Source: Mustelus asterias
Lineage: Eukaryota
DNA length: 64,000 nt
Assembly (NCBI RefSeq): GCF_964213995.1
Contig: NC_135818.1
Location: forward strand, 71,424,001-71,488,000
Direction of reading: 5' to 3'
Both the position numbers and the translations under genes were made by a program. The notes below the pieces were generated by a model. It was not told the DNA's origin. It worked only from the letters and a program-made list of their open reading frames with translations, and made no database searches. Below are positions 1 to 64,000 of this stretch, in pieces (within the stretch, counting starts at the first letter, position 1; every line of letters begins with the position of its first letter).

Positions 1-880
1 CAGCACAGTGCTGAGCAGGCCACTGCATGTGCGCCGATCTGATAGTGCCAAGATCGGCGCATGCGTAGTGGCCCCACACTGCCGGCTTCCCAATCGCTAG
101 CCAGCCTGATCACTGGCCAGCCCTGCACCCATCGCTGGCCTTCCTGAGGCCCCACTGTCCCCTGATCGCTAGCCTCATGGACCTCTCTGGACAAGCCCCA
201 ATGTCTCCTCTTGCCCCTTGGCCAGCCCCGATATCGCCCCCCACCCCGATGGCCATCCACGATTACTGTCCTTCCTCCCTCTGCCTACAATACCAATGCA
301 GAGTGGCAGCAGGAACCCCCACCCCCACCATGCGACCCCCTATAAGCCCTGGCCCCAATAGGCCCCACCCCTTTGGCACTGCCCGATGTTCTGTGGGCAA
401 CACCAAGGTACCACTTGAGCAGTGCCAGGTATCCCCTTGGGCAGTGCCAGGGGGCAAGGCTGGCACTACCAGGTTGGCATTGCCCAAGGGGCACCCCCCC
501 CCCTTACCCAAACCTCCTTGGGGGGCCTCAGTGGCCTCTGCTCCCTCCAGCAGGGTCATCTGCGTGTTCCCCATTAGTGGGGAGCAGTAGTAAATCCCGC
601 TGGAGTGAACCACTCCCGGTGGGGTGGAGGGGGAGGCAGTGGGAAATGCTAGCGAATCCAGAGACTTCAGTCCTGGGCCCACTAATGACATTTAAATATT
701 GTAATCAGCTCCATGTTGATTTCCGGCACAGAGCCGATGATGCTACATGTCTTAGCCTGGGAGGTTCGTGGAGGCCGTGGTGTCCAGCGAGAAGCCCTGG
801 AAACAGCGCCTGTTGATGTCTCCCGACCCGTTGCGCTGCTGGAACAGCCTCGCTGGCGGGGAGATCCCCCTCCCCCGAAT
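1..880. mobile_element. GC-rich non-autonomous DNA transposon (Harbinger-like), partial
   Basis: Colinear with 14404-15477: hairpin GGCCACT..CATGTGC..GCATG..AGTGGCC, GGCACTGCC repeats, GAGACTTCAGTCC. Confidence 0.6.
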
Positions 881-1370
881 TGCATCAATTTTCTTGACAC
901 TTACTGTCACTTTTTGGGAAAATTCCACCCACTATTTTTGGTGCTTTATGTATTTGTATTCCTGGATCGCTTTGATGTTTGCCCCAATTTAAATTCATAG
1001 GCTGGGATTCTCTGCCCCCTCCAGTAGTGTGTCCCTCGGATCTTTTGGTCCCACCGCTGTCAATGGGGTTTCCCATTGAATCCAGCCCAACCTGCTGAGA
1101 AATCCGCAGTGGGGGAGTGCCATCGGCAGCAGGACTGGAAGATCCCGTCAGCCTGGAAAGCTGAAATATCTCACCCTTCAAAACGCATCTGTACGTCACA
1201 GCGTTAATGACAATAAAAGATAAAAAAACATATTCTTAGTTATGATAGAGAATCCAGTGGAAAAGACTTTAAAGCACAATCCTAGAGCTAAAATCACTTA
1301 TCGATATCCTGGTCGCGTGAACAACTGAAAGATATTATTCTCGAAATATTGTGCCACCTCCTTATTTTAT

Positions 1371-1702
1371 CATCATAGAATCATAGAATCCCTACAGTGC
1401 AGAAGGAGCCATTCGGCCCTTCGACTCTGCACCAACCACAATCCCACCCAGGTCCTATCCCCATAACACCATGCATTTACCCTAGCTAATCCCCCTGACA
1501 CTAAGGGGCAATTTAGCCTGGCCAATCCACCTAACCTGCACATCTTTGGACTGTGGGAAGAAACTGGAGAACCCGGAGGAAACCCACGCAGACACGGGGA
1601 GAATGTGCAAACTCCACACAGACAGTGACCCAAGCCAGGATTCAAACCCGGGTGTCTCTCGCTTTGAGGCAGCAGTACTAACCACTGTGCCACCATGCAA
1701 CC
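1371..1702 (-). mobile_element. HE1-type V-SINE, CR1-type tail
   Basis: tRNA-like A/B-box head, V-domain GTGGGTTTCCTCCGGG, (ATTCTATG)n tail. Confidence 0.9.
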
Positions 1703-3319
1703 AAAATATAACATTCACATTTGTCAATTTAATCTTATTCGGCAAGTTTGTTAATCTCTTAATTGGTTGCAATCCTCCTCAATTTCGAGTGTCACCCAGC
1801 AGTCTGGTGTGATGCACAAATTTAGGAAGTTAGATTGTCGCGTATCTCAAGTTTCTAGCCGGCCCAGCAGGGAAACGACCTTCTGTGATTGCTGGGGCCA
1901 CTGCACTGGTTTTGTCGACAGCAGCTGCATTCGACTCTGGCAAGAAGTATCTCTTAAATTTAAATAAAAAGTGTTTAATTAGCATATGGTTACCGGTCTA
2001 AGTGTTTCCTGTAGCTCCTCGAACTGGAATGAAGCCACATGTGGGATTACAAACACCCTGGTTGATTTTTGGAGGATTTTTCACGTGGCTGTTAAGTAAC
2101 TATCATGAGTTGAAAGTTGCTGCTCCCATTACCCTGTTGCTAATAAAAATTTAAAGTTTATTTACTAGCGTCACAAGTGGGCTTACTGCAATCGGCAGTG
2201 GTTTCATAGACTTTTAATTCAGGATTTTTAAAAATTCAATTCAAATTCCACCATCTGATTCGAAACCAGGTCCCCAGAGCATTAGCTCTGAGTTTCTGGG
2301 CCAGCATTTGAGTTGCCAACTTTGGCCAGAACTTTCCAGCCATTCACACCATCAGGATCTTCCAGTCCAGCCGACAGCGTATCCCCGCCGTGGGTTTCCC
2401 AGCGGTGAGGAGCGCATTCGATGGGAAACCTCATTGGCAATGGCAGAACCAGAGGAGTCTACAGCCAGCCAACGTGGTGGGTTGCATGGAAAATTCTGCC
2501 CTCTGGTTGGAAATATTCCTGCATGATCCATCCATCATATGACCAATTGCGTCCTTTCAATCCACTCCATCAAACAGCCATTCCTCTTCATCTCTAACGC
2601 TTCGATAATTGACATACAAAAGTATTCCAAGAAGACTAAACCCCCACCCTTTTCAATGTCCCCTGTGATATATTTCCTCCTGGATTGTTGGTATCAGTAG
2701 CCAGGAGCTTAATCTTTAATTCCTGGAGGTGCAAAGGCATGTTTGGACGATTGGCAGACCTCTTGAGCATTCATCGGACAAGATTCAAGTACCAGTTGAA
2801 GGGTCATCCAGACTTAAAACGTCGTTCCTATTCTCTCTCCATAGATGCTGTCAGGCCTGCTGAGGTTTTCCAGAATTTTCTGTGTTATGGTTCAAGCACC
2901 AGTCATGTCTCTTCAGGGAACTCGCCTGAATGAAGACTGCAATTTCAGATTTGTGCTTTGCTGGCCCTGTGTCTCTACTATATCCTTGGAGTGATGAGGT
3001 TGGAATGGCTACCTCTATGGGGAATGGGTGGATGGAGGGGGTGGCTGAGGGGTAGAAGGCCTTGATCACCATTCCATGAAGACGGTTCTTTTCATAAAAC
3101 ACAGGCCTGAAGTCACCAACCTCACGCATGGCTGGGATTCCCCAGTCCCGCTGCAGCGAATGAGTTTTGGACGAGTGCCAAATTCTCCGTTCTCGCTGGC
3201 AGCAATGGCGGGGTGAATGAGATCATTGAATTCCGGCCACAGTTACAACCACCAGAGATTTTGAAGAATTTTGAGTGTGTCACTGTTGACTAATGTTGGA
3301 TGGGACCCTTCAATAGGCA

Positions 3320-3551
3320 CTCTCGGCCTTTGAGCTAAGATCAAGCATTGGATCAAGCTCAAGATGGGGAGCAATTGCTTTTCTGGTCAATTTGGATTCT
3401 CTTTGTCTTTCTTGTGGGGACGATGAATTGGATTCAATTTGAATTTGGATTTTGGAGCAAGCAAGAAGGTGCATTTGGGTTTGCCCAGTCCACTCTGCGC
3501 ATTGGCTTTATAACTTCAAGAATGGAGTAAAAATAAAATTAAAAATTAAAA
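3320..3551 (+). mobile_element. U2 snRNA-derived retroposed element, copy 1
   Basis: 3321-3345 matches U2 nt 7-31 (23/25); Sm-site-like ATTTTGGAGCA; GTCCACTCTGCGCAT resembles U2 stem III/IV; A-rich tail; possible TSD TAGGCA (3314-3319 / 3554-3559). Confidence 0.8.
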
Positions 3552-3744
3552 CGTAGGCATTTGGCTCTCGATTTATATCTTTCATTGGCCTAATGCCTCA
3601 GTCCAGGATGCTTGAAAAAAGAAGTCCACAAGTTTGGTGGCAGGATCTATACCTGTATGAATTGGGCACAGTTTGCCCTAAAACTTAATTATGCCCAAGG
3701 AAAGGATGGAATTCTGTCTACTCCAGAATGATATCAGTGGTTTG

Positions 3745-4810
3745 CGTGAGTGGGCAAATGGAATTCAATCAGGAAAGGCGTGAGGTAGTGCATTTAGGGA
3801 GGGCAAACAAAGCAAAGGAATGCTCAATAAACGGGAAGATGTTGAGAGGGGTTGAGGAAGTGAATGAACTTGGAGTGCATGCCCACAGGTCCTTGAAGGT
3901 GGCAGGGCAGGTGGACAAGGTGGTCAAGAAAATATATGGGCTGCGATTTTCTGAGCATTCATGCCAGTGAGATTTTCCTGTCCTGCTGCAGTGAATGGAG
4001 ATTTGGCTTGTCTCCAAATTCGCCGTCTTCGCGGCAGCGGGACCGTGGGCGTGAACGGGCAGTAAGATTGCGTGCATGGCATGTTTTCCTCTTTTGGAAA
4101 TCTTCCGGCCGTTCACGCCAGTGGAATTTTCTGGTCCCGCTGCAGCAAGCTGAGATTTGGTCGAACGCCAAGATTTCCGACCTCGTTGGCAGTGGCGGCG
4201 GGGTGTGAATGGCCAGAAAATTCTGGCCATTGAATACAAAAGCAGAGATGTAATGACGGATCTGTATAAAACTCTGGTTGGACCACAGCTGGAATGTTGT
4301 GTATAGTTCTGGTCACTGCGTTACAGAGAGGTCATAATTGCTCTGGCGAGAGTGCAGAGGAGATGGATAAGACTTGCAAAATTGCAGCAATGGAGAGAGA
4401 TTGGATAGGCTGGGGTTGTTTTCCTCAGAGCAGAGGAGGCTAAGAGGCAAACAAATTGAGGTTGACTCATTGAAGGGCCCAGATAGGGTAGACAGGAAAA
4501 ACTTGTTCCCCCGAGCAGAGGGATCAATTACCAGGAGATACAGACTTAAGATGACTGGTGGAAGGGTGAGAGAGAAAACTTTGTCACCCAGAGGGTGGCG
4601 GGCATCTGGAAATCACTGCTTAAGTTGGTGGTTGAGGCAGAAACCCTCCAATCATTTAAAAGGTATCTAGATCTGCATCTGAAGTGCTGTAACCTGCAAG
4701 GTTACGGACCAGGTCCTGGAAAGTGGGATTAAAATGAATGTTTTTTTCCCCTCTTTTTTGGGCAGCACAGACACAATGGCCTGAATGGCCTCTTCCTGCA
4801 CTGTAACTTT
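3745..4810 (+). mobile_element. CR1 3' relic interrupted by a MITE (3938-4229)
   Basis: QMEFN..EVVHLGR, ELGVH, VVKK|..EYKSR, LGLFS.E.RRLRG motifs. Confidence 0.8.
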
Positions 4811-5662
4811 GCTGTGTTTCTATCATTCTGTACAGCAGTTTCTCCCCATTGTTCCACCTTGCAGTATTTGACTATTGCAAGCAGATCAGTTATTTCTTTG
4901 CATCAACTCGATGGCCGTAGTTTTACTGTCTCGCCTGCAACAGGAATCGGAGCGGGCGAGGGGCGGACCATGGAAAGGTCCATTGACCTCGGGTGGGATT
5001 TTACGGTTTCGAGACGAATGAGGCCATAAAATCCTGCCCGAAATGATGAAGAAAACAGCTAGATTTCTCATTTCCTGATTTTATTTTAAAGTCGTGAGCT
5101 TGGAAATGACAGAGACAGAGAGAGATGTCATCGTGCAATCTGTGTTTCAAAGTGGGTGTTAACTCGAATAAATTAAACAGACAGGTACCTCTGTTAAAGT
5201 GGCAGGCAATGGAATTTGATATGAGTGCATTCGGTGCTCCAATGATAACATCACTCACTGTCATTTCCAGTCAATTGTCAATACTATAATTACAAAACCC
5301 TTTCAGATTTTCACTTATCTGCCATAGAGATCAGCCTTTGTAATACTTAAGCTTTTAACAAATGCCCGTTTTACTTCATTTTTAACGGAGCTTTCGGAAT
5401 CCCTATAGGATTATATTTCATTCAGATGTTGAAAACTGAGAAATGTTATTTTCAGTCTGAATGGAACTGGAATGTAGTCCTTTCAGTTCATAAGTGTCGA
5501 CAGAAACAATGTTATATAAGCTGCGCTGAAGTATCTTGCACTTATTGGTTGCAGTTTGCAAACCCAGACTCTTTGTTACCTGAAACAGTGGGTGGGATTC
5601 TCCGGTCTCGTCCGTGGCGGGACCTATTGCGAGCGAGAATGGAAAATCTGGCGTTCCAAATT

Positions 5663-5973
5663 TGGCCCAGTGGTTAGCACTGCTGCCTCACAGCGCCAGG
5701 GATGCAGTTCAATTCTGGCCTCAGGTCAACTACCTGTGTGGAGTTTGCACGTTCTCCCCGTGTCTACGTGGGTTTCCTCCGGGTGCTCCAGTTTCCTCTC
5801 ACACTCCAAAGACGTGCGGGTTAGGTTGATTGGCTATGCTAAATTGACCTTTAGTGTCAGGGGGAATTAGCAGGGTAAATATGTGGGTTTATGGGAATAG
5901 GGCCCGGGTAGGATTGTGGTCGGTGGCGGACTCGATGGGCCAAATGGCCTCCTTCTGCACTGTAGGGATTCTA
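5663..5973 (+). mobile_element. HE1-type V-SINE, CR1-type tail
   Basis: Head, V-domain and tail motifs. Confidence 0.88.
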
Positions 5974-6918
5974 AATGGAGGCTTTCGGAGAGGAATGCAG
6001 GACATCCGCTTCAGTTCAAACTGGGAGACTTGGGTGCCTTCCTGAGTCACCCATCAAACTAGACCAGCTGCTCATTTAAGAATGAGTTTCGGTTTACCTC
6101 CGTAATTAATAGGTCACAAATGAAGCCTTGGGAACACGTTGTGTAAGATGTGCTGTGTCTGAAAATGTGATTTGGCTTGTGAACTGGTAATTATAAAGAG
6201 AAGCAGGATGTCTCTGTTTGAAGGAACAATTCTGTGCCCAGCTCCTGAGCTGATAGCAATACGGACGCTGAAGTGAAAACAATACACAAATTACTCAAAT
6301 GGATGATTATAACCAATGAAATCTGATATCTGATTAAAGTAAGCCATTGTTAGCAATTAAAAAGTATTATTTATCATTTTATTCCACAAAAAAATGCCAC
6401 CTCATGTTTAGCCCAGGAGAATATCCGAGACTATGACTGGTATTTAACCAGCAAGCCCGCCCTGAGTCCGGGGGTGGGCAAGGCTCGGAGAATGGCATTC
6501 TCTGTTGGCCTCGGGGCGGGATTGTACAAACCTCAGGCGGATGTGCCAGTAAAGTTCCCCCCCCCCTCCCCCTCCATATATTGATTTTAATGTATTTTTG
6601 TTTATTTTTATGTATAGCTAGCCGTCTTCGGGATATTATTGCAACAACTCGAACCCAGCAACACGATAATAGTGAAATGTGGGACTGATTAATACTGATT
6701 GGACTGATGCTGATGAGAATGGAACGATAGTATTTTGTGTAGTCTGGAAAGACTGGAGCAGCCAGCAGTTTCATCATCAGGCCCTAAATCAAACCAGAAA
6801 TTCAAATGAACATTTTCCAACAAAAAAAGGCATTTGAGCCTAAAAGGAATTTCACCAAGGGAAAATTTGCTTACACGCTCACTGATAATTGGCAGCCATA
6901 CGCAGAGTAATGTTCATC

Positions 6919-7241
6919 GTAGAATAGAATCGTACAATCTCTACAGTGCAGAAGGAGGCCATTCGGCCCATCGAGCCTGCGCCAACAACAATCCCACCCA
7001 GGCCCTATTCCCGTAACCCGACATATTTACACTGCTAATCCACCTGACACTAAGGGGCAATTTAGCGAGGCAAAACAAACACATCTTTGGAGTGTAGGAG
7101 GAAACCGGAGAACCCAGAGGGAACCCACTTAGGCATGGGGGGAATGTGAAAACGCCACATGGATAGTCACCCGATGTCAGAATTGACCCGGGTCCCTGGC
7201 GCGGTGAGCCAGCAACGCTAACCACTGTGCCACCGTGCCGC
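6919..7241 (-). mobile_element. HE1-type V-SINE, CR1-type tail
   Basis: Head, V-domain and tail motifs. Confidence 0.88.
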
Positions 7242-7299
7242 CAAGCTCTTTACTTCAGCTCACATTTTTGAGCCACAGGGTTTGACAAGACAGATAGGT

Positions 7300-7780
7300 C
7301 ATGGTGGATTTCCCTCCCTCGAGGTGAGAAAGATCCTCTCTGTCAGATCCACCCTCAAGTCACACCCTCTCAGCACGCTTCCCTCAAGGCAGCTGGAGAG
7401 AACACCATTGCCCACTTCCTTCTGGAAGGTGCCTTTGCAAAGAAGATCCTGAAAGAGGTGCAGAGGTTGTTCATCAAGGTTCATCCTCAGCAGCTCCATG
7501 GCACAGGACTCTGTGCTCCACGGACTGTTCCAGAGGGTGCACAAAGTTCCAGTGCAAAGGGTTGTCCACCACCAAGTGTTTCAAACAGGCACATTCCAAG
7601 GTCCAAGTCTACATGTTGAGGATGCTCTAAAGCTTGGTGCACCCTCCTCAAATGTCCCGTGGGAAAAGGATAATGCCTAAGGTCAACCTGCCATAGTGCA
7701 CACAGGGGCTCGAAACAGTATAAAGCCTCTTGGGAACTATTTTTCTCATAGAATGTATATTGTAAATATCACATGAAATT
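7300..7780 (+). mobile_element. Tx1-clade LINE 3' relic
   Basis: Degenerate CCHC region (T.AHF.LE.AFAKK), SSSMAQDSVLHGLF. Confidence 0.6.
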
Positions 7781-7892
7781 GTGAGTGTATTGAGTCAAAC
7801 AGCACAGAAACAGCCTCTTTGGCCCACTATGTCTATGCCAACCATCAAATATCAATCAATACTAATACATTTGCCAGCACTTGGTCCAAGAG

Positions 7893-8643
7893 GCTGGATA
7901 GGGTGGAGGTGGAGAGATTCTTTCCACTTAGAAAGGAAGCTAGAACTAGAGGGCACAGCCTCAAAATAAAGGGGGGTCAGTTTAGGACAGAGTTGAGGAG
8001 GAACTTCTTCTCTCAGAGGGTTGAATCTCTGGAATTCTCTGCCCACTGAAGTGGTGGAGGCTACCTCGTTGAATATGTTTAAATCACGGATGGATGGATT
8101 CCTGATCGGTAAGGGAATTAGGGGTTATGGGGATCAGGCGGCTAAGTGGAACTGATCCACTTCAGATCAGCCATGATCTTATTGAATGGAGGGGCAGGCT
8201 TGAGGGGCTAGATGGCCTGCTCCTGCTCCTATTTCTTATGTTCTTATGTTCTTATGGCCTGCTATGCCTTGGCGATTTAAGTGCTCGCCCAGATGCTTCT
8301 TAAATGTTGCAAGAGTACCTGCTTCCACTACCCTCTCAGGCAGCATTTTCCATATTTCCACCACCCTCTGCAGCACCTCAGAGAACCTCATGTTGTTTGG
8401 AAAGAATTGAAACTGTATTACACTTTCAGTAGAGTTATAGAGCCGTTGAGTCACAGAGCAATACAGCATGGAAACAGGCCCTTTGGCCCAACCGGTCCAT
8501 GCCGGCCAGAGCGCCCTTCCAGTTGGTCCCACTGGCCTGTGTTTGGCCCATAACCCACTCACCCTTTCCCATCCATGAACTTATCCAAACGCTTTGTAAA
8601 TGTTCCTATTGTACCTGCCTCAACCACTTTCTCTGGCAGCTTC
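7893..8643. mobile_element. Cluster of CR1 3' ends (+ 7893-8255; - 8256-8376; - 8428-8643)
   Basis: TRGHSLKIKG..RNFFSQR; (TTCTTATG)n tail; tail-to-tail arrangement. Confidence 0.8.
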
Positions 8644-8694
8644 AAGTTGAACTGTTACAGAATATAATTTTGGAATTTTTTACGAGTAAACAAT

Positions 8695-8820
8695 GGTTGG
8701 GATTTTACGACCTCACTCGAGTGGGGCTCATAAAATCCCGCCTGAGGCCAATGGAGAATTCCGTTCAGTGAGTCTTACCCGCTCCGATTCCAGGGCGGGC
8801 ATGCTGGTAAAATTGTAGCC
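8695..8820. mobile_element. About 125-bp MITE
   Basis: TIR GGTTGGGATTTT/AAAATTGTAGCC; TSD AAT. Confidence 0.75.
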
Positions 8821-10085
8821 AATATGTTTGGGGAAACGCAATCCCCTCTGTGTTTCTTTAGGCTGCTGGGCGGAGTTGATTATTTTAGGATTAAGGAAAA
8901 GCTCATTTGGGCTGTCACACCCACAGCAAGGAACTCCTGATGGGGAACAGCCATTTAGTGTGTTTGTGGAGATGTATACATAATGCATAATAGAGGAACC
9001 ACGACAGCTGGTGGAAATTAAGTTCAATTAATTAATAATATAAAGTCTGGAATTGAGAGATCGTCTCAGGGGGGAATTCTCCCATCCTGGGACTAAGTCC
9101 CATGGCAGCATGGGAACATAGAGTGTTTCCCATTGCGGAGGCCAGCGGGGAAACATGCCAAATCTTCCACCTTCAACAATTTTAATCTTACATCTGGAGG
9201 TTTTGTGCTATATTTTCCATGCTGGGGCATGTCTGATAATGCCTAGTGCACAGTCCTACCAGGTGCCGTATTGAAAAGGCGCCCAACTTCAATGGCCCAC
9301 CCTTGAGGAGAAAAGCGGACCTCCTGATATTGAAGATGGATTTCGAGGAGCACGCTGAGGCCGGAAAATGGACCTCTGGAGAAAGAAGATGAACCGCCAG
9401 GAACATTCGGAGGCTGGAAGATGGACTCCCTCCAGGACGTCAAATTTGGTGATACTACACTCCCCCACCCCCCCACCCCACCCATCCACTGCTGTGGTGC
9501 TCTGGGGTCCAGGGTTGCGAGAGGCCTCCATCCTGATCTCTGGAGGCAGCCACAGACATTGTGCAGATGAGTCCTAACATCTCCACTCCAAGTTGCTCCA
9601 GATGTGTTTTGCACCAGCGCACTTTCCTGTTGACATGGCAGAGAATCAGACATGGGTCGTCAGCCTTCATTTGCACATCATTAGTGTGATGCAAATGAGT
9701 TGCATGCTGGCCTCCAATGGGATTCCCGATCCACCATGGGGGCATTTTCCGACATCGGGAAAAGATCCCGCAGGAAATTCACCGATTTTTGAGCCTCCTG
9801 CTGAATCCTGCTCCCCCCCCTCCCCCCCCCCCGCCCCGCCCCTCTGAATCCCCTCCATATTTAAATATGCAGTAGCCCATTGGAATCCCAACGCATGGAA
9901 TTCTCAGCCTTCGAGGACGGCGCAAGAACAACAAGAATCACAACTGGTCTCCTCTAGCGAAGAAAATGTCAGTAGGACGTACAAGACAGGACAAGAGGAA
10001 AACCCTGTGCCAAGCCATCTGCCCAGTCCAGTCTGTGGCTCAGGAGTGAACCTGTCAAGGAAGTATAGTAATAAATAGGTATAAC

Positions 10086-10299
10086 TCCCTATCGCTTCTC
10101 AACCTATTGGCTAAGATCAAGCCCAAGATGGGGTGCAATGACCTTTCTTGCCAGCTTGGATCTTGGCTGTCTTCCTTGTGGGGATTCAATTGGATTTTGA
10201 ATTTGTCTTTTGGAGCAAGCAAGGAATGGACTTGAGTTTTCCCTGTCGATTCTGAACACTTGTAAATTTAAGGATGGAGTTAAAAAAAAAATTAAAATG
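10086..10299 (+). mobile_element. U2 snRNA-derived retroposed element, copy 2
   Basis: ATCGCTTCTCAACCTATTGGCTAAGATCAAG at 10091-10121 = U2 5' end (28/31); poly-A tail; perfect 16-bp TSD AATAAATAGGTATAAC (10070-10085 / 10300-10315). Confidence 0.88.
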
Positions 10300-11516
10300 A
10301 ATAAATAGGTATAACACATACATATTTAGTATATTATACTTTTGCAATAAATCTTCAGAGGCAGAAGTCCCTTCACCAAAATCTCTTTATTTATAATTCC
10401 AACAGCAGTACACAGAGTGCGATCAGTCAGCAGTCTACCTTCAGGAGTGCCAGAGGAACTGACACTCCAGTTAAATACAAGAAAAAGACTCCCTGATTGA
10501 CCCATCAATTGACTCCTTAATCAGGGAGTTCATATTCAATAGGCCAACCTCAATGGCCTGATTGAAGTTATTAGAACTTTTGAACGGAGGAAGTGGACAC
10601 ATATAAACTGAACTATTTTTACCCAGAAGCGTTATAGTGTACACATGGCCTGAACTTGCTCACAGATTTGGTTTCAACAGGTATTAAACAGACCTTATCT
10701 GTGCCACACATAAAGTAACAACAGAGAGGGCCTTTCAAGCTTTTTCCCCACTAAGCAAAGATAAGAAAAAACTTTAAAGTCATTTCCAAAGGAACTTTAA
10801 AAGCATTTATGATGGTATTGTCTCTCCTTATTTATTCAGGAGTAATTTTTAAGTTTTACCTCAGCAAATTAGAAAAACAGAATTTAAAAATTAATTCTTC
10901 TATAAAAAGTTTGAAATCACTTCTTTAGAAATTTAAAAAAATTGGAGATAAACAGGAAAGAAATTAAGGGTGTATTTCAGAACATGACCACATACTGGCT
11001 CACAGTGTGAATAATAAAACAATTTTAACAAATAAATAACAGAGAATAATAAGGACACATATAAGGGGAAGACTTAATCAAATAGGTAGTGCCCATTGCT
11101 GCTAAAGAATTATGTAGGGTGGGATGTTATGGCCTTGCTCAACCCAAGACCGGAAAATCCCGCCCGAGGTCAATGGACCTTCCCATTGTCCGCCTGTCAC
11201 CCGCTCCAATTCCCACGGCGGGCAGGGCGGTAGAAATCCAGCGGTAATCTGGTTTAGGAAGGTATAACTGTTCCAGTTTCCTTTCAGGACATCAGAGACA
11301 CTGTAAAAAAGCACTGGGAGGACCCCTTCCAATGTTTCCCCAGTTGTCGAGGAGTTGGATATTGTAAAACAAATAGCCTTTCTCTCCAACTTCCCCGTCT
11401 ACTGATTCACTTGGGATTCATGTCAAGCATTACTTTGAATATTGATGGGTGTTCTTAAATTGACGTGCATTGTATTTTTAAAGTTTTATTAGATTCTATA
11501 TTAGAACTAAGACTAT

Positions 11517-11642
11517 GAGGGGAATTTTACTGCCTCACCCGCCCGGGGATCAGGGCAGACGAGGATCGCAGGACCGAATTCTCTGTTGGCCTCTGGCGGG
11601 ATTTTACGAGCCTCGCCCAAGCGAGGTCATAAAATCGCGGTG
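11517..11642. mobile_element. About 125-bp MITE
   Basis: Degenerate 12-bp TIR; TSD TAT. Confidence 0.7.
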
Positions 11643-11676
11643 TATGTTTTTTTTCTTTTATAGTCATTAATGTTGC

Positions 11677-12037
11677 AATGCCTCTCATCCATTGACTCTG
11701 TCTACACTTCCCGCTGCCTCGGCAAAGCAGCCAGCATAATTAAGGACCCCACGCACCCCGGACATTCTCTCTTCCACCTTCTTTCTTTGGGAAAAAGATA
11801 CAAAAGTCTGAGGTCACATACCAACGGACTCAAGAACAGCTTCTTCCCTGCTGCTGTCAGACATTTGAATTGACTTAAGGTGATCTTTCTCTACACCCTA
11901 GCTATGACTATAACACTACATTCTGCACTCTCTCGTTTTCTTCTCTGTGAACGGTATGTTTTGTCTGTATAGCGCGCAACAAACAATACTTTTCACTGTA
12001 TGTGAATACATGTGACAATAATAAATCAAATCAAATC
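11677..12037 (+). mobile_element. Rex1/Babar-like LINE 3' fragment
   Basis: KAASIIKDPTHPGH..GKRYKSL..RLKNSFFP; tail TGTGACAATAATAAA(TCAAA)n. Confidence 0.85.
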
Positions 12038-12734
12038 CACTTTAAAGGGTCTTGCATGTTAAATAGTTCTGTAATAAATTTGTAAATAAGTTGGTAAAGC
12101 TTAATATCTTTTGTGGTCTTTTGCAAGCAGTAGAAGAATCCACCTCTCTTGTCCTTTCTGTCAGTGTAAAGATTCAATTTATGAAAAGAAACGCCCGGTT
12201 CCTTATAATATCCAGGTAGTTATGACATGGCCAACAATTTATTTAGCAGGCTGTTTGGGAAAAGGTAATATCTCTTAATAGTTTCCTTTGGGGAAGATGT
12301 GGTTCACTTTCTCACACCCAAAATAAGTGTCTGTGTGAAGTGGCTGCTTTGGACTAAGGTGAGGGTGATTGTTGAGAGAGTGCTGCCAATCTCATATAGT
12401 CTATACTTGAAGCCAGAGTTATTATCCACTCCAGAGCAACTGCGTTGTGAGAAAAATCAAAAGTGATGTCTCAAGAAAACGGATAGTTAGTTGCTTGGTG
12501 ATTTTGTTTTTCAAAACTTGGGTAATTATAATAATTGGGAGGTTTTATTAGTAATAGATGGTTGATGAATAGTTGTTAAGTTTAATAGATTGGCTGGTGA
12601 ATAGTTCGTATTTATATTTACGAGGGAACTTCAATTGAGGTAAGTAGAACATTTATTGAAATAATGAGAATATAAGCACAGGCAGGGTTAGAGACATCAA
12701 TTGATAAAAATGACTAAAAAAATTATTTAAATGT

Positions 12735-13330
12735 TATGAAGATGGCAGGTCTGATGATGTGCGGCAGTTGCAAAATGTCCATGGACATCTGTGATCGAAA
12801 GTAAATATATCTACAGCGAGTGTCTGTAGCTCAAAAACATTGAAATGGAGTTTCAATGTCTTTGAGCTACATTCACTGCAACATATTCGGTCAGGGGTAA
12901 GTTACCTGGACACGTTGTTCCAGGAGGCAGTCACACCCCTTAGGATATGGTCACCTGGTCCACTGTCAGGGACAGGAGGGTGTGACTGCAGGCGTGGCAG
13001 GTAAGGGATCGAGAATATTGAAATGAAGGAGTCGTAACCTTTGCAACAGGTTTGAAGTGCTTGCAGCTTGTATGGACGAAAGAAAGCACTGCAGCGTGGA
13101 TAAACTAGCTGACCATGGCACGATGGTTCAGGAAGCCATTCAAGCAAAGGGACTTAATAAGAATGTACTGATAGTCGGGGACATTATAGTCATGGAGATA
13201 GTCACAATTATCTGATTTTGAAAAAGTCCAGAAAGCTGTTTTGCATTCCTGAAGTTCAGGACATCAGCTACATGCAGGATAGGAAATTGCAGTGGGAGCC
13301 AGAAGATCCAGTTGTTATGGCCCAGCAGAC
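12735..13330 (+). mobile_element. Old CR1 ORF1 relic
   Basis: MAG..MCGSCKM, SYLDTLFQEAVTP, L.NRF..L, VGD motifs with frameshifts. Confidence 0.65.
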
Positions 13331-13593
13331 GTGTTATGACCACATCAGATGTTAATTGCTGAGCAAATCATATCCCAGAAGATCTGATCGACTAAAGAGA
13401 GAAGAAAAGTCAAGAGAGCCAGTAGCACTAAGTAACTGATCAGAGTGTACAGGAAGGGACAGAATGCAGAAACCTAAGAACGTGCCAGCAAATAAAAACT
13501 AGGGGGCCGAATATTATGGCCCCATTTGTCCCGAAACCGTAAAATCCCACCCGAGATCAACGGACCTTTCCATGGAATGCATTAAGTTGATCT

Positions 13594-14200
13594 CAAGTTT
13601 TTAGGTGTCCAGATCACCAACAACCTGTCCTGGTCCCCCCATGCCGACACTATAGTTAACCCACCAATGCCTCTACTTTCTCAGAAGACTGAGGAAGTTT
13701 GGCATGTTAGCTATGACTCTCACCAAATTTTACTGATGCACCATAGGAAGCATCCTTTCTGGTTGTATTACAGCTTGGTATGGCTCCTGCTCTGCCCAAG
13801 ACCGCAATAAACTACAAAAGGTCGTGAATGTAGCCCAATCCATCACACAAACCAGCCTCCAATCCATTGACTCTGTCTACACTTCCCGCTGCCTCAGCAA
13901 AGCAGCCAGCATAATTAAGGACCCCATGCACTCCGGACATTCTCTCTTCCACCTTCTTCCTTCGGGAAAAAGATACAAAAGTCTGAGATCACGTACCAAC
14001 CGACTCAAGAACAGCTTCTTCCCTGCTGCTGTCAGACTTTTGAATGGACTTACCTTGCATTAAGTTGATCTTTCTCTACCTATGAGCCGAGCTATGACTG
14101 TAACACTCTCTCGTTTCCTTCTCTATGAACTGTGTCTGTATAGCGCGCAAGAAACAATATTTTTAATACATGTGACAATAATAAATCAAATCAAATCAAA
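13594..14200 (+). mobile_element. Rex1/Babar-like LINE 3' fragment
   Basis: KFLGVQITNNLSW, YFLRRLRKFG, SFFPAAVRLLN; (TCAAA)n tail. Confidence 0.88.
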
Positions 14201-14403
14201 ACATTTTCAAAGGCTTCATTTCTGGTGTTTGCTGAAATAAAGGCCTTTTATTCCTCTTGTGACTCTTCAACTCCCCCAGGTAGAACTCTTGAGCAAGTGG
14301 TTCCACCGTATTTAATAATATGCCATTAGGTCATTCACGCACTATTTCTTAACTGAGAGCTCTTGAGATAATTACATTCTGAATTCAGTTTAAAAAATTG
14401 TCA

Positions 14404-15477
14404 GGCAGAGTTCACGTATTGAACTCGGGTGAAAACTGGAGTATTTCACGCTGTTTTTTTCAGTGGGAGTTCAGAGGAGAATCTCCCACACTCTGTTCAC
14501 TGCAGAGACCACCAGCATGAATATCATTCAATTTCAGGGCGGGTCCTATCTCTGCTGGAGAGGCTGAAATCAGCTCACTGAGAGGGCCACTACACATGTG
14601 CCAATCTGTCAGTGCCGAGATTGGCGCATGTGCAGTGGCCCCGCAATGATGACCTCCCGATCACTGGCCAGCCTCACGACCTTCGCAATGTCAGCTCTCC
14701 ACCCCCCTCATGGCCCATACGCTGGCCTCCCAACCATTCCCGGGCCCAGCTCGACCACCCCCCCCACCATGGCTCACCACCATCTCCAGCCCCGCCCCCC
14801 TGCAGTCCCAACCACCCCCCCCTGCAGTGGCACCTACCCCAGCACCCTGACCGCCATTCCCCCACCCCGGCTAACTCCTTCCAGCCCACCCCGATCACTG
14901 GCCTCCCTCCTCCCCTACTAATCCCAACTGCAGAGTGGTAGCAGGACCCCCCACTGATTGCCCCCCTAGGCCCAGTCCCATCAGACACTGCCTCCTAGCC
15001 CCCCCCCCCCCACAAGCTCCTCCTTCCCATTTGCACTGCCCCATGCCCAGGGGGACCCAGGCCGGCACTGCCAGGGTGCCAATGTCCAGGGGGCACCAAC
15101 CCCCCTACTGCCTGATCCCCTGGGGGGGCTCAATTGCCCCCCCCTTCACTCCAGCTGGGTCGGGCCACTAGCTCCCCAAAAGTGGGGAGCTATTGTAAAC
15201 CCCGCTGGAGTGGAATACTCTGGCGGGGTGGGAGATGCGAGCGGGCCCGGAGACTTCAGTCCCGGGCCAGCTAATGATATTCAAATAATATTAAAATGAC
15301 CATTTAAATGGTCTGTGCGTCTCCCTGCCGATTTCCGGCATGAAGCAGAAGCCACCGGAAATCTGGTGCTGGGAGACACAAGCGGAGTGCGAATGCTCAT
15401 GCAAACCCCGCGAATTGGCTGCCGCGGGATTCTCCCGGCCTACTGCGCTAAGAGAATGGGATGGCAGAATCGCGGCC
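14404..15477. mobile_element. GC-rich non-autonomous Harbinger-like element
   Basis: Termini GGCAGAGTT / AGAATCGCGGCC; homologous to 1-880. Confidence 0.6.
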
Positions 15478-15879
15478 ATCTTATTTTGTGCAGTGCATAG
15501 ATAAACAACAAAACAATAATCCCCCCCAGTGAATTGTAGGAGCCTCGGGTGGAACTGAATCTAGGTGACGGCATCTGGCCTACCATCTGAAGAGTCGGGG
15601 AGAGCCTGATATTGCATCTTTCTGGGAAGGTCCTCCCAATTGATTACCATTCCGACACTTAACATGGCAATACTGAGCCTTCCCTGGGATCAAGGGTCAT
15701 GGGGCGGATGTACCGTCTGCCAGGAGCTGCTGGCCAATCAGAGATGGAAGCCTCCTCATCTCCCTCCCTGCCAATTAATTGCCCCCTTGCCCCAAAATTC
15801 ACCATGGGGGGAGGGCCCACATTGGTCTTTGTTAACCTTTTGGATGTGCCAGTTGAAGCGTTTGCAGTCTGTTTGTATA

Positions 15880-17232
15880 ATTCTAGCCAATTTACTTTCA
15901 TAATCCATTTTCTCTGTCTTTTATCAGTTTCTTGGCTCTCCCCTTGCTGAATTCTAAAATGCTCTCAATTCTCAGGCTTACTACATTTTTTAGGCAACTT
16001 AATAGGCCTCTTCCTTTGATCTAATGCCATCCTTAACTTCACTTGTTCGCCATGGTTGGATTGCTTTTCCTTCTGGGGTTTTGTACCTCAAAGGAATGTA
16101 AGTTTGTTGTAGATCATGTAATAATTCATGAAGTGCTAGCCATTGTCTGTCTACTGTCATACCATTTAATGTAACTTCCCAACACACCACAGCCAATTTG
16201 ACCCTCTTACCTTCGTAATTTCCTTTGCTTAGATTACAGTCTCCCGGTTTGGGATTGCATGACATCACTTATTATAAAATCCCATCATATTATGGTCATT
16301 AAAGTCTCCTTTACAACAAGATTATTAATTAGCTCTTTCTCATTGCACAATATTAGATCTAACGTAGCCTGTTCTCTAGTTGGTTCCTCAACAGACTGTT
16401 CTAGAAAACCACATTGTAAACATTCCAGGAATTTGTCCGCCACAGGTTAGGACAAATTCCAAATGTAGGTTTCCCCAGTTCATATTTAGATTGAAGTCCC
16501 CAGTGATCACTATACGCATTACCCTCTAATATCCTAATTTACACAATTGCCACCGATCTTTGGTGGCCTATAAACAACCCGTGCCAATGTTTGCTGCCCT
16601 CTGCTGTTTCTTAACTCCACCCAAACTGTTTTGACACCTTGATCTTCTGATCTAAGGTCCTTAGATCAGAAGAAGGCGGCACGGTAGCACAGTGGTTAGC
16701 ACTGCTGTTTCACAGCTCCAGGGACCTGGGTTCGATTCCCGGCTTGGGTCACTGTCTGTGTGGAGTTTGCACATTCTCTTCGTGTCTGCGTGGGTTTCCT
16801 CCGGGTGCTCCGGTTTCCTCCCACAGTCCAAAGATGTGCGGGTTAGGTTGATTGGCCATGGTAAAATTGCCCCTTAGTGTCCTGGGATGCGTAGATTAGA
16901 GGGATTAGCGGGTAAAATATGTAGGGATATGGGGGTAGGGCCTGGGTGGGATTGTGGTCGGTGCAGACTTGATGGGCCGAATGGCCTCTTTCTGTACTGC
17001 AGGGTTTCTATGATTTCTCACGACTGTACTGATCATATCCTTTATTAGCAGCACTACCCCTTCTTATTTTGCCTATTCTTCTCAATGCTGAATGCTCCTG
17101 AATATTCAGTCCCAAGTCTTGAATACCCCACAACCATGACTCTGTAACGGCAATCAGTATAGATCTGCTTCCTTTTACTTATGCTGCCAATTCACCGAGC
17201 TTGTTGTGAATAATCCATGCACTCACATAGAG
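15880..17232 (-). mobile_element. Old CR1 ORF2 (endonuclease region) relic split by a SINE
   Basis: GDFNL, LEQ.VEEPTREQA.LDL, PW.T.EVKD.IRSKEEAY motifs. Confidence 0.75.
16675..17017 (+). mobile_element. HE1-type V-SINE inserted in a CR1 relic
   Basis: Full head GGCGGCACGGTAGCACAGTGG through the GGTTTCTATGA tail. Confidence 0.9.
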
Positions 17233-17271
17233 GGCAGGATTTTCCGACCGCACTCACCCTCGCCATTCTCC

Positions 17272-17469
17272 CGCTGTCTGCCTGGGTTTCCTCTGGGTGC
17301 TCCGGTTTCCTCCCACAGTCCAAAGATGTGTGGGTTAGGTTGATCAGCCATGCTGAATAGGCCCTAGTGTCAAGTGCATTAGCGCAGTAAGTATGTGGGG
17401 TTACCGGGATAGGGCCTGGCTGAGATTCGATGGGCTGATTGGCCTCCTTCTGCACTGTAGGGATTCTAC
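17272..17469 (+). mobile_element. 5'-truncated HE1-type V-SINE inside a MITE
   Basis: V-domain and tail only. Confidence 0.8.
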
Positions 17470-17627
17470 GAAATTGGAAAATCCTGCCCCAGGTCAATGG
17501 GCCTTTGTATGAACCGTGTCGCCCCACCAACTTGAATTCCCTCTATTTATTATTTTTGCAACCTCTAGGTCGAAATTTTACTATTCAGCCTGCCACTGGA
17601 ATCGGAGCGGGCGAGGAGCGGACCATG

Positions 17628-17955
17628 GAAAGGATGTTTCCACTAGTAGGAAAAACTAGAACCAGAGGGTACAACCTCAGGCTAAAGGGACAATCCTTTA
17701 AAATGATATGAGGAGGAATTTCTTCAGTCAGAGAGTGATGAATCTGTGGGACTCTTTGCCGCAGAAGGCTACGGAGGCTGGGCCATTGAGTGTATTTAAG
17801 ACAGAGAGATAGGTTCTTGATTAATAAGGGGATCAGGGGCTATGGGGAAAAGGCAGGAGAATGGGGATGAGAAAATATCAGCCATGATTGAATGGTGGAG
17901 CAGACTCGATGGGCCGAGTGGCCTACTTCTGCTCCTAAGTCTTATGGTCTTATGA
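17628..17955 (+). mobile_element. CR1 3' end
   Basis: ERMFPLVGKTRTRG; (TCTTATGG) tail. Confidence 0.85.
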
Positions 17956-19341
17956 TGGACAGAGTGGTCTCCTTCTGTGCCATATATTTTTTTACAACTT
18001 AAGTTTAAATTTGTTTATTAGTGTCACAAGTAGGCTTAAATTAACACTGCTTTGATATTACTGTGAAAGTCTTTCTGAACTTACTGAATATCTGGGAAGG
18101 AGGAATGTGCAGGGATGTGGGGAGAGGGCAGGGATATGGCAGCACGTGAACTGCGCCGCGGGAGAGCCAGTATGGACACGATGGGCTGAATGGGCGTTCT
18201 CCTGTGCTGTAACAATTCTATGAAGCTCCGCAAATAAAAACTGACAGAACTGTGACTTCTAACCACTGGTTAAGTCTTGTTGGAAAATACATGTCTGAGA
18301 GTGGTTTTAATAAATACATGGCTAAGCCCCCAATAAAGAATAAGTAAATACATTGCATTCTCTCGATATTACATAAATAAATGCATTTCGAGGACTGCGG
18401 GTTTATGTAAAATGAGCCGTTCACATCATAACTGTCACAATGCAGTCAGAACCACTCACTGCCTTATTTTCCCCTGACATATATCATCACCATCAAATTT
18501 CAGAAGACGCACCTTCTAGTAGATTACTGGGTAACACATTGCAACATGCACTGTTAGGATAAGCATAGCTTTGATCTAATGAAAACAAAGGGACACTGTT
18601 TCTTTAATTAAACTGAGCTGCGGCGAACTCGGCTTTTGCAAGTTATCTTCTGAGGTCGCAAGTAATTTTAGTCTGTGGACATCTAGAGACTGGCGGATGC
18701 TGACGTACTCTCCAACCCATCGAGCTGTTCCCCACAGCAAATGACTGAATTAATCCTATTTTTCTGCATTCACTGGGCCTGTTGCAAAATCCAATCGAAG
18801 AGGCAACACCCTCATTGATGGTTCATCTTTAAAACAGATCAATTGGCCCTGTGCAATCCCTCTTGGGGGTGGAAAATGGAATGAAAATCTCTGATTAAAT
18901 GTGATAAATATGCAATGGCCGCATACAAAATTGGCAGAGTTCAGTTGAGTCTTTGTTGAGATTTTCTCTCGGTAAGGCCAGTGGATGATGAATCAAATTA
19001 CAACAAGGGGGGAGGAAGGGCCAGTGGAGTCATTCACCTTGGTCAACGGACACAGGATTTACAGACTGCTGCTGTAAAGTCAGTTTCCGGCTCTTTTGCT
19101 GGAGAGTTTTCATTGCGTACAGGAACTGATTCTCATTTGTTGCTACGGGTTCCCATCCGCCAATGGATTCTGCTCCCCTGCTGCTGAATAACCTTTACTT
19201 CCCATTGCCATTCTCTACTGGTGCACTGGCCAGTACGTGCATTTACATGCATCACCAAACAGGGGCACCATCACTCATCTCCGCCGTGCCCCTGGATTCA
19301 CCCTCTGCTGGAAGATGACCTGTTCTCCATTTACCCATGCG

Positions 19342-19471
19342 CCCACTTTCTGAGACAAGTGTGGAGGGCAATAGAGTCCAGGAGATCTTTGAGGACCAGG
19401 GTATTTGAGGACCCTGGTCCTCAAAGATCTCCTGGACTCTATTGCCCTCCACACTTGTCTCAGAAAGTGGG
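19342..19471. repeat. Perfect 61-bp inverted repeat with 8-nt spacer
   Basis: 19342-19402 is the exact reverse complement of 19411-19471. Confidence 0.95.
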
Positions 19472-19702
19472 TATTAGTCTGTCAGTGCTTTAGGCTGAAT
19501 TTGTCTGAATTATCTGTCAACTTCAACCTGCCACAGGAGTTTGGATTTTTAAAAATTAATTTGTGGGACATGGGTGTCGCTGGGTGGGCAGCATTTATTG
19601 CCCATCCCTAGTTGCCCTTGTCCAGAGGGCAGTTGAGAGTCAACCACATTGTTGTTGGTCTGGAGTCACATGGAAATAAAAATACTATCAATAAAAGTCA
19701 TA

Positions 19703-19830
19703 GGCCGGAATTTTACCACCCTGCCTGCCGCGGGAATCGGAGTGGGCGAGGGGCGGAGAATGGAAAGGTCCATTGACTTCGGATGGGGTTTTTACAGTTT
19801 CGGGGCAAGCCAGCCTGTAAAATCCCACCC
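19703..19830. mobile_element. About 128-bp MITE
   Basis: TIR GGCCGGAATTTT/AAAATCCCACCC; TSD ATA; related copies at about 4913-5039, 11118-11244, 30066-30191, 49132-49234. Confidence 0.75.
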
Positions 19831-20046
19831 ATAGTGTCATAGAGTTATACAGCACAGAAAAAGGCCCTTCAGCCCATCGTGTATGCACCAGTCAGAGCTC
19901 ATGAATTATCGTATGAATCCAACTGATATATTGAAATTCTCGATGGAAAAACTCCTGCTGTTCTTCCCCACCCTGGTCGAGATGTGACGCTGTCCCTTGT
20001 CAACATAATTGGTTCTTAATTATACTCAGTTGTATTTAACTGCAGT

Positions 20047-20226
20047 CATAGAAATCATAGAAACCCTACAGTACAGAAAGAGGCCATTCGGCCCATCGAG
20101 TCTGCACCGACCACAATCCCACCCAGGCCCTACCCCCATATCTACCCACTAATCCCTCCAACCTACGCATCTCAGGACACTAAGGGCAATTTTTAGCATG
20201 GCCAATCAACCTAACCCGCACATCTT
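20047..20226 (-). mobile_element. 5'-truncated HE1-type V-SINE
   Basis: 3' half and tail. Confidence 0.85.
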
Positions 20227-20761
20227 CCAAGAGGAAGATCCAACATTATCTCAGAGCAACCAGAGATTGACAATACATGCTGGCCTCCTCGGTGTTGTCC
20301 AAATTCCAAGAATGAATTAATAAAGCATTTTGTAGTTCTCCGAAAGCTGCTTGTTACTGACTCTTCCTGAGCAGCACCTCCAAATGCTCCCTGCTCTTCT
20401 CCTGCCAGTTTTCCCAAACAGTCCACGGCCGGAATTTACCAGCCATTTACGCTCTGCCACCACTACAAGCGAAGATGGAGAATTTGGTGCTCAGCCAAAC
20501 CTCCGTTCACGGCAGCAGGACCAGAGAATCCCGCCAGCGTGAACGGCTGGAAAATTCTGCCCCATATCTTTCTCAAGAGTGTTTGATCGCTTGCAAACAT
20601 GGACATTGTCATCCATGTGCTTATTGTGTATCATTGCGTTGACATCAGGGCCTCGACAAAACTTGGCTCACTGAAGATGATACTTTGCTTCTTACTGAAG
20701 GCTCTCTGCCTGACGTTACCTTCCAATAACAGCCCCACTCAAACAGTTGCAGTATAGTCAT

Positions 20762-21082
20762 GGGCGGCACGCTGGCACAGTGGTTAGCACTGCTGCCTCA
20801 CAGCACCAGGGACCCAGGTTCAATTGCAGCCTCAGGTCACGGTCTGTGTGGAGTTTACAAGTTCTCCCCGTATCTGTGTGGGTTTTCCCTGGGTGCTCCA
20901 GTTTCCTCCCACAGTCCAAAGATGTGCAGGTTAGGTTGATTGGCCATGCTAAATTGACCCCAGTATCGGGGGATTAGCAGGGTAAATGTGTGATGTTATG
21001 AGAATAGGACCTGGGTGGGCTTGTGGTCGGTACAGACTTGATGGGCCGAATGGCCTCCTTCTGCATCGTAGGGATTCTATGA
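20762..21082 (+). mobile_element. HE1-type V-SINE, CR1-type tail
   Basis: Head, V-domain and tail motifs. Confidence 0.9.
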
Positions 21083-22405
21083 TAATTAGCAAATCTCACC
21101 TTGAACCTCTTTCCTATTCTTCTGGCAGTTACTTCCTTTGAGCATCCCAACCTGTTCTGCTCATCTTGCCTCTCCAACAAAATCCTTGCTTTCTACCATG
21201 CAAACAATTGTCATCCTATGAATGGATTTTAATGTTTGCGATGTCTGGAGAACTGGTAGGAGCTCCATATTACCTGCGCTGGTTATGGCACACAGGTATT
21301 AAGTGTTCTTTCAGCACTTAAGTGGCCCTATCATGCCTTCCCCTGGATTAACTCCTCTGGGTAGAAATCTCATCCCACACCCCTCCTCCCTAATAGTCAT
21401 AGAATTATAAACTAGTACGGTACAAAAGGAAGCTATTCAGCCCATGGTGTCTGTGCATCAGATGCCAGCAGCCCTCTATTGCCAATAGTGCCATCAGGAA
21501 TAGTGGCAGCTGCTGGTATTGCACTCACCAGAGGCCCATGTTCAATAAGGAATCCGGGTCAAAGGTGAGTGAGGACAAGATAGAGGTTGGGGGGTGGGGG
21601 TGGGTGAAGGAGGGAATGGAGATCAGAAACAACAACAGGACGGAGGATTTCATTGCCAATCCTCTCCCCCTTTCCGATGTCCAGTCTTTCAGTGAACCAC
21701 TGGGTGCTTTTGAACATGGGCTCACCTCTCCCCACAAAAAGGGTTTGTTTTTGGGCTTCCTGTGTGGTGAATCCCCTTGCCTATCATTGAGTGAATACCA
21801 GCAGTGACAGCAGAATGAGGCCCTGAAGTGTGCAGTAATTACCTACCTGGGGCCCTCAACCAGTGGCCTGGTGGGAAGGTCATCCATTGGCTTTCCTGCC
21901 CCAGAATTAATAAGGCAGAGGCAGGGAGGTAGTGGGGTCCTGAACTCGCACCTTCTCGTATGACTATCTGCCCTCCTCCAGAAAAATCATCACTGGGGTT
22001 GGGGGGGAGTAAATTCTGCCCAATGTCCTTTGCAGAGGTATCCTCACTTCTTTCCTCCCTCTGTCTCTGAAACGTGGTGACTTCTCATTATCTCTAATCT
22101 CTGAGGCATCTCAAACTCTTGTTGTCATATATTGGTGACACTGTCTTGAGTCACAGGGGACCTAAGCGCTGGAATCCTTCCTTAAAGTCTCCACCCTCCA
22201 TTGTCTTCACTAACCAAGCTTTACACCACTCAGGGTGTTATCCCCAACTTGGGCTCAGTCTTGGTCTGACTGAACGCACCTTGGGTTGATTTCTTTTATT
22301 AAAAACACAAAAGTAATGTGTGTTGTTGTTTATTATCAATAACCAATACTTTGCTTTGGTGTTGTTTTCCTTTTTTGCTCTCCTTTTTAATTGTGTCTGT
22401 CGTTT

Positions 22406-22757
22406 ATCATTGAATCTTAACAGTGCAAAAGGAGGCCATTTGGCCCATCGAGTCTGCATTGACTCTCTGACAGAGCATTTTATCCAGGCCCAACCCCCAC
22501 CCCATTCCCTTAACCACATGCATTTATTCTTCTAATCTCTTTAAACCATACATTGGGTCACTAAGGGGCAATTTAGCCTGGCCAATCCACCGAACTTCCA
22601 CATCTTTGCAGCGTGGGAGGAAACCAGAGCACCCAAAGGAAACCCACGCAGACACCGGGAGAATGTGTAAACTCCGCACAATCACCCAAGGCTGGAATCA
22701 AACCCGGGTCCCTGGGGCTGTGAGACAACAGTGCTAACCACTGTGCCACCGTGCGGC
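22406..22757 (-). mobile_element. HE1-type V-SINE, older variant
   Basis: Head, V-domain and tail motifs. Confidence 0.85.
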
Positions 22758-23126
22758 CCATTTAACTTCCATTTTCATTACCATTTTACTTCCTGCACTC
22801 CTGCTTATTTTTCAATCTCCCTCATTGTTTTTCCAACTCTTTCTTCTCCGTTCCATTGTATGATCTTGAATGTTCCTATCTGTTGTTCATTTTTTTTGTT
22901 TCTTCCCTCGGTGTCTCACTCCTTTGTCTCTTTTCCTGCTCCCTTTGCTATCACTCCTTCTGTCCCCTGCTGACCTGGCCTGAGATAAGCAGCGTGCGAT
23001 ACGACAAAGGGACTGCCAAGATTGCAAAGCTCGAATTGTATTCGGTCCAAGAGTCTCAGTGGCATTTTCCCAGTTTTCACAGGCACAGAAAATCTTGAAG
23101 ATTACCAAGAGAGCAGGAATTCTCAC

Positions 23127-23256
23127 CAGGAATCCAATATAATACACAAATCTCCAGAGAACTGAAAGACTGCAGCAGCATAGGTTATGGGCAATGAGGC
23201 AAGTTGGAATCCGCAGAGAAATTTTACATGTCCCAGCGTCTGTCCCAAGGTATATC
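23127..23256 (-). other. Candidate spliced exon (130 nt), phase-compatible with 25724-25821
   Basis: Acceptor cttctcgcag, donor CTG/gtgag. Confidence 0.3.
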
Positions 23257-23834
23257 CTGCGAGAAGTACATTTTTGCTGAATATTGAAATTAAAAAGGTT
23301 AGAAATCCCAATTGCTGCATAACCTGAATACCGCTGTTTTTAAAAATAAGTCATACACGATTGGAAGTTTTGTCCCTCACGTTTGAAGATTTCAACTGGG
23401 ATAAAACTAACGAGTTACAGCGTATGATATTCTTTTATCTGCCGAATGCATGAAATGTTCACCTTCAGCCAGAGTCCCAGGGTACTACTCATGAACATAG
23501 CAGTTACTGTGATTTTCTGAATGCGATGACCTTACTGCCAAAGATAACGCTGCTGAATTGAAAGAACTTGCTGTGGTCCATTAACAGCACAGTTGAAGCT
23601 CTCAAATCGATTGTCTAATGGATGCCACACTGTAACTACCCTGTTGCCCTCGTGTCTGGCAGCTGGCAAAGCAGGTTTTGATCTCTGCCCTTTTCTCCAG
23701 ACCAGGAAAGGAAAAGTTATTTCTACATTGCTACGTTTATGAAATTCTCATTCTTGCTTTTTTTCCCCCGTGCTGCAATGGAATTAAATGTCAAATTGCC
23801 CATAGGATTATTGTTGCTGCAATCTGAGATTTGT

Positions 23835-24128
23835 GCAGTAGTGTAGTGGTATTGTCACTGGACTAGTAATCCAGAGATAAAAAACATCTGGAATTAAGAA
23901 TTTAGTGATGACCATGAAACTCCTGTCGATTGTCGGAAAAATCTATCTGGTTCACTAATATCCTTTAGGGAAGGAAATCTGTCATCCTTATCTGGTCTGG
24001 CCTATATGTGACTCCAAACCCACAACAGTGTGATTGACTCGCAACTACCCTCCAAGGGCAAGTTGGGATGGGCAATAAATGCTGACCAGCCAACGACGCC
24101 CATGTCCTACAAATGAATTTTTAAAAAA
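23835..24128 (+). mobile_element. Second tRNA-derived SINE family (GGGCAATAAATGCTGG...ATGAAT tail)
   Basis: A-box TAGTGTAGTGGTA, body GGAAGGAAATCTG..CCTGGTCTGGCCTAC, LINE-like tail; repeated elsewhere in the window. Confidence 0.75.
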
Positions 24129-24323
24129 GCAAAATACTGCGGACGGCGGAATCGGAAACAAAAACAGAAAATGCTGGAAAAGCTCAGCAGGTCTGACAGC
24201 ATTTGTGGAGCGAGAATAGAGGCAACATTGTGAGTCTGGATGACCCTTCAGACTCGCAACATGGGCTCTATTCTCTCTCCACAGATTCTGTCAGACCTGC
24301 TGAGATTTTCCAGCATTTTCTGT
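24129..24323. mobile_element. Second Penelope-like palindromic terminal-repeat family
   Basis: CAGAAAATGCTGGAAA..CTCAGCAGGTCTGACAG arm and its inverted copy; related single arms at about 2798-2883 and 27551-27631. Confidence 0.65.
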
Positions 24324-24329
24324 TGTAGT

Positions 24330-24715
24330 ACTCCAGCGACCCAGGATAATGCTCTGGGGACCCAGGTTTGAATCCCACCACGCCAGATGGTGGAATTTGA
24401 AATCAGTAAAATAATCTAGAAATATAAGTCTAATGATGACCATTTTAGATTGTTGGATAAACCCATCTGATTCACTGATGTCCTTGAGAGAAGGAAATCT
24501 TTTGTCCTTACCTGGTCTGGCCTACACGTGACACCAAATCCACAACAATGTGGTTGACTCTCAACTGTCCTCAGGCAACTAAGGATGGGCAATAAATGCT
24601 GGCCAGTCAGCAACGCCCATGTCCCACAAATGGATAAAACTACTCGATTTCAAATGCCCTCAGGCACAAATGCCCTCAGCCAGCGACACCCGCATCCCAT
24701 GAACAATTTTTAAAA
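24330..24715 (+). mobile_element. Second tRNA-derived SINE family copy with duplicated tail
   Basis: B-box GGTTTGAATCC, same body and tail. Confidence 0.75.
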
Positions 24716-25013
24716 CAACTTTCTCTACTGATACAAATAAATAACGGAGATAGCCAGTTAACCCTCCAATTCCCTAAGCAACTGTTCTCTGATGACACAT
24801 CTTGTTGTTGCAGCAGGCTAGCTAAAGAAAGAACTCCTCACCATCACAATGGTATTTCTTTCACCCAAAATTGAGTGAGGCATTGAGCTTGCTCTGGGGG
24901 CTACGACCGTACAAATGCTGAATGCATTTGCCCAAAAGTGTTCCTTCTGCTACTGCAGCAAAGGACTTCAAAAATTGACGGGTAGAAGCCTCAGCTAGAT
25001 TAGCGGACAATAT

Positions 25014-25367
25014 TTGATTTGATTTGATTTATTATTGTCACATGTATTGGCATACAGTGAAAAGTATTGTTTCTTGCGTGCTATACAGACAAAGCATATC
25101 GTACAAAAGGAAGGAAAGGAGAGAGTGCAGAATGTAGTGTTACAGTCATAGCTAGGGTGTAGAGAAAGATCAACTTAATATAAGGTAGGTCCATTCAAAA
25201 ATCTGATGGCAGCAGGGAAGAAGCTGCTCTTGAGTCGGTTGGTATGTGACCTCAGAATTTTGTATCTTTTTCCCGATGGAAGAAAGTGAAAGAGGGTATG
25301 TCCAGGGTGCTTAATTATGCTGGCTGCTTTTCCGAGACAGCAGGAAGTGTAGACAGAGTCAATGGAT
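25014..25367 (-). mobile_element. Rex1/Babar-like LINE 3' fragment
   Basis: Same C-terminal motifs and (ATTTG)n tail. Confidence 0.85.
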
Positions 25368-25723
25368 GTGTCATTAGTCAAACTAATTGTTCAGCACGCA
25401 AGTCTCATCCCACAGCATCATTCCAAGGCTCAGAATTGATTAAAAATGGATTGCTTTTGAACCATTAATACAGCTAATTTCAAAATAAATGCGTGTAAAA
25501 CAGCTTGATACTGGCAAAGGTAATATTGGATTTGTTGTTTTGTTTGCCAATCAAGGTTTTCGTCCAGATGCTGGAGGGTAAATTTCTAGTTTGGCAGGTG
25601 TAACGTAAAGAATCTAATGGTTATGGAATAGCCAAAGCAGATGCTAATTCCCCTAAACATCTTTCTCCCTTATTGAACCTTACATTTTCACTGTCCTTTG
25701 TGTTGGATCTCTTCAGTGCTCAC

Positions 25724-25821
25724 CCTGTAAAGCACCTGCATGATTTAGCTTCCGACCTGGTTGGCATGTAAAGAGAGCAAGCTAAGTCTCGAAGATAGAC
25801 TGAGGGCGGCGCATTGAATTC
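25724..25821 (-). other. Candidate spliced exon (98 nt) of an unidentified minus-strand transcript
   Basis: Acceptor tttcttccag, donor GG/gtgag, unique CpG-containing sequence, one open frame. Confidence 0.3.
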
Positions 25822-27070
25822 CTGGAAGAAATAGTCGTACATAACCAGCGGGAGACAATCGCAGTGACTGCATGGATAGAACCAGGTTAAAAGATTAGTT
25901 AGGGTAAGACTAACCTTCACCAGTGAGATTTTATTTTGAGGATATTATCAATGCGTCTGTGCCCAGAAATTTAAGTGAACTTTTTCAAATATGACTTCAT
26001 TTTCACTGCAAAAGGGAGACTTGCCAAAAAAAAACTCTTCATAATTGGCTACAAATGACAACAGTTAAACAAAATAGTAAACCCTAATTATAATTCCAAT
26101 AAAACAGGATGTTGCAGCTTCTGTTTTACTCTGCATTTGATCACTCGCACATTTTCATGCAAAAGCCAATTCTCAAATGTAGCCAGAAATATTAATTACC
26201 ACTCTTAATCCTATTAGTGGCAATTAATCTGATGCAAATCTAGTTCTCCTTATTAACCGAACGTGTGAGCTAATTAAGAGTATTTTAGCTTGTTTGAGCA
26301 ATCTAAAAATTGCTGTCGATGATTGTGCTGAATAAACTTTTAGCACATTTGTGTGATATGTTGCAGTCCACTCTTTTAAAGCAAAGGGGTTTTTGTTGAT
26401 GGTGGCTATGGATGGTTGGGTGGGGGGTGGCGTTGATGCAGAATTTGGTGTGGGGAGGCGGGTAGTTTACGCAGTTAATTGACACAGAATACTTGGGTAT
26501 GAAGCACTGAGGGCTGAACTTAATTTGTGTCAGAGACCATTTGTGTTGGTCTGCTATTGTAGTGGCATCTGCGGGTGTAGGATGGGTGTCTTCCATATTG
26601 CATTAGCTTGACTCTCATCATGGAACCACAGAATGATGGACAAGATGGCTATTTGGGCCATTGTTCCCATATTAGCTCTTTGAAGGAGCCAATCCCATTC
26701 CCTTGCCCTTTCCTTGTAGCCCTGCATCCTGCATATTTTTCCCTTCAAAGGAGACAGATTGCGCTGTGTAGATGTTGAAGGGGAGAAGGACACTCAGCGA
26801 ATGCCATGTTACTCAAGAGAGTTTAGAAAGTAATTCTGTCATTTCTTCATCGGTGATGTAAAGAACCCCGTTAATGTTAAATAGCTGCCAGTGTGCGAGA
26901 GCACACTGAGTTGTGGATACGAGGCTTGCAGCATTGGGTACCTGTGTGAAAATGCGGTAAGGAATATAAATCCAAGAGTTAAGTACCAATTGGTAAAGAT
27001 TGTTGGAACATGGGTGATGGGGGTGCAGTGAATTGAGTGATGGATGCGGCTAGCAGTACAGTTATTACAG

Positions 27071-27383
27071 GGTGGCACGGTGGCACAGTGGTTAGCACTG
27101 CTGCCTCACAGCACCAGGTACCTGGGTTTGATTCCCAGTTTGGGTCACTGTGTGTCCAGAGTCTGCGCGTTCTCCCCTTTCTGCGTGGGTTTCCTCTGAG
27201 TGCTCCGGTTTCCTCCCAAAGTCCGAAGACGTGCTGGTTAGGTGTTAACCTCTCTCTCAGTGTACCCAAACAGGCGCAGGAGTGGGGCGACCAGGGGATT
27301 TTCACAGTAGCTTTATTGCAGTGTTAAGGTAAGCCTACTTGTGACACTAATAAACAAACTTAAAACTTTAAACTTTAAAACTT
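27071..27383 (+). mobile_element. V-SINE with alternative tail (type B)
   Basis: HE1 head and V-domain, then TTCACAGTA..GCAGTGTTAA..GCCTACTTGTGACACTAATAAA(AAACTTT)n. Confidence 0.88.
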
Positions 27384-27886
27384 TTAGTTGGTAGGATATT
27401 CTATTGGAAGATGCTCTCTCTCAGCTTGACAAGTCATGTCAGATCATTAAACTTTTTCCTGCACTGCATGTATGTTCTTGGAGCAAGACATCTGGCCTTG
27501 ACCCCAACCTCAACTTGCTCCCCATTGCCTCCTGTGCAAATGGCTGGAAGGCTCTGAAGAAGTCATACAGACATGAAACGTTTACTCTGTTTCTCTCTCC
27601 ATGATGCTGCCAGACATGCTGAGTTTGTCCAATGCATGATGTGAGAAGGGGACCATTCCGTTGAAGAATAAATTAAACATTTCAAGTGCCATAAATCAAT
27701 CTGTTTTTATTTTTCAAGGATGGTAGCATACATCCCATGAATTATGCGGGTTCTGCATAATAATACAATGGATTCAGCCCTCATGTTATTGAGAAGTTAT
27801 AAATGTTTCCCTGCATTTTTCTGTGATGGTGACTGTCGCCTGACTGTGGCAATGATTTGTTGCTGTGGGGATTCTCTTTCACCTTA

Positions 27887-28780
27887 AAAACAGAAAATGC
27901 TCCTGATATTCAGCAGGTCAGGCAGCATCTGCAGAAGTATAGAAAGAGTTAATGGGCTGGATAATACATTGAGCATGCCCCCCTACCCCGACACTTCAGC
28001 ATATATATCAGGGCTGAACTCATCTCAGATTGGTGGGTCCACCCCACGTTACCCTTTTGGCCCACGCTCTTCAATTGCTATGAGGTAAGACTATTGCCCC
28101 TCTTTCGGAGGAAGTCCCAACTCATCGAGTTGCCAGACAATCTCTGCTGTTCTGGCAGTGCCGCTGGGCGCGGTGGACACTGCCGGTACTGCAGCTATGT
28201 CAAGCAGATGGCCCAGTAAGAAGTCTCTCAACACCAGGTTAAAGTCCAACAGGTTTATTTGGTAGCAAATACCATAAGCTTTCGGAGCGATGCTCCTTCA
28301 GGTAAGTCTGGGATCTCGTCAGAGCCGGACTGGCAGGCCTCAGTGAGGGCGGTGAGAAGGCTGGGGAGCATGTTGAACAGGGGGAAGATGCTGTTGGTGG
28401 ATGCAGGGAGGGACAACTGACTGTAATGGCTTCAATTGGGCCACAGACAGACAGCCCACACGACCCCTTCCCTGTCACTCCTAAAATCTTGCTGGGGAGG
28501 GGACAACATGGCTGGCACGGGGCAGCACACTGGCCCATCTGCACCCATCAATTGCACAGTGCCATATTTTCTGGGTGCTTCAGCTTGCAGTTTTCCCATC
28601 TGTGGGTGACCCGTAAAATCCAGCCCAATGTCTCAGGTCAGTGGCCTTTCATTGGAACTCATGAAAGTTCATCAGTTCTGTTGAAAGGTCTCTCTCTCCA
28701 CAGAGGCTGCCTGACCTGCTGAGTATTTCTAACATTCTCAGCTTTTACTACAGATTTCCAGCATCTGCTGTATTTTGCAT
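27887..28780. mobile_element. Second-family PLE palindrome split by a Harbinger-like element (27954-28626, TSD AAT)
   Basis: Arms at 27887-27953 and 28627-28780; insert termini GGGCTGGAT / ATCCAGCCC. Confidence 0.6.
28214..28308 (-). mobile_element. Penelope-like terminal repeat fragment, same family
   Basis: Same arm sequence; hammerhead core with TGA deleted. Confidence 0.65.
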
Positions 28781-29357
28781 TTGATTTACTTGTTTTGTAT
28801 CAAAGAATATAATAATCAAATAATTTTACACCAATTAACAATCTAAAATATGCATCAACATTGCCTGCACACTGTTTGATGGTCACTTACTCTGCATGAA
28901 CCAAGAATGTTATATTTTTGTTTGGCTGCACAACCATCCCAGATCGATGGTGAACAAAGAAAAAGCAATGCCCAGAAGGATGTTTTGTTCCTCTGCAAAA
29001 TCTTACTGCCAAATTTTATTTAAAGAACGAGATGTACTTGAACCAGCAGGACCTTTTGTATCCGACTCTTTGCAAATACCACAACACAGTCATTCTGTTC
29101 TTGATGTATCACAGCTTGGAATGGCTCCTGCTGTGATCAAGACTGCAAGAAACTACAAAGGGTTGTGAACATAGCCCAGTCCATCAGGCAAAGCAGCCCC
29201 CCATCCATTGACTCCATTTACACTTCCCGCTGCCTCAGAAAAGCAGCCAGCATAATCAAGGACCCCACGCACCCCGGACACACTCTCTTCCACATTCTTC
29301 TGTCGGGAAAAAGTTACAAAAGTCTGAGGTCATGTACCAACCGACTCAAGAACAGGT

Positions 29358-29697
29358 GGGCGGCATGGTGGCACAGTGGTTAACACTGCTGCTTCACAGC
29401 TCCAGTGACCTGGGTTCGATTCCCGGCTTGGGTCACTGGCTGTATGGAGTTTGCACGTTCTCCTCGTGTCTGCGTGGGTTTCCTCCGGGTGCTCCGGTTT
29501 CCTCCCACAGTCCAAAGATGTGCGGGTTAGATTGATTTAGGCCATGCCAAAATTGCCCTTTGTGTCCTGAGATGCATGGATTAGTGGGTAAATATGTAGG
29601 GGTAGGGCCTAGGTGGAATTGTGGTCGGTGCAGACTCGATGGGCCGAATGGCCTCTTTCTGTACTGTAGGGTTTCTATGTTTCTATGATTTCTATGA
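29358..29697 (+). mobile_element. HE1-type V-SINE, CR1-type tail, inside a Rex1/Babar fragment
   Basis: Head, V-domain and tail motifs. Confidence 0.9.
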
Positions 29698-29975
29698 TGC
29701 TGTCTCACAACGTCAGGGACCCGGGTTCTATTCCCGGCTTGGGTCACTGTCTGTGTGGAGTCTGCATGTTCTTCCTGTGTATGCATGGGTTTCCTCTGGG
29801 TGCTCTGGTTCCGTCCCACAGTCCAAAAGGTGTGCTGGTTAGATGCAATGGCCATGCTAAATTCTCCCTCAGTGTACCTGAACAGGTGGCGGAGTGTGGC
29901 GACTAAGGAATTTTCACAGTAACTTCATTGTAGTGTTAATATAAGCCTACTTGTGACACTGAATAAACTTTACTT
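29698..29975 (+). mobile_element. V-SINE type B tail, directly abutting the preceding SINE
   Basis: Head remainder, V-domain, type B tail. Confidence 0.85.
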
Positions 29976-30783
29976 TTCTTCCCTGCTGCCATCAGACTTT
30001 TGAATGGGCCTACCTTATATGAAGTTGATCTTTCTCTGCAACCCTAGCTGTGACTGCAACATTTTGGGAGGGACTTTCTGGCCGCGCTCACCCTGAAACT
30101 GGAAAATCTAACCCGAGGTCAACAGACTTTTCCATGGTCCGCCCCTCGCCCGCTCCGATTCCCGTGGTGGGCGGAACGGGATAATTCGCTTCTATATTTT
30201 GCACCCTCTCCTTTCCTTCTCCCCTATGTACTCTATGAACTGTATGCTTTGTCTGTATAGCATGCAAGAAACAATACTTTTCACTGTATCCCAACACATG
30301 TGACAATAATAAATCCAAACAACTCAACTTTAGTGTTGAATCCATTTTACTATTCATTCTGACTGCCCATCAATTGGTCTGGATGTCATGTTGAGGGAGA
30401 GGTTCATGACTTCTCAGTTGAGCTTCAGGTGGGGCAAACCTTATAGAAGGACTGTTCAAAGGGAGCCAAGTGGATTGTTCTACTGTCAGCAGATGCGATT
30501 AAAGGCGGTTGTGGGAGAATCTGTGGGGATATAAATTTACACAAAGGAATGATCTACAAAAGCAACCCATTATGTAATCATAAATATGGGCCCGAATCTC
30601 CCTTCAAGGTCAGAGCACCGATTTCCAACTCTGGTTAGACAAGAAAATACACACTCAGCTTCCTCGGACTTTTCAGGGCAATCTTCCAATTTGGAGGATC
30701 CTTCATAAACTCAGTCAGCACAAGAAACCTTGCCCCCTTTTTACAGCATTAGCAGCTGCATTCTGGTGAACAAGTGTTTAAAT

Positions 30784-30995
30784 GTCATAGAGTCATCGAG
30801 GCTTACAGCATGGAAACATGCCCTTCGGCCCAACTTGTCCATGCCGCCCTTTTTTTGTAAACGCCTAAGCTAATCCCAATTGCCCGCATTTGGCCCATAT
30901 CCCTCGAAACCCATTTTACCCATGTAACTATCTAAATGCTTTTTAAAAGACAAAATTGCACCCGCCTCTATTACTACCTCTGGCAGCTTGTTCCA
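30784..30995 (-). mobile_element. CR1 3' end
   Basis: WNKLPEV..EAG; (CTCTATGA) tail. Confidence 0.8.
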
Positions 30996-31029
30996 ATGCC
31001 CCAAAGCTTTTTTGAAAATCTCAGGAGTG

Positions 31030-31557
31030 ATTTGATTTGATTTGATTTATTATTGTCACCATGTCCAGTGAAAAGTATTGTTGCTTGTGCGCTATATGAA
31101 CATAAGAACATAAGCACTAGGAGCAGGAGTAGGCCATCTGGCCCCTCAAGCCTGCTCCGCCATTCAATAAGATCATGGCTGATCTTTTTGTGGACTCAGC
31201 TCCACTTACCCGCCCGCTCAGGTCTGGCTATACAGACAAAGCATACCATTCATAGAGAAGGAAATGAGAGAATGCAAAATGTAGTGTTACAGTCATAGCC
31301 ATAGTGTAGAGAAAGATCAACTTAATGCAAGGTAGGTCCATTCAAAAGTCTGACGGCAGCAGGGAAGAAGCTGTTCTTGAGTTGGTTGGTACGTGACCTT
31401 AGACTTTTGTATGTTTTTCCCGACAGAAGGAGGTGGAAGAGAGAATGTCCAGGGTGCGTGGGGTCCTTAATTATGTTGGCTGCTTTGCCGAGACAGTGGG
31501 AAGTGTAGACAGAGTCAATGGATGGGAAGCTGGTTTGCGTGATGGATTGGGCTACAT
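31030..31557 (-). mobile_element. Rex1/Babar-like 3' fragment containing a CR1 tail (31097-31222)
   Basis: Same motifs; (ATTTG)n tail. Confidence 0.82.
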
Positions 31558-31754
31558 GTGTAAAGGGGTAAGGTGGGAAAAGAGCTAAGATGGGAAAGGT
31601 AAGTGAATAAAGGGGAAGGCTCGGTAAGAGGGTAATGTGGGGAAGGGGGGGTGAGGTGAATGCATTGGGGTAGGGTGGTAGGTGGGTAGGATGCTGTAGC
31701 CGGGTCAGGTCAGAATGGGGAGAGTTGAAGCATCAGGGTTTGGGGGTTTAAATG

Positions 31755-32046
31755 TTTAAAGTGAAAGTTTATTTATTACGTTAACACTGCAATGACGTTA
31801 CTGTGAAAATCCCCTGGTCGCCACACTCCGGCTCCTGATCGGGTACAGTGAGGGAGAATTTAGCATGGCCAACGCACCTAACCAGCACGTCTTTTGGACT
31901 GTGGGAGGAAACCGGAGCAGCCGGAGGAAACCCACGCAGACAAGTGGAGAATGTGCAAACTCCGCATAGACAGTGACCCAAGCCGGGGGTCGACCCTGGG
32001 TCCCTGGAACAGTGAGGCAGCAGTGCTAATTACTGTGCCACCGTGT
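31755..32046 (-). mobile_element. V-SINE type B tail
   Basis: Head, V-domain, type B tail. Confidence 0.85.
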
Positions 32047-32959
32047 AGTCAGGTGGTAGTTGCACGACAGGTTAGGTGAGAGGTTGATGGGCAGAATCAG
32101 AGGGTTGAAGGCTCATCAGGTGAATTTGGGAGAAGTTAGGGGTCAGGGTTTCTGGCTATATGAAGACCAGAGGACCTGAGCCCAGATGTTAAACTGCCCC
32201 CTTTATACTCACTCATACCAATGTAATTTAGTGCAAACCTTTATAATCAGAGTAACATACAGCAGCTATAACCGACATGATAAAACTCAGAGGATTTATT
32301 TAAGTTGTTAAATTATCATAAATCTATACAGGCCTATTCTGAACTAGTATGAATGCTGATCAAAGTTTCAGCCTTCCCTATCAAATAAGAGAAGGGACAT
32401 TGTTAACCTTATCCCAGGTGACTTCATTTATTATGCAATTGTGGTTAGAAATTCGCAATCAGCTGCCTTTCGGAACAGCCTGGCTTCCGCTGAAGCCAGC
32501 ACATTTTAACAATTTCTCCTGAAGTAGATCTCTCATGGACAATGGGCCTGATTTTAAAGGAAGGTGCTACTTGCTCACGACTTGCCGGTGAATTTAGTGA
32601 AATTACTTTCTCGAGATGATTTCTAAAGGCGCACAAGTGTAAGCTTTATTTATATGCTAATTCAGAAACAATAGTCCCAAATGTAATGTGATCTCACGAT
32701 TATATTGTTCTGAGCACCACCGGGGAATGTTTTTAAAAATTGGAATGTGAATATCTCAGTAACCTTAGGAATTGCAAACCAAGATGATGCAAACAATATG
32801 ACTATGATCTGGTCATTAGAACAATGGCAGAGCCAACTCCTGTTTCCATCATTCATTAATTGCTATTCCAGGTTAATAAAGTCAGAAAAGAATTTTTATT
32901 TTAGAGTCCACTACAATTATAAAGCTACCACTAAGTCAGTATGCTGCAATGAATGTATA

Positions 32960-33698
32960 CAAAGAACAAAGAACAAAGAACAGTACAGCACAGGAAACAG
33001 GCCCTTCGGCCCTCCAAGCCTGTGCCGCTCCTTGGTCCAACTAGACCAATCGTTTGTATCCCTCCATTCCCAGGCTGCTCATGTGACTATCCAGGTAAGT
33101 CTTAAACGATGTCAGCGTGCCTGCCTCCACCACCCTACTTGGCAGCGCATTCCAGGCCCCCACCACCCTCTGTGTAAAAAACATCCCTCTGATATCTGAG
33201 TTATACTTCGCCCCTCTCACCTTGAGCCCGTGACCCCTCGTGATCGTCACCTCCGACCTGGGAAAAAGCTTCCCACCGTTCACCCTATCTATACCCTTCA
33301 TAATCTTGTACACCTCTATTAGATCTCCCCTCATTCTCCGTCTTTCCAGGGAGAACAACCCCAGTTTACCCAAGTTCTCCTCATAGCTAAGACCCTCCAT
33401 ACCAGGCAACATCCTGGTAAACCTTCTCTGCACTCTCTCTAACGCCTCCACGTCCTTCTGGTAGTGCGGCGACCAGAACTGGACGCAGTACTCCAAATGT
33501 GGCCTAACCAGCGTTCTATACAGCTGCATCATCAGACTCCAGCTTTTATACTCTATACCCCATCCTATAAAGGCAAGCATACCATATGCCTTCTTCACCC
33601 ACCTTCTCCACCTGTGTTGCCACCTTCAAGGATTTGTGGACTTGCACACCTAGGTCCCTCTGTGTTTCTATACTCCTGATGACTCTGCCATTTATTGT
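32960..33698 (-). mobile_element. 5'-truncated CR1 (ORF2 C-terminus, ORF 33041-33598)
   Basis: LYRTLVRPHLEYCVQFWSP, LERVQRRFTRM, TRGH; (TTCTTTG)n tail. Confidence 0.92.
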
Positions 33699-33792
33699 AT
33701 ATACATTACCACAGCGCTCAGAGTCCACACAGTTCTCAGTACATACCTTCAATTGCTCATTGATCCTGAGCAAGCACTGTGTAGAAATAATC

Positions 33793-33998
33793 TGGAGTTG
33801 CCGGCGTTGGACTGGGGTAGGCACAGTAAGTGGTCTCACAACACCAGGTTAAAGTCCAACAGGTTTATTTGGTAGCACAAGCTTTTGGAGTGCCGCTCCT
33901 TCATCAGGTGAGTGCTACTCTGAGTGGCGCTCTGAAAGCTCGTGCTACCAAATAAACCTGTTGGACTTTAACCTGGTATTGTGAGACTACTTACTGTG
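33793..33998. mobile_element. Penelope-like palindromic terminal repeat, same family as 42515 and 61251
   Basis: CACAACACCAGGTTAAAGTCCAACAGGTTTATTTGG arm plus its inverted copy; CTTCATCAGGTG = minus-strand hammerhead core. Confidence 0.75.
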
Positions 33999-34102
33999 TA
34001 TAAATGGATTTCTGTTTCCACAAAGATTTTACCAATGCTCCGACTGAAGGTTCTAGTCTTGACCTGAAGTACTCAGCTGAAAGTGCTGTGCCCAAATTGG
34101 AG

Positions 34103-34458
34103 AGAAGAGATGGCCTTGTGGTATTATCACTAAACTATCAATCCAGAAACTCTGCTAATGTTCTGGGGATTTGGGTTCGAATCACTGCCATGGCAGATGG
34201 TGGAATTTGAATTCAATAAAAAAAAAATCTGGAATTAAGAGTCTCCTGATTCCATTGTCGATTGCTGGAAAAACCCATCTGGTTCATTGATGTCCTTTCG
34301 GGAAGGAAATCTGCCATCTTTACCTGGTCTGGTCTATATATGACTCCATAGCCACAGTAACATTGTTGACTCTCAACTGCCCTCTGAACAAGGGCAAGCT
34401 AAGGATGGGCAATAAATGCTGGTCCAGCCAGCATGTCCCATGAATGAATATTTTAAAA
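34103..34458 (+). mobile_element. Second tRNA-derived SINE family, full length
   Basis: TGGCCTTGTGGTA A-box, GGTTCGAATC B-box, same body and tail. Confidence 0.8.
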
Positions 34459-34715
34459 GTGCAGAGTAGGCTGTATTGGGTTGCTCTGTTTGCTCCACCT
34501 CATTCTTTCTTTCTGTTCAATGCGTGAGGAGCATTTCACTTACTGTCATCCAAATGGCGATTTAAAGCCTTTCAATCCTAAAAATGATAAAATGCACTGA
34601 GTTCCTGTAGCACCAGCTGCAGTTAAACTTTGCAGTGTCGACCATGGGTCAGCATAGCACATTCACTCTGAAGGTTGGTGGCTCAAGTCCCACTCCAAGA
34701 CAGGAGCACAAGAAT

Positions 34716-35785
34716 GTCTGCGTGGGTTTCCTCCAGGTGCTCCGGTTTCCTCCCAAACTCTGAATATACACATAGGTGCATTGGCCATGCAAAATTCTCC
34801 CTCAGTGTACCCGAACAGGTGCCAGACTGTGGCAACTAGGGGATTTTCACAATAACTTCATTGCAGTGCTATTGTAAATGTGATAGTAGTGTACATTTAA
34901 GAAATGTTTTTTTTAATCATGTTCTCTGCAGCTCTCACAGCCTCAGCTTATATCATTGTTGCCGTGTTGCCTGTAGGAGTCCTTTTATTGCTCCTTCAAT
35001 GGTTTCAATGGGATTTGTTTATTTTTGCTCTGGGATCTTTTATGACCCTGGCATCTGTTGGGAGGAAGGCTAGTTGGCAGGTCATGTGATAGTTTTTGTC
35101 CTTCCTAGGGAATTTAAGGTTTCATTTTCTGTTTTGACTGGCAGCAGTTTAGTTTTAGAAGGGACATCAAACTGAAAATAAGTTTTTCTCTCTCTCCCTG
35201 GTTTTGGGAATTCTGCTGGTTAGCTGAAAGCAAGGCTACTTGCCTTCCTGGAGCAGAAAATCTGTTGTTGGTGGCCTGACCAGAGTACCTCCCTGGTGTT
35301 CTGGGAAGCTGTTCTGACTTCAAACTGTTCTGGGTATCCAGTGGACTGCTAGCAGTTACAAGACTGAGAAGTCAGAGTTTCAATTCTCCAACCAAGGGAC
35401 TCAGTTCCAGTATCACGTGAGCATTCGTCTTTGTGGTGTTAAAGCTGTGGAAAGGGTTTTGGCTGTGGGAAGTTTAGTTTAATTGGAACATTTTAGGTAT
35501 ATTTGTTAAGGGTTATACATTATCATGGTTGTTTTATTTTTGTTTGTGATTAATAAAAGTTATTGTTAATTTTCTTTCTATACATGTTAACTATATACTT
35601 AAATAAACTTTGTTTGATAAAAGCCCCCTAGTGGGTCATTTGAATCATACCTGAAGTGAAACATGACATGCTCACCCTGGCCAAATTCAAACTGCAAAAC
35701 TTGCGATCCAGGTGGAATTCGTAAAACACTTTGGAGTTTTGGACCTGAATTACAACATAAGCCTACTTGTGACGCTAATAAATAA
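34716..35785 (+). mobile_element. Truncated V-SINE type B, split by the solo LTR
   Basis: 34716-34878 joins 35758-35785 (TAAGCCTACTTGTGACGCTAATAAA). Confidence 0.8.
34879..35757 (+). mobile_element. Solo LTR (Gypsy-like), 879 bp
   Basis: TGTGAT...ACAACA termini, 4-bp TSD TAAA/TAAG, internal AATAAA; splits the tail of a V-SINE. Confidence 0.8.
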
Positions 35786-35789
35786 AAAA

Positions 35790-35980
35790 TATATTTATCT
35801 CTCAATCAACATCATAAAAACAGGTTATCTGATCATCGTCACATTTCCATTTGTGGGAGCTTGCTGTGAACAAATTGTCTGCCACATTTCCTACATGACA
35901 ACAGTGACTACACTTCAGAATTATTGCATTCGGAATGCCTTGTGTTCAAGAATGGCGCAATGGAAATGTAAGTCTTTATT
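35790..35980 (+). mobile_element. Deu-domain SINE (SacSINE1-like) 3' part; head probably at about 34640-34715
   Basis: TGTGGGAGCTTGCTGTG..CAAATTG..CTGCC..TTTCCTACA..ACAACAGTGACTACACTTCA resembles the Deu-SINE core. Confidence 0.6.
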
Positions 35981-36668
35981 TCCTTGGCTGCCATTGTGAA
36001 CCAATGGCAAACTGACTGCTTGAGGTGGTCTAACGTAAAATACCCTGGCAGTCAGGTGACCTCATTCTCCCAGTGTTTGTGTTAATGACCAATGAATGCA
36101 TCCTCACAGCAGAGCAAGAGCTATATAGGGCAATGGAGACTAACAAACCTCGCCCCCTCTCACCCCAGGGTAACCAAATGGTGAGATTCCATGGGACCAC
36201 CTGAATATCCATATGTTTGAAAGGACTAAAAATAACTATCTTTTATCATCCCGATAAAAGAACAAATATCTGTTCAATTTCTGTCTCTTTTTGCACATGC
36301 ACATTAGTGCCAAACTGGTGGCTTGTTCCCACATAATGACCAATAAAGTACTATTCCAAAAAGCATATGTATGGCCCATTTAAACAATAAATGAAGACAT
36401 AGTACCTCCAATACAGTCAATTTATTTAATTACAGTTAATTTAAATATATTTGCATAATGTTGCAATTATATATAGTAGAAATAATTATTTCATGCAATA
36501 TGTTCCTAACTCTTTAACTGAAAATTAAGTGGGTGGTGAAATAGTTTGTTAAAAACTGCAAAGTAATGAAGTAATTAAGAACGAAAGCGGCTTGTTACAG
36601 TCATCAAAAAAACTCTCCAGGGATTGAGAGGTTTTCCACATATGAATATTGCACAATCTCCTCCATCT

Positions 36669-36984
36669 CATAGAATCCCTACCGTGCAGAAGGAGGCCAT
36701 TTTGTCCATTGATTCTGTACTGGCAACAATCCCACCCAGGCCCTATCCCTGTAACCCCATGTATTTATCCTGCTAATCACCCTGACACTAAGAGGCAATT
36801 TAGCATGGCCAATTAACCTAACCCACATATCTTTGGGCTGTAGGAGGAAACCAGAGCACCCAGACGAAACCCACGCAGACACGGGGAGAGCGTGTAAACT
36901 CCACACAGCCACCTGAGGCTGGAATTAAACCCGGGTCCCTGGCACTGTGAGGCAGCAAAGCTAACCATTGTGCCACCATACCCC
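36669..36984 (-). mobile_element. HE1-type V-SINE, CR1-type tail
   Basis: Head, V-domain and tail motifs. Confidence 0.88.
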
Positions 36985-37807
36985 CCCTATACAAAAATCT
37001 AAAAGAAACAAAAGGTTAGGAAATACAATTATGATGCACCTTTGAAATATATACAGCCTACACTGACATTGCAGTCATATCTGAACTAAGAACATTGGGT
37101 CATCCAATAATCGGGATTAAACCTAGCATATGGCACAATGGTCATTAAAAAGTGGGTGAATTGTCTGAGAATTTTAAATGAGCGCCATTCTTTTAAGAAG
37201 CGTTGATTGTATAATTATCATTGGTCCTTTTTCGTCCAAGAACTCTGTGGGGAAAGGATAAGTCTTAACTCTGACAAGGCTGGGATTGTGGTGGTCTTGG
37301 ATTGGTCACCCGTTATAGACCCTGCCCAATGTGGCTTTCCAGTCAAGGCAACAGGAAGAAATGCCAGGTAGGTGTATAGCAGTCTACGTGCCAACACTGC
37401 CTGTTTACACTTGTGCCAATGTTTACCGTTACCACCATGGATTCATATTGCCTATTTTTTTTCATTATTCTTGCCAGATGAATTATATGATTAAAATATA
37501 ACCATGTGATGTAAATTAAATGCCGGGATTGCCCTTGGTTGATTTCAGAAGTCCCAGCTGTTGCCAGAACTCTTTGAAGTTCTTTGAGTGACAGGAGCTG
37601 TCAATTTCACTGGGGAGATCCCCTTGTTTTCTCCCATAAGCGCAGCTGCTTTGAAACCTCTTAGGATTGCTTTGATTGACAGAAACATTCAATTTCACGA
37701 GAGATATACCCCTTTCTAGCTTGAATGAGTCCCAGCTCCTCTGAAAACTCACATTATCGTGAGCAGAAACTGAAATGGCATAGTGTACCGCTTCAATTTT
37801 TCCCCCT

Positions 37808-38008
37808 ATTGTTTCATGGGATGTGGGTGGCACCGGCTGGGTCAGCATTTCTTGCCCATTCCTAGTTGCCCTTGAACTGAGTGGCTTGTTCAGCCACTTT
37901 AGAGGGCAATTAAGAGTCAACCACATCGTCTGTGGGTCTGGAGTCACATGTAGGCCAGACCAGGTAAGGATGGCAGATTTCCTTCCTTAAAGGACATCAG
38001 TGATTCAG
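37808..38008 (-). mobile_element. Second SINE family, 3' fragment
   Basis: Reverse complement of body and tail; another fragment at about 19550-19670. Confidence 0.7.
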
Positions 38009-38884
38009 GGATAGTGGGAAGAAATGGAGAGGTGAGGAGGAGGAAGGGGAGTAGATGTTGCTGAACTGGGAGTTAAGAGTTTATAATGGCGTCCTATACT
38101 TCTCTTCAGTAGATCATTACAGAAGGTTTCAGGTCCGTAGGAATGTGCCTAACTTGCAGTGTTAAGAAGGCCATACCATTGTCGCAATCAACAGAGCATC
38201 TTCTGAATTCCAGTATAATGTGGAGGGAAGATACCTTCACCAAGCGAGGAGACTTGCATTTATGCAATGACTTTATTACAAGGGAAAGAAGTCCCAAAGC
38301 ATTTCACAAAGGTGTCAAAAGAAGGCCATTGAACAAGCTTTTCGGAGAGGTGGCCAACAGTTCCGTCACAGTACGAGCATTACAGTGTTTGTCTTTGGTT
38401 CACTGTTACCCTGATTTGAATTAATTGTTCTGGCTTTACATTGGAAAATGTACTGTGTTATGCATTCCTCATGCTGGAGTTGGGGAATTTAGAACAGGTA
38501 TCTCCCTTGTGTATGATAGATTGTATAGAATAGCTTAAATTGAATTTCTGTCTTCTGAATGCAGTGGAACATTTTGTTAATTCAACTCCATACATCTTCC
38601 CATTATGTTTCCTCAACAGAGAGCTCCAAGTTCCATTCCCAAGTGATTTCTGCATAAAAGTTACCAAGGTCTCTGTGTGACTGGAAGAACACCAACAGTT
38701 CTCTGAAGATATCAGATGAATCCTGTTTTTGTTATTCATTCCAAATTAGTTAACTGAAGGGAAAATTGGAGCCACAAAATCTCTCACATATACACTGTTG
38801 AAATAATGTGACTTGGAAAGGGCAAGGGCCGAATTGATAAGGCTTTTCTTTTTTAAAAAAGCGTATGGAATTGTTGGATTTATA

Positions 38885-40348
38885 AATATTTTTGTCAGCC
38901 CGTGCAGGGCATACCCACATCAGGAGGCCATAAATGGAGACGGGAGTACCGCAAGTTTGAATTTGCAAGCTGATTCCTGCCGGTCATCATTTTAACAGGT
39001 GCTGGAAGTGTGACGGGTTATGATTTGGCATGCACTGGCATTAGGTCTTCTATATTATTCCTTATGTGAATCTTGAATCTTGAGTTTGAGATATTCAGCG
39101 AGATAGCTGGGTCTCTGAAGCTTGTGTGAATGGCATCAGGTCAGTGGGTTTGTGAAGCTTGTTGCAGCCTGTCGCAGTCATTAATCTTTTGACCGGTATG
39201 TTTAATAAATATTGTCAACTTCAAACGTCATGATTATACACTATATGATGATTTAAGTCTGCGTTTAATGAGGTGATTGCTGACAGGGTTCTGTCCTTAA
39301 AAGGTAAATTACCACTAAATTGGCCAGCATTGTGAAAGTGTTTGGATGCATTGTGCAGTTTATAAAGGGCTCATCTGCATTGGCCAGTGTTGAGAATCAG
39401 ATTTTAATGTGGAATCTGGACCCATGCTTTGATATTTACATTAATTCACTGACCATCCATCAGTTGAACCATTGAGTAAACAGAGCAGATGGTTGAGCTC
39501 TTTGATTGAGAGATCAGCCAGCTGTTCAGGCAATTTCAGTGGCTTTAATGTATTCAGCTCTGGAGGATTTGTTGACACAGATGGTGAATGAAATCTTGTT
39601 ATGAACGGTTGACTGAGCTCCAAACCCCACTAATTAATTAATCTCAGCAGGACAGGAGCTATTTACAAAGTTGTTTAATTGATAGTTTTATAAGGATTAA
39701 TTTGGATAGTGTTTTTTTTGGAAGTGGTTTGTGAAAGACTGTTTATTTTGATAGACGTATGACTGCTTAAGTGGAGTTTGAATAGATGCGTGTTTTATCA
39801 ACAGTCTTGAGTTTCTAAGAGAAATGATTTTTTTCAAGTAGGTTTTTATTCAATTTTGGTTTAATTGAAAGTTTCATGAGCATTTCAAAGAATTCCACGT
39901 GTTAGTATTGGGCTAATGAATCCTGCACATAGTGGATAGTGCGTGAGTGAATATGGAGGAGTCATGGGGTATAGAGGAGATGTAGGAGCATGGAGGTGGC
40001 TGTGGGTGAGGAATTGAGGAGTGAGGTCTTGGGGGCCTAACATGTCATGAGCCTAAATAGGCAAATGTTCCAGCCAAAAGAGACAGGCCTTCTAAATTAT
40101 CCAGCTTTTCAACCTCTGCCCCCATCCTCCTCTCCCCCCTCCCCCCCCCCGCCCCCTGCCGCCGCCGCACCCCCCACCTCCATTCCTAACTCAGACCCTC
40201 TTTGGGAGGCAGCGGCCTGAACTCAATCCTGACCTGACGCTGTGCGGGGAAAATAGCAAGAGTGTATGGGTTGAACCAGGAAGTGGGAACAGGACATCAG
40301 AAAATGGCCCAACTCCCGATTCCCACATCAGAAGGCAAATTTCAGCCC
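38885..40348. mobile_element. About 1.46-kb Harbinger-like non-autonomous element interrupting a CR1 relic
   Basis: CR1 KKAYGIVGFIN (38857-38888) resumes as MEYK at 40349; right end AAATTTCAGCCC. Confidence 0.55.
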
Positions 40349-41654
40349 ATGGAGTACAAAAATATATTAAAGTATTATTCTAATTCCCTACTCTGCACTT
40401 TTAGAAGAACTTGGAAAGGGTGCAGGGAAGATTTACGAAAACAGCACCAAAGGACAAAGGACTTCATCTTTGTAGAAAGACCAGGGTAGCTTGAAATTCA
40501 GCAATATCACTGTATTTAACATGTGTTGAGGTAATTAGTAAGTATTGCACCCATCCATGTTCCACTTAACAAACACTGCTCTGAACTCGTAGTCAATCCA
40601 TTAACCCTTTCCTTACAGTTGACAGTGATGCCCTTCCTGCCCTGAAAGACATTAAATACAAGGAGAGAATGAACTTCACAGAGCATTCCTCACTCAAACA
40701 AAAGTAAATTAATGGGTTATATCCCTCTCAGCATCTTGTGGCATTTTGCTATGTGGAAAAAATACCTGTTGCATTTACTCACAAAACAACTGGCTTCAAA
40801 GGAACTAATTAACTCTGACAGTACACAGCTGCTCAGCAAGGCTTAACACATTTCTCGGAAATTCCTCTCTCTGCTATTTCAGTCGAAGGTAATGCTTCCA
40901 CGAAAACCGAGCGGAGAGGAATTTGTAACACAACCCTTCTCTGCATTTCAGCTATGCTAAAGCTTTAAGGCCTTGTCATCTGCATCATTCCTAAGTACTG
41001 TGATAAACCGTGGTCAAAATGTGAAATTTTATTTTTCTATTTGCAAAGAGGAATTGCATGCTCTGAACTTGCCACCTGAATCAAAATTCAGGAAGGTATT
41101 ATCGATGGGAGTGAAAGATTGAGATAATGATGGTACCTCTAAACTTAATCCAGCGTAATTTAAAATCACAAACCTGTCTATTTTTGGCAGATTGAAAAAT
41201 TGCAATTCCAATGCCACTAAAAAAAAATGACATTTGTCAATTCTAACACTATTACCTCCTGGTGTAATTCCTTTTACTTAATGCTGAGTGAAAACTGGTA
41301 TGAGGAAATCTTTATACATTCGTTGCTATCCCAAGTAAACTGTGATAAAATGACTTAATCATCTACATTGAGAGAGAGCTTTTTAAGGGTGTACCTGTGG
41401 TGTACAACCTCAGCTCATAACTCAGGCAGTACCTGATCAGGACCTGGGAATGATGCAGAGGCGGACTTACAATGAAACACATCATTCCTTGGCAAAGAAC
41501 CCAGATTAGTAGGGTCTGCCCATGCTGGACGGTGTCTGTGGGCAGTTCCTGGACACCAATCAGACCCTGATAGCTCTGTATTTTCTGCTAGGCTCAACTA
41601 ATACAAATGAGACTATCAGCAGGCAATGCAGAGCCATATCAGACACTGATAGCA

Positions 41655-41965
41655 GGTAGCACGGTGGCACAGTGGTTAGCATTGCTGCCTCACAGCGCCA
41701 GGGAACCGGGTTCGATTCCTGGCTTAGGTCACTGTGTGGAGTTTGCACTTTCTCCCCGTGTCTGTGTGGGTTTCCTCCGGGTGCTCCAATTTCCTCTCAC
41801 AGTCCAAAGATGCACAGGATTGGCCATGCTAAATTGCCCCTTATTGTTTGGGGGTCTAGCTAGGATAAATGCATAAGGTTATGGGTACAAGGCCCGGGTG
41901 GGATTGCGGTCGGTGCTGATTTGATGGGCCGAATGGCTTCCTTCTGCACTGTAGGATTCTATGAT
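41655..41965 (+). mobile_element. HE1-type V-SINE, CR1-type tail (inside the hAT)
   Basis: Head, V-domain and tail motifs. Confidence 0.88.
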
Positions 41966-42514
41966 TGTCCGAGTCCCCTAAGAGCGGAAAAGCACAGATC
42001 CAAAGTGTTGAGATGACTAGGAAGGTGAGAGGCAGCAGTTGGATAATCTTTTGCATATTCACGAAGAACTCAGCAGGTTTCTTGATCTCAACCCAGGGCT
42101 GAAGAGGGAAGGCCGTAGCCAGGCTGTGAGGCGAGGTCAAGGTGAGATGCAAGGCACCTGGCACCAGTAGCTGAGAGGAGCAGGGGTGACTCGACCATCA
42201 AGTCAGGGCTGAGGAGTGCTGGGCAGCCCATAGTCAGGCAGCCAGCAGTGAGGTGAGGTCGTTAGGCGAGATGGTGGGCGTGGTGTGATAGAATCATAGA
42301 ATTATAGAATCACTACAGTGCAGAAGGAGGCAATCCCACCCAGGCCCTATCCCCGTAACCCCACGTATGTACCTTTCTAGTCCCCACGACACTAAGGGGC
42401 AATTTAGCATGGCCCATCTACCTAACCCGCACATCTTTGGACTGTGGGAGGAAACTAAAGCACCCGGAGGAAACCCACGCAGAGAAGAGGAGAAGGTGCA
42501 AACTCCACACAGAC

Positions 42515-42697
42515 GTGATGTGGAATTGCCAGTGTTGGACTGGGATGGGCACAGTAAAAAGTCTCACAACAGCAAGCTAAAGTCCAACAGGTTTATTTTT
42601 GGAATCACCTGATGAAGGAGCAGTGCTCCGAAAGTTTGCGATTCCAAATAAACCTGTTGGACTTTAACCTAGTGTTGTGAGACTTCTTACTGTGTCT
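42515..42697 (+). mobile_element. Penelope-like mini-element: long hairpin with a central hammerhead core
   Basis: Inverted arms around GGAATCAC-CTGATGA-AGGAGCAGTGCTCC-GAAA-GTTT-GCGATTCC; 8-bp TSD ACACAGAC (42507-42514 / 42698-42705) inside an HE1 SINE. Confidence 0.8.
42601..42645 (+). ncRNA. Minimal type I hammerhead ribozyme motif
   Basis: CUGAUGA and GAAA cores, stem II GGAGC/GCUCC, stem I GGAAUCAC/GCGAUUCC (1 mismatch), vestigial stem III as in PLE-type hammerheads. Confidence 0.65.
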
Positions 42698-42874
42698 ACA
42701 CAGACAGTCACCCTAGCCAGGAATCTAACCCGGGTTCTTGGCGCCGTGAGGCAGCAGTGCTTGACTCTGTTCCATTGTGCTGCCCCGTGTCGGTCATCAA
42801 GGGGAGCATGGGGCAACTGAACCCACAGGCCAGGACTGAGGAGAGCTCAGAAATCAATTCACTAATCAAGTTTT

Positions 42875-43173
42875 GAAGTTTATTGGTGTCACAAGTTGGC
42901 TTACATTAACATTGCAATGAAGTTACTGTGAAAGTCCCCGAGACGCCACACTCCGGCACCTGTTCGAGTACACTGAGGGAGAATTTAACATGGCCAATTC
43001 ACCCAAGCAGCAGGTCTTTCGGACTGTAGGAGGAAACCGGAGCACCCGGAGGAAACCCATGCAGACATGGGGAGAACGTGCAGACTCCACACAGACAGTG
43101 ATCCAAGCCGGGAATCGAACCCGGGTCCCTGGTGCTGTGAGACAGCATTGCTAACCACTGTGCCACTGTGCCG
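42875..43173 (-). mobile_element. V-SINE type B tail
   Basis: Head, V-domain, type B tail. Confidence 0.88.
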
Positions 43174-43174
43174 C

Positions 43175-44030
43175 TAAGTAAAAGAAGCCAAATACTATTC
43201 CATAATAGTTGCTACAATATCAGATGTGAGTCATGTGGACCAATGAACATTAACTTTAAGACCAGCGATAGTGAAGTTGTAGAGCAATTTCTTTGTTACT
43301 TTGATTTCTCAGCTACAGCTCCATGCATCTGAGTGTCTGGAGACAACTGTTTTGGAAATCATTGTAAATTCAGGTTTGGACTCAGAAATTTGGACAGAGC
43401 TTGAATAATGCTGCAAATATGGCAGGAAAATATTCAGGTCTACAAGCAAGATTGAATAATGCAAGCTCCTATGCATTCTTCATCCCCTGTTCCATTCCCT
43501 GACTGAATTTAATTTGCAATGCTGCAGCTAAACCCTGTGAGATATCTGGACATTCTTTTGACTTTATTCAAAACTTGCGTGCCTTCTTTTTCGGTTTCCA
43601 TGCATCGGTGGGATATATTGCAACCACACTTGGAGCAAGCAAATGAAAACATTTGATGGTCAACAAAATATATGGTCCACTTGTGCAGATGCTGTCTTGG
43701 CTTTGAAAATGACTTTTGCTGATATAAAGGAAACCTTATCAGACATATCCGCATCAAATTCAGAAAATCCACATGTGAAAACTGAAGCAAAATCCTTAGC
43801 AGAGACGTTTCAAAAGTATGATATTGCTGTTTTTACTGTTTTGTGGAACTATTTACTTCAGAGTATTCATGCCATCAACAAATTGCTGCAAAATGCTGAT
43901 GCAACTTTATTGAATGCTGTGCAATTGTTAGCCTCAGCCCAAAGTATTGTCATGGAAGTTCAAGATGACTCTATCTCGGTGGAAGTAGAGGCGCTAACAT
44001 TAACAAAATATACAGGTCCCTCTGATAATG
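43175..44030 (+). pseudogene. hAT transposase relic, catalytic core part (ZMYM1/Tip100-like)
   Basis: Translates to VKEAKYYSII..SDVSHVDQ*, NAANMAGKYSGLQARL, FIPC, then the 43643 ORF (W..LL..I..INK.LQ); stops and frameshifts present. Confidence 0.85.
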
Positions 44031-44109
44031 AGAACCATAGAACCATAGAAAATTACAGCTCAGAAACAGGCCTTTTGGCCCTTCTTGTCTGTGCCGAACC
44101 ATTTTATGC

Positions 44110-47025
44110 CTAGTCCCACTGACCTGCACTTGGACCATATCCCTCCACACCCCTCTCATCCATGAACGCGTCCAAGTTTTTCTTAAATGTTAAAAGTGCA
44201 TTTACCACTTTATCTGGCAGCTCATTCCACACTCCCACCACTCTCTGCGTGAAGAAGCCCCCCCTAATATTCCCTTTAAACTTTTCTCCTTTCACCCTTA
44301 ACCCATGCCCTCTGGTTTTTTTCTCCCCTAGCCTCAGTGGAAAAAGCCTGCTTGCATTCACTCTATCTATACCCATCAAAATCTTATACACCTCTATCAA
44401 ATCTCCCCTCAATCTTCTACGCTCCAGGGAATAAAGTCCCAACCTATTCAATCTCTCTCTGTAACTCAGCTTCTCAAGTCCTGGCAACATCCTTGTGAAC
44501 CTTCTCTGCACTCTTTCAATCTTATTTACATCCTTCCTGTAACTAGGTGACCAAAACTGTACACAATACTCCAAATTCGGCCTCACCAATGCCTTATATA
44601 ACCTTACCATAACACTCCAACTTTTATACTCGATACTCCGATTTATAAAGGCCAATGTACCAAAGGCACTCTTTACGACCCTATCCACCTGTGACGTCAC
44701 TTTTAGGGAATTCTGTACCTGTATTCCCAGATCCCTCTGTTCAACTGCACTCTTCAGAGTCCTACCATTTACCCTGTACGTTCTACTTTGATTTGTCCTT
44801 CCAAAGTGCAATATCTCACACTTGTCTGCGTTAAATTCCATTTGCCATTTTTCAGCCCATTTTTCTAGTTGGTCCAAATCCCTCTGCAAGCTTTGAAAAC
44901 CTTTCTCACTGTCCACTACACCTCCAATCTTTGTATCATCAGCAAACTTGCTGATCCAATTGACCACATTATCATCCAGATCATTGATATAGATGACAAA
45001 CAACAATGGACCCAACACCGATCCCTGCGGCACACCACTAGTCACAGGCCTCCACTCAGAGAAGCAATACTCCACAACCACTCTCTGGCTTCTTCCATTG
45101 AGCCAGTGTCTTATCCAATTTACTACCTCCCCATGTATACCTAGCGACTGAACCTTCCTAACTAACCTCCCATGAGGGACCTTGTCAAAGGCCTTGCTGA
45201 AATCCAGGTAGACAACATCCACCGCCTTCCCTTCATCCACTTTCCTGGTAACCTCCTCGAAAAACTCTAATAGATTGGTCAAACATGACCTACCACGCAC
45301 AAAGCCATGTTGACTCTCCCTAATAAGTCCCTGTCTATCCAAATATTTGTAGATTCTATCCCTTACCACACCTTCCAATAACTTGCCCACCACCGACGTC
45401 AAACTTACTGGCCGATAATTTCCCGGATTTCTTTTGGAACCTTTTTTAAACAACGGAACAACATGAGCCACCCTCCAATCATCCGGCACCTCCCCCGTGA
45501 ATACTGACATTTTAAATATGTCTGCCAGGGCCCCTGCAAGTTCAACACTAGCTTCCCTCAAGGTCCGTGGGAATACCCTGTCCGGTCCTGGGGATTCATC
45601 CACTCTGATTTGCCTCAAGACAGCGAGCACCTCCTCCCCTTTAATCTGTAAAGGTTCCATGGCCTCCCTACCAGTTTGCCCTATTTCCGTAGACTCCATG
45701 CCCGTTTCCTCAGTAAATACGGATGCAAATAAACCATTTAGTATCTCCCCCATCTCTTTTGGTTCCATACACAGTCTACCACTCTGGTCTTCAAGAGGAC
45801 CAATTTTATCCCTCACTATCCTTTTGCTCCTAACATACCTATAGAAGCTCTTTGGATTTTCCTTCACTCTGTCTGCCAAAGCAACCTCATGTCTTCTTTT
45901 AGCCCTCCTGATTTCCCTCTTAAGGAGCTTCTTGCACTTTTTATACTCCTCGAGCATCTGATGTGTTCCTTGCTGCCTGTACATTTCATACAACTCTCTC
46001 TTCCTCTTAATCAGTGTTACAATCTCCCTCAAGAACCAAGGTTCCTTATTCCTATTTACTTTGCCTTTAATCCTGACAGGAACATACAAACTCTGCACTC
46101 TCAAAATTTCTCCTTTGAAGGCCTCCCACTTTCCATTTACATCCTTACCAGAGAACAGCCTGTGCCAATCCACACTTCCCAGATCCCTTCTCATTTCATC
46201 AAATTTGGCCTTTTTCCAGTTCAGAACTTCAACCCGAGGACCAGATCTATCCTTATCCACGATCAGGTTGAAACTAATGGCATTATGATCACTGGATCCA
46301 AAGTGTTCCCTCACACTCACATCCATCACCTGCCCTAACTCATTTCCCAATAGGAGATCCAATATCGCATCCTCTCTAGTTGGCACCTCTATATACTGAT
46401 GTAGGAAATTCTCCTGAACACATTTTACAAACTCTACCCCGTCTAAACCTTTAACAGTATGCGAGTCCCAATCTATATGTGGAAAATTAAAATCCCCTAC
46501 TATCACAACTTTGTGTTTCTTGCAGTTGTCAGCTATCTCTCCGCTGATTTGCTCCTCCAATTCTCGCTGACTATTGGGTGGTCTATAATACAAGCCCATT
46601 AATGTGGTCATACCTTTCCTGTTTCTCAGCTCCACCCATAGGGCCTCTGTAGACAAGCTCCCTAATCTATCCTGCCTGAGTACCGCTGTAACATTTTCCC
46701 TGACCAACAATGCCACCCCCCCACCTTTTATCCCTCTGCCTCTATCCCGCCTGAAACATTGGAACTCTGGAACATTGAGCTGACAGTCCTGCCCCTCCTG
46801 TAGCCAAGTTTCACTAATGGCTATAATGTCATATTTCCATGTGTCTATCCACGCCTTCAGCTCATCTGCCTTCCCCACAATACTCCTGGCATTGAAATAG
46901 ACACACCTCAAAAAATTATTTCCACCACACTCTACCCTTCCATTTGTGATTTTGCTTGAACTAACCTGTCTTTTTACCCCTGCTCCACTATCTGCTCTGG
47001 CACTCTGGTTCCCACCCCCCTGCAA
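44110..47025 (-). CDS. CR1 ORF2: apurinic-like endonuclease + reverse transcriptase (971 codons; no AUG start, ORF track begins at TTG)
   Basis: EN motifs YFNARS, ISETW, YRPP, GDFN, LDLLL, SDH; RT motifs PGPD, NYRPVSLTS, QHGF, YLDFSKAFDKV, GVPQGSVLGPLLF, FADD; CR1 C-terminal TRGH and FFTQRVV..WN.LP. Confidence 0.95.
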   Translation of the reverse strand: MQGGGNQSARADSGAGVKRQVSSSKITNGRVECGGNNFLRCVYFNARSIVGKADELKAWIDTWKYDIIAISETWLQEGQDCQLNVPEFQCFRRDRGRGIKGGGVALLVRENVTAVLRQDRLGSLSTEALWVELRNRKGMTTLMGLYYRPPNSQRELEEQISGEIADNCKKHKVVIVGDFNFPHIDWDSHTVKGLDGVEFVKCVQENFLHQYIEVPTREDAILDLLLGNELGQVMDVSVREHFGSSDHNAISFNLIVDKDRSGPRVEVLNWKKAKFDEMRRDLGSVDWHRLFSGKDVNGKWEAFKGEILRVQSLYVPVRIKGKVNRNKEPWFLREIVTLIKRKRELYEMYRQQGTHQMLEEYKKCKKLLKREIRRAKRRHEVALADRVKENPKSFYRYVRSKRIVRDKIGPLEDQSGRLCMEPKEMGEILNGLFASVFTEETGMESTEIGQTGREAMEPLQIKGEEVLAVLRQIRVDESPGPDRVFPRTLREASVELAGALADIFKMSVFTGEVPDDWRVAHVVPLFKKGSKRNPGNYRPVSLTSVVGKLLEGVVRDRIYKYLDRQGLIRESQHGFVRGRSCLTNLLEFFEEVTRKVDEGKAVDVVYLDFSKAFDKVPHGRLVRKVQSLGIHGEVVNWIRHWLNGRSQRVVVEYCFSEWRPVTSGVPQGSVLGPLLFVIYINDLDDNVVNWISKFADDTKIGGVVDSEKGFQSLQRDLDQLEKWAEKWQMEFNADKCEILHFGRTNQSRTYRVNGRTLKSAVEQRDLGIQVQNSLKVTSQVDRVVKSAFGTLAFINRSIEYKSWSVMVRLYKALVRPNLEYCVQFWSPSYRKDVNKIERVQRRFTRMLPGLEKLSYRERLNRLGLYSLERRRLRGDLIEVYKILMGIDRVNASRLFPLRLGEKKTRGHGLRVKGEKFKGNIRGGFFTQRVVGVWNELPDKVVNALLTFKKNLDAFMDERGVEGYGPSAGQWD

Positions 47026-47027
47026 AT

Positions 47028-47969
47028 CTAGTTTAAACGCTCCCCAATAACACTAGCAAATCTCCCTGCAAGTATATTGGTCCCCTTGTAGTTTAGGTGT
47101 AACCCGTCTCTCTTGTACAGGTCGCACCTGCCCCAAAAGAGGTCCCAATGATCCAAGAATTGGAAACCCTGCCCCCTGCACCAGTTCCTCAGCCATGTGT
47201 TTATCCGCCCAAGCATCCTACTCCTGCCCTCATTGGCATGTGGCTCAGGTAGCAATCCTGAGATTACTACCCTCGGGATCCTGCTTTTTAACTTCCTTCC
47301 AAGCTCTTTGTACTCACTCTTTAGGACCTCCTCACTCTTCCTTCCCACGTCATTGGTACCGACGTGTACCACGACATCTGGCTGATCACCTTCCCACTTT
47401 AGAACGCTGTGCACGCGATCAGAGACATCGCTGACCTTGGCACCTGGGAGGCAACAAACCATGCGGGAGTCTCTGTCCCGACCACAGAACCTCCGATCTG
47501 TACCTCTGACCATTGAGTCCCCTATCACTACTGCTCTCCTCTTCTTCATCCCACCCTTTTGCGCTGTAGAACCAGACGCAGTATCAGAGTTCCGGCTGTC
47601 GCAGCTTGTCCCAGGTAAAGCATCTCCCACAACAGTATCCAATTCAGTATACCTGTTGTGGAGGGGTATGGCCACAGGGGAACCCTGCTCTGCCTGTCCT
47701 TTCACACTGCCATTTCCTCTCCTTACAGTAACCCAATTTCCTGTGCTCTGCTGCTTAGGTGTAACTATCTCCCTAAAGCTACTGTCTATAAACTTCTCAT
47801 TCTCCCGAATTAGATGGAGGTCATCAAGCTCCTTCTCCAGTTCCCTAACACGCTTTGCTAGCAGCTGCAGCTGAATGCATCTTTTGCAGGTGCTGTCGTC
47901 AGGGATACCGGAGGTCTCCCTGATCTCCCACATCCTGCAAGAGGAGCATTCCAACATCCTGCCTGGCAT
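47028..47969 (-). CDS. CR1 ORF1 (313 aa from ATG 47969): CxxC...CxxC zinc finger/coiled coil + SGNH esterase-like domain
   Basis: CSSC...CKRC followed by the heptad-rich LQLLAKRVRELEKEL; SGNH blocks GDS, PGA, HVGTND, DGLH typical of CR1 ORF1 esterases. Confidence 0.92.
   Translation of the reverse strand: MPGRMLECSSCRMWEIRETSGIPDDSTCKRCIQLQLLAKRVRELEKELDDLHLIRENEKFIDSSFREIVTPKQQSTGNWVTVRRGNGSVKGQAEQGSPVAIPLHNRYTELDTVVGDALPGTSCDSRNSDTASGSTAQKGGMKKRRAVVIGDSMVRGTDRRFCGRDRDSRMVCCLPGAKVSDVSDRVHSVLKWEGDQPDVVVHVGTNDVGRKSEEVLKSEYKELGRKLKSRIPRVVISGLLPEPHANEGRSRMLGRINTWLRNWCRGQGFQFLDHWDLFWGRCDLYKRDGLHLNYKGTNILAGRFASVIGERLN
47031..47037 (-). other. Candidate -1 ribosomal frameshift slippery site U_UUA_AAC
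   Basis: Minus strand reads CGT TTA AAC TAG (end of ORF1); the -1 frame TTT AAA CTA GAT TTG CAG runs straight into ORF2. Confidence 0.7.
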
Positions 47970-48299
47970 TTTTTTTAGTCTGGGGAAAAACAAGAATAAA
48001 CTTTCTGGGAAAGAAAAAACTTACTCTCGCCTCTGCCTGTTCTCGCCGAAGCCCGTTTTGAGCCTAGGCCCTTCAGCTCTCACTCTGCCCCCTGCTCACT
48101 CTGCTGCCCGCTAACGACGCTGCCCGCTCAAAGGTGCGGCCTACTTTTAAACCCTCCAAAACCTTCCCAGGCTGCTGCTGGGCCTACTTCCTGTTTTGAA
48201 AAAAAAACCTCCGATTTTTTTCACTAATTTAACTGAAAAATAAACAAATAAATAAAATGCACAAACAGCTCCCTTACCCTCAGCCTGCTCCTGTGGAAC

Positions 48300-48890
48300 A
48301 ATGATGCAGGAAGTTATATTTTGATGAAACCAGAGACAACGAAATCACTTTAGAAGGGAAAGAGAAGAGCATCGGTGAGACTGTCAATGTTATTTGCGAC
48401 ACAATAATGGTGCAATTGCAGAGTAGAAGTGAATCTCTGAAGAAAATGTGATTTATTTTGTGTGCTTTTTGACAGAAGATTGGATGAGAATGTTAAAAGC
48501 CACTATAGTAAGAAATTAAATGAATTCCACCTCGAGGACATAGACACAAATTTTTTTGAAGATGAAATGAAATAATTCACTCATTTCATCAATAATTATG
48601 AGCACTGTGGTTCAAAATCACCAGCTGATTTGTACAGACTTGGACATGATAGTTTGCAGGCAACCTTTCCAAACATCAAAACCATTCTGAAATTATTTTT
48701 AACCATACCTGTCACAAATGCTTCCAGTGAACATTCTTTTTCTGTGTTGTAAAGAGCTAAACACTATTTGCGAAGTATGGTGAGTCCAAAGCATATGCCA
48801 AATATTGATGACTGAAAGTGCATCTTTACAACATTTTACTTACAATGATGTAATTGATGAAGAAAAAATGTGGAAGAAAAGCTATCTAAA
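48300..48890 (+). pseudogene. hAT transposase relic, C-terminal part with hATC dimerisation motif
   Basis: RKLYFDE...; TFPNIKTILKLFLTIPVTNASSEHSFSVL*RAKHYLRS. Confidence 0.85.
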
Positions 48891-49569
48891 TTACCATGCC
48901 AATGAGAGATGAAGCAAGAAAATCTCTGACCCCCCTACAGTATTCTCTTGTTTAAATTCTATTTGTCAAAATGGACCATTGCTGGTCTGATATAATGGCT
49001 GCAGCTGGTCCATCGCACTCAAGATTGGCCTTCAGAAAGTCTTTAAGACAGAGAATGTAATCCTGCCACTGACCTTAGACTTGGACACACTGGACATTCC
49101 ACACACTTGAGTTTATGGCAACAACTTCTTTGGGAGAATTTTCCCATCACATCTGAGGGCGGACTATGCAAAGGCCCAGTGACCTCGGGCGGGATTTTCT
49201 GGTTTTGGGGTGAGCATGGCCGGAAAATTCCCCCACTGATTTTCTGAGAGGATGTCAGGAAGTTAACTTTTATTTTTGAAATTTTAAGAGGCTCTGAAAT
49301 ATACTGAATGGCAGCATATGCATCTTGTTGAATGGAGTGTTTACTCCTGAACTGGACTGTCTCATTCTCTCTTGTACTGGCCTGTGCTACAATGATGTAA
49401 TCGACTGATTTTTCCATCTTGTTTTTCATTAGCAAGTTCCATGTTTGCTCACCTCAAGACACCCCAGAACTTCCAGCTCAAAATGCCAGCTAACATTGAT
49501 TACATCATGGAAGTCCTGGCGCATGCGCATGTGTGCTGAAAGAGCACCAAATTTAAACCTCTGATCGAG

Positions 49570-49843
49570 GGGCGGCACAGTAGCACAGTGGTTAGCACTG
49601 CTGCTTCACAGTGCCAGGGACCTGGGTTCAATTCTCGGCTTGGGTTACTGTCTGTGTGGAGTTTGCATGTTCTCCCCGTGTCTGCGTTGGTTTCCTCCGG
49701 GTGCTCTGGTTTCCTCCCACATTCTGAAAGATGTGCTGGTTAGGTGCATTGACCCAGACTGTGGCGACTAGGGGAATTTCACAGTAACTTCATTGCAGTG
49801 TTAATGTAAGCCTTACTTGTGACTAATAAATAAACTTTAACTT
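49570..49843 (+). mobile_element. V-SINE type B tail
   Basis: Head, V-domain, type B tail. Confidence 0.88.
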
Positions 49844-50279
49844 TTAGGTTCGGAAAGCTGCCCGTACTGAAGCACTAAGCTGCATTTGTGCCAAAATCTC
49901 CGCCACTCGCACTATTCTTAGGTATGTTTTTGCCCTTATCTATTTGCACTTTTGTCTTCTAGTCTAGCTGCAACGAGTAGAGGCAGCAAACCTTCTTTAG
50001 GTTGGTTATTTTTTTTGTACATGTTTTAAACATTTATTTAACATATATGTAAAACTCAGAAAGTGAAAGAATGAGTTTTAAAAATTTTTTTTGTAACTTT
50101 GCATTGACAACTAATTCGATTAAAAATGTTCGTTCATACATAACAAAGCGGATGTCAGTGCCTAGAATGAATTTCAGCGTTTGGATTTTGCAATATATTT
50201 TAAGCAGTTTTTAACCCTATTTTAAGAGCCTCCCTGATGCAATGTTGATCCTGGTGTAACTCGGCTAGTTCAAATGCTT

Positions 50280-50622
50280 CATAGAATCATAGAAACCCTA
50301 CAGTGCAGAAAGAGGCCATTCAGCCCGAGTCTGCACCGACCACAATCCCACCCAGGCCCTATCCCCTTATCCCTCCACATTTATACACTAATCCCTCTAA
50401 CCTACGCATCTCAGGACACTAAGGGGCAATTTTAGCATGGCCAATCAGCCAAACCCGCACATCTTTGGACTGTGGGAGGAAACTGGAGCACCCGGAGGAA
50501 ACTCACGCAGACACGAGGAGAATGTGCAAACTCCACACAGACAGTGACCCAAGCCGGGAATCGATCCCAGGTCCCTGGAGCTGTGAAGCAGCAGTGCTAA
50601 CCACTATGCTACCGTGCCGCCC
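50280..50622 (-). mobile_element. HE1-type V-SINE, CR1-type tail
   Basis: Full-length, young-looking copy. Confidence 0.9.
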
Positions 50623-50964
50623 TTAATCGTCATCTTAAAGGAAAGTCTATCCTTTAAGATGACATATGCAAGTCCCCTGTAATGTTTATCCCAATTTTAA
50701 GAGTCTTCCTGATGCAACGTTGATCCTTATGAAACTTGGCTAGTTAAAAGGCTTTAGGAAAGCATGTCACTTAAGATGGCATATGCAAGTCTCCTTTAAG
50801 CTGATGTGAACTCGGTATTACAGAACCTAGTGCAGCTTGAGAATCTGGAGTCATGTTCCACCACCGCTGGAACATTGAACTTTTTCACTTGATTCTTAAT
50901 TGAAAATCTTATTGAGACTTTGGTGTAGGCATGGAAGAGTCACACTACACGTAAAATCCTAATC

Positions 50965-51102
50965 CTTCCCTCTTCCCATTTCCCTCTCCCCCTCTGCTTC
51001 CTTCACCCCCACCCTTCCCCCATCCTTTCCCCCTCCCCTCCTTCCCCCCCTTTCTCTCCCTTTTCCCCTCCTTACCCCTCTTCATATCCATCCCTCACCT
51101 CC
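50965..51102 (+). repeat. Polypyrimidine (C/T) low-complexity tract
   Basis: Nearly all C/T over about 135 bp. Confidence 0.85.
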
Positions 51103-51586
51103 TTGTTTAGTGACAACAGAATTGTTGTGTTAATGTATAGATAGTTTATTGATTGTTGTTCGAGAAATATATTTTGTAAGAAACTTGAAAGGACGAGGCA
51201 ATTAAACAAGTCAATGCAGCTGCTGAAGGAAAATGTTTAGTTCAATGTTAATATGGTATCAAAGTTTTGTATTTATAACACTACAAAATTCTACTAATGC
51301 TTTATTGCAACAAAACAAACATTTAAATATGAAATTTTATAAATGCTTTATTGCAACATACAGAACAGTTAAATATGAGAATTATAAATAAAGTAAGCAA
51401 GGCAGAAGAATAATAAGGATAGACCCATCTCGATTTTTCATGACCCAAAACATGATCTCTCCTTTGATTGATCTCATGCAGGTATCCAAATCATTGTTCA
51501 AGAGGTTCTCACCATATTCTAAATTAAAACACTTAAAAGTATGCCACACATATTAAAAGGTTACATAATAATACAGTGCAGATTTA

Positions 51587-51909
51587 GGGCGACACAGTGG
51601 CACAGTGGTTAGCACTGCTGCATCACAGATCCAGGGACCTGGGTTCAATTCCGGCCTTGGGTCACTGTCTGTGTGGAGTTTGCACGTTCTCCCCGTGTCT
51701 GCGTGGGTTTCCTCCGGGTGCTCCGGTTTCCCCCCACAGTCCAAAGATGTACAGGTTAGGTTGACTGGACATGCTAAATTGCCTCTTAGTGTTTTAGGGG
51801 GCTTTGCAACGTAAATTCATGGGGTTGCAGGTATAGGGCCTGGGTGGAATTGCTGTGGGTGCAGACTCAATGGGCAGAATAGCCTCCTTCTGCATTGTAA
51901 GGATTCTAT
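51587..51909 (+). mobile_element. HE1-type V-SINE, tail interrupted by a Harbinger-like element
   Basis: Tail resumes at 52823 (TATGACTCTA). Confidence 0.88.
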
Positions 51910-52822
51910 GGCTGGGATTTTCTGGCCACATTTGCTCTGAAACTGGAAAATCCTGCCCGAGGTCAACGGACCTTTCCATGCTCTGCCTCTCGGTATTTTA
52001 CCATTTTTTGTCGAAGTGATGGGCAGACTTGAAACTGGGAGAGTTTCAGATCCATCTTTTGGGCATGTTTTTAGTTCCCATACACACTCTGGCTGCAAAA
52101 TTCTGAGCAAGCCTGTTGCTCGCTGCAGAAAGCTGTGGGACTCGTCCCCGCTACCCTCCCCTCACCGATCGCTGCAGAATGGCAGAGGGGTGTCTCACCC
52201 CATTAGCCCTGGCCCCCACTGACCCCCTCCCCCATTAGCCCCATTCCCCATCACCCTCTCCCCCATTAGCCCCGCCTTCACTGGCCCCTCGTCCCACTGG
52301 CCCCTCCCCTAACAACCCTGACCCCTGCCAATGCCTGGTTGCCATTTCCCAGGCGATGGTGGGCATTGCCTAGGTGCCAGACTGGCATTGCCTAGGTGCC
52401 AGGGTGGCACTGCCAGTTGGCACTGCCCAAGGGGCATCTTCCCATTCCTTCGGCCTCTCCGGGGGGCCTCAATGGCCTCCGGTTCCACTGGCAAGGCCAA
52501 GTTGACAGCTCCCCGTTCATGGGAAGCATGTCTATTCCTCGCCAGCAAGAACCTTTCCCGGCGAGCTCATAAAGGCAGGCGAGCCTGGACGATTGAGCGC
52601 CGGGCTGGCTAACGACATTGAAACGCTTACTCAAATAAATTTCAATAAATTAACCTGCCTCGTGCCCATTTCCTGCAAGAGGCTGACTGCGCCAGAAATC
52701 CTATTGTCGTAAAATGGCGCCGGTCGCAAAAACCAGCACCAATCGCACTAATTTCTTTACGCTCCACTTTACAACCACATTGTGCCCGAAAATGGGTGCA
52801 ACGCGATGGTAAAATCCCAGCC
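51910..52822. mobile_element. Harbinger-like non-autonomous element, 913 bp
   Basis: Perfect 12-bp TIR GGCTGGGATTTT/AAAATCCCAGCC; 3-bp TSD TAT. Confidence 0.8.
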
Positions 52823-54048
52823 TATGACTCTAAATAGTACTTTCACAAATTTAAAACAAATAAAACATCTTTTTATTTGTACATATTAAATAATACTCAT
52901 GTTCAATAATTAAAATAAATTTAAATGTACAGTTTGAGTGAGCCAATAACAGTAGTATTAACTACTTAAAAGAAATAGCAAAAGAAATGTAATACAAATA
53001 CAAATAACTTTTAAAAGAGTAGGGGATCCCGTTTTCACTGCAAGACAGCCTTTTAGAACCTGGATGGGCGTTCCCAGTCTTGCTGCATCATAAGGGGGTT
53101 TGGTTAGCAGTCTCTTGCGTCGCGCTGGGGCCTGCTCAGGTGGCTGCGCTGACTGTCCGAGGCTGCTGCGCCCATCGGAAATTTCGGCACACCTGCTCAG
53201 GAAACGTAAGTATGCAAGTTGTTTTCTATTTTTGACGGACCATACATTTCCGCCGGCGGTCAGACATTACGGGCCATATCGCAATACTGACCATCTTTGT
53301 ACCGTCATTCTGACAAGAGGTAAGCTTGGATTTCAATTCAGCAATGATGCAGACAGACATGTTTTTTTACAAGTTAAGCAGCACCGAAGCAGTTAAGCAG
53401 TGATCAATTTGTGTATTTTCCTGGCTTGCGCTTTTGCGTTCTGTGGGGGGGCGAGGGTGGGCAAGGTCAGGAGCGGCATGATGTCATGGGGAGAGGGGTA
53501 TGATGTGATTGAGGGAGGGGCGTGATGTCACAGGGAGGGGGCGGAGTGCAGAAATGGAGGTGAGCTCAGGGCCCGACAAAGTGCAAGTCCCCCACTGGAA
53601 TGATGATAAAATCAGTTAATTGCAGGAACAGGCCATGTTTTCAAACAGTTTGTGGTTCCAACATGTCACTTTCTGCTTGAGATTTCTACAATGGCTCACT
53701 TAACCACATAATGCAGCTTTGATAGCTTGACCCCATAATAAAAATCGATCCATCAAAAAAAAATGAGTAGCTTTTGGAAGCATTCTCATGAACTGTCACA
53801 AAGAGAAACAGCACAATCAATGAAAGATTGAAGGATTTTTACCCTTGATTCTAACCAGCTGACCCGCATAGTGGTTTGAAGTGCTTCCAATGCAGCTGAA
53901 GCACAGAAGCATACATATGATTAAGGAAAAAAATACAAACACAGCTCTGATTGACAGGAAAAGTGGATCTGAAAAGTGATGTGGGCTGAATTTGGCCTGC
54001 GGCAAAAGCACAAAATGGGGTCATCGTGAATCATCAGCCCATTTTCCA

Positions 54049-54280
54049 AAGAACAAAGAAAGAACAAAGAGAAGACCAGCACAGGGACAGGCCCTTCAGC
54101 CCTCCAAGCCCGTGCCGATCATGATGCCCGAACTAAATTAAAAAGAAAACCTTCTGCCAATCCTCAGACCATATCCTTCTATTCCCACCCTATTCATGCA
54201 CCCATCCAGATGCCTCTTAAATGTGCCAGCTTCCGCCACCTCCTCTGGCAGTGTATTGTAAGCATCCACCACCCTCCATT
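54049..54280 (-). mobile_element. CR1 3' end
   Basis: LPEEVAEAGTFKRHLD; (TTCTTTG)n tail. Confidence 0.8.
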
Positions 54281-54296
54281 GCACATCATTCTCTTT

Positions 54297-54635
54297 CATA
54301 GAATCGAAGAAATCCTGCAGTGCAGAAGGAGGCCATTCGGCCCATTGAGTCTGCACCGGCAACAATCCCAACCAGGCTCTCTTCCCATAACCCCAAATAT
54401 TTACCCCGCTAATCCCTCTAACCTACACATCCCAGGACACTAAGGAGCAATTTAGCATGGCCAATCAACCTAACCCCGCACATCTTTGGACTGTGGGAGG
54501 AAACCGGAGCACCTGGAGGAAACAGACACAGAGACAGGGAGAATGTGCAAACTCCACACAGACAGTGACCCAAACCGGGAATCGAACCCAGGTCCCTGAA
54601 GCTGTGAGGCAGCAGTGCTAACCACTGTGTTGCCC
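54297..54635 (-). mobile_element. HE1-type V-SINE, CR1-type tail
   Basis: Head, V-domain and tail motifs. Confidence 0.88.
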
Positions 54636-54944
54636 ATTCTGGGGGCTCAGTTCATTCTGGCCCGGTGAAAACAACACTACCCAGACCATTCATGGAGGAT
54701 TGGGTGGTGCAATGGACACTGATCTTGTCTCTGCTTCGGTGTATGCATACCTCAGCTACCATACCATGCTTTCGAGGCTTTTGTTCTTGTGGCTGAGCCT
54801 TAGTGAGGTTTCACTAATACCGTGCTCTCTTGGTTTACCAATCCTTAATGAGGCTTTGCTCCCTTTGGACACTCGTAAGAAAGTTGGTGTGGTTTAACTT
54901 CAAACATTTTATTGTGAACTGTTGTAAAGACATCATGGTAATCA

Positions 54945-55175
54945 GGCCTTTTGTCTGAGATCATGCGTAGTAGGATCAAGCATAAGATCAGGTGTAATAC
55001 CTGTTCTTGTCAAGCTTGGATCCAGTGTGTCTCTTTTGTGGGAGCCATGAACTGGATTCATGTTTGAAATTGAATTGGTTTTTGGAGCAGGCAAGGAGAT
55101 GGATTAAGGGCTTACCTTGTCCATTTCGTGCATTGGCTTTGTAACTCTGAGAGAGGAATGAATTTTTTTCAAAAA
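54945..55175 (+). mobile_element. U2 snRNA-derived retroposed element, copy 3
   Basis: GGCCTTTTGTCTGAGATCATGCGTAGTA head, duplicated TAAGATCAGGTGTAATACCTGTTCTTGTCA, then GTTTTTGGAGCAGG..GGAGATGGATTAAGGGCTT..GTCCA; 15-bp TSD with 2 mismatches (54932-54946 / 55175-55189). Confidence 0.82.
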
Positions 55176-55315
55176 TCATAATAATCAGGGGATGGACCGT
55201 TCTGCTCCCAGCTTCCTTAGAGCCTCTTGGTCATCTGACAACTGATGTCATGGTTACATCATCAATCTAATCATGGTCTCATTAACATATTCATTAACCC
55301 AATACTCGCTGTGAC

Positions 55316-55643
55316 CTTTTTTTTATTCATTCATGGAACATGGGCGTCGCTGGCTGGCCAGCAGTTATTACCCATCCCTAGTTGCTCATAGATCAACCAC
55401 ATTGCGGTGGCTCTGGAGTCAGATGTAGGCCAGACCAGGTAAGGACGGCAGATTTCCTTCCCTAAAGGCAGTAGTGAACTAGATGGGTTTTTCCGACAAT
55501 GGTTTCATGGGCCATCAGTAGATTCTTAATTCCAGATTTTTAAAAATATACTGTGACGGGAATCGAACCTGCATCCCCAGAACATTCGCTGAGTATTTGG
55601 ATTAATAGTCTCGCGATAATACCACTAGGCCATCGTCTCCCCA
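55316..55643 (-). mobile_element. Second tRNA-derived SINE family, full length
   Basis: Reverse complement; poly-T at 55317-55324 is the A-tail. Confidence 0.8.
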
Positions 55644-56129
55644 ACCTGAGACGTGCTCCCACTTAAATAAGTTGCAATCAATCGCACCCAGTTGATACAC
55701 TGGAAGTTTTCTTCGTCTATTAGCCTAGCGGGTCGGGCCCATTACGCAGCCTTTGCTTGAGACTTCAATGGCATTCAAATGTCACTCCAACTCAGAGTAG
55801 CCAAAAACTGCCTTGTGTAAGTAATGAAATAAATCTCCTCTGAGAATTTGGCTGAAACACATAATTTGAAGCAGATCAGGGAGAGTTTTGTTTCTTCAGA
55901 AGGAATTCTTCAAATGCAGACAATAAAAATATAGCAAAACTTATAACTCAAAGAAAGGGTTTAATAAAAAAACTTGCTTACTCCAAACTTGGGGCCTCAC
56001 CCTGGGCCAATCCAAGTTCCCCACAATTCCCAGCAGGTTCTTATTTATAGTGAGTCAGCTGGTCAGCTGACCATCACATCATTCTATAATTGGTTCCATG
56101 GTTTACTGGGTCAGCTGACTCTTACAGCT

Positions 56130-56411
56130 TGGGTGGCTGCGTGAAGTTTGCACGTTGTCCCTGCGTCTGCGTGGGTTTCCTCCAGGTGCTCCGGTTTCCT
56201 CCCACACTCCAAAGATGTGAATGTTGGGTGGATTGGCCTTGCTAAATTGCCCCTTAGCGTCCCAAGTTGCACAGGTTAGGGGGATTAGTGGGGTAATGCA
56301 TGGGGTTACGGGGATAGGGCAGGGGGTGGGCCTGGTTAGGATGCTCTTTAGGAGAGTTGGTGCAGCCTCGAGTGTACTCCTTCTGCACTGTAGGGATCCT
56401 ATGATTCTATG
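56130..56411 (+). mobile_element. 5'-truncated HE1-type V-SINE
   Basis: V-domain and (ATTCTATG) tail. Confidence 0.85.
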
Positions 56412-56499
56412 AATTAAAGTGAAAACTGAAATCATTTGTACCTGCCACAAAATCCATTGCCTACTAAGTGAATCCACCCTTCTCCAGGGCTATTTTCAA

Positions 56500-56818
56500 A
56501 GAATCATAGAATCCCTACAGTGCAGAAGGAGGTCATTTGGCCCATCGAGTCTGCACCGACTGGGATCCCACCCAGGCCCTATTCCCATGACCTGACATAT
56601 TTACCCTGCTAATCCCCTGACACTAGGATTAATTTAGCATGGCCAATCAACCTAACCCGCACATCTTTGGAGTGTGGGAGGAAACCGGAGTACCCGGAGG
56701 AAACCCACACAGACACAGGGAGAACGTGCAAACTCCGCGCAGACAGTGACCCGAGGCCGGAATTGAACCGGGTCCCTGGCGCTGCGAGGCAGCAGTGCGA
56801 ACCGTTGTGTCACTGTGC
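56500..56818 (-). mobile_element. HE1-type V-SINE, CR1-type tail
   Basis: Head, V-domain and tail motifs. Confidence 0.88.
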
Positions 56819-56859
56819 TCCTTGAATGAGATCCTGCGCAATCTTGATATGGTACTTGA

Positions 56860-57500
56860 CGTAGTGAACATCTGGTAACATCTCTGCATTATTGCCAAGG
56901 TCACCTCTGACCACTTTGCAACATCACCCAACCGCATCGGTGCCTCAGCCCACTTACTATGAAACCTTCATCCATGACTTTGCTACATTTTCTTCATTAT
57001 TCCAATGATCTGCTGGTCACCCTCCCATCCTCAACTCTAAATAAGCTCAAGCTCACCCAAAGCTTGGCTGCCCATATCCTTACTCGCAGTAAGTTATTTC
57101 CACCCATCACTGCAATGTTCGCCAACCTACGTTAGCTCCCTAACCAGCAATGTCTCGATATTTTCAAATTCCTTCTGGACCTCACCCCACCCAATCTGCG
57201 TTGCCTCCTCCAGCCTTACAACCCTCCAAGATCTCAATACTCCTCCAATTCTGGCCCCTTGAACATCCCTTATTTCATCACGCCACCACTAATGACTTGT
57301 ATATTCAGCTGTCTAAGCTCTGGGCCTTTGAGATCACCTCCTTAAAACTCTCAATTTCTCTCATCCATTAAGAAACATCTTAAAGCCTCATTGACCAAGA
57401 TTTTGGGCATCCGCCCCAATAGTTCCTTATGTCACTCTGTGCCAAATTGTGCTTGATGACACACTTGTGAAGCATCTTGGGGTGACTTGCAATGTTAATT
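56860..57500 (+). mobile_element. L2-clade LINE 3' relic
   Basis: LPSSTLNKLKLTQSLAAHILTR...PITAMFANL motif; related minus-strand relics at about 59615-59740 and 61052-61170. Confidence 0.65.
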
Positions 57501-57510
57501 CGGGGGGTGG

Positions 57511-57838
57511 GGGTGCACGGTGGCGCATTGGTTTGCACTGCTGCCTCACAGTGCCAGGGTCATGGGTTCAATTCCCGGTTTTGGTGACTGTCTGTGTAGA
57601 ATTTGCACATTCTCCCTGTGTCTGCGTGGGTTTCCTCCGGGTGCTCTGGTTTTCTCCCACAGCCCAAAGATGTGTGGGTTAGGTGGATTGGCCATGCTAA
57701 ATTGTGCCTTAGTGTCAGGGGGACTAGCTAGGGTAAATGCATGGGGTTATAGTGCTAGGATTTGGGTGGGATTGTGGTCGGTGCAGACTCGATGGGCCAA
57801 ATGGCCTCCTTCTGCACTATAGGATTCTATGTTTTATG
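57511..57838 (+). mobile_element. HE1-type V-SINE, CR1-type tail
   Basis: Head, V-domain and tail motifs. Confidence 0.88.
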
Positions 57839-58941
57839 TTAATGTTTATGTCACTACATAAATGCTAGTTGTCATTGCCACAATTACAGTATTGAAACTA
57901 AAAAAGAACAGAAAGGAAAGGGAAATGCACAAATAGGCAATAGATTTCTTTTAACACATATGTAAAAGATGTGGACGGCCGGCTGATTGCATTTCCTTCT
58001 ATCCAAATTAGCTCCTCTCTTCTCAAAGGTCCAATACCTCCTATGCCAGAGGTGAATAGGTGTAACACACATCGAAAGCAAATGATGCTTTCATCCTGAT
58101 TGAGTTCCATTTTCTGTTGATTCTAAACACCATCCCGCCCCCCTCCCCCATCCCTCACCACCCCCACCGACTCCAGTATGTCACAACTTCTTTATTTCAG
58201 CAACATTTCTTCTACGTGGAAATCTAGCATTAACTTTCAATGTCATGTCATGTAGCAGAAGTGTGGAGCGATGTCTGGCCCGAATCCAATATTATTTCTC
58301 ACTTCTCTCCCTGGGCCTTCCACATCCTTGTCATCAATGTTTCAGTCTCCCACTTGGAAGTGGACCACCTTCATCAGGAGGTAAAATAATCATGAGAAAA
58401 AGAATGCAGCTGTTTTCAATGCAAATCGCTATCTTCAGATCTTCGAGGCGAGATGCAATAAGTCTGATGAGAGGGCATTTTTTTTAAAAAAAAGATCATT
58501 ATCTCATTGAAATATCTCAGATTTCAATTTGGCACTGTTCTTGCATTTTCTGAGCCTTAGGCTCCTGCCTTTTGGAAACAATCTTTATCTTCTCCTTGAT
58601 GATGGAAAGAACCAGAGAAGTAAAGGATTGCCAATTTGTTCATGTGGCAATTCAAGTTGTAATGCAAGAAGGTTCATGTTCTATAAGGTTTTAATTTGGC
58701 TTGAAGGCAGACTTACAGAAACAAAGTCCTGTTACAAGTTTTCCATGACAAATATGTTCCATCAATAATTCAATTTTGCTTTCTGTGCTTTAGATATCAA
58801 CAGTTATATTTGTAGAGGACCTTTAACAGGGAGAAATGTTCCAAGGCCCATCACAGGAGCATATTCAGGCAAAGTATAGGTGCAAAGATAAAGGCCGGAG
58901 TTCTCTGGCCATTCACCCCCCACCACCACGGCTATGAGTGA

Positions 58942-59535
58942 GAGTGGAGTTAAGAAAGCTCACCAACGCCTTGACCTTTTCAGGAAGCATAGGAAATTTG
59001 GCATGTCCACTGCGACCTTCACCATTTTTCACAGATGCACCATGGAAAACATCCTTTCTGGATGTATCCCAGCTTGGTATGGCTCCTGCTCTGACCAAGA
59101 CCGCAGGAAACTACAAAGGGTTGTGAATATTGCCCAGTCCATCACACAAACCGGCCTCCAATCCATTGGCCCCGTCTACACTTCCTGCTGCCTCAGAAAA
59201 GCAGCCAGCATATTCAAGGACCCCAGACAACCCGGACATACTCTCTTCCTCCTTATTCCATCGGGAAAAAATGGAAAAGTCTGAGATCAAGTACCCACCG
59301 ACTCAAGAACAGCTTCTTTTCTACTTCTTTCAGACTTTTAAATGGACCTACCTTATATTCATTTGATCTTTCTGTACACCCTAGCTGTGACAGTAACACT
59401 ACATTTTGCACTCTCTCCTTTCCTTCTCCCCTATGTACGCTATGAATGGTATGCTTTGTCTGTATAGCACGCAAGAAACAATACGTTTCACTGTATCCCA
59501 ATACATGTGACAAGAGTAAATCAAATATAATCAAA
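58942..59535 (+). mobile_element. Rex1/Babar-like LINE 3' fragment
   Basis: VKKAHQRL..RKFGMS..ENILSGCIPAWYG. Confidence 0.85.
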
Positions 59536-60272
59536 TTTGGCACTCAGCCAAATCTTCATTCTCTGCAGCATGATTGGAGAATCCCAGCTGCGGCGGTGGT
59601 CAGAGAATCCGGCCCAAAGAATCAGACATTAAGAAGTGTGACCAAAGTTTGCTGAAAAAAGTGATTTTAAGGAAATGTTTTTAAAGGAGGTGAAAGAGCT
59701 GGAGAGGATGAGAGATTTTGGAATGGGAATGCCAGAGATGCGGTTGTAATAGTTGATGTTGCGTATTTCATATCTTAGATCTATCCAGATGTGACAATAT
59801 TACTTATGTGGGTAACAGTTTGTTTTACAATACTTTAAAACTCCATGCTTCACCACTTTCTGCAGTTTGTTGACTTTCCCTGAGTCCACATCCAGGCTTA
59901 ACCAATCAAGCACAGTGAGTATCAACTGGGGACAAACTTACATAATTGAACACAGAACAATTGCACATTACAGTTGAAGATGCAACTCCCAATGGTGGGG
60001 TAATGCACAAGAGGTCAGAACTGAAGTGATGCAGAGTTCAGGGTGTGGCAATTATACGGCTGCAATATGTTACAACAAAACCCTGGAAGGTCATGGCAGG
60101 ATTTGAACAGGCAATTAAGATTAACATTGGAAGCACTGGGGGACCGTAACCAAGGCCTATCAGGAAACACAAGTGAGTGCAACCGAGGGTGGAATGCGAT
60201 GTGGGCAGCAGAATTTGAATGATCTCAAATTTATTGAGGATGAAAGGTAGGAGGATGATGAGTGGAACATTG

Positions 60273-61051
60273 TGTGATGACACTGTGCCTTTAAGAAATA
60301 TATATATATATATATATAATGTTTCTTGTAAGGGGTATGTTTAAAATTCAGATCTATTTTGCAGGGTGCTGATTTGCCTAGCAAAACCTTTAAATTGGCA
60401 GCTAGGAGGACCGAATAAGTACTCATTTTAGACCTGGAGTGTATGTTTTAAGCAGAGCTAATGCATTTGTGTTTACTTGCATCTCCCCTGGGGATTTCAG
60501 TGCAGGGTTTTGATTAAGTTGATTGACAGGGGCAGAGTCAAGTGCTTAATGGGAGGAGCTAAGCTTGCAGGGAAGAATACTGTTTCAGTCTCATTTTGTT
60601 TAATACAAGCAATTCCTTCTTGAACTGACAGGGGGAAAACAGGTATCTTTTTGTCTGTCTTTTCCTCCAGAGGTGCTCTGAAAGTTCGAGGATTGTTACC
60701 TGAAGACACACAAGCATACCTGTGTTTTGCTAACTCATTTTAAAGAGGAGGTTAATTCTATAAGAGGAATATTGCTTGAATTTGAACTTATAATGATAGG
60801 TTAAGCAGTTAAGAATTATGTCTTGTCATATTTATATATTATTCAATTGTTAAATGTTAAGCTAATTAATTTGTTATAGTTAAACTGTGTTTTTAAATAA
60901 AATTTGTTTTGATAAAAGCTCCCTATTGTACTGGTAGAATCTCACCTGGAGTGAAACATCATATTCTCATGTTAATGCCAAAATAACAAATTGTTGGAGT
61001 CTACTCTGACTTCATAATATACATTGGAGTTTCTGATCTGCTATCCTAACA
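60273..61051 (+). mobile_element. Solo LTR (Gypsy-like), 779 bp, related to 34879-35757
   Basis: TGTGAT...CTAACA termini, perfect 4-bp TSD ATTG, AATAAA; 3' third similar to the other LTR. Confidence 0.85.
60298..60318. repeat. (TA)n microsatellite within the LTR
   Basis: Direct reading. Confidence 0.9.
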
Positions 61052-61250
61052 ATTGGAATAGTTATGTTTGGAGATGTTAAAAACATGAATGAGGATTTTA
61101 ACAGTTGATAAGTTGAGATAAGAGTGGAGATGGGTTATGTTTGGGACATGTCAGGTGGAACATTTTTATCCGTCAAATTTTCACCAATGATCTGTTATTC
61201 AGGAGTTCAACAGGTATTCCTAAATTCCCTGGTAGTAGCAATGTAGTAGC

Positions 61251-61610
61251 AAGTCTCACAACACCAGGTTAAAGTCCAACAGATTTATTTGGTGGCAAAA
61301 GCCACTAGCTTTTGGAGCGCTGCCCCTTCATCAGGTGAGTGGGAGTTCTATTCACATTCAGGGCATATAAAGATACAAACTCAATTTACAAAATAATGGT
61401 TGGAATGCGAGTCTGTTACCTGTAAAGACTCGCATTCCAACCATTATTTTGTAAATTGAGTTTGTGTCTTTATATGCCCTGTTTGTGAACAGAACTCCCA
61501 CTCACCTGATGAAGGGGCAGCGCTCCAAAAGCTAGTGGCTTTTGCCACCAAATAAATCTGTTGGACTTTAACCTGGTGTTGTGAGACTTCTTACTGTTTA
61601 CCCCAGTCCA
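61251..61610. mobile_element. Penelope-like terminal-repeat palindrome (about 164-bp arms) with degenerate hammerhead cores; continues at 62496-62522 after a CR1 insertion
   Basis: Arms 61251-61414 and 61426-61589 are near-perfect reverse complements; CTGATGA-stem-(G>A)AAA motif in both arms. Confidence 0.75.
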
Positions 61611-62477
61611 TAAGACCATAAGACCATAAGACATAGGAGCGGAAGTAAGGCCATTCGGCCCATCGAGTCCACTCCACCATTCAATCATGGTTGATTTCAA
61701 CTCCATTTACCCGCTCTCTCCCCATAGCCCTTAATTCCTCGAGAAATCAAGAATTTATCAATTTCTGTCTTGAAGACGCTCAACGTCTCGGCCTCCACAG
61801 CCCTCTGTGGCAATGAATTCCACAGACCCACCACTCTCTGGCTGAAGAAATTTCTCCTCATCTCTGTTCTAAAGTGACTCCCTTTTATTCTAAGGCTGTG
61901 CCCCCGCGTCCTAGTCTCCCCTGTTAATGGAAACAACTTCCCTACGTCCATCCTATCTAAGCCGTTCATTATCTTGTAAGTTTCTATCAGATCTCCCCTC
62001 AACCTCCTAAACTCCAATGAATATAATCCCACGATCCTCAGACGTTCATCGTATGTCAGGCCTACCATTCCTGGGATCATCCGTGTGAATCTCCGCTGGA
62101 CCCGCTCCAGTGCCAGTATGTCCTTCCTGAGGTGTGGGGCCCAAAATTGCTCACAGTACTCCAAATGGGGCCTAACCAGTGCTTTATAAAGCCTCAGAAG
62201 TACATCCCTGCTTTTGTATTCCAAGCCTCTTGAGATAAATGACAACATTACATTTGCTTTCTTAATTACGGACTCAACCTGCAAGTTTACCTTTAGAGAA
62301 TCCTGGACTAGGACTCCCAAGTCCCTTTGCACTTTAGCATTATGAATTTTGTCACCGTTTAGAAAATAGTCCATGCCTCTATTCTTTTTTCCAAAGTGTA
62401 CGACCTCGCACTTGCCCACGTTGAATTTCATCAGCCACTTCTTGGACCACTCTCCTAAACTGTCTAAATCTTTCTGC
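61611..62477 (-). mobile_element. 5'-truncated young CR1 (ORF 61697-62431) inserted into a PLE repeat
   Basis: Uninterrupted 244-codon CR1 C-terminus; (TCTTATGG)n tail; TSD AGTCCA (61605-61610 / 62496-62501). Confidence 0.92.
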
Positions 62478-63349
62478 GTCCAACAAATCTTTCTAAGTCC
62501 AACGCCAACATCTCCACATCATGAGTAGCAATATCATCAGAAGTTACCTTTTATCGAATCCTAATTCGCTTATTTTGCTTTGTATGTTAATTGAATTTTC
62601 ATTGTGGCATTGTATCACCTTGTCTTCTCATAGCTTCCAGTAGTTTTCTTGTGACATTGGTTTGCAGAGTTGCTCTCTCTATCTTTCCAGGCAGTGAACT
62701 TCAAACACCGAAGACAGAAATTGAATCTTTCTGCCAACATTAGTGAATAATGTGTGATGTTGCTTACAACTCTTTTTTTTAGAATGGTTGTGCTTTTCAG
62801 TTGCAAAGCTCAACTAGGAATATTAAATTTAAGTTGGGGATTATAGTGTTAAATGTATGATAAATTGAAAGCCTGATTAAGAACCTAGTAAATAATCTTA
62901 AAGTAACTGGAAATCAAAAAAGCCTGAGTTAATTACAGTTAAAAAGTAACCCATATTTATCTTACAAGGTCACCGTTGGATGTGAGTAAACTTAAACAAT
63001 GGGTAATCCATCTCTGGACCGTTAGAGGAGTCTGACAAGGGAGCAATTATATCCATTAGAGATATTAATTATTTGTGTGGGTCACAGATTCGAAGGGTTT
63101 GGATTTGAAGATAAAAGATGGTTAATTTATCTTTCTGTTTTGAACATCCCAAGTATCCCACATTGCCATAGATGTGAGCTATGGGGGAGAAAGGGTTATT
63201 TTGTTTATTTTATCTGTTGTCATTTGCAAAAGGCAGTTGTAGATTTTGTCTGTGTTCACTTCGAATTTGTGAGGAAGAGAGAGCCTGGAGGATTTGCCCA
63301 GTTTAGGGCTATTTTGTCTTTTCACAGTGCAAGACACTATAGTCATTCC

Positions 63350-64000
63350 ATTAGTAACAGGTAATGTAGAGGTTGTTGAAAAGGAGGAACTTAAAATAAT
63401 CACCATTATTAGGGAAAAAGTATTGAGCAAGCTATTCGGATTTAAGACAGACAAGTGCCCAGGACCTGATGGCCTACATCATAAGGTCTTAAAGAAAGAG
63501 ACAGCAGATATAGTGGAGACATTGGTTATAATATTCCAAAATTCCCTGGATTCTGGGAAGGTTGCAGTGGGTTGGAAAAGGGCTAAAGTAACGCTTCTGT
63601 TCAAAAAGAAAGAAAGGCAGAAAGTAGGAAACAATAGACCAGCTAGTTTACATATGTCTTTGGGAACCTGTGGAATCTATTATTAAGGAAATAGTAATGG
63701 TACACTTGAAAAGTCAAACTGCAATCTATCATAGTCAGTATGGTTTTATGAAGGGTAAATCATGTTTGACTAATTTGCTGGAGTTTTTCGAAGATGTGAC
63801 AAGCAAAGTGGATAATGTGGCTCCTGTAATGTAGAATATCTGGACTTCCAGAAGGCATTTGATAATGTGCCGCACAAAAGGTTAATACAAGGTAAGATCA
63901 CACGTGGTTGGGGAAAATATATCAGCTTGGATAAAGAATTGGCTAGCCAATCCTATGCAAAGAGTGAAGATAAATGGGTCTTTTTCTGGTTGGCAAGCTG
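63350..64000 (+). mobile_element. CR1 ORF2 RT relic running off the window end
   Basis: DKCPGPDGLH, IFQNSLDSG, SQYGFMKGKSCLTNLLEFFE, YLDFQKAFD. Confidence 0.88.

Follow-up and report, generated by a model that had tools for sequence, protein, structure and literature searches.

Three short genomic elements of the shark Mustelus asterias resemble U2 small nuclear RNA (snRNA), and they raise the question of whether they are separate retrocopies of U2 or members of a single family of retroposons. They lie within a 64,000-nucleotide (64-kb) stretch of contig NC_135818.1, hereafter referred to as the window, which was analysed at its full length. Short interspersed elements (SINEs) that originated from snRNAs, the SINEU families, are known from crocodilians, and Kojima's 2015 description found none outside this group (PMC4494074). 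In a literature search made mostly without subscription papers and Repbase Reports, we found no shark or ray SINE of snRNA origin; it is quite possible that the present elements already have an entry in Repbase or Dfam.

A sequence-only reading of the window had placed three related elements of about 215–230 bp at positions 3320, 10086 and 54945. Three elements of 214–234 bp were found there, all on the + strand: copy 1 at 3320–3553 (234 bp), copy 2 at 10086–10299 (214 bp) and copy 3 at 54947–55174 (228–230 bp, the first two bases of its 5′ end overlapping the left target-site duplication (TSD), with the head counted from 54945). BLASTN comparisons between the three copies gave 72–75% identity over 135–202 bp (E values of 8e-11 to 8e-30), and a profile built from any two copies retrieved the third (leave-one-out nhmmer, E values of 6.9e-45, 2.7e-30 and 3.2e-34). 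No fourth copy was detected in the 64-kb window, where the next match of nhmmer --max had an E value of 1 and a covariance model (CM) search returned three matches. When the window was compared with all 4,227 Rfam families, U2 was matched at just the three copy sites, and the same scan gave no U1 match in the window. The U2 scores of copies 1, 2 and 3 are 27.5, 24.6 and 28.3 bits, respectively, over model positions 1–192, all below the gathering score of 46. The corresponding E values are 0.0011 for copy 1 and 0.0058 for copy 2 in 501-bp searches, 0.0011 for the body of copy 3, and 0.09–0.74 in a whole-window search. The stem IIa/IIb stretch of the U2 model is partly unaligned in the copies.

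The elements are apparently non-coding, as their longest open frame spans 69 codons and alignment against protein sets revealed no relatives of three antisense frames (0 of 296 candidates, 0 of 1.84 billion). Elsewhere in the window, ARAGORN detected no tRNA, and no convincing Pfam match was obtained for 148 short frames (two weak DUF matches fell below the cut-off) or for 18 of the 20 long frames. The family motif had 0 matches in contigs of bacterial assemblies, and searches for further copies returned none on plasmids and one chance match in phages (E value of 0.8), shark genomes being outside all of these searches.

Copy 2 is bounded by a left TSD (10070–10085) that is a perfect 16-bp repeat of the right TSD (10300–10315), at a T/AATAAA site resembling that of an L1 endonuclease. 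Five extra bases of untemplated or upstream sequence (10086–10090) separate the left TSD from U2 nucleotide (nt) 1. The head (10091–10121) corresponds to U2 nt 1–31, and the body (10122–10282) restarts at about U2 nt 21 and has a diverged branch-point region, followed by an A-rich tail (10283–10299). Within this body are a duplicated pre-Sm segment, an Sm-like U-run (10208–10211), a GCAA duplication, a stem III remnant and a loop IV deletion. Copy 1 lies between possible TSDs, a weak 6-bp repeat at 3314–3319 and 3554–3559, and comprises a head from 3320 that corresponds to U2 nt 7–31, two GATCAAGC units (3339 and 3351), a body extending to about 3530 and an A-rich tail ending at 3553. In copy 3, the left and right TSDs (54932–54946 and 55175–55189) are 15 bp long with two mismatches. 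Its head (54945–54972) corresponds to U2 nt 11–38, and its body (54973–55174) consists of an extra GATCAAG and a second U2 unit starting at about nt 20, and contains duplications, an Sm-like T5 run, stem III, a loop IV deletion and a T7-C-A4 tail. The heads of copies 1 and 3 match U2 at 23/25 and 24/28 positions, and the second unit of copy 3 at 23/26 over nt 21–46; these and the other head and body counts were made by eye against the pan-eukaryotic Rfam consensus, and may differ from those against the U2 of this species. The A-rich tails described in the sequence-only reading are thus present in 3/3 copies, that of copy 3 being short and T-interrupted.

All three copies share changes that are absent from the U2 model, and this supports their descent from a common non-canonical master, as first proposed, rather than from independent U2 retrocopies. 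The bodies are alike (79% identity, 132/168, between copies 1 and 2; 73%, 132/180, and 70%, 117/168, for the other pairs) yet are poor matches to U2. Without their heads, the body of copy 1 scores 12.7 bits on Rfam U2 (E value of 1.6), that of copy 2 has no match at E values up to 10, and that of copy 3, the most U2-like, scores 25.9 bits. Shared diagnostic indels, which had been suggested as a test, appear in all three CM alignments: a gap in loop IV (8, 7 and 5+1 nt in copies 1, 2 and 3, respectively) and an insertion directly after the Sm site (3, 2 and 5 nt). When independent decay was simulated with 4, 6 and 10 indels per copy, 0, 1 and 87 of 100,000 trials produced at least three shared indels, which makes independent decay a very unlikely source of those seen here. 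Furthermore, A30G and G36A, at positions that are both marked as conserved in the Rfam consensus, are invariant in all three bodies. A shared internal rearrangement is the criterion by which Kojima separates a SINE from retrocopies (PMC4494074; PMC7245038).

Several of the features first listed as common to the copies take a different form on alignment. A duplicated pre-Sm segment is present in 3/3 copies, and the extra sequence at this place, originally taken as an insertion, is better explained by a tandem duplication, which is clearest in copy 1. The U-run of the Sm-like site is kept, but the preceding A is left only in copy 1. The reiterated GATCAAG head unit occurs in copies 1 and 3, whereas copy 2 carries just a duplication of nt 21–31. 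The 5′ head is whole only in copy 2, where the head matches the Rfam consensus at 27/31 positions (28/31 against the sequence that we take to be vertebrate U2), whereas copies 1 and 3 start at nt 6–7 and 11. The loop IV deletion and the A30G and G36A substitutions are additions to the earlier list of shared changes.

In U2, loop IV binds U2B″/A′, and the GUAGUA sequence, of which G36 is a part, pairs with the branch point; an intact GUAGUA is left only in the head unit of copy 3. With loop IV and GUAGUA lost, a working spliceosomal RNA is unlikely. The copies also fall short of a functional U2 in their scores (24.6–28.3 as compared with 46 bits), in the gap in loop IV (3/3) and in the A30G and G36A changes of their bodies. 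Judged from these alterations of loop IV and the branch-point region, a working variant U2 gene is disfavoured.

Comparison of the copies suggests that the family has a history of more than one master. Copy 1 has the same layout as copy 3, with its nt 32–38 part decayed, whereas in copy 2 nt 1–31 are joined directly to nt 21, by either a deletion between repeats or re-heading from U2 RNA. Copy 3 has the consensus base at five sites within nt 21–46 of the body where copies 1 and 2 agree on a different one, and the other pairings have 0 such sites. Copies 1 and 2 therefore appear to be a more derived subgroup than copy 3, and at least two successive masters are implied. Taken over copies 1 and 2, 50/56 head positions (~89%) agree with U2, as against 32/52 (62%) in the internal duplicate, a difference with a Fisher p of 0.0013 that is overstated, as it treats the related copies as independent. 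The head is thus far closer to U2 than its duplicate, indicating that it was maintained or replaced as the body diverged. No head–body difference is seen in copy 3 (24/28 versus 23/26), the head of which has no Rfam match on its own.

The first U2 unit of copy 3 ends at nt 38 (one junction in one copy), which is the insertion point of Keno, of the Tx1 clade, and Utopia; in these elements, U2 from nt 39 adjoins the 3′ end. Keno and Utopia are, however, described as protein-coding, autonomous LINEs that target U2 genes and have variable 5′ junctions (PMC4640811). Template switching onto the U2 5′ end, as in SINEU heads, would explain the nt 38 junction too.

The insertion marks differ in strength among the copies. 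The TSDs proposed in the sequence-only reading are borne out for copy 2, in which the perfect 16-bp repeat was equalled by 4 of 1,500 random position pairs, and for copy 3 (64 of 1,500 random pairs; 23 of 3,000 in a narrower search), whereas the 6-bp repeat of copy 1 is weak, being at chance level when unconstrained (0.80 and 0.28) and reaching 0.008 if it has to abut both ends. Copies 1 and 3 are truncated at the 5′ end. As a TSD lies at most 5 bp from each 5′ end, no native upstream DNA is present and none of the three copies is the source gene. The reconstructed empty sites are mutually unrelated (6/6 comparisons at background), indicating separate insertions and not a segmental duplication. 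A common target sequence for the three insertions was rejected on this background similarity. None of the repeats detected in the window occurs at the three empty sites, a sample of three in which repeats unique within the window would escape. A T/AAAA-like target site is seen in 1/3 copies (copy 2 only).

The contrast first drawn between these elements and a CR1-driven SINE is upheld by the neighbouring repeats. The window contains an intact CR1 element with an ORF1 esterase and an ORF2 endonuclease and reverse transcriptase (RT), together with a 330-bp SINE, which we take to be HE1; other repeats nearby are presumably SacSINE1/Deu, Rex1 and hAT. The 3′ end of the 330-bp SINE matches that of the window CR1 (score of 53, with 0 of 300 shuffles as good), whereas the U2 elements score 18, 25 and 18 against a shuffled mean of 19 (p of 0.62, 0.06 and 0.74). 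Nor do the U2 elements resemble the 330-bp SINE at their 3′ ends. A flanking repeat scoring at least 9 was found for 2/3 U2 elements and for 0/14 full-length copies of the 330-bp SINE, the ends of which were taken from BLAST and may be slightly off. The motif of this SINE had 0 matches in contigs of bacterial assemblies. Among the animal-named matches to CR1 ORF1, the best are all from sharks and rays (Hemitrygon, Mobula, Leucoraja, Hypanus, Pristiophorus, Mustelus and Stegostoma; up to 63%), with coelacanth, frog and turtles at 33–41%. A Mustelus asterias protein matches 13% of ORF1 at 98%, and one ORF1 match is bacterial-named. These ORF1 matches support an elasmobranch host well, with a shark likelier than a ray. 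The named matches to ORF2 are from birds and turtles (41–49%), along with one bacterial-named record at 62%.

No L1/Tx1 LINE was detected in the 64-kb window, where RT remnants matched CR1 ORF2, with no L1/Tx1 assignment among them. An L1/Tx1-type LINE is still the likely partner of the U2 elements, as we infer from the absence of a CR1 tail and from TSDs of 15–16 bp, which fit both the ~15 bp described for L1-mobilised inserts (PMC2912911) and the 16 bp expected for SINEU-3 (PMC4494074). The tails of copies 1 and 2 show a AAAATTAAAA pattern, for which a templated tail was considered; this idea was dropped because T-interrupted A-tails occur in another family here.

T-runs of at least four are found inside 3/3 copies, and an A-like plus B-like box pair in 0/3, with a single box match in each of copies 1 and 2. 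The window holds five octamer matches, none of them 220 bp upstream of any copy; the 80 bp upstream of each copy were read by eye. The three copies in the window are promoterless and decayed. We infer that their unseen master relied on Pol II and an external U2-type promoter for its transcription, given the near-intact head, the nt 38 junction, the internal T-runs and the lack of an A and B box pair. The transcription of SINEU is presented as an open question by its author, the U1 and U2 promoters being outside the RNA (PMC4494074), and is described as still undemonstrated in a 2018 article (PMC5786205). At the RNA level, the stem IIb and III helices are paired in 89.5% of cells, although these helices were predicted from the same three sequences, and covariation at them is no higher than in shuffles (206/500). 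Selection on RNA structure is unsupported at this level of covariation.

The elements display these features of the SINEU class: a U2-derived 5′ region, a dispersed non-coding unit of less than 500 bp, an A-tail, a shared rearrangement, and oligo-T without a Pol III box pair. By published descriptions, they appear to work like SINEU, and most like SINEU-3, yet to stand outside the crocodilian families. SINEU-3 is similarly short, U2-derived and A-tailed, with a rearrangement common to its copies; its head is the first ~32 nt of U2, and it has internal oligo-T and no known promoter (PMC4494074). By contrast, ~50 bp are deleted internally in SINEU-3, and its 3′ end is ~40 nt of non-U2 sequence (PMC4494074), whereas the window elements are lengthened by duplications and are U2-derived to the 3′ end, with the CM alignment reaching model position 192. 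Moreover, SINEU-3 numbers ~1,600 copies, and of 347 that are near full length, 313 adjoin Mariner-N4_AMi (PMC4494074), whereas the window elements have no common target at their three sites and an elasmobranch host. On the grounds of the deletion, the foreign 3′ end, the target and the host, they would fall outside the crocodilian families. SINEU-1 and SINEU-2, also of crocodilians, resemble them in that 5′ snRNA pieces were repeatedly added and partly duplicated at the head, but contain U1 pieces or a long 3′ part of non-snRNA sequence, and the window elements have no U1 match.

Retropseudogenes of U2, including tailless ones, also consist of U2 between TSDs produced by L1-type machinery; as described, however, they are single copies of a canonical RNA that are mostly 3′-truncated and tailless (PMC5322556, PMC2912911), whereas the window elements are 3′-complete and tailed and have common non-canonical changes. 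The HE1/HER1 SINE–LINE pair of sharks and rays (PMC3747384) occupies the same genome and is of similar or slightly younger age, but HE1 has a tRNA head and a CR1-derived 3′ tail and lacks long TSDs.

Pairwise identity among 14 copies of the 330-bp SINE has a median of 82%, which makes the U2 elements as old or older. Three copies per 64 kb would extrapolate to 1.4e5 copies in 3 Gb (95% interval of 2.9e4–4.1e5), a figure that is biased upwards, as the window was picked for its elements. Under a Poisson model with 1,000 random copies in 4 Gb, the probability of three in a window of this size is 7e-7 (~0.04 such windows per genome), and with 5,000 copies it is 8e-5 (~5 windows per genome). Thousands of copies genome-wide are therefore likely, unless the copies are clustered. 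Two stingray annotations report 656 (PMC12946260) and 690 (PMC10787021) splicing snRNA matches, counts that are uninformative here because the U2 elements score below the cut-off.

Taken together, we consider it probable that the three copies represent an old, non-autonomous, SINEU-like family of U2 retroposons that originated independently in elasmobranchs, was transcribed from an external U2 promoter and was copied by L1/Tx1-type machinery. A U2 gene or retrocopy would have gained the internal duplications and the loop IV deletion observed in all copies, and would no longer have served as a splicing RNA. Transcription of this rearranged U2 would have continued, with Pol II acting from an external promoter of the U2 type as the most likely route, while it lay within a real U2 gene or was re-headed by one. 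The A-tailed RNA would then have been reverse-transcribed in trans, presumably by an L1/Tx1-type LINE, into products with the 15–16-bp TSDs and 5′ truncations that are observed. At least two successive masters would have been active, the copy 3 type earlier and the copy 1/2 type later, as the five shared derived sites suggest. It is also conceivable, though rather unlikely, that a very abundant U2 SINE (tens of thousands of copies) pirates promoters, with copies landing in or recombining with a U2 gene at nt 38/39, the Keno/Utopia site. The host Pol II snRNA promoter would thereby provide both transcription and a fresh head, and the RNA would keep its Sm site and stem III and be handled as a small nuclear ribonucleoprotein, with the splicing parts dropped. 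If true, snRNA SINEs would have a second, separate origin, the first one whose route of transcription can be traced.

The family likeness could instead come from one or a few variant U2 genes, with their own promoter, possibly functional and abundant in the germ line, whose retropseudogenes never became sources and thus form a pseudogene family. We regard this as unlikely, even though the element covers U2 nearly end to end without a LINE-derived tail, its Sm-like run and stem III are kept, and none of 200 shuffles folds as well as copy 3 (z of −3.8). Kojima withholds the SINE label from A-tailed, full-length 7SL copies lacking proof of a source (PMC7245038). However, 3/3 copies have a damaged loop IV and a damaged branch-point pairing region, two master types are implied, and three copies per 64 kb would require thousands genome-wide unless they are clustered. 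Folding is also weak in the other copies, marginal in copy 1 (10/200, z of −1.8) and not better than shuffles in copy 2 (29/200, z of −1.0).

Mobilisation of the same U2 family by an L2/CR1-group LINE, or by mixed partners, is very unlikely. Such a partner is suggested by the end of copy 3, in which GAATGAAT is followed by a T-run and an A-run; this combination occurs twice in the window, the other time in a second SINE family, at its 3′ end. L2 is reported as the partner of a chondrichthyan SINE of broadly this type (PMC5499810), and CR1 and L2 are described as the prevalent LINEs of the elephant shark (PMC5381603). Yet part of the GAATGAAT motif is U2's own 3′ end, and TSDs of 15–16 bp are found in 0/14 CR1-type SINE copies and, by eye, at neither of two full-length second-family copies. 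Whole-element similarity to the second family is likewise absent, with 9/9 comparisons at background, on which a chimera with that family was rejected. Most improbable of all, and largely refuted, is an origin of the copies as ordinary U2 retropseudogenes that arose independently, or as local duplicates of a single old pseudogene. A-tailed, TSD-flanked U2 retrocopies are known (PMC4494074), and all three copies do have the same strand (chance of 0.25) and fall within 52 kb, but they share indels and substitutions, are far closer to one another than to the U2 model, and have different TSDs and unrelated flanks.

An independent elasmobranch family, as favoured here, would mean that SINE-like families can arise more than once from Pol II snRNAs. 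Should the local density be typical, its copy number would be far above that of SINEU-3, and, with scores below the Rfam cut-off, its copies would be missed by routine annotation. The presence or absence of the TSD-flanked insertions could serve as phylogenetic markers in sharks, and the U2 elements hint at a transcription route for promoterless SINE-like elements.

An apparently intact CR1 LINE occupies positions 44030–48100 on the minus strand, with both ORFs open, and is likely to be young. ORF1 (330 aa) carries a GDSL/SGNH esterase, and ORF2 (980 aa) contains the endonuclease and reverse transcriptase (RT). A protein search revealed a Carnobacterium maltaromaticum-named protein 62% identical to ORF2 and a Pseudomonas aeruginosa-named protein 62% identical to ORF1, both encoded on 3–4 kb contigs; these bacterial records probably contain animal DNA. 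Older, decayed RT/endonuclease remnants match CR1 ORF2 at 27–66% in five places in the window: 3755–4729 (+), 61703–62476 (−), 33056–33701 (−), 16002–16632 (−) and 63670–63996 (+). A MITE-like insert interrupts the first of these, which begins 200 bp past the 3′ end of copy 1 of the U2 snRNA-derived elements. A 183-codon open frame (43562–44113, +) extends into the 3′ end of the CR1 element; by eye it resembles a hAT-type transposase fragment, and its sole Pfam match is a weak one to RTEL1 ARCH.

The window's CR1 has its 3′ end in common with an abundant 330-bp tRNA-like SINE, presumably HE1-like, which is represented by 23 pieces longer than 150 bp (for example, 1379–1698, 16675–17015 and 50285–50621), with those at 16675, 50285, 29359 and 54302 forming a closer group (88–92%). 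A second SINE family, presumably Deu/SacSINE1-like, is found at 34097–34458, 55324–55644 (−), 24347–24639, 23879–24126, 19547–19671 (−) and 37835–38003 (−). Three of the six ends displayed for this family show a T-run followed by an A-run, and one of the six matches the end motif of U2-derived copy 3. Separate from CR1 is a LINE-like repeat, presumably Rex1-like, with six 3′ fragments of 78–88% identity (11680–12044, 13662–14203, 25012–25368, 29098–29355, 31227–31557 and 58961–59538). Long inverted repeats with sub-threshold matches to Rfam miRNA families (61333–61508, 24161–24323, 2797–2886 and 56377–56531) are probably MITE-like or SINE-pair hairpins.

All three U2-derived copies (starting at 3320, 10086 and 54947) lie on the plus strand, an arrangement with a chance probability of 0.25, and the open frames scanned against Pfam revealed no host gene accounting for this bias. 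In copy 2, five bases (10086–10090) separate the target-site duplication from U2 nucleotide 1. If other full-length copies share these bases, they would mark the upstream sequence of the master, the non-canonical source from which the copies derive.

What the first reader, a model, noticed from the sequence alone, without database searches (positions are those of the whole stretch)
46960..47060. Coronavirus-type -1 frameshift heptamer couples ORF1 and ORF2 of an intact CR1 LINE
Seen: ORF1 ends GAG CGT TTA AAC TAG, placing U_UUA_AAC in the exact X_XXY_YYZ register immediately before the stop. The -1 frame is open from 8 codons upstream (TGT TAT TGG GGA GCG TTT AAA CTA) through all of ORF2. ORF2's first AUG is codon 139, downstream of the endonuclease catalytic N (FNARS) and E (SETW), so AUG initiation cannot yield a complete EN. 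About 6-10 nt 3' of the heptamer is a G-rich tract (GCAGGGGGGUGGGAACC..., with a GGU-GGGA-ACC tetraloop and possible AUUUGC/GCAGAU pairing) that could be the stimulator. Established: UUUAAAC is the coronavirus slippery site, and mammalian L1 ORF2 uses termination-reinitiation. Inference: this LINE makes a gag-pol-like ORF1-ORF2 fusion of about 1286 aa. From memory, amniote CR1s have a similar TTTAAACTAG junction, so the feature may be clade-wide and partly noted before.
Basis: partly seen in the sequence, partly recalled or inferred. Interest (0 to 1): 0.8.

Follow-up and report, generated by a model that had tools for sequence, protein, structure and literature searches.

The report
Ribosomal frameshift signal in CR1 retrotransposons
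The commonest jumping-gene family of sharks, reptiles and birds appears to make its copying enzyme the way retroviruses and coronaviruses do, by letting the ribosome slip back one letter at a conserved signal, which is not how this class of element is usually thought to work.

Summary
Observation confirmed. An intact shark-type CR1 LINE (minus strand, about 48299-44031) ends ORF1 with U_UUA_AAC plus a stop. ORF2 lies in the -1 frame and has no AUG until 94 codons past the first endonuclease catalytic residue.

The signal is clade-wide. ORF1 relatives end in Leu-Asn in 92 of 164 scorable proteins (18 of 23 named vertebrate ones). The residue before Leu-Asn avoids amino acids whose codons cannot end in U (1 of 92, against 41 of 92 one position earlier). 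Published consensuses found without using the heptamer carry it in 12 of 13 readable junctions, with the stop codon free to vary. Distant unnamed lineages show Gln-Gly-Asn or x-Lys-Asn instead, which fit G_GGA_AAC and A_AAA_AAC, the other top eukaryotic slippery sites.

Best reading (0.8): programmed -1 frameshifting gives a 1286-aa ORF1-ORF2 fusion. The proposed downstream hairpin is not supported (z about 0). A G-run about 10 nt downstream recurs, but its role is unknown. The main rival is AUG-independent reinitiation; 3 of 18 junctions have a UAAUG stop-start. Nothing was tested at the bench. I found no report in the library, but the 1997 CR1 papers could not be read.

The parts
44031..48299 (-). 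Full-length CR1 LINE with both ORFs intact. The 3' end is firm; the 5' end is approximate and rests only on a possible 4-5 bp flanking duplication.
   Evidence: only full-length copy in the window
47970..48299 (-). 5' UTR (approximate)
   Evidence: sequence upstream of the ORF1 Met; boundary inferred
47028..47969 (-). ORF1, 313 aa: CxxC...CxxC zinc-finger-like motif, coiled-coil helix (29-69), disordered linker (72-141), SGNH/GDSL esterase with GDS (S152) and DGLH (H291); ends Leu-Asn-stop
   Evidence: PF13472, E 1.5e-12; PDB 4C1B, E 7.5e-42
47044..47081 (-). Hairpin ending 6 nt 5' of the heptamer (-14 kcal/mol); possible modulator, conservation not shown
   Evidence: (28 of 1393 windows of the element are as stable)
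47031..47037 (-). Slippery heptamer U_UUA_AAC in X_XXY_YYZ register, covering the last two sense codons of ORF1
   Evidence: conservation
47028..47030 (-). ORF1 stop UAG directly 3' of the heptamer; relatives use UAG, UAA or UGA
47011..47020 (-). G-run (G6-U-G3) starting 10 nt 3' of the heptamer; recurs in relatives; candidate stimulator of unknown kind
   Evidence: (G4Hunter 1.3, five windows of the element score higher; no G4 in the MFE)
46912..47031 (-). 40-codon Gly/Ser-rich linker in the -1 frame between the slip site and the endonuclease; no AUG; near-cognate UUG, AUC and AGG only
44110..47052 (-). ORF2 frame (-1 relative to ORF1), 980 aa from stop to stop
46276..46896 (-). APE-type endonuclease (aa 53-259; NARS, ETW, GDFN, SDH motifs present)
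   Evidence: (PF03372, PF14529)
46609..46611 (-). First in-frame AUG of ORF2, inside the endonuclease domain
44770..45435 (-). Reverse transcriptase domain (aa 540-761; FADD at 703)
   Evidence: (PF00078, E 8e-36)
44031..44109 (-). 3' UTR ending in an 8-nt tandem repeat (TTCTATGG-type), without a poly(A) tail

Best explanation
The element is transcribed as one RNA. Most ribosomes translate ORF1 and stop at the codon right after U_UUA_AAC. A minority slip back one base with tRNA-Leu and tRNA-Asn on the heptamer (UUA AAC re-pairing on UUU AAA) and continue through a flexible linker into endonuclease and reverse transcriptase, making a 1286-aa ORF1p-ORF2p fusion at a fixed low ratio, as in gag-pol. 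The pause is most likely supplied by the stop codon immediately 3' of the heptamer together with the G-run 10 nt downstream (a bound protein or a weak or intermolecular structure), not by a classical pseudoknot. The fusion would tether the enzyme to ORF1p assemblies through the coiled coil. SHOWN here: anatomy, frames, absence of AUG, conservation of heptamer, register and wobble base, and free choice of stop. INFERRED: that ribosomes slip, the efficiency, the nature of the stimulator, and the fate and role of the fusion (the element encodes no recognisable protease).
For: (1) Anatomy. (2) ORF1 relatives end Leu-Asn: 47 of 55 scorable hits at 200 bits or more; 92 of 164 with the DxxH motif among 232 proteins; 18 of 23 named vertebrate proteins that reach the C-terminus. 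(3) Wobble test: the residue before Leu-Asn is E/K/Q/M/W in 1 of 92 and D/N/H/Y/F/C in 29 of 92; one position earlier the counts are 41 and 8 (Fisher p 3e-13, or 5e-10 on 72 distinct tails; rows are related, so p is overstated). Thirteen chemically unrelated residues occur there, spread over the tree. (4) The -1 frame reads Phe-Lys-Leu in gene models or frameshifted copies from rays (P0035, P0101), stork and ibis (P0099, P0117, P0132, P0133, P0156, P0159, P0178) and unnamed P0068, P0248 and P0165. In the birds it stays open about 95-100 codons to the endonuclease. (5) DNA: in the supplement of PMC13343379, junctions found by anchors that do not contain the heptamer show TTTAAAC in 12 of 13 fully readable cases. 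Over 18 junctions with a stop it is TAG 11, TAA 6, TGA 1. (6) Distant unnamed lineages have Gln-Gly-Asn-end (9 of 9 GN ends are preceded by Gln) or x-Lys-Asn (13 proteins, 12 at one offset, 0 of 13 preceded by a pyrimidine-only residue). Of 62 non-LN tails, 29 fit X_XXA_AAY against a shuffle mean of 7.9 and a maximum of 17 in 2000. [quoted passage not shown]
Against: There is no translation evidence of any kind. No stable 3' structure: z from -0.27 to +1.83 over nine downstream windows, no Rfam match, and the best long-range partner is no better than shuffles (-24.7 against -19.4 to -24.8). Three of 18 junctions carry UAAUG with the AUG in the ORF2 frame (ScyCan_CR1-1a, SquAca_CR1-17a, SquAca_CR1-6c). 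Most ORF2 database proteins with a readable endonuclease motif have a Met upstream of it (65 of 66), though they are in the database because they have one and the position varies from 1 to more than 100 residues. The terminal Leu sits at the end of an amphipathic helix in the model (294-312), so part of its conservation could be protein-level. Of 164 scorable proteins, 72 do not end in LN. One consensus (EubMac_CR1-1, low-support lower-case) lacks the full heptamer, and two have it without a stop directly after (HypSab_CR1-13, ScyCan_CR1-13). The GN and KN groups have no DNA, host or downstream ORF confirmed, and that pattern was noticed after looking at the data.
Confidence: 0.8

Rival explanations
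1. Termination-reinitiation. Ribosomes stop at the ORF1 stop and restart in the -1 (= +2) frame at or near it, on AUG where present (SART1-type UAAUG) or on a non-AUG codon (L1-type), giving a free ORF2p. The conserved heptamer and G-run would be a reinitiation signal.
For: UAAUG in 3 of 18 junctions. A UUG lies 1 nt after the stop in this copy. SART1 uses UAAUG plus a downstream structure (passages in PMC10275272, and PMC3708506). L1 ORF2 works with its AUG changed to any sense codon (passage in PMC1965478). Many relatives have a Met in the linker.
Against: In 15 of 18 junctions there is no AUG at the overlap, and the codon there varies freely. Reinitiation does not explain a fixed U at the wobble position before UUA, or the apparent swap among the U-, G- and A-heptamers. 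Linker Met positions are not conserved, and in birds the frame is open about 80 codons between the junction and the first Met.
Confidence: 0.13
2. Both routes operate, or the signal is protein-level or vestigial: Leu-Asn is kept for the esterase C-terminal helix, and ORF2p comes from another RNA (internal promoter, 5'-truncated or spliced transcript).
For: Leu312 ends a predicted helix. AG acceptor-like sites lie near the junction in this copy, and bird gene models enter the -1 frame about 16 codons upstream. Two consensuses begin at or inside the heptamer (ScyCan_CR1-1b and -14). ORF1-less CR1-group variants exist (PMC13343379).
Against: The crystallised ZfL2-1 esterase chain (171 aa) aligns only to profile position 307 and ends two residues later. 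The last three residues of the model have mean pLDDT 56. Protein selection cannot fix synonymous codons or the wobble base. In a crocodilian consensus a -1-frame stop lies between the best acceptor-like site and the heptamer (read by eye). This copy has no AUG for a truncated RNA to use before the endonuclease.
Confidence: 0.05
3. Polymerase (transcriptional) slippage adds a base at T3A3, so that some RNAs have ORF1 and ORF2 in frame.
For: It would give the same fusion product. Some database copies read straight through the junction in the -1 frame (P0035, P0101).
Against: The runs are only three bases long; productive polymerase slippage generally needs longer runs (established knowledge, recalled). 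Codon register would be irrelevant to it, yet register is conserved. The read-through proteins enter the -1 frame upstream of the heptamer. No family of intact in-frame fusions was seen (1 hit among 2992 candidates; weak evidence).
Confidence: 0.02

Closest known systems
Programmed -1 ribosomal frameshifting at U_UUA_AAC (coronavirus ORF1a/1b; retroviral gag-pol type)
   Same: Identical heptamer in the X_XXY_YYZ register; downstream polymerase ORF in the -1 frame without its own start; the alternative heptamers match the known shiftiest set (PMC5009743).
   Different: The host is a non-LTR retrotransposon with no capsid or protease. No pseudoknot or strong hairpin is found 5-9 nt downstream; there is a G-run instead. 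The stop abuts the heptamer (recalled as also true of Rous sarcoma virus, barley yellow dwarf virus and equine arteritis virus; not checked here).
Canonical vertebrate CR1 LINE with esterase ORF1 (CR1 subgroup 7 / ORF1 type IVB of PMC4120745)
   Same: Zinc finger/leucine zipper plus SGNH esterase ORF1, APE plus RT ORF2, tandem-repeat 3' end.
   Different: Nothing differs as an element. The passages and searches seen do not describe how its ORF2 is translated.
SART1 UAAUG termination-reinitiation and mammalian L1 AUG-independent ORF2 translation
   Same: Bicistronic LINE RNA with ORF2 made at low level; SART1's ORF2 is in the same relative frame; 3 of 18 CR1 junctions contain UAAUG.
   Different: Those give a free ORF2p and are not described with a slippery heptamer. 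Here most junctions lack the AUG, and the conserved part lies 5' of the stop.
Zebrafish ZfL2-1 (L2 clade, esterase ORF1)
   Same: Homologous esterase (PDB 4C1B). Recalled from Kajikawa et al. 2012 (not readable here; search did not find it): ORF2 was proposed to be made by suppression of the ORF1 stop, which would also be an ORF1-ORF2 fusion.
   Different: In-frame readthrough rather than a -1 shift; the solved chain does not end in Leu-Asn.

Membership tests
-1 programmed ribosomal frameshift signals | Slippery heptamer X_XXY_YYZ in register with the upstream ORF | tested here: met
-1 programmed ribosomal frameshift signals | -1 frame open from the heptamer through a functional downstream domain that lacks its own start | tested here: met
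   relatives vary in having a linker Met
-1 programmed ribosomal frameshift signals | Heptamer conserved beyond what the protein needs (synonymous and wobble positions; swaps between valid heptamers) | tested here: met
   12 of 13 DNA junctions; the heptamer swaps are seen in protein only
-1 programmed ribosomal frameshift signals | 3' stimulatory pseudoknot or stable stem-loop 5-9 nt downstream (coronavirus type) | tested here: not met
   single-sequence folding only, no covariation test possible
-1 programmed ribosomal frameshift signals | Some other stimulator (adjacent stop, protein-bound motif, G-quadruplex) | tested here: inconclusive
   adjacent stop in 18 of 20 junctions seen and a G-run in most; G4Hunter 1.3 is not exceptional within the element
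-1 programmed ribosomal frameshift signals | Trans-frame product or heptamer-dependent reporter output | not testable with these tools
   needs a reporter, ribosome profiling or mass spectrometry
Canonical CR1 LINE (esterase ORF1) | APE endonuclease plus RT in ORF2 | tested here: met
Canonical CR1 LINE (esterase ORF1) | ORF1 with zinc finger/coiled coil and SGNH esterase | tested here: met
Canonical CR1 LINE (esterase ORF1) | 3' end of short tandem repeats without poly(A) | tested here: met
Canonical CR1 LINE (esterase ORF1) | RT phylogeny inside the CR1 clade | not tested
   no RT tree was built; the junction and ORF1 resemble, by eye, consensuses labelled CR1 in PMC13343379
SART1-type UAAUG termination-reinitiation | Overlapping stop-start with AUG | tested here: not met
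   absent in this copy; present in 3 of 18 relatives

The most novel reading that the evidence does not exclude
Esterase-bearing CR1 LINEs throughout jawed vertebrates, and related lineages that use G_GGA_AAC or A_AAA_AAC, all make their reverse transcriptase as a gag-pol-like fusion by -1 frameshifting. The shift is driven by a non-canonical stimulator (stop codon plus G-run, possibly a natural G-quadruplex or host-protein-dependent signal). This would make -1 frameshifting the normal route to ORF2p in the dominant retrotransposon family of most vertebrates, and it may be unreported.
Probability: 0.5. Interest if true: 0.85.

Novelty: new variant of a known kind. Interest (0 to 1): 0.72.

Why it matters
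How LINEs translate ORF2 is a long-standing open question, answered so far by reinitiation (L1, SART1). The passages found in a 2016 review of frameshifting name no -1 signal in a LINE's ORF1-ORF2 junction. CR1-group elements are dominant in most vertebrates and cover 22-34% of shark and ray genomes (PMC13343379). A conserved -1 signal would mean that their active enzyme is an ORF1p-ORF2p fusion, that annotations starting ORF2 at an internal Met are wrong, and that retrotransposition assays need the intact junction. It would also raise the possibility that host anti-frameshift factors restrict them. It supplies a short, directly testable cassette with an unusual stimulator; the same review says natural G-quadruplex use was not yet known.

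Tried and rejected
Downstream hairpin or pseudoknot: not found; no Rfam match in 46700-48400. Long-range pairing of the G-run within the element: no better than 12 block shuffles. G-quadruplex: not in the MFE, and G4Hunter is not exceptional. A second junction in the window: none; the other copies are fragments without it. DNA of relatives: the scan of bacterial and archaeal genomes gave 13 loci at 24-30% identity; I read 4 of the 13 and none had a CR1 junction. Plasmids gave no match. The supplements of PMC7140322 had no match to two motifs. Natural in-frame fusions: 1 hit, a gene model. G_GGA_AAC or A_AAA_AAC junctions among the vertebrate consensuses: none of the 11 hits lay at an ORF1 end. 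A clean negative control from the L2-like cluster was not obtained: none of its 13 rows ends in LN, GN or KN, but two have an internal LN. The tree is the quick version; the careful search did not finish. Splicing and polymerase slippage were considered and given low weight (see rivals). Hosts of the Gln-Gly-Asn and Lys-Asn groups remain unknown because the cluster look-up could not be made. Literature: ten searches found no paper tying CR1 to a slippery site or a frameshift. Kapitonov and Jurka 2003, Kojima 2005 and an id entered for Kajikawa 1997 were not held, and Haas 1997 was not tried. These early papers may already mention the overlap and suggest a frameshift, so novelty is not established. 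The bioRxiv version's supplements are closed and might hold further consensuses.
Full report
Observation. The stretch lies on the minus strand of a full-length LINE running from about 48299 to 44031. ORF1 (47969-47028, 313 aa) ends ...Glu-Arg-Leu-Asn-stop, with TTTAAAC at 47037-47031 in the register T TTA AAC and TAG directly after. The -1 frame is open from 47052 to 44110 (980 aa). Its first Met is codon 148 (46611), after NARS at 54 and ETW at 81. A -1 slip on the heptamer would give 1286 aa.

What the element is. ORF2 has an APE endonuclease and an RT; ORF1 has an SGNH esterase, homologous to the solved ZfL2-1 esterase. A zinc-finger-like motif, a long helix and a disordered linker precede the esterase. 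The 3' end is an 8-nt tandem repeat. The best named ORF1 relatives are from rays and sharks at 55-63% identity, then coelacanth, chimaera, frog, turtles and a lizard, so the host is inferred to be an elasmobranch. This is the canonical vertebrate CR1 layout (passages of PMC13343379; PMC4120745). I built no RT tree. The window has no second copy that includes the junction.

Conservation in the ORF1 frame. Of 92 hits, 63 have the DxxH motif; 55 of these score 200 bits or more, and 47 of the 55 end in Leu-Asn. Pooling searches gives 232 proteins, 164 with the motif and 92 ending Leu-Asn. Among 32 named vertebrate proteins, 23 reach the C-terminus and 18 end Leu-Asn; the other five end IN, LK, LNY or IF, or run on in the -1 frame. 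The residues before the dipeptide vary widely, and so does tail length.

The wobble test. If the first U of the heptamer matters, the codon before Leu must end in U, which excludes Glu, Lys, Gln, Met and Trp. These occur at 1 of 92 there, against 41 of 92 one residue earlier and 31 of 92 two earlier. Residues whose codons end only in a pyrimidine occur at 29 of 92 against 8 and 3. Fisher p is 3e-13, or 5e-10 on 72 distinct tails; relatedness inflates both. The position holds 13 unrelated residues spread over a quick tree, which a protein constraint does not readily explain.

Conservation in the ORF2 frame. Copies or gene models that read the -1 frame across the junction show Phe-Lys-Leu in rays (P0035, P0101), stork and ibis (seven models) and three unnamed proteins. 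In the birds the frame continues about 95-100 codons to the endonuclease, with the first Met mostly late. Leu-Asn-stop in one frame with Phe-Lys-Leu in the other forces TTTAAAY. Gene models are open by construction, so the openness itself is weak evidence.

DNA of relatives. I could see only 400-character windows of the consensus library in the supplement of PMC13343379, read by eye. A search for the motif gave 23 hits, of which 17 are at an ORF1 end: crocodilians, sharks, rays, chimaera, coelacanth, and rows AmiCal, AquCat and AldAff. Three more junctions came from variant terms. To avoid selecting on the motif I anchored on the G-run (all 48 hits shown) and on codons for the HL motif (22 hits). 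These gave 15 junction rows. One begins inside the heptamer and one is cut before it. Of the 13 readable rows, 12 carry TTTAAAC; the exception is a low-support lizard row. Over 18 junctions with a stop, it is TAG 11, TAA 6 and TGA 1; two rows have the heptamer with no stop after it. The first two bases of the preceding codon vary. A G-run follows in most rows. These consensuses contain many indels, so I did not use them to judge open frames.

Apparent heptamer swaps. Among distant unnamed esterase ORF1s, nine end Gly-Asn, always after Gln, and thirteen (three of them) have Lys-Asn, twelve at the same offset, never after a pyrimidine-only residue. These fit G_GGA_AAC and A_AAA_AAC. Of 62 tails not ending LN, 29 fit X_XXA_AAY; shuffles gave a mean of 7.9 and a maximum of 17. 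[quoted passage not shown] This is the signature expected if slipperiness, not amino acid identity, is selected. It was noticed after the fact, and DNA, host and downstream ORF are unconfirmed (could not be made; one search found no such junction among the vertebrate consensuses).

The stimulator. There is no Rfam match and no long-range partner above shuffles. G4Hunter is 1.3, with five stronger windows in the element. A -14 kcal/mol hairpin ends 6 nt upstream. It recalls the attenuator 4 nt 5' of the SARS site, but 28 of 1393 windows are as stable and conservation was not shown. So the coronavirus-type stimulator is absent. What recurs is an abutting stop and a G-run, and I infer that these supply the pause.

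Rivals. Reinitiation is the serious one. SART1 uses UAAUG, L1 tolerates loss of its AUG, three of 18 CR1 junctions contain UAAUG in the right frame, and 65 of 66 database ORF2 proteins have some Met before the endonuclease motif (ascertained by gene calling, at scattered positions). It does not explain the fixed wobble U, the synonymous codon choice or the swaps. Protein-level selection may contribute to the Leu (helix 294-312) but not to the rest. Splicing and polymerase slippage fit poorly. I put -1 frameshifting at 0.8 and reinitiation at 0.13.

Relation to what is known. It works like retroviral and nidoviral -1 frameshifting and meets the sequence-level criteria, fails the pseudoknot criterion, and is untested functionally. 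Ten library searches found no paper linking CR1 to a slippery site. In the first 300,000 of 449,034 characters of PMC5009743, CR1 does not occur, and LINE ORF2 is put down to unusual initiation. 'Frameshift' does not occur in the main texts of PMC13343379, PMC3905857, PMC4316615, PMC7140322, PMC4120745 or PMC3708506. For every paper I saw search passages only, plus supplement windows for PMC13343379; the two passages of PMC11835228 concern retroviruses. The 1997 CR1 papers were not readable and may already suggest a frameshift. From recall, ZfL2-1 was proposed to make an ORF1-ORF2 fusion by stop suppression.

Verdict. A real, clade-wide signal with strong comparative support for programmed -1 frameshifting in a LINE family, an atypical and unresolved stimulator, and uncertain priority. 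New variant of a known kind; interest 0.72.

Noticed in passing
window 47044-47081 (-) and the 100 nt upstream of the heptamer: A hairpin ending 6 nt 5' of the slippery site, and a second one further upstream; the 100 nt fold at z -3.5. It could be an attenuator or a by-product of coding.
   Followed up: partly
proteins P0258, P0264, P0267, P0268, P0269, P0272, P0274, P0309, P0324 and P0260, P0280, P0318, P0320, P0340, P0342, P0351, P0352, P0354, P0279, P0080-P0082: Distant esterase ORF1 groups ending Gln-Gly-Asn or carrying Lys-Asn at a fixed offset, fitting other slippery heptamers; hosts unknown.
   Followed up: partly
proteins P0114, P0127 (N-termini) and P0259, P0282, P0296, P0298, P0315 (C-termini): Phe-Phe or Phe-Leu pairs near the expected junction that might reflect a U-rich heptamer in further lineages; not tested.
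   Followed up: no
PMC13343379 supplement rows ScyCan_CR1-1b and ScyCan_CR1-14: Two consensuses begin at or within the heptamer, which may mean a 5'-truncation or module-swap hotspot at the junction, or only curation.
   Followed up: no
PMC13343379 supplement rows ScyCan_CR1-1a, SquAca_CR1-17a, SquAca_CR1-6c: Heptamer and UAAUG stop-start occur together in these shark subfamilies, so both routes to ORF2p could coexist.
   Followed up: partly
PMC13343379 supplement rows SquAca_CR1-18 and SquAca_CR1-3: A heptamer-stop-G-rich look-alike also sits in the 5' UTR, upstream of the ORF1 start.
   Followed up: no
proteins P0015 and P0095: CR1 ORF1 and ORF2 proteins 62% identical to this element are labelled Pseudomonas aeruginosa and Carnobacterium maltaromaticum on 3-4 kb contigs: most likely vertebrate DNA contaminating bacterial assemblies.
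   Followed up: no
proteins P0030, P0070, P0072, P0084, P0101, P0113: RefSeq isoforms of host genes in sharks and rays incorporate CR1 ORF1 or ORF2 sequence (exonisation or model artefact).
   Followed up: no
window 61703-62476 (-), 33056-33701 (-), 3755-4729 (+), 16002-17235 (-), 63670-63996 (+) and others: Many older, truncated CR1/L2-type ORF2 fragments; none includes the ORF1/ORF2 junction.
   Followed up: no
window about 49570-49830 (+), 50280-50625 and 43000-43180 (-): Short interspersed-repeat-like sequences that look like shark SINEs or LINE tails (recognised from recall, not tested).
   Followed up: no
window about 43270-44030 (-) and 48300-48900 (+): The flanks look like a degraded DNA-transposon-type coding region interrupted by the CR1 insertion (an ORF of 183 aa at 43562-44113 +); not analysed.
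   Followed up: no
L001 4001-4460 and L006 4001-4450: Esterase ORFs of LINE-like type (DGGLHLN motif) on short contigs of two Sedimenticola genome bins, without a -1 junction; possibly host DNA.
   Followed up: partly
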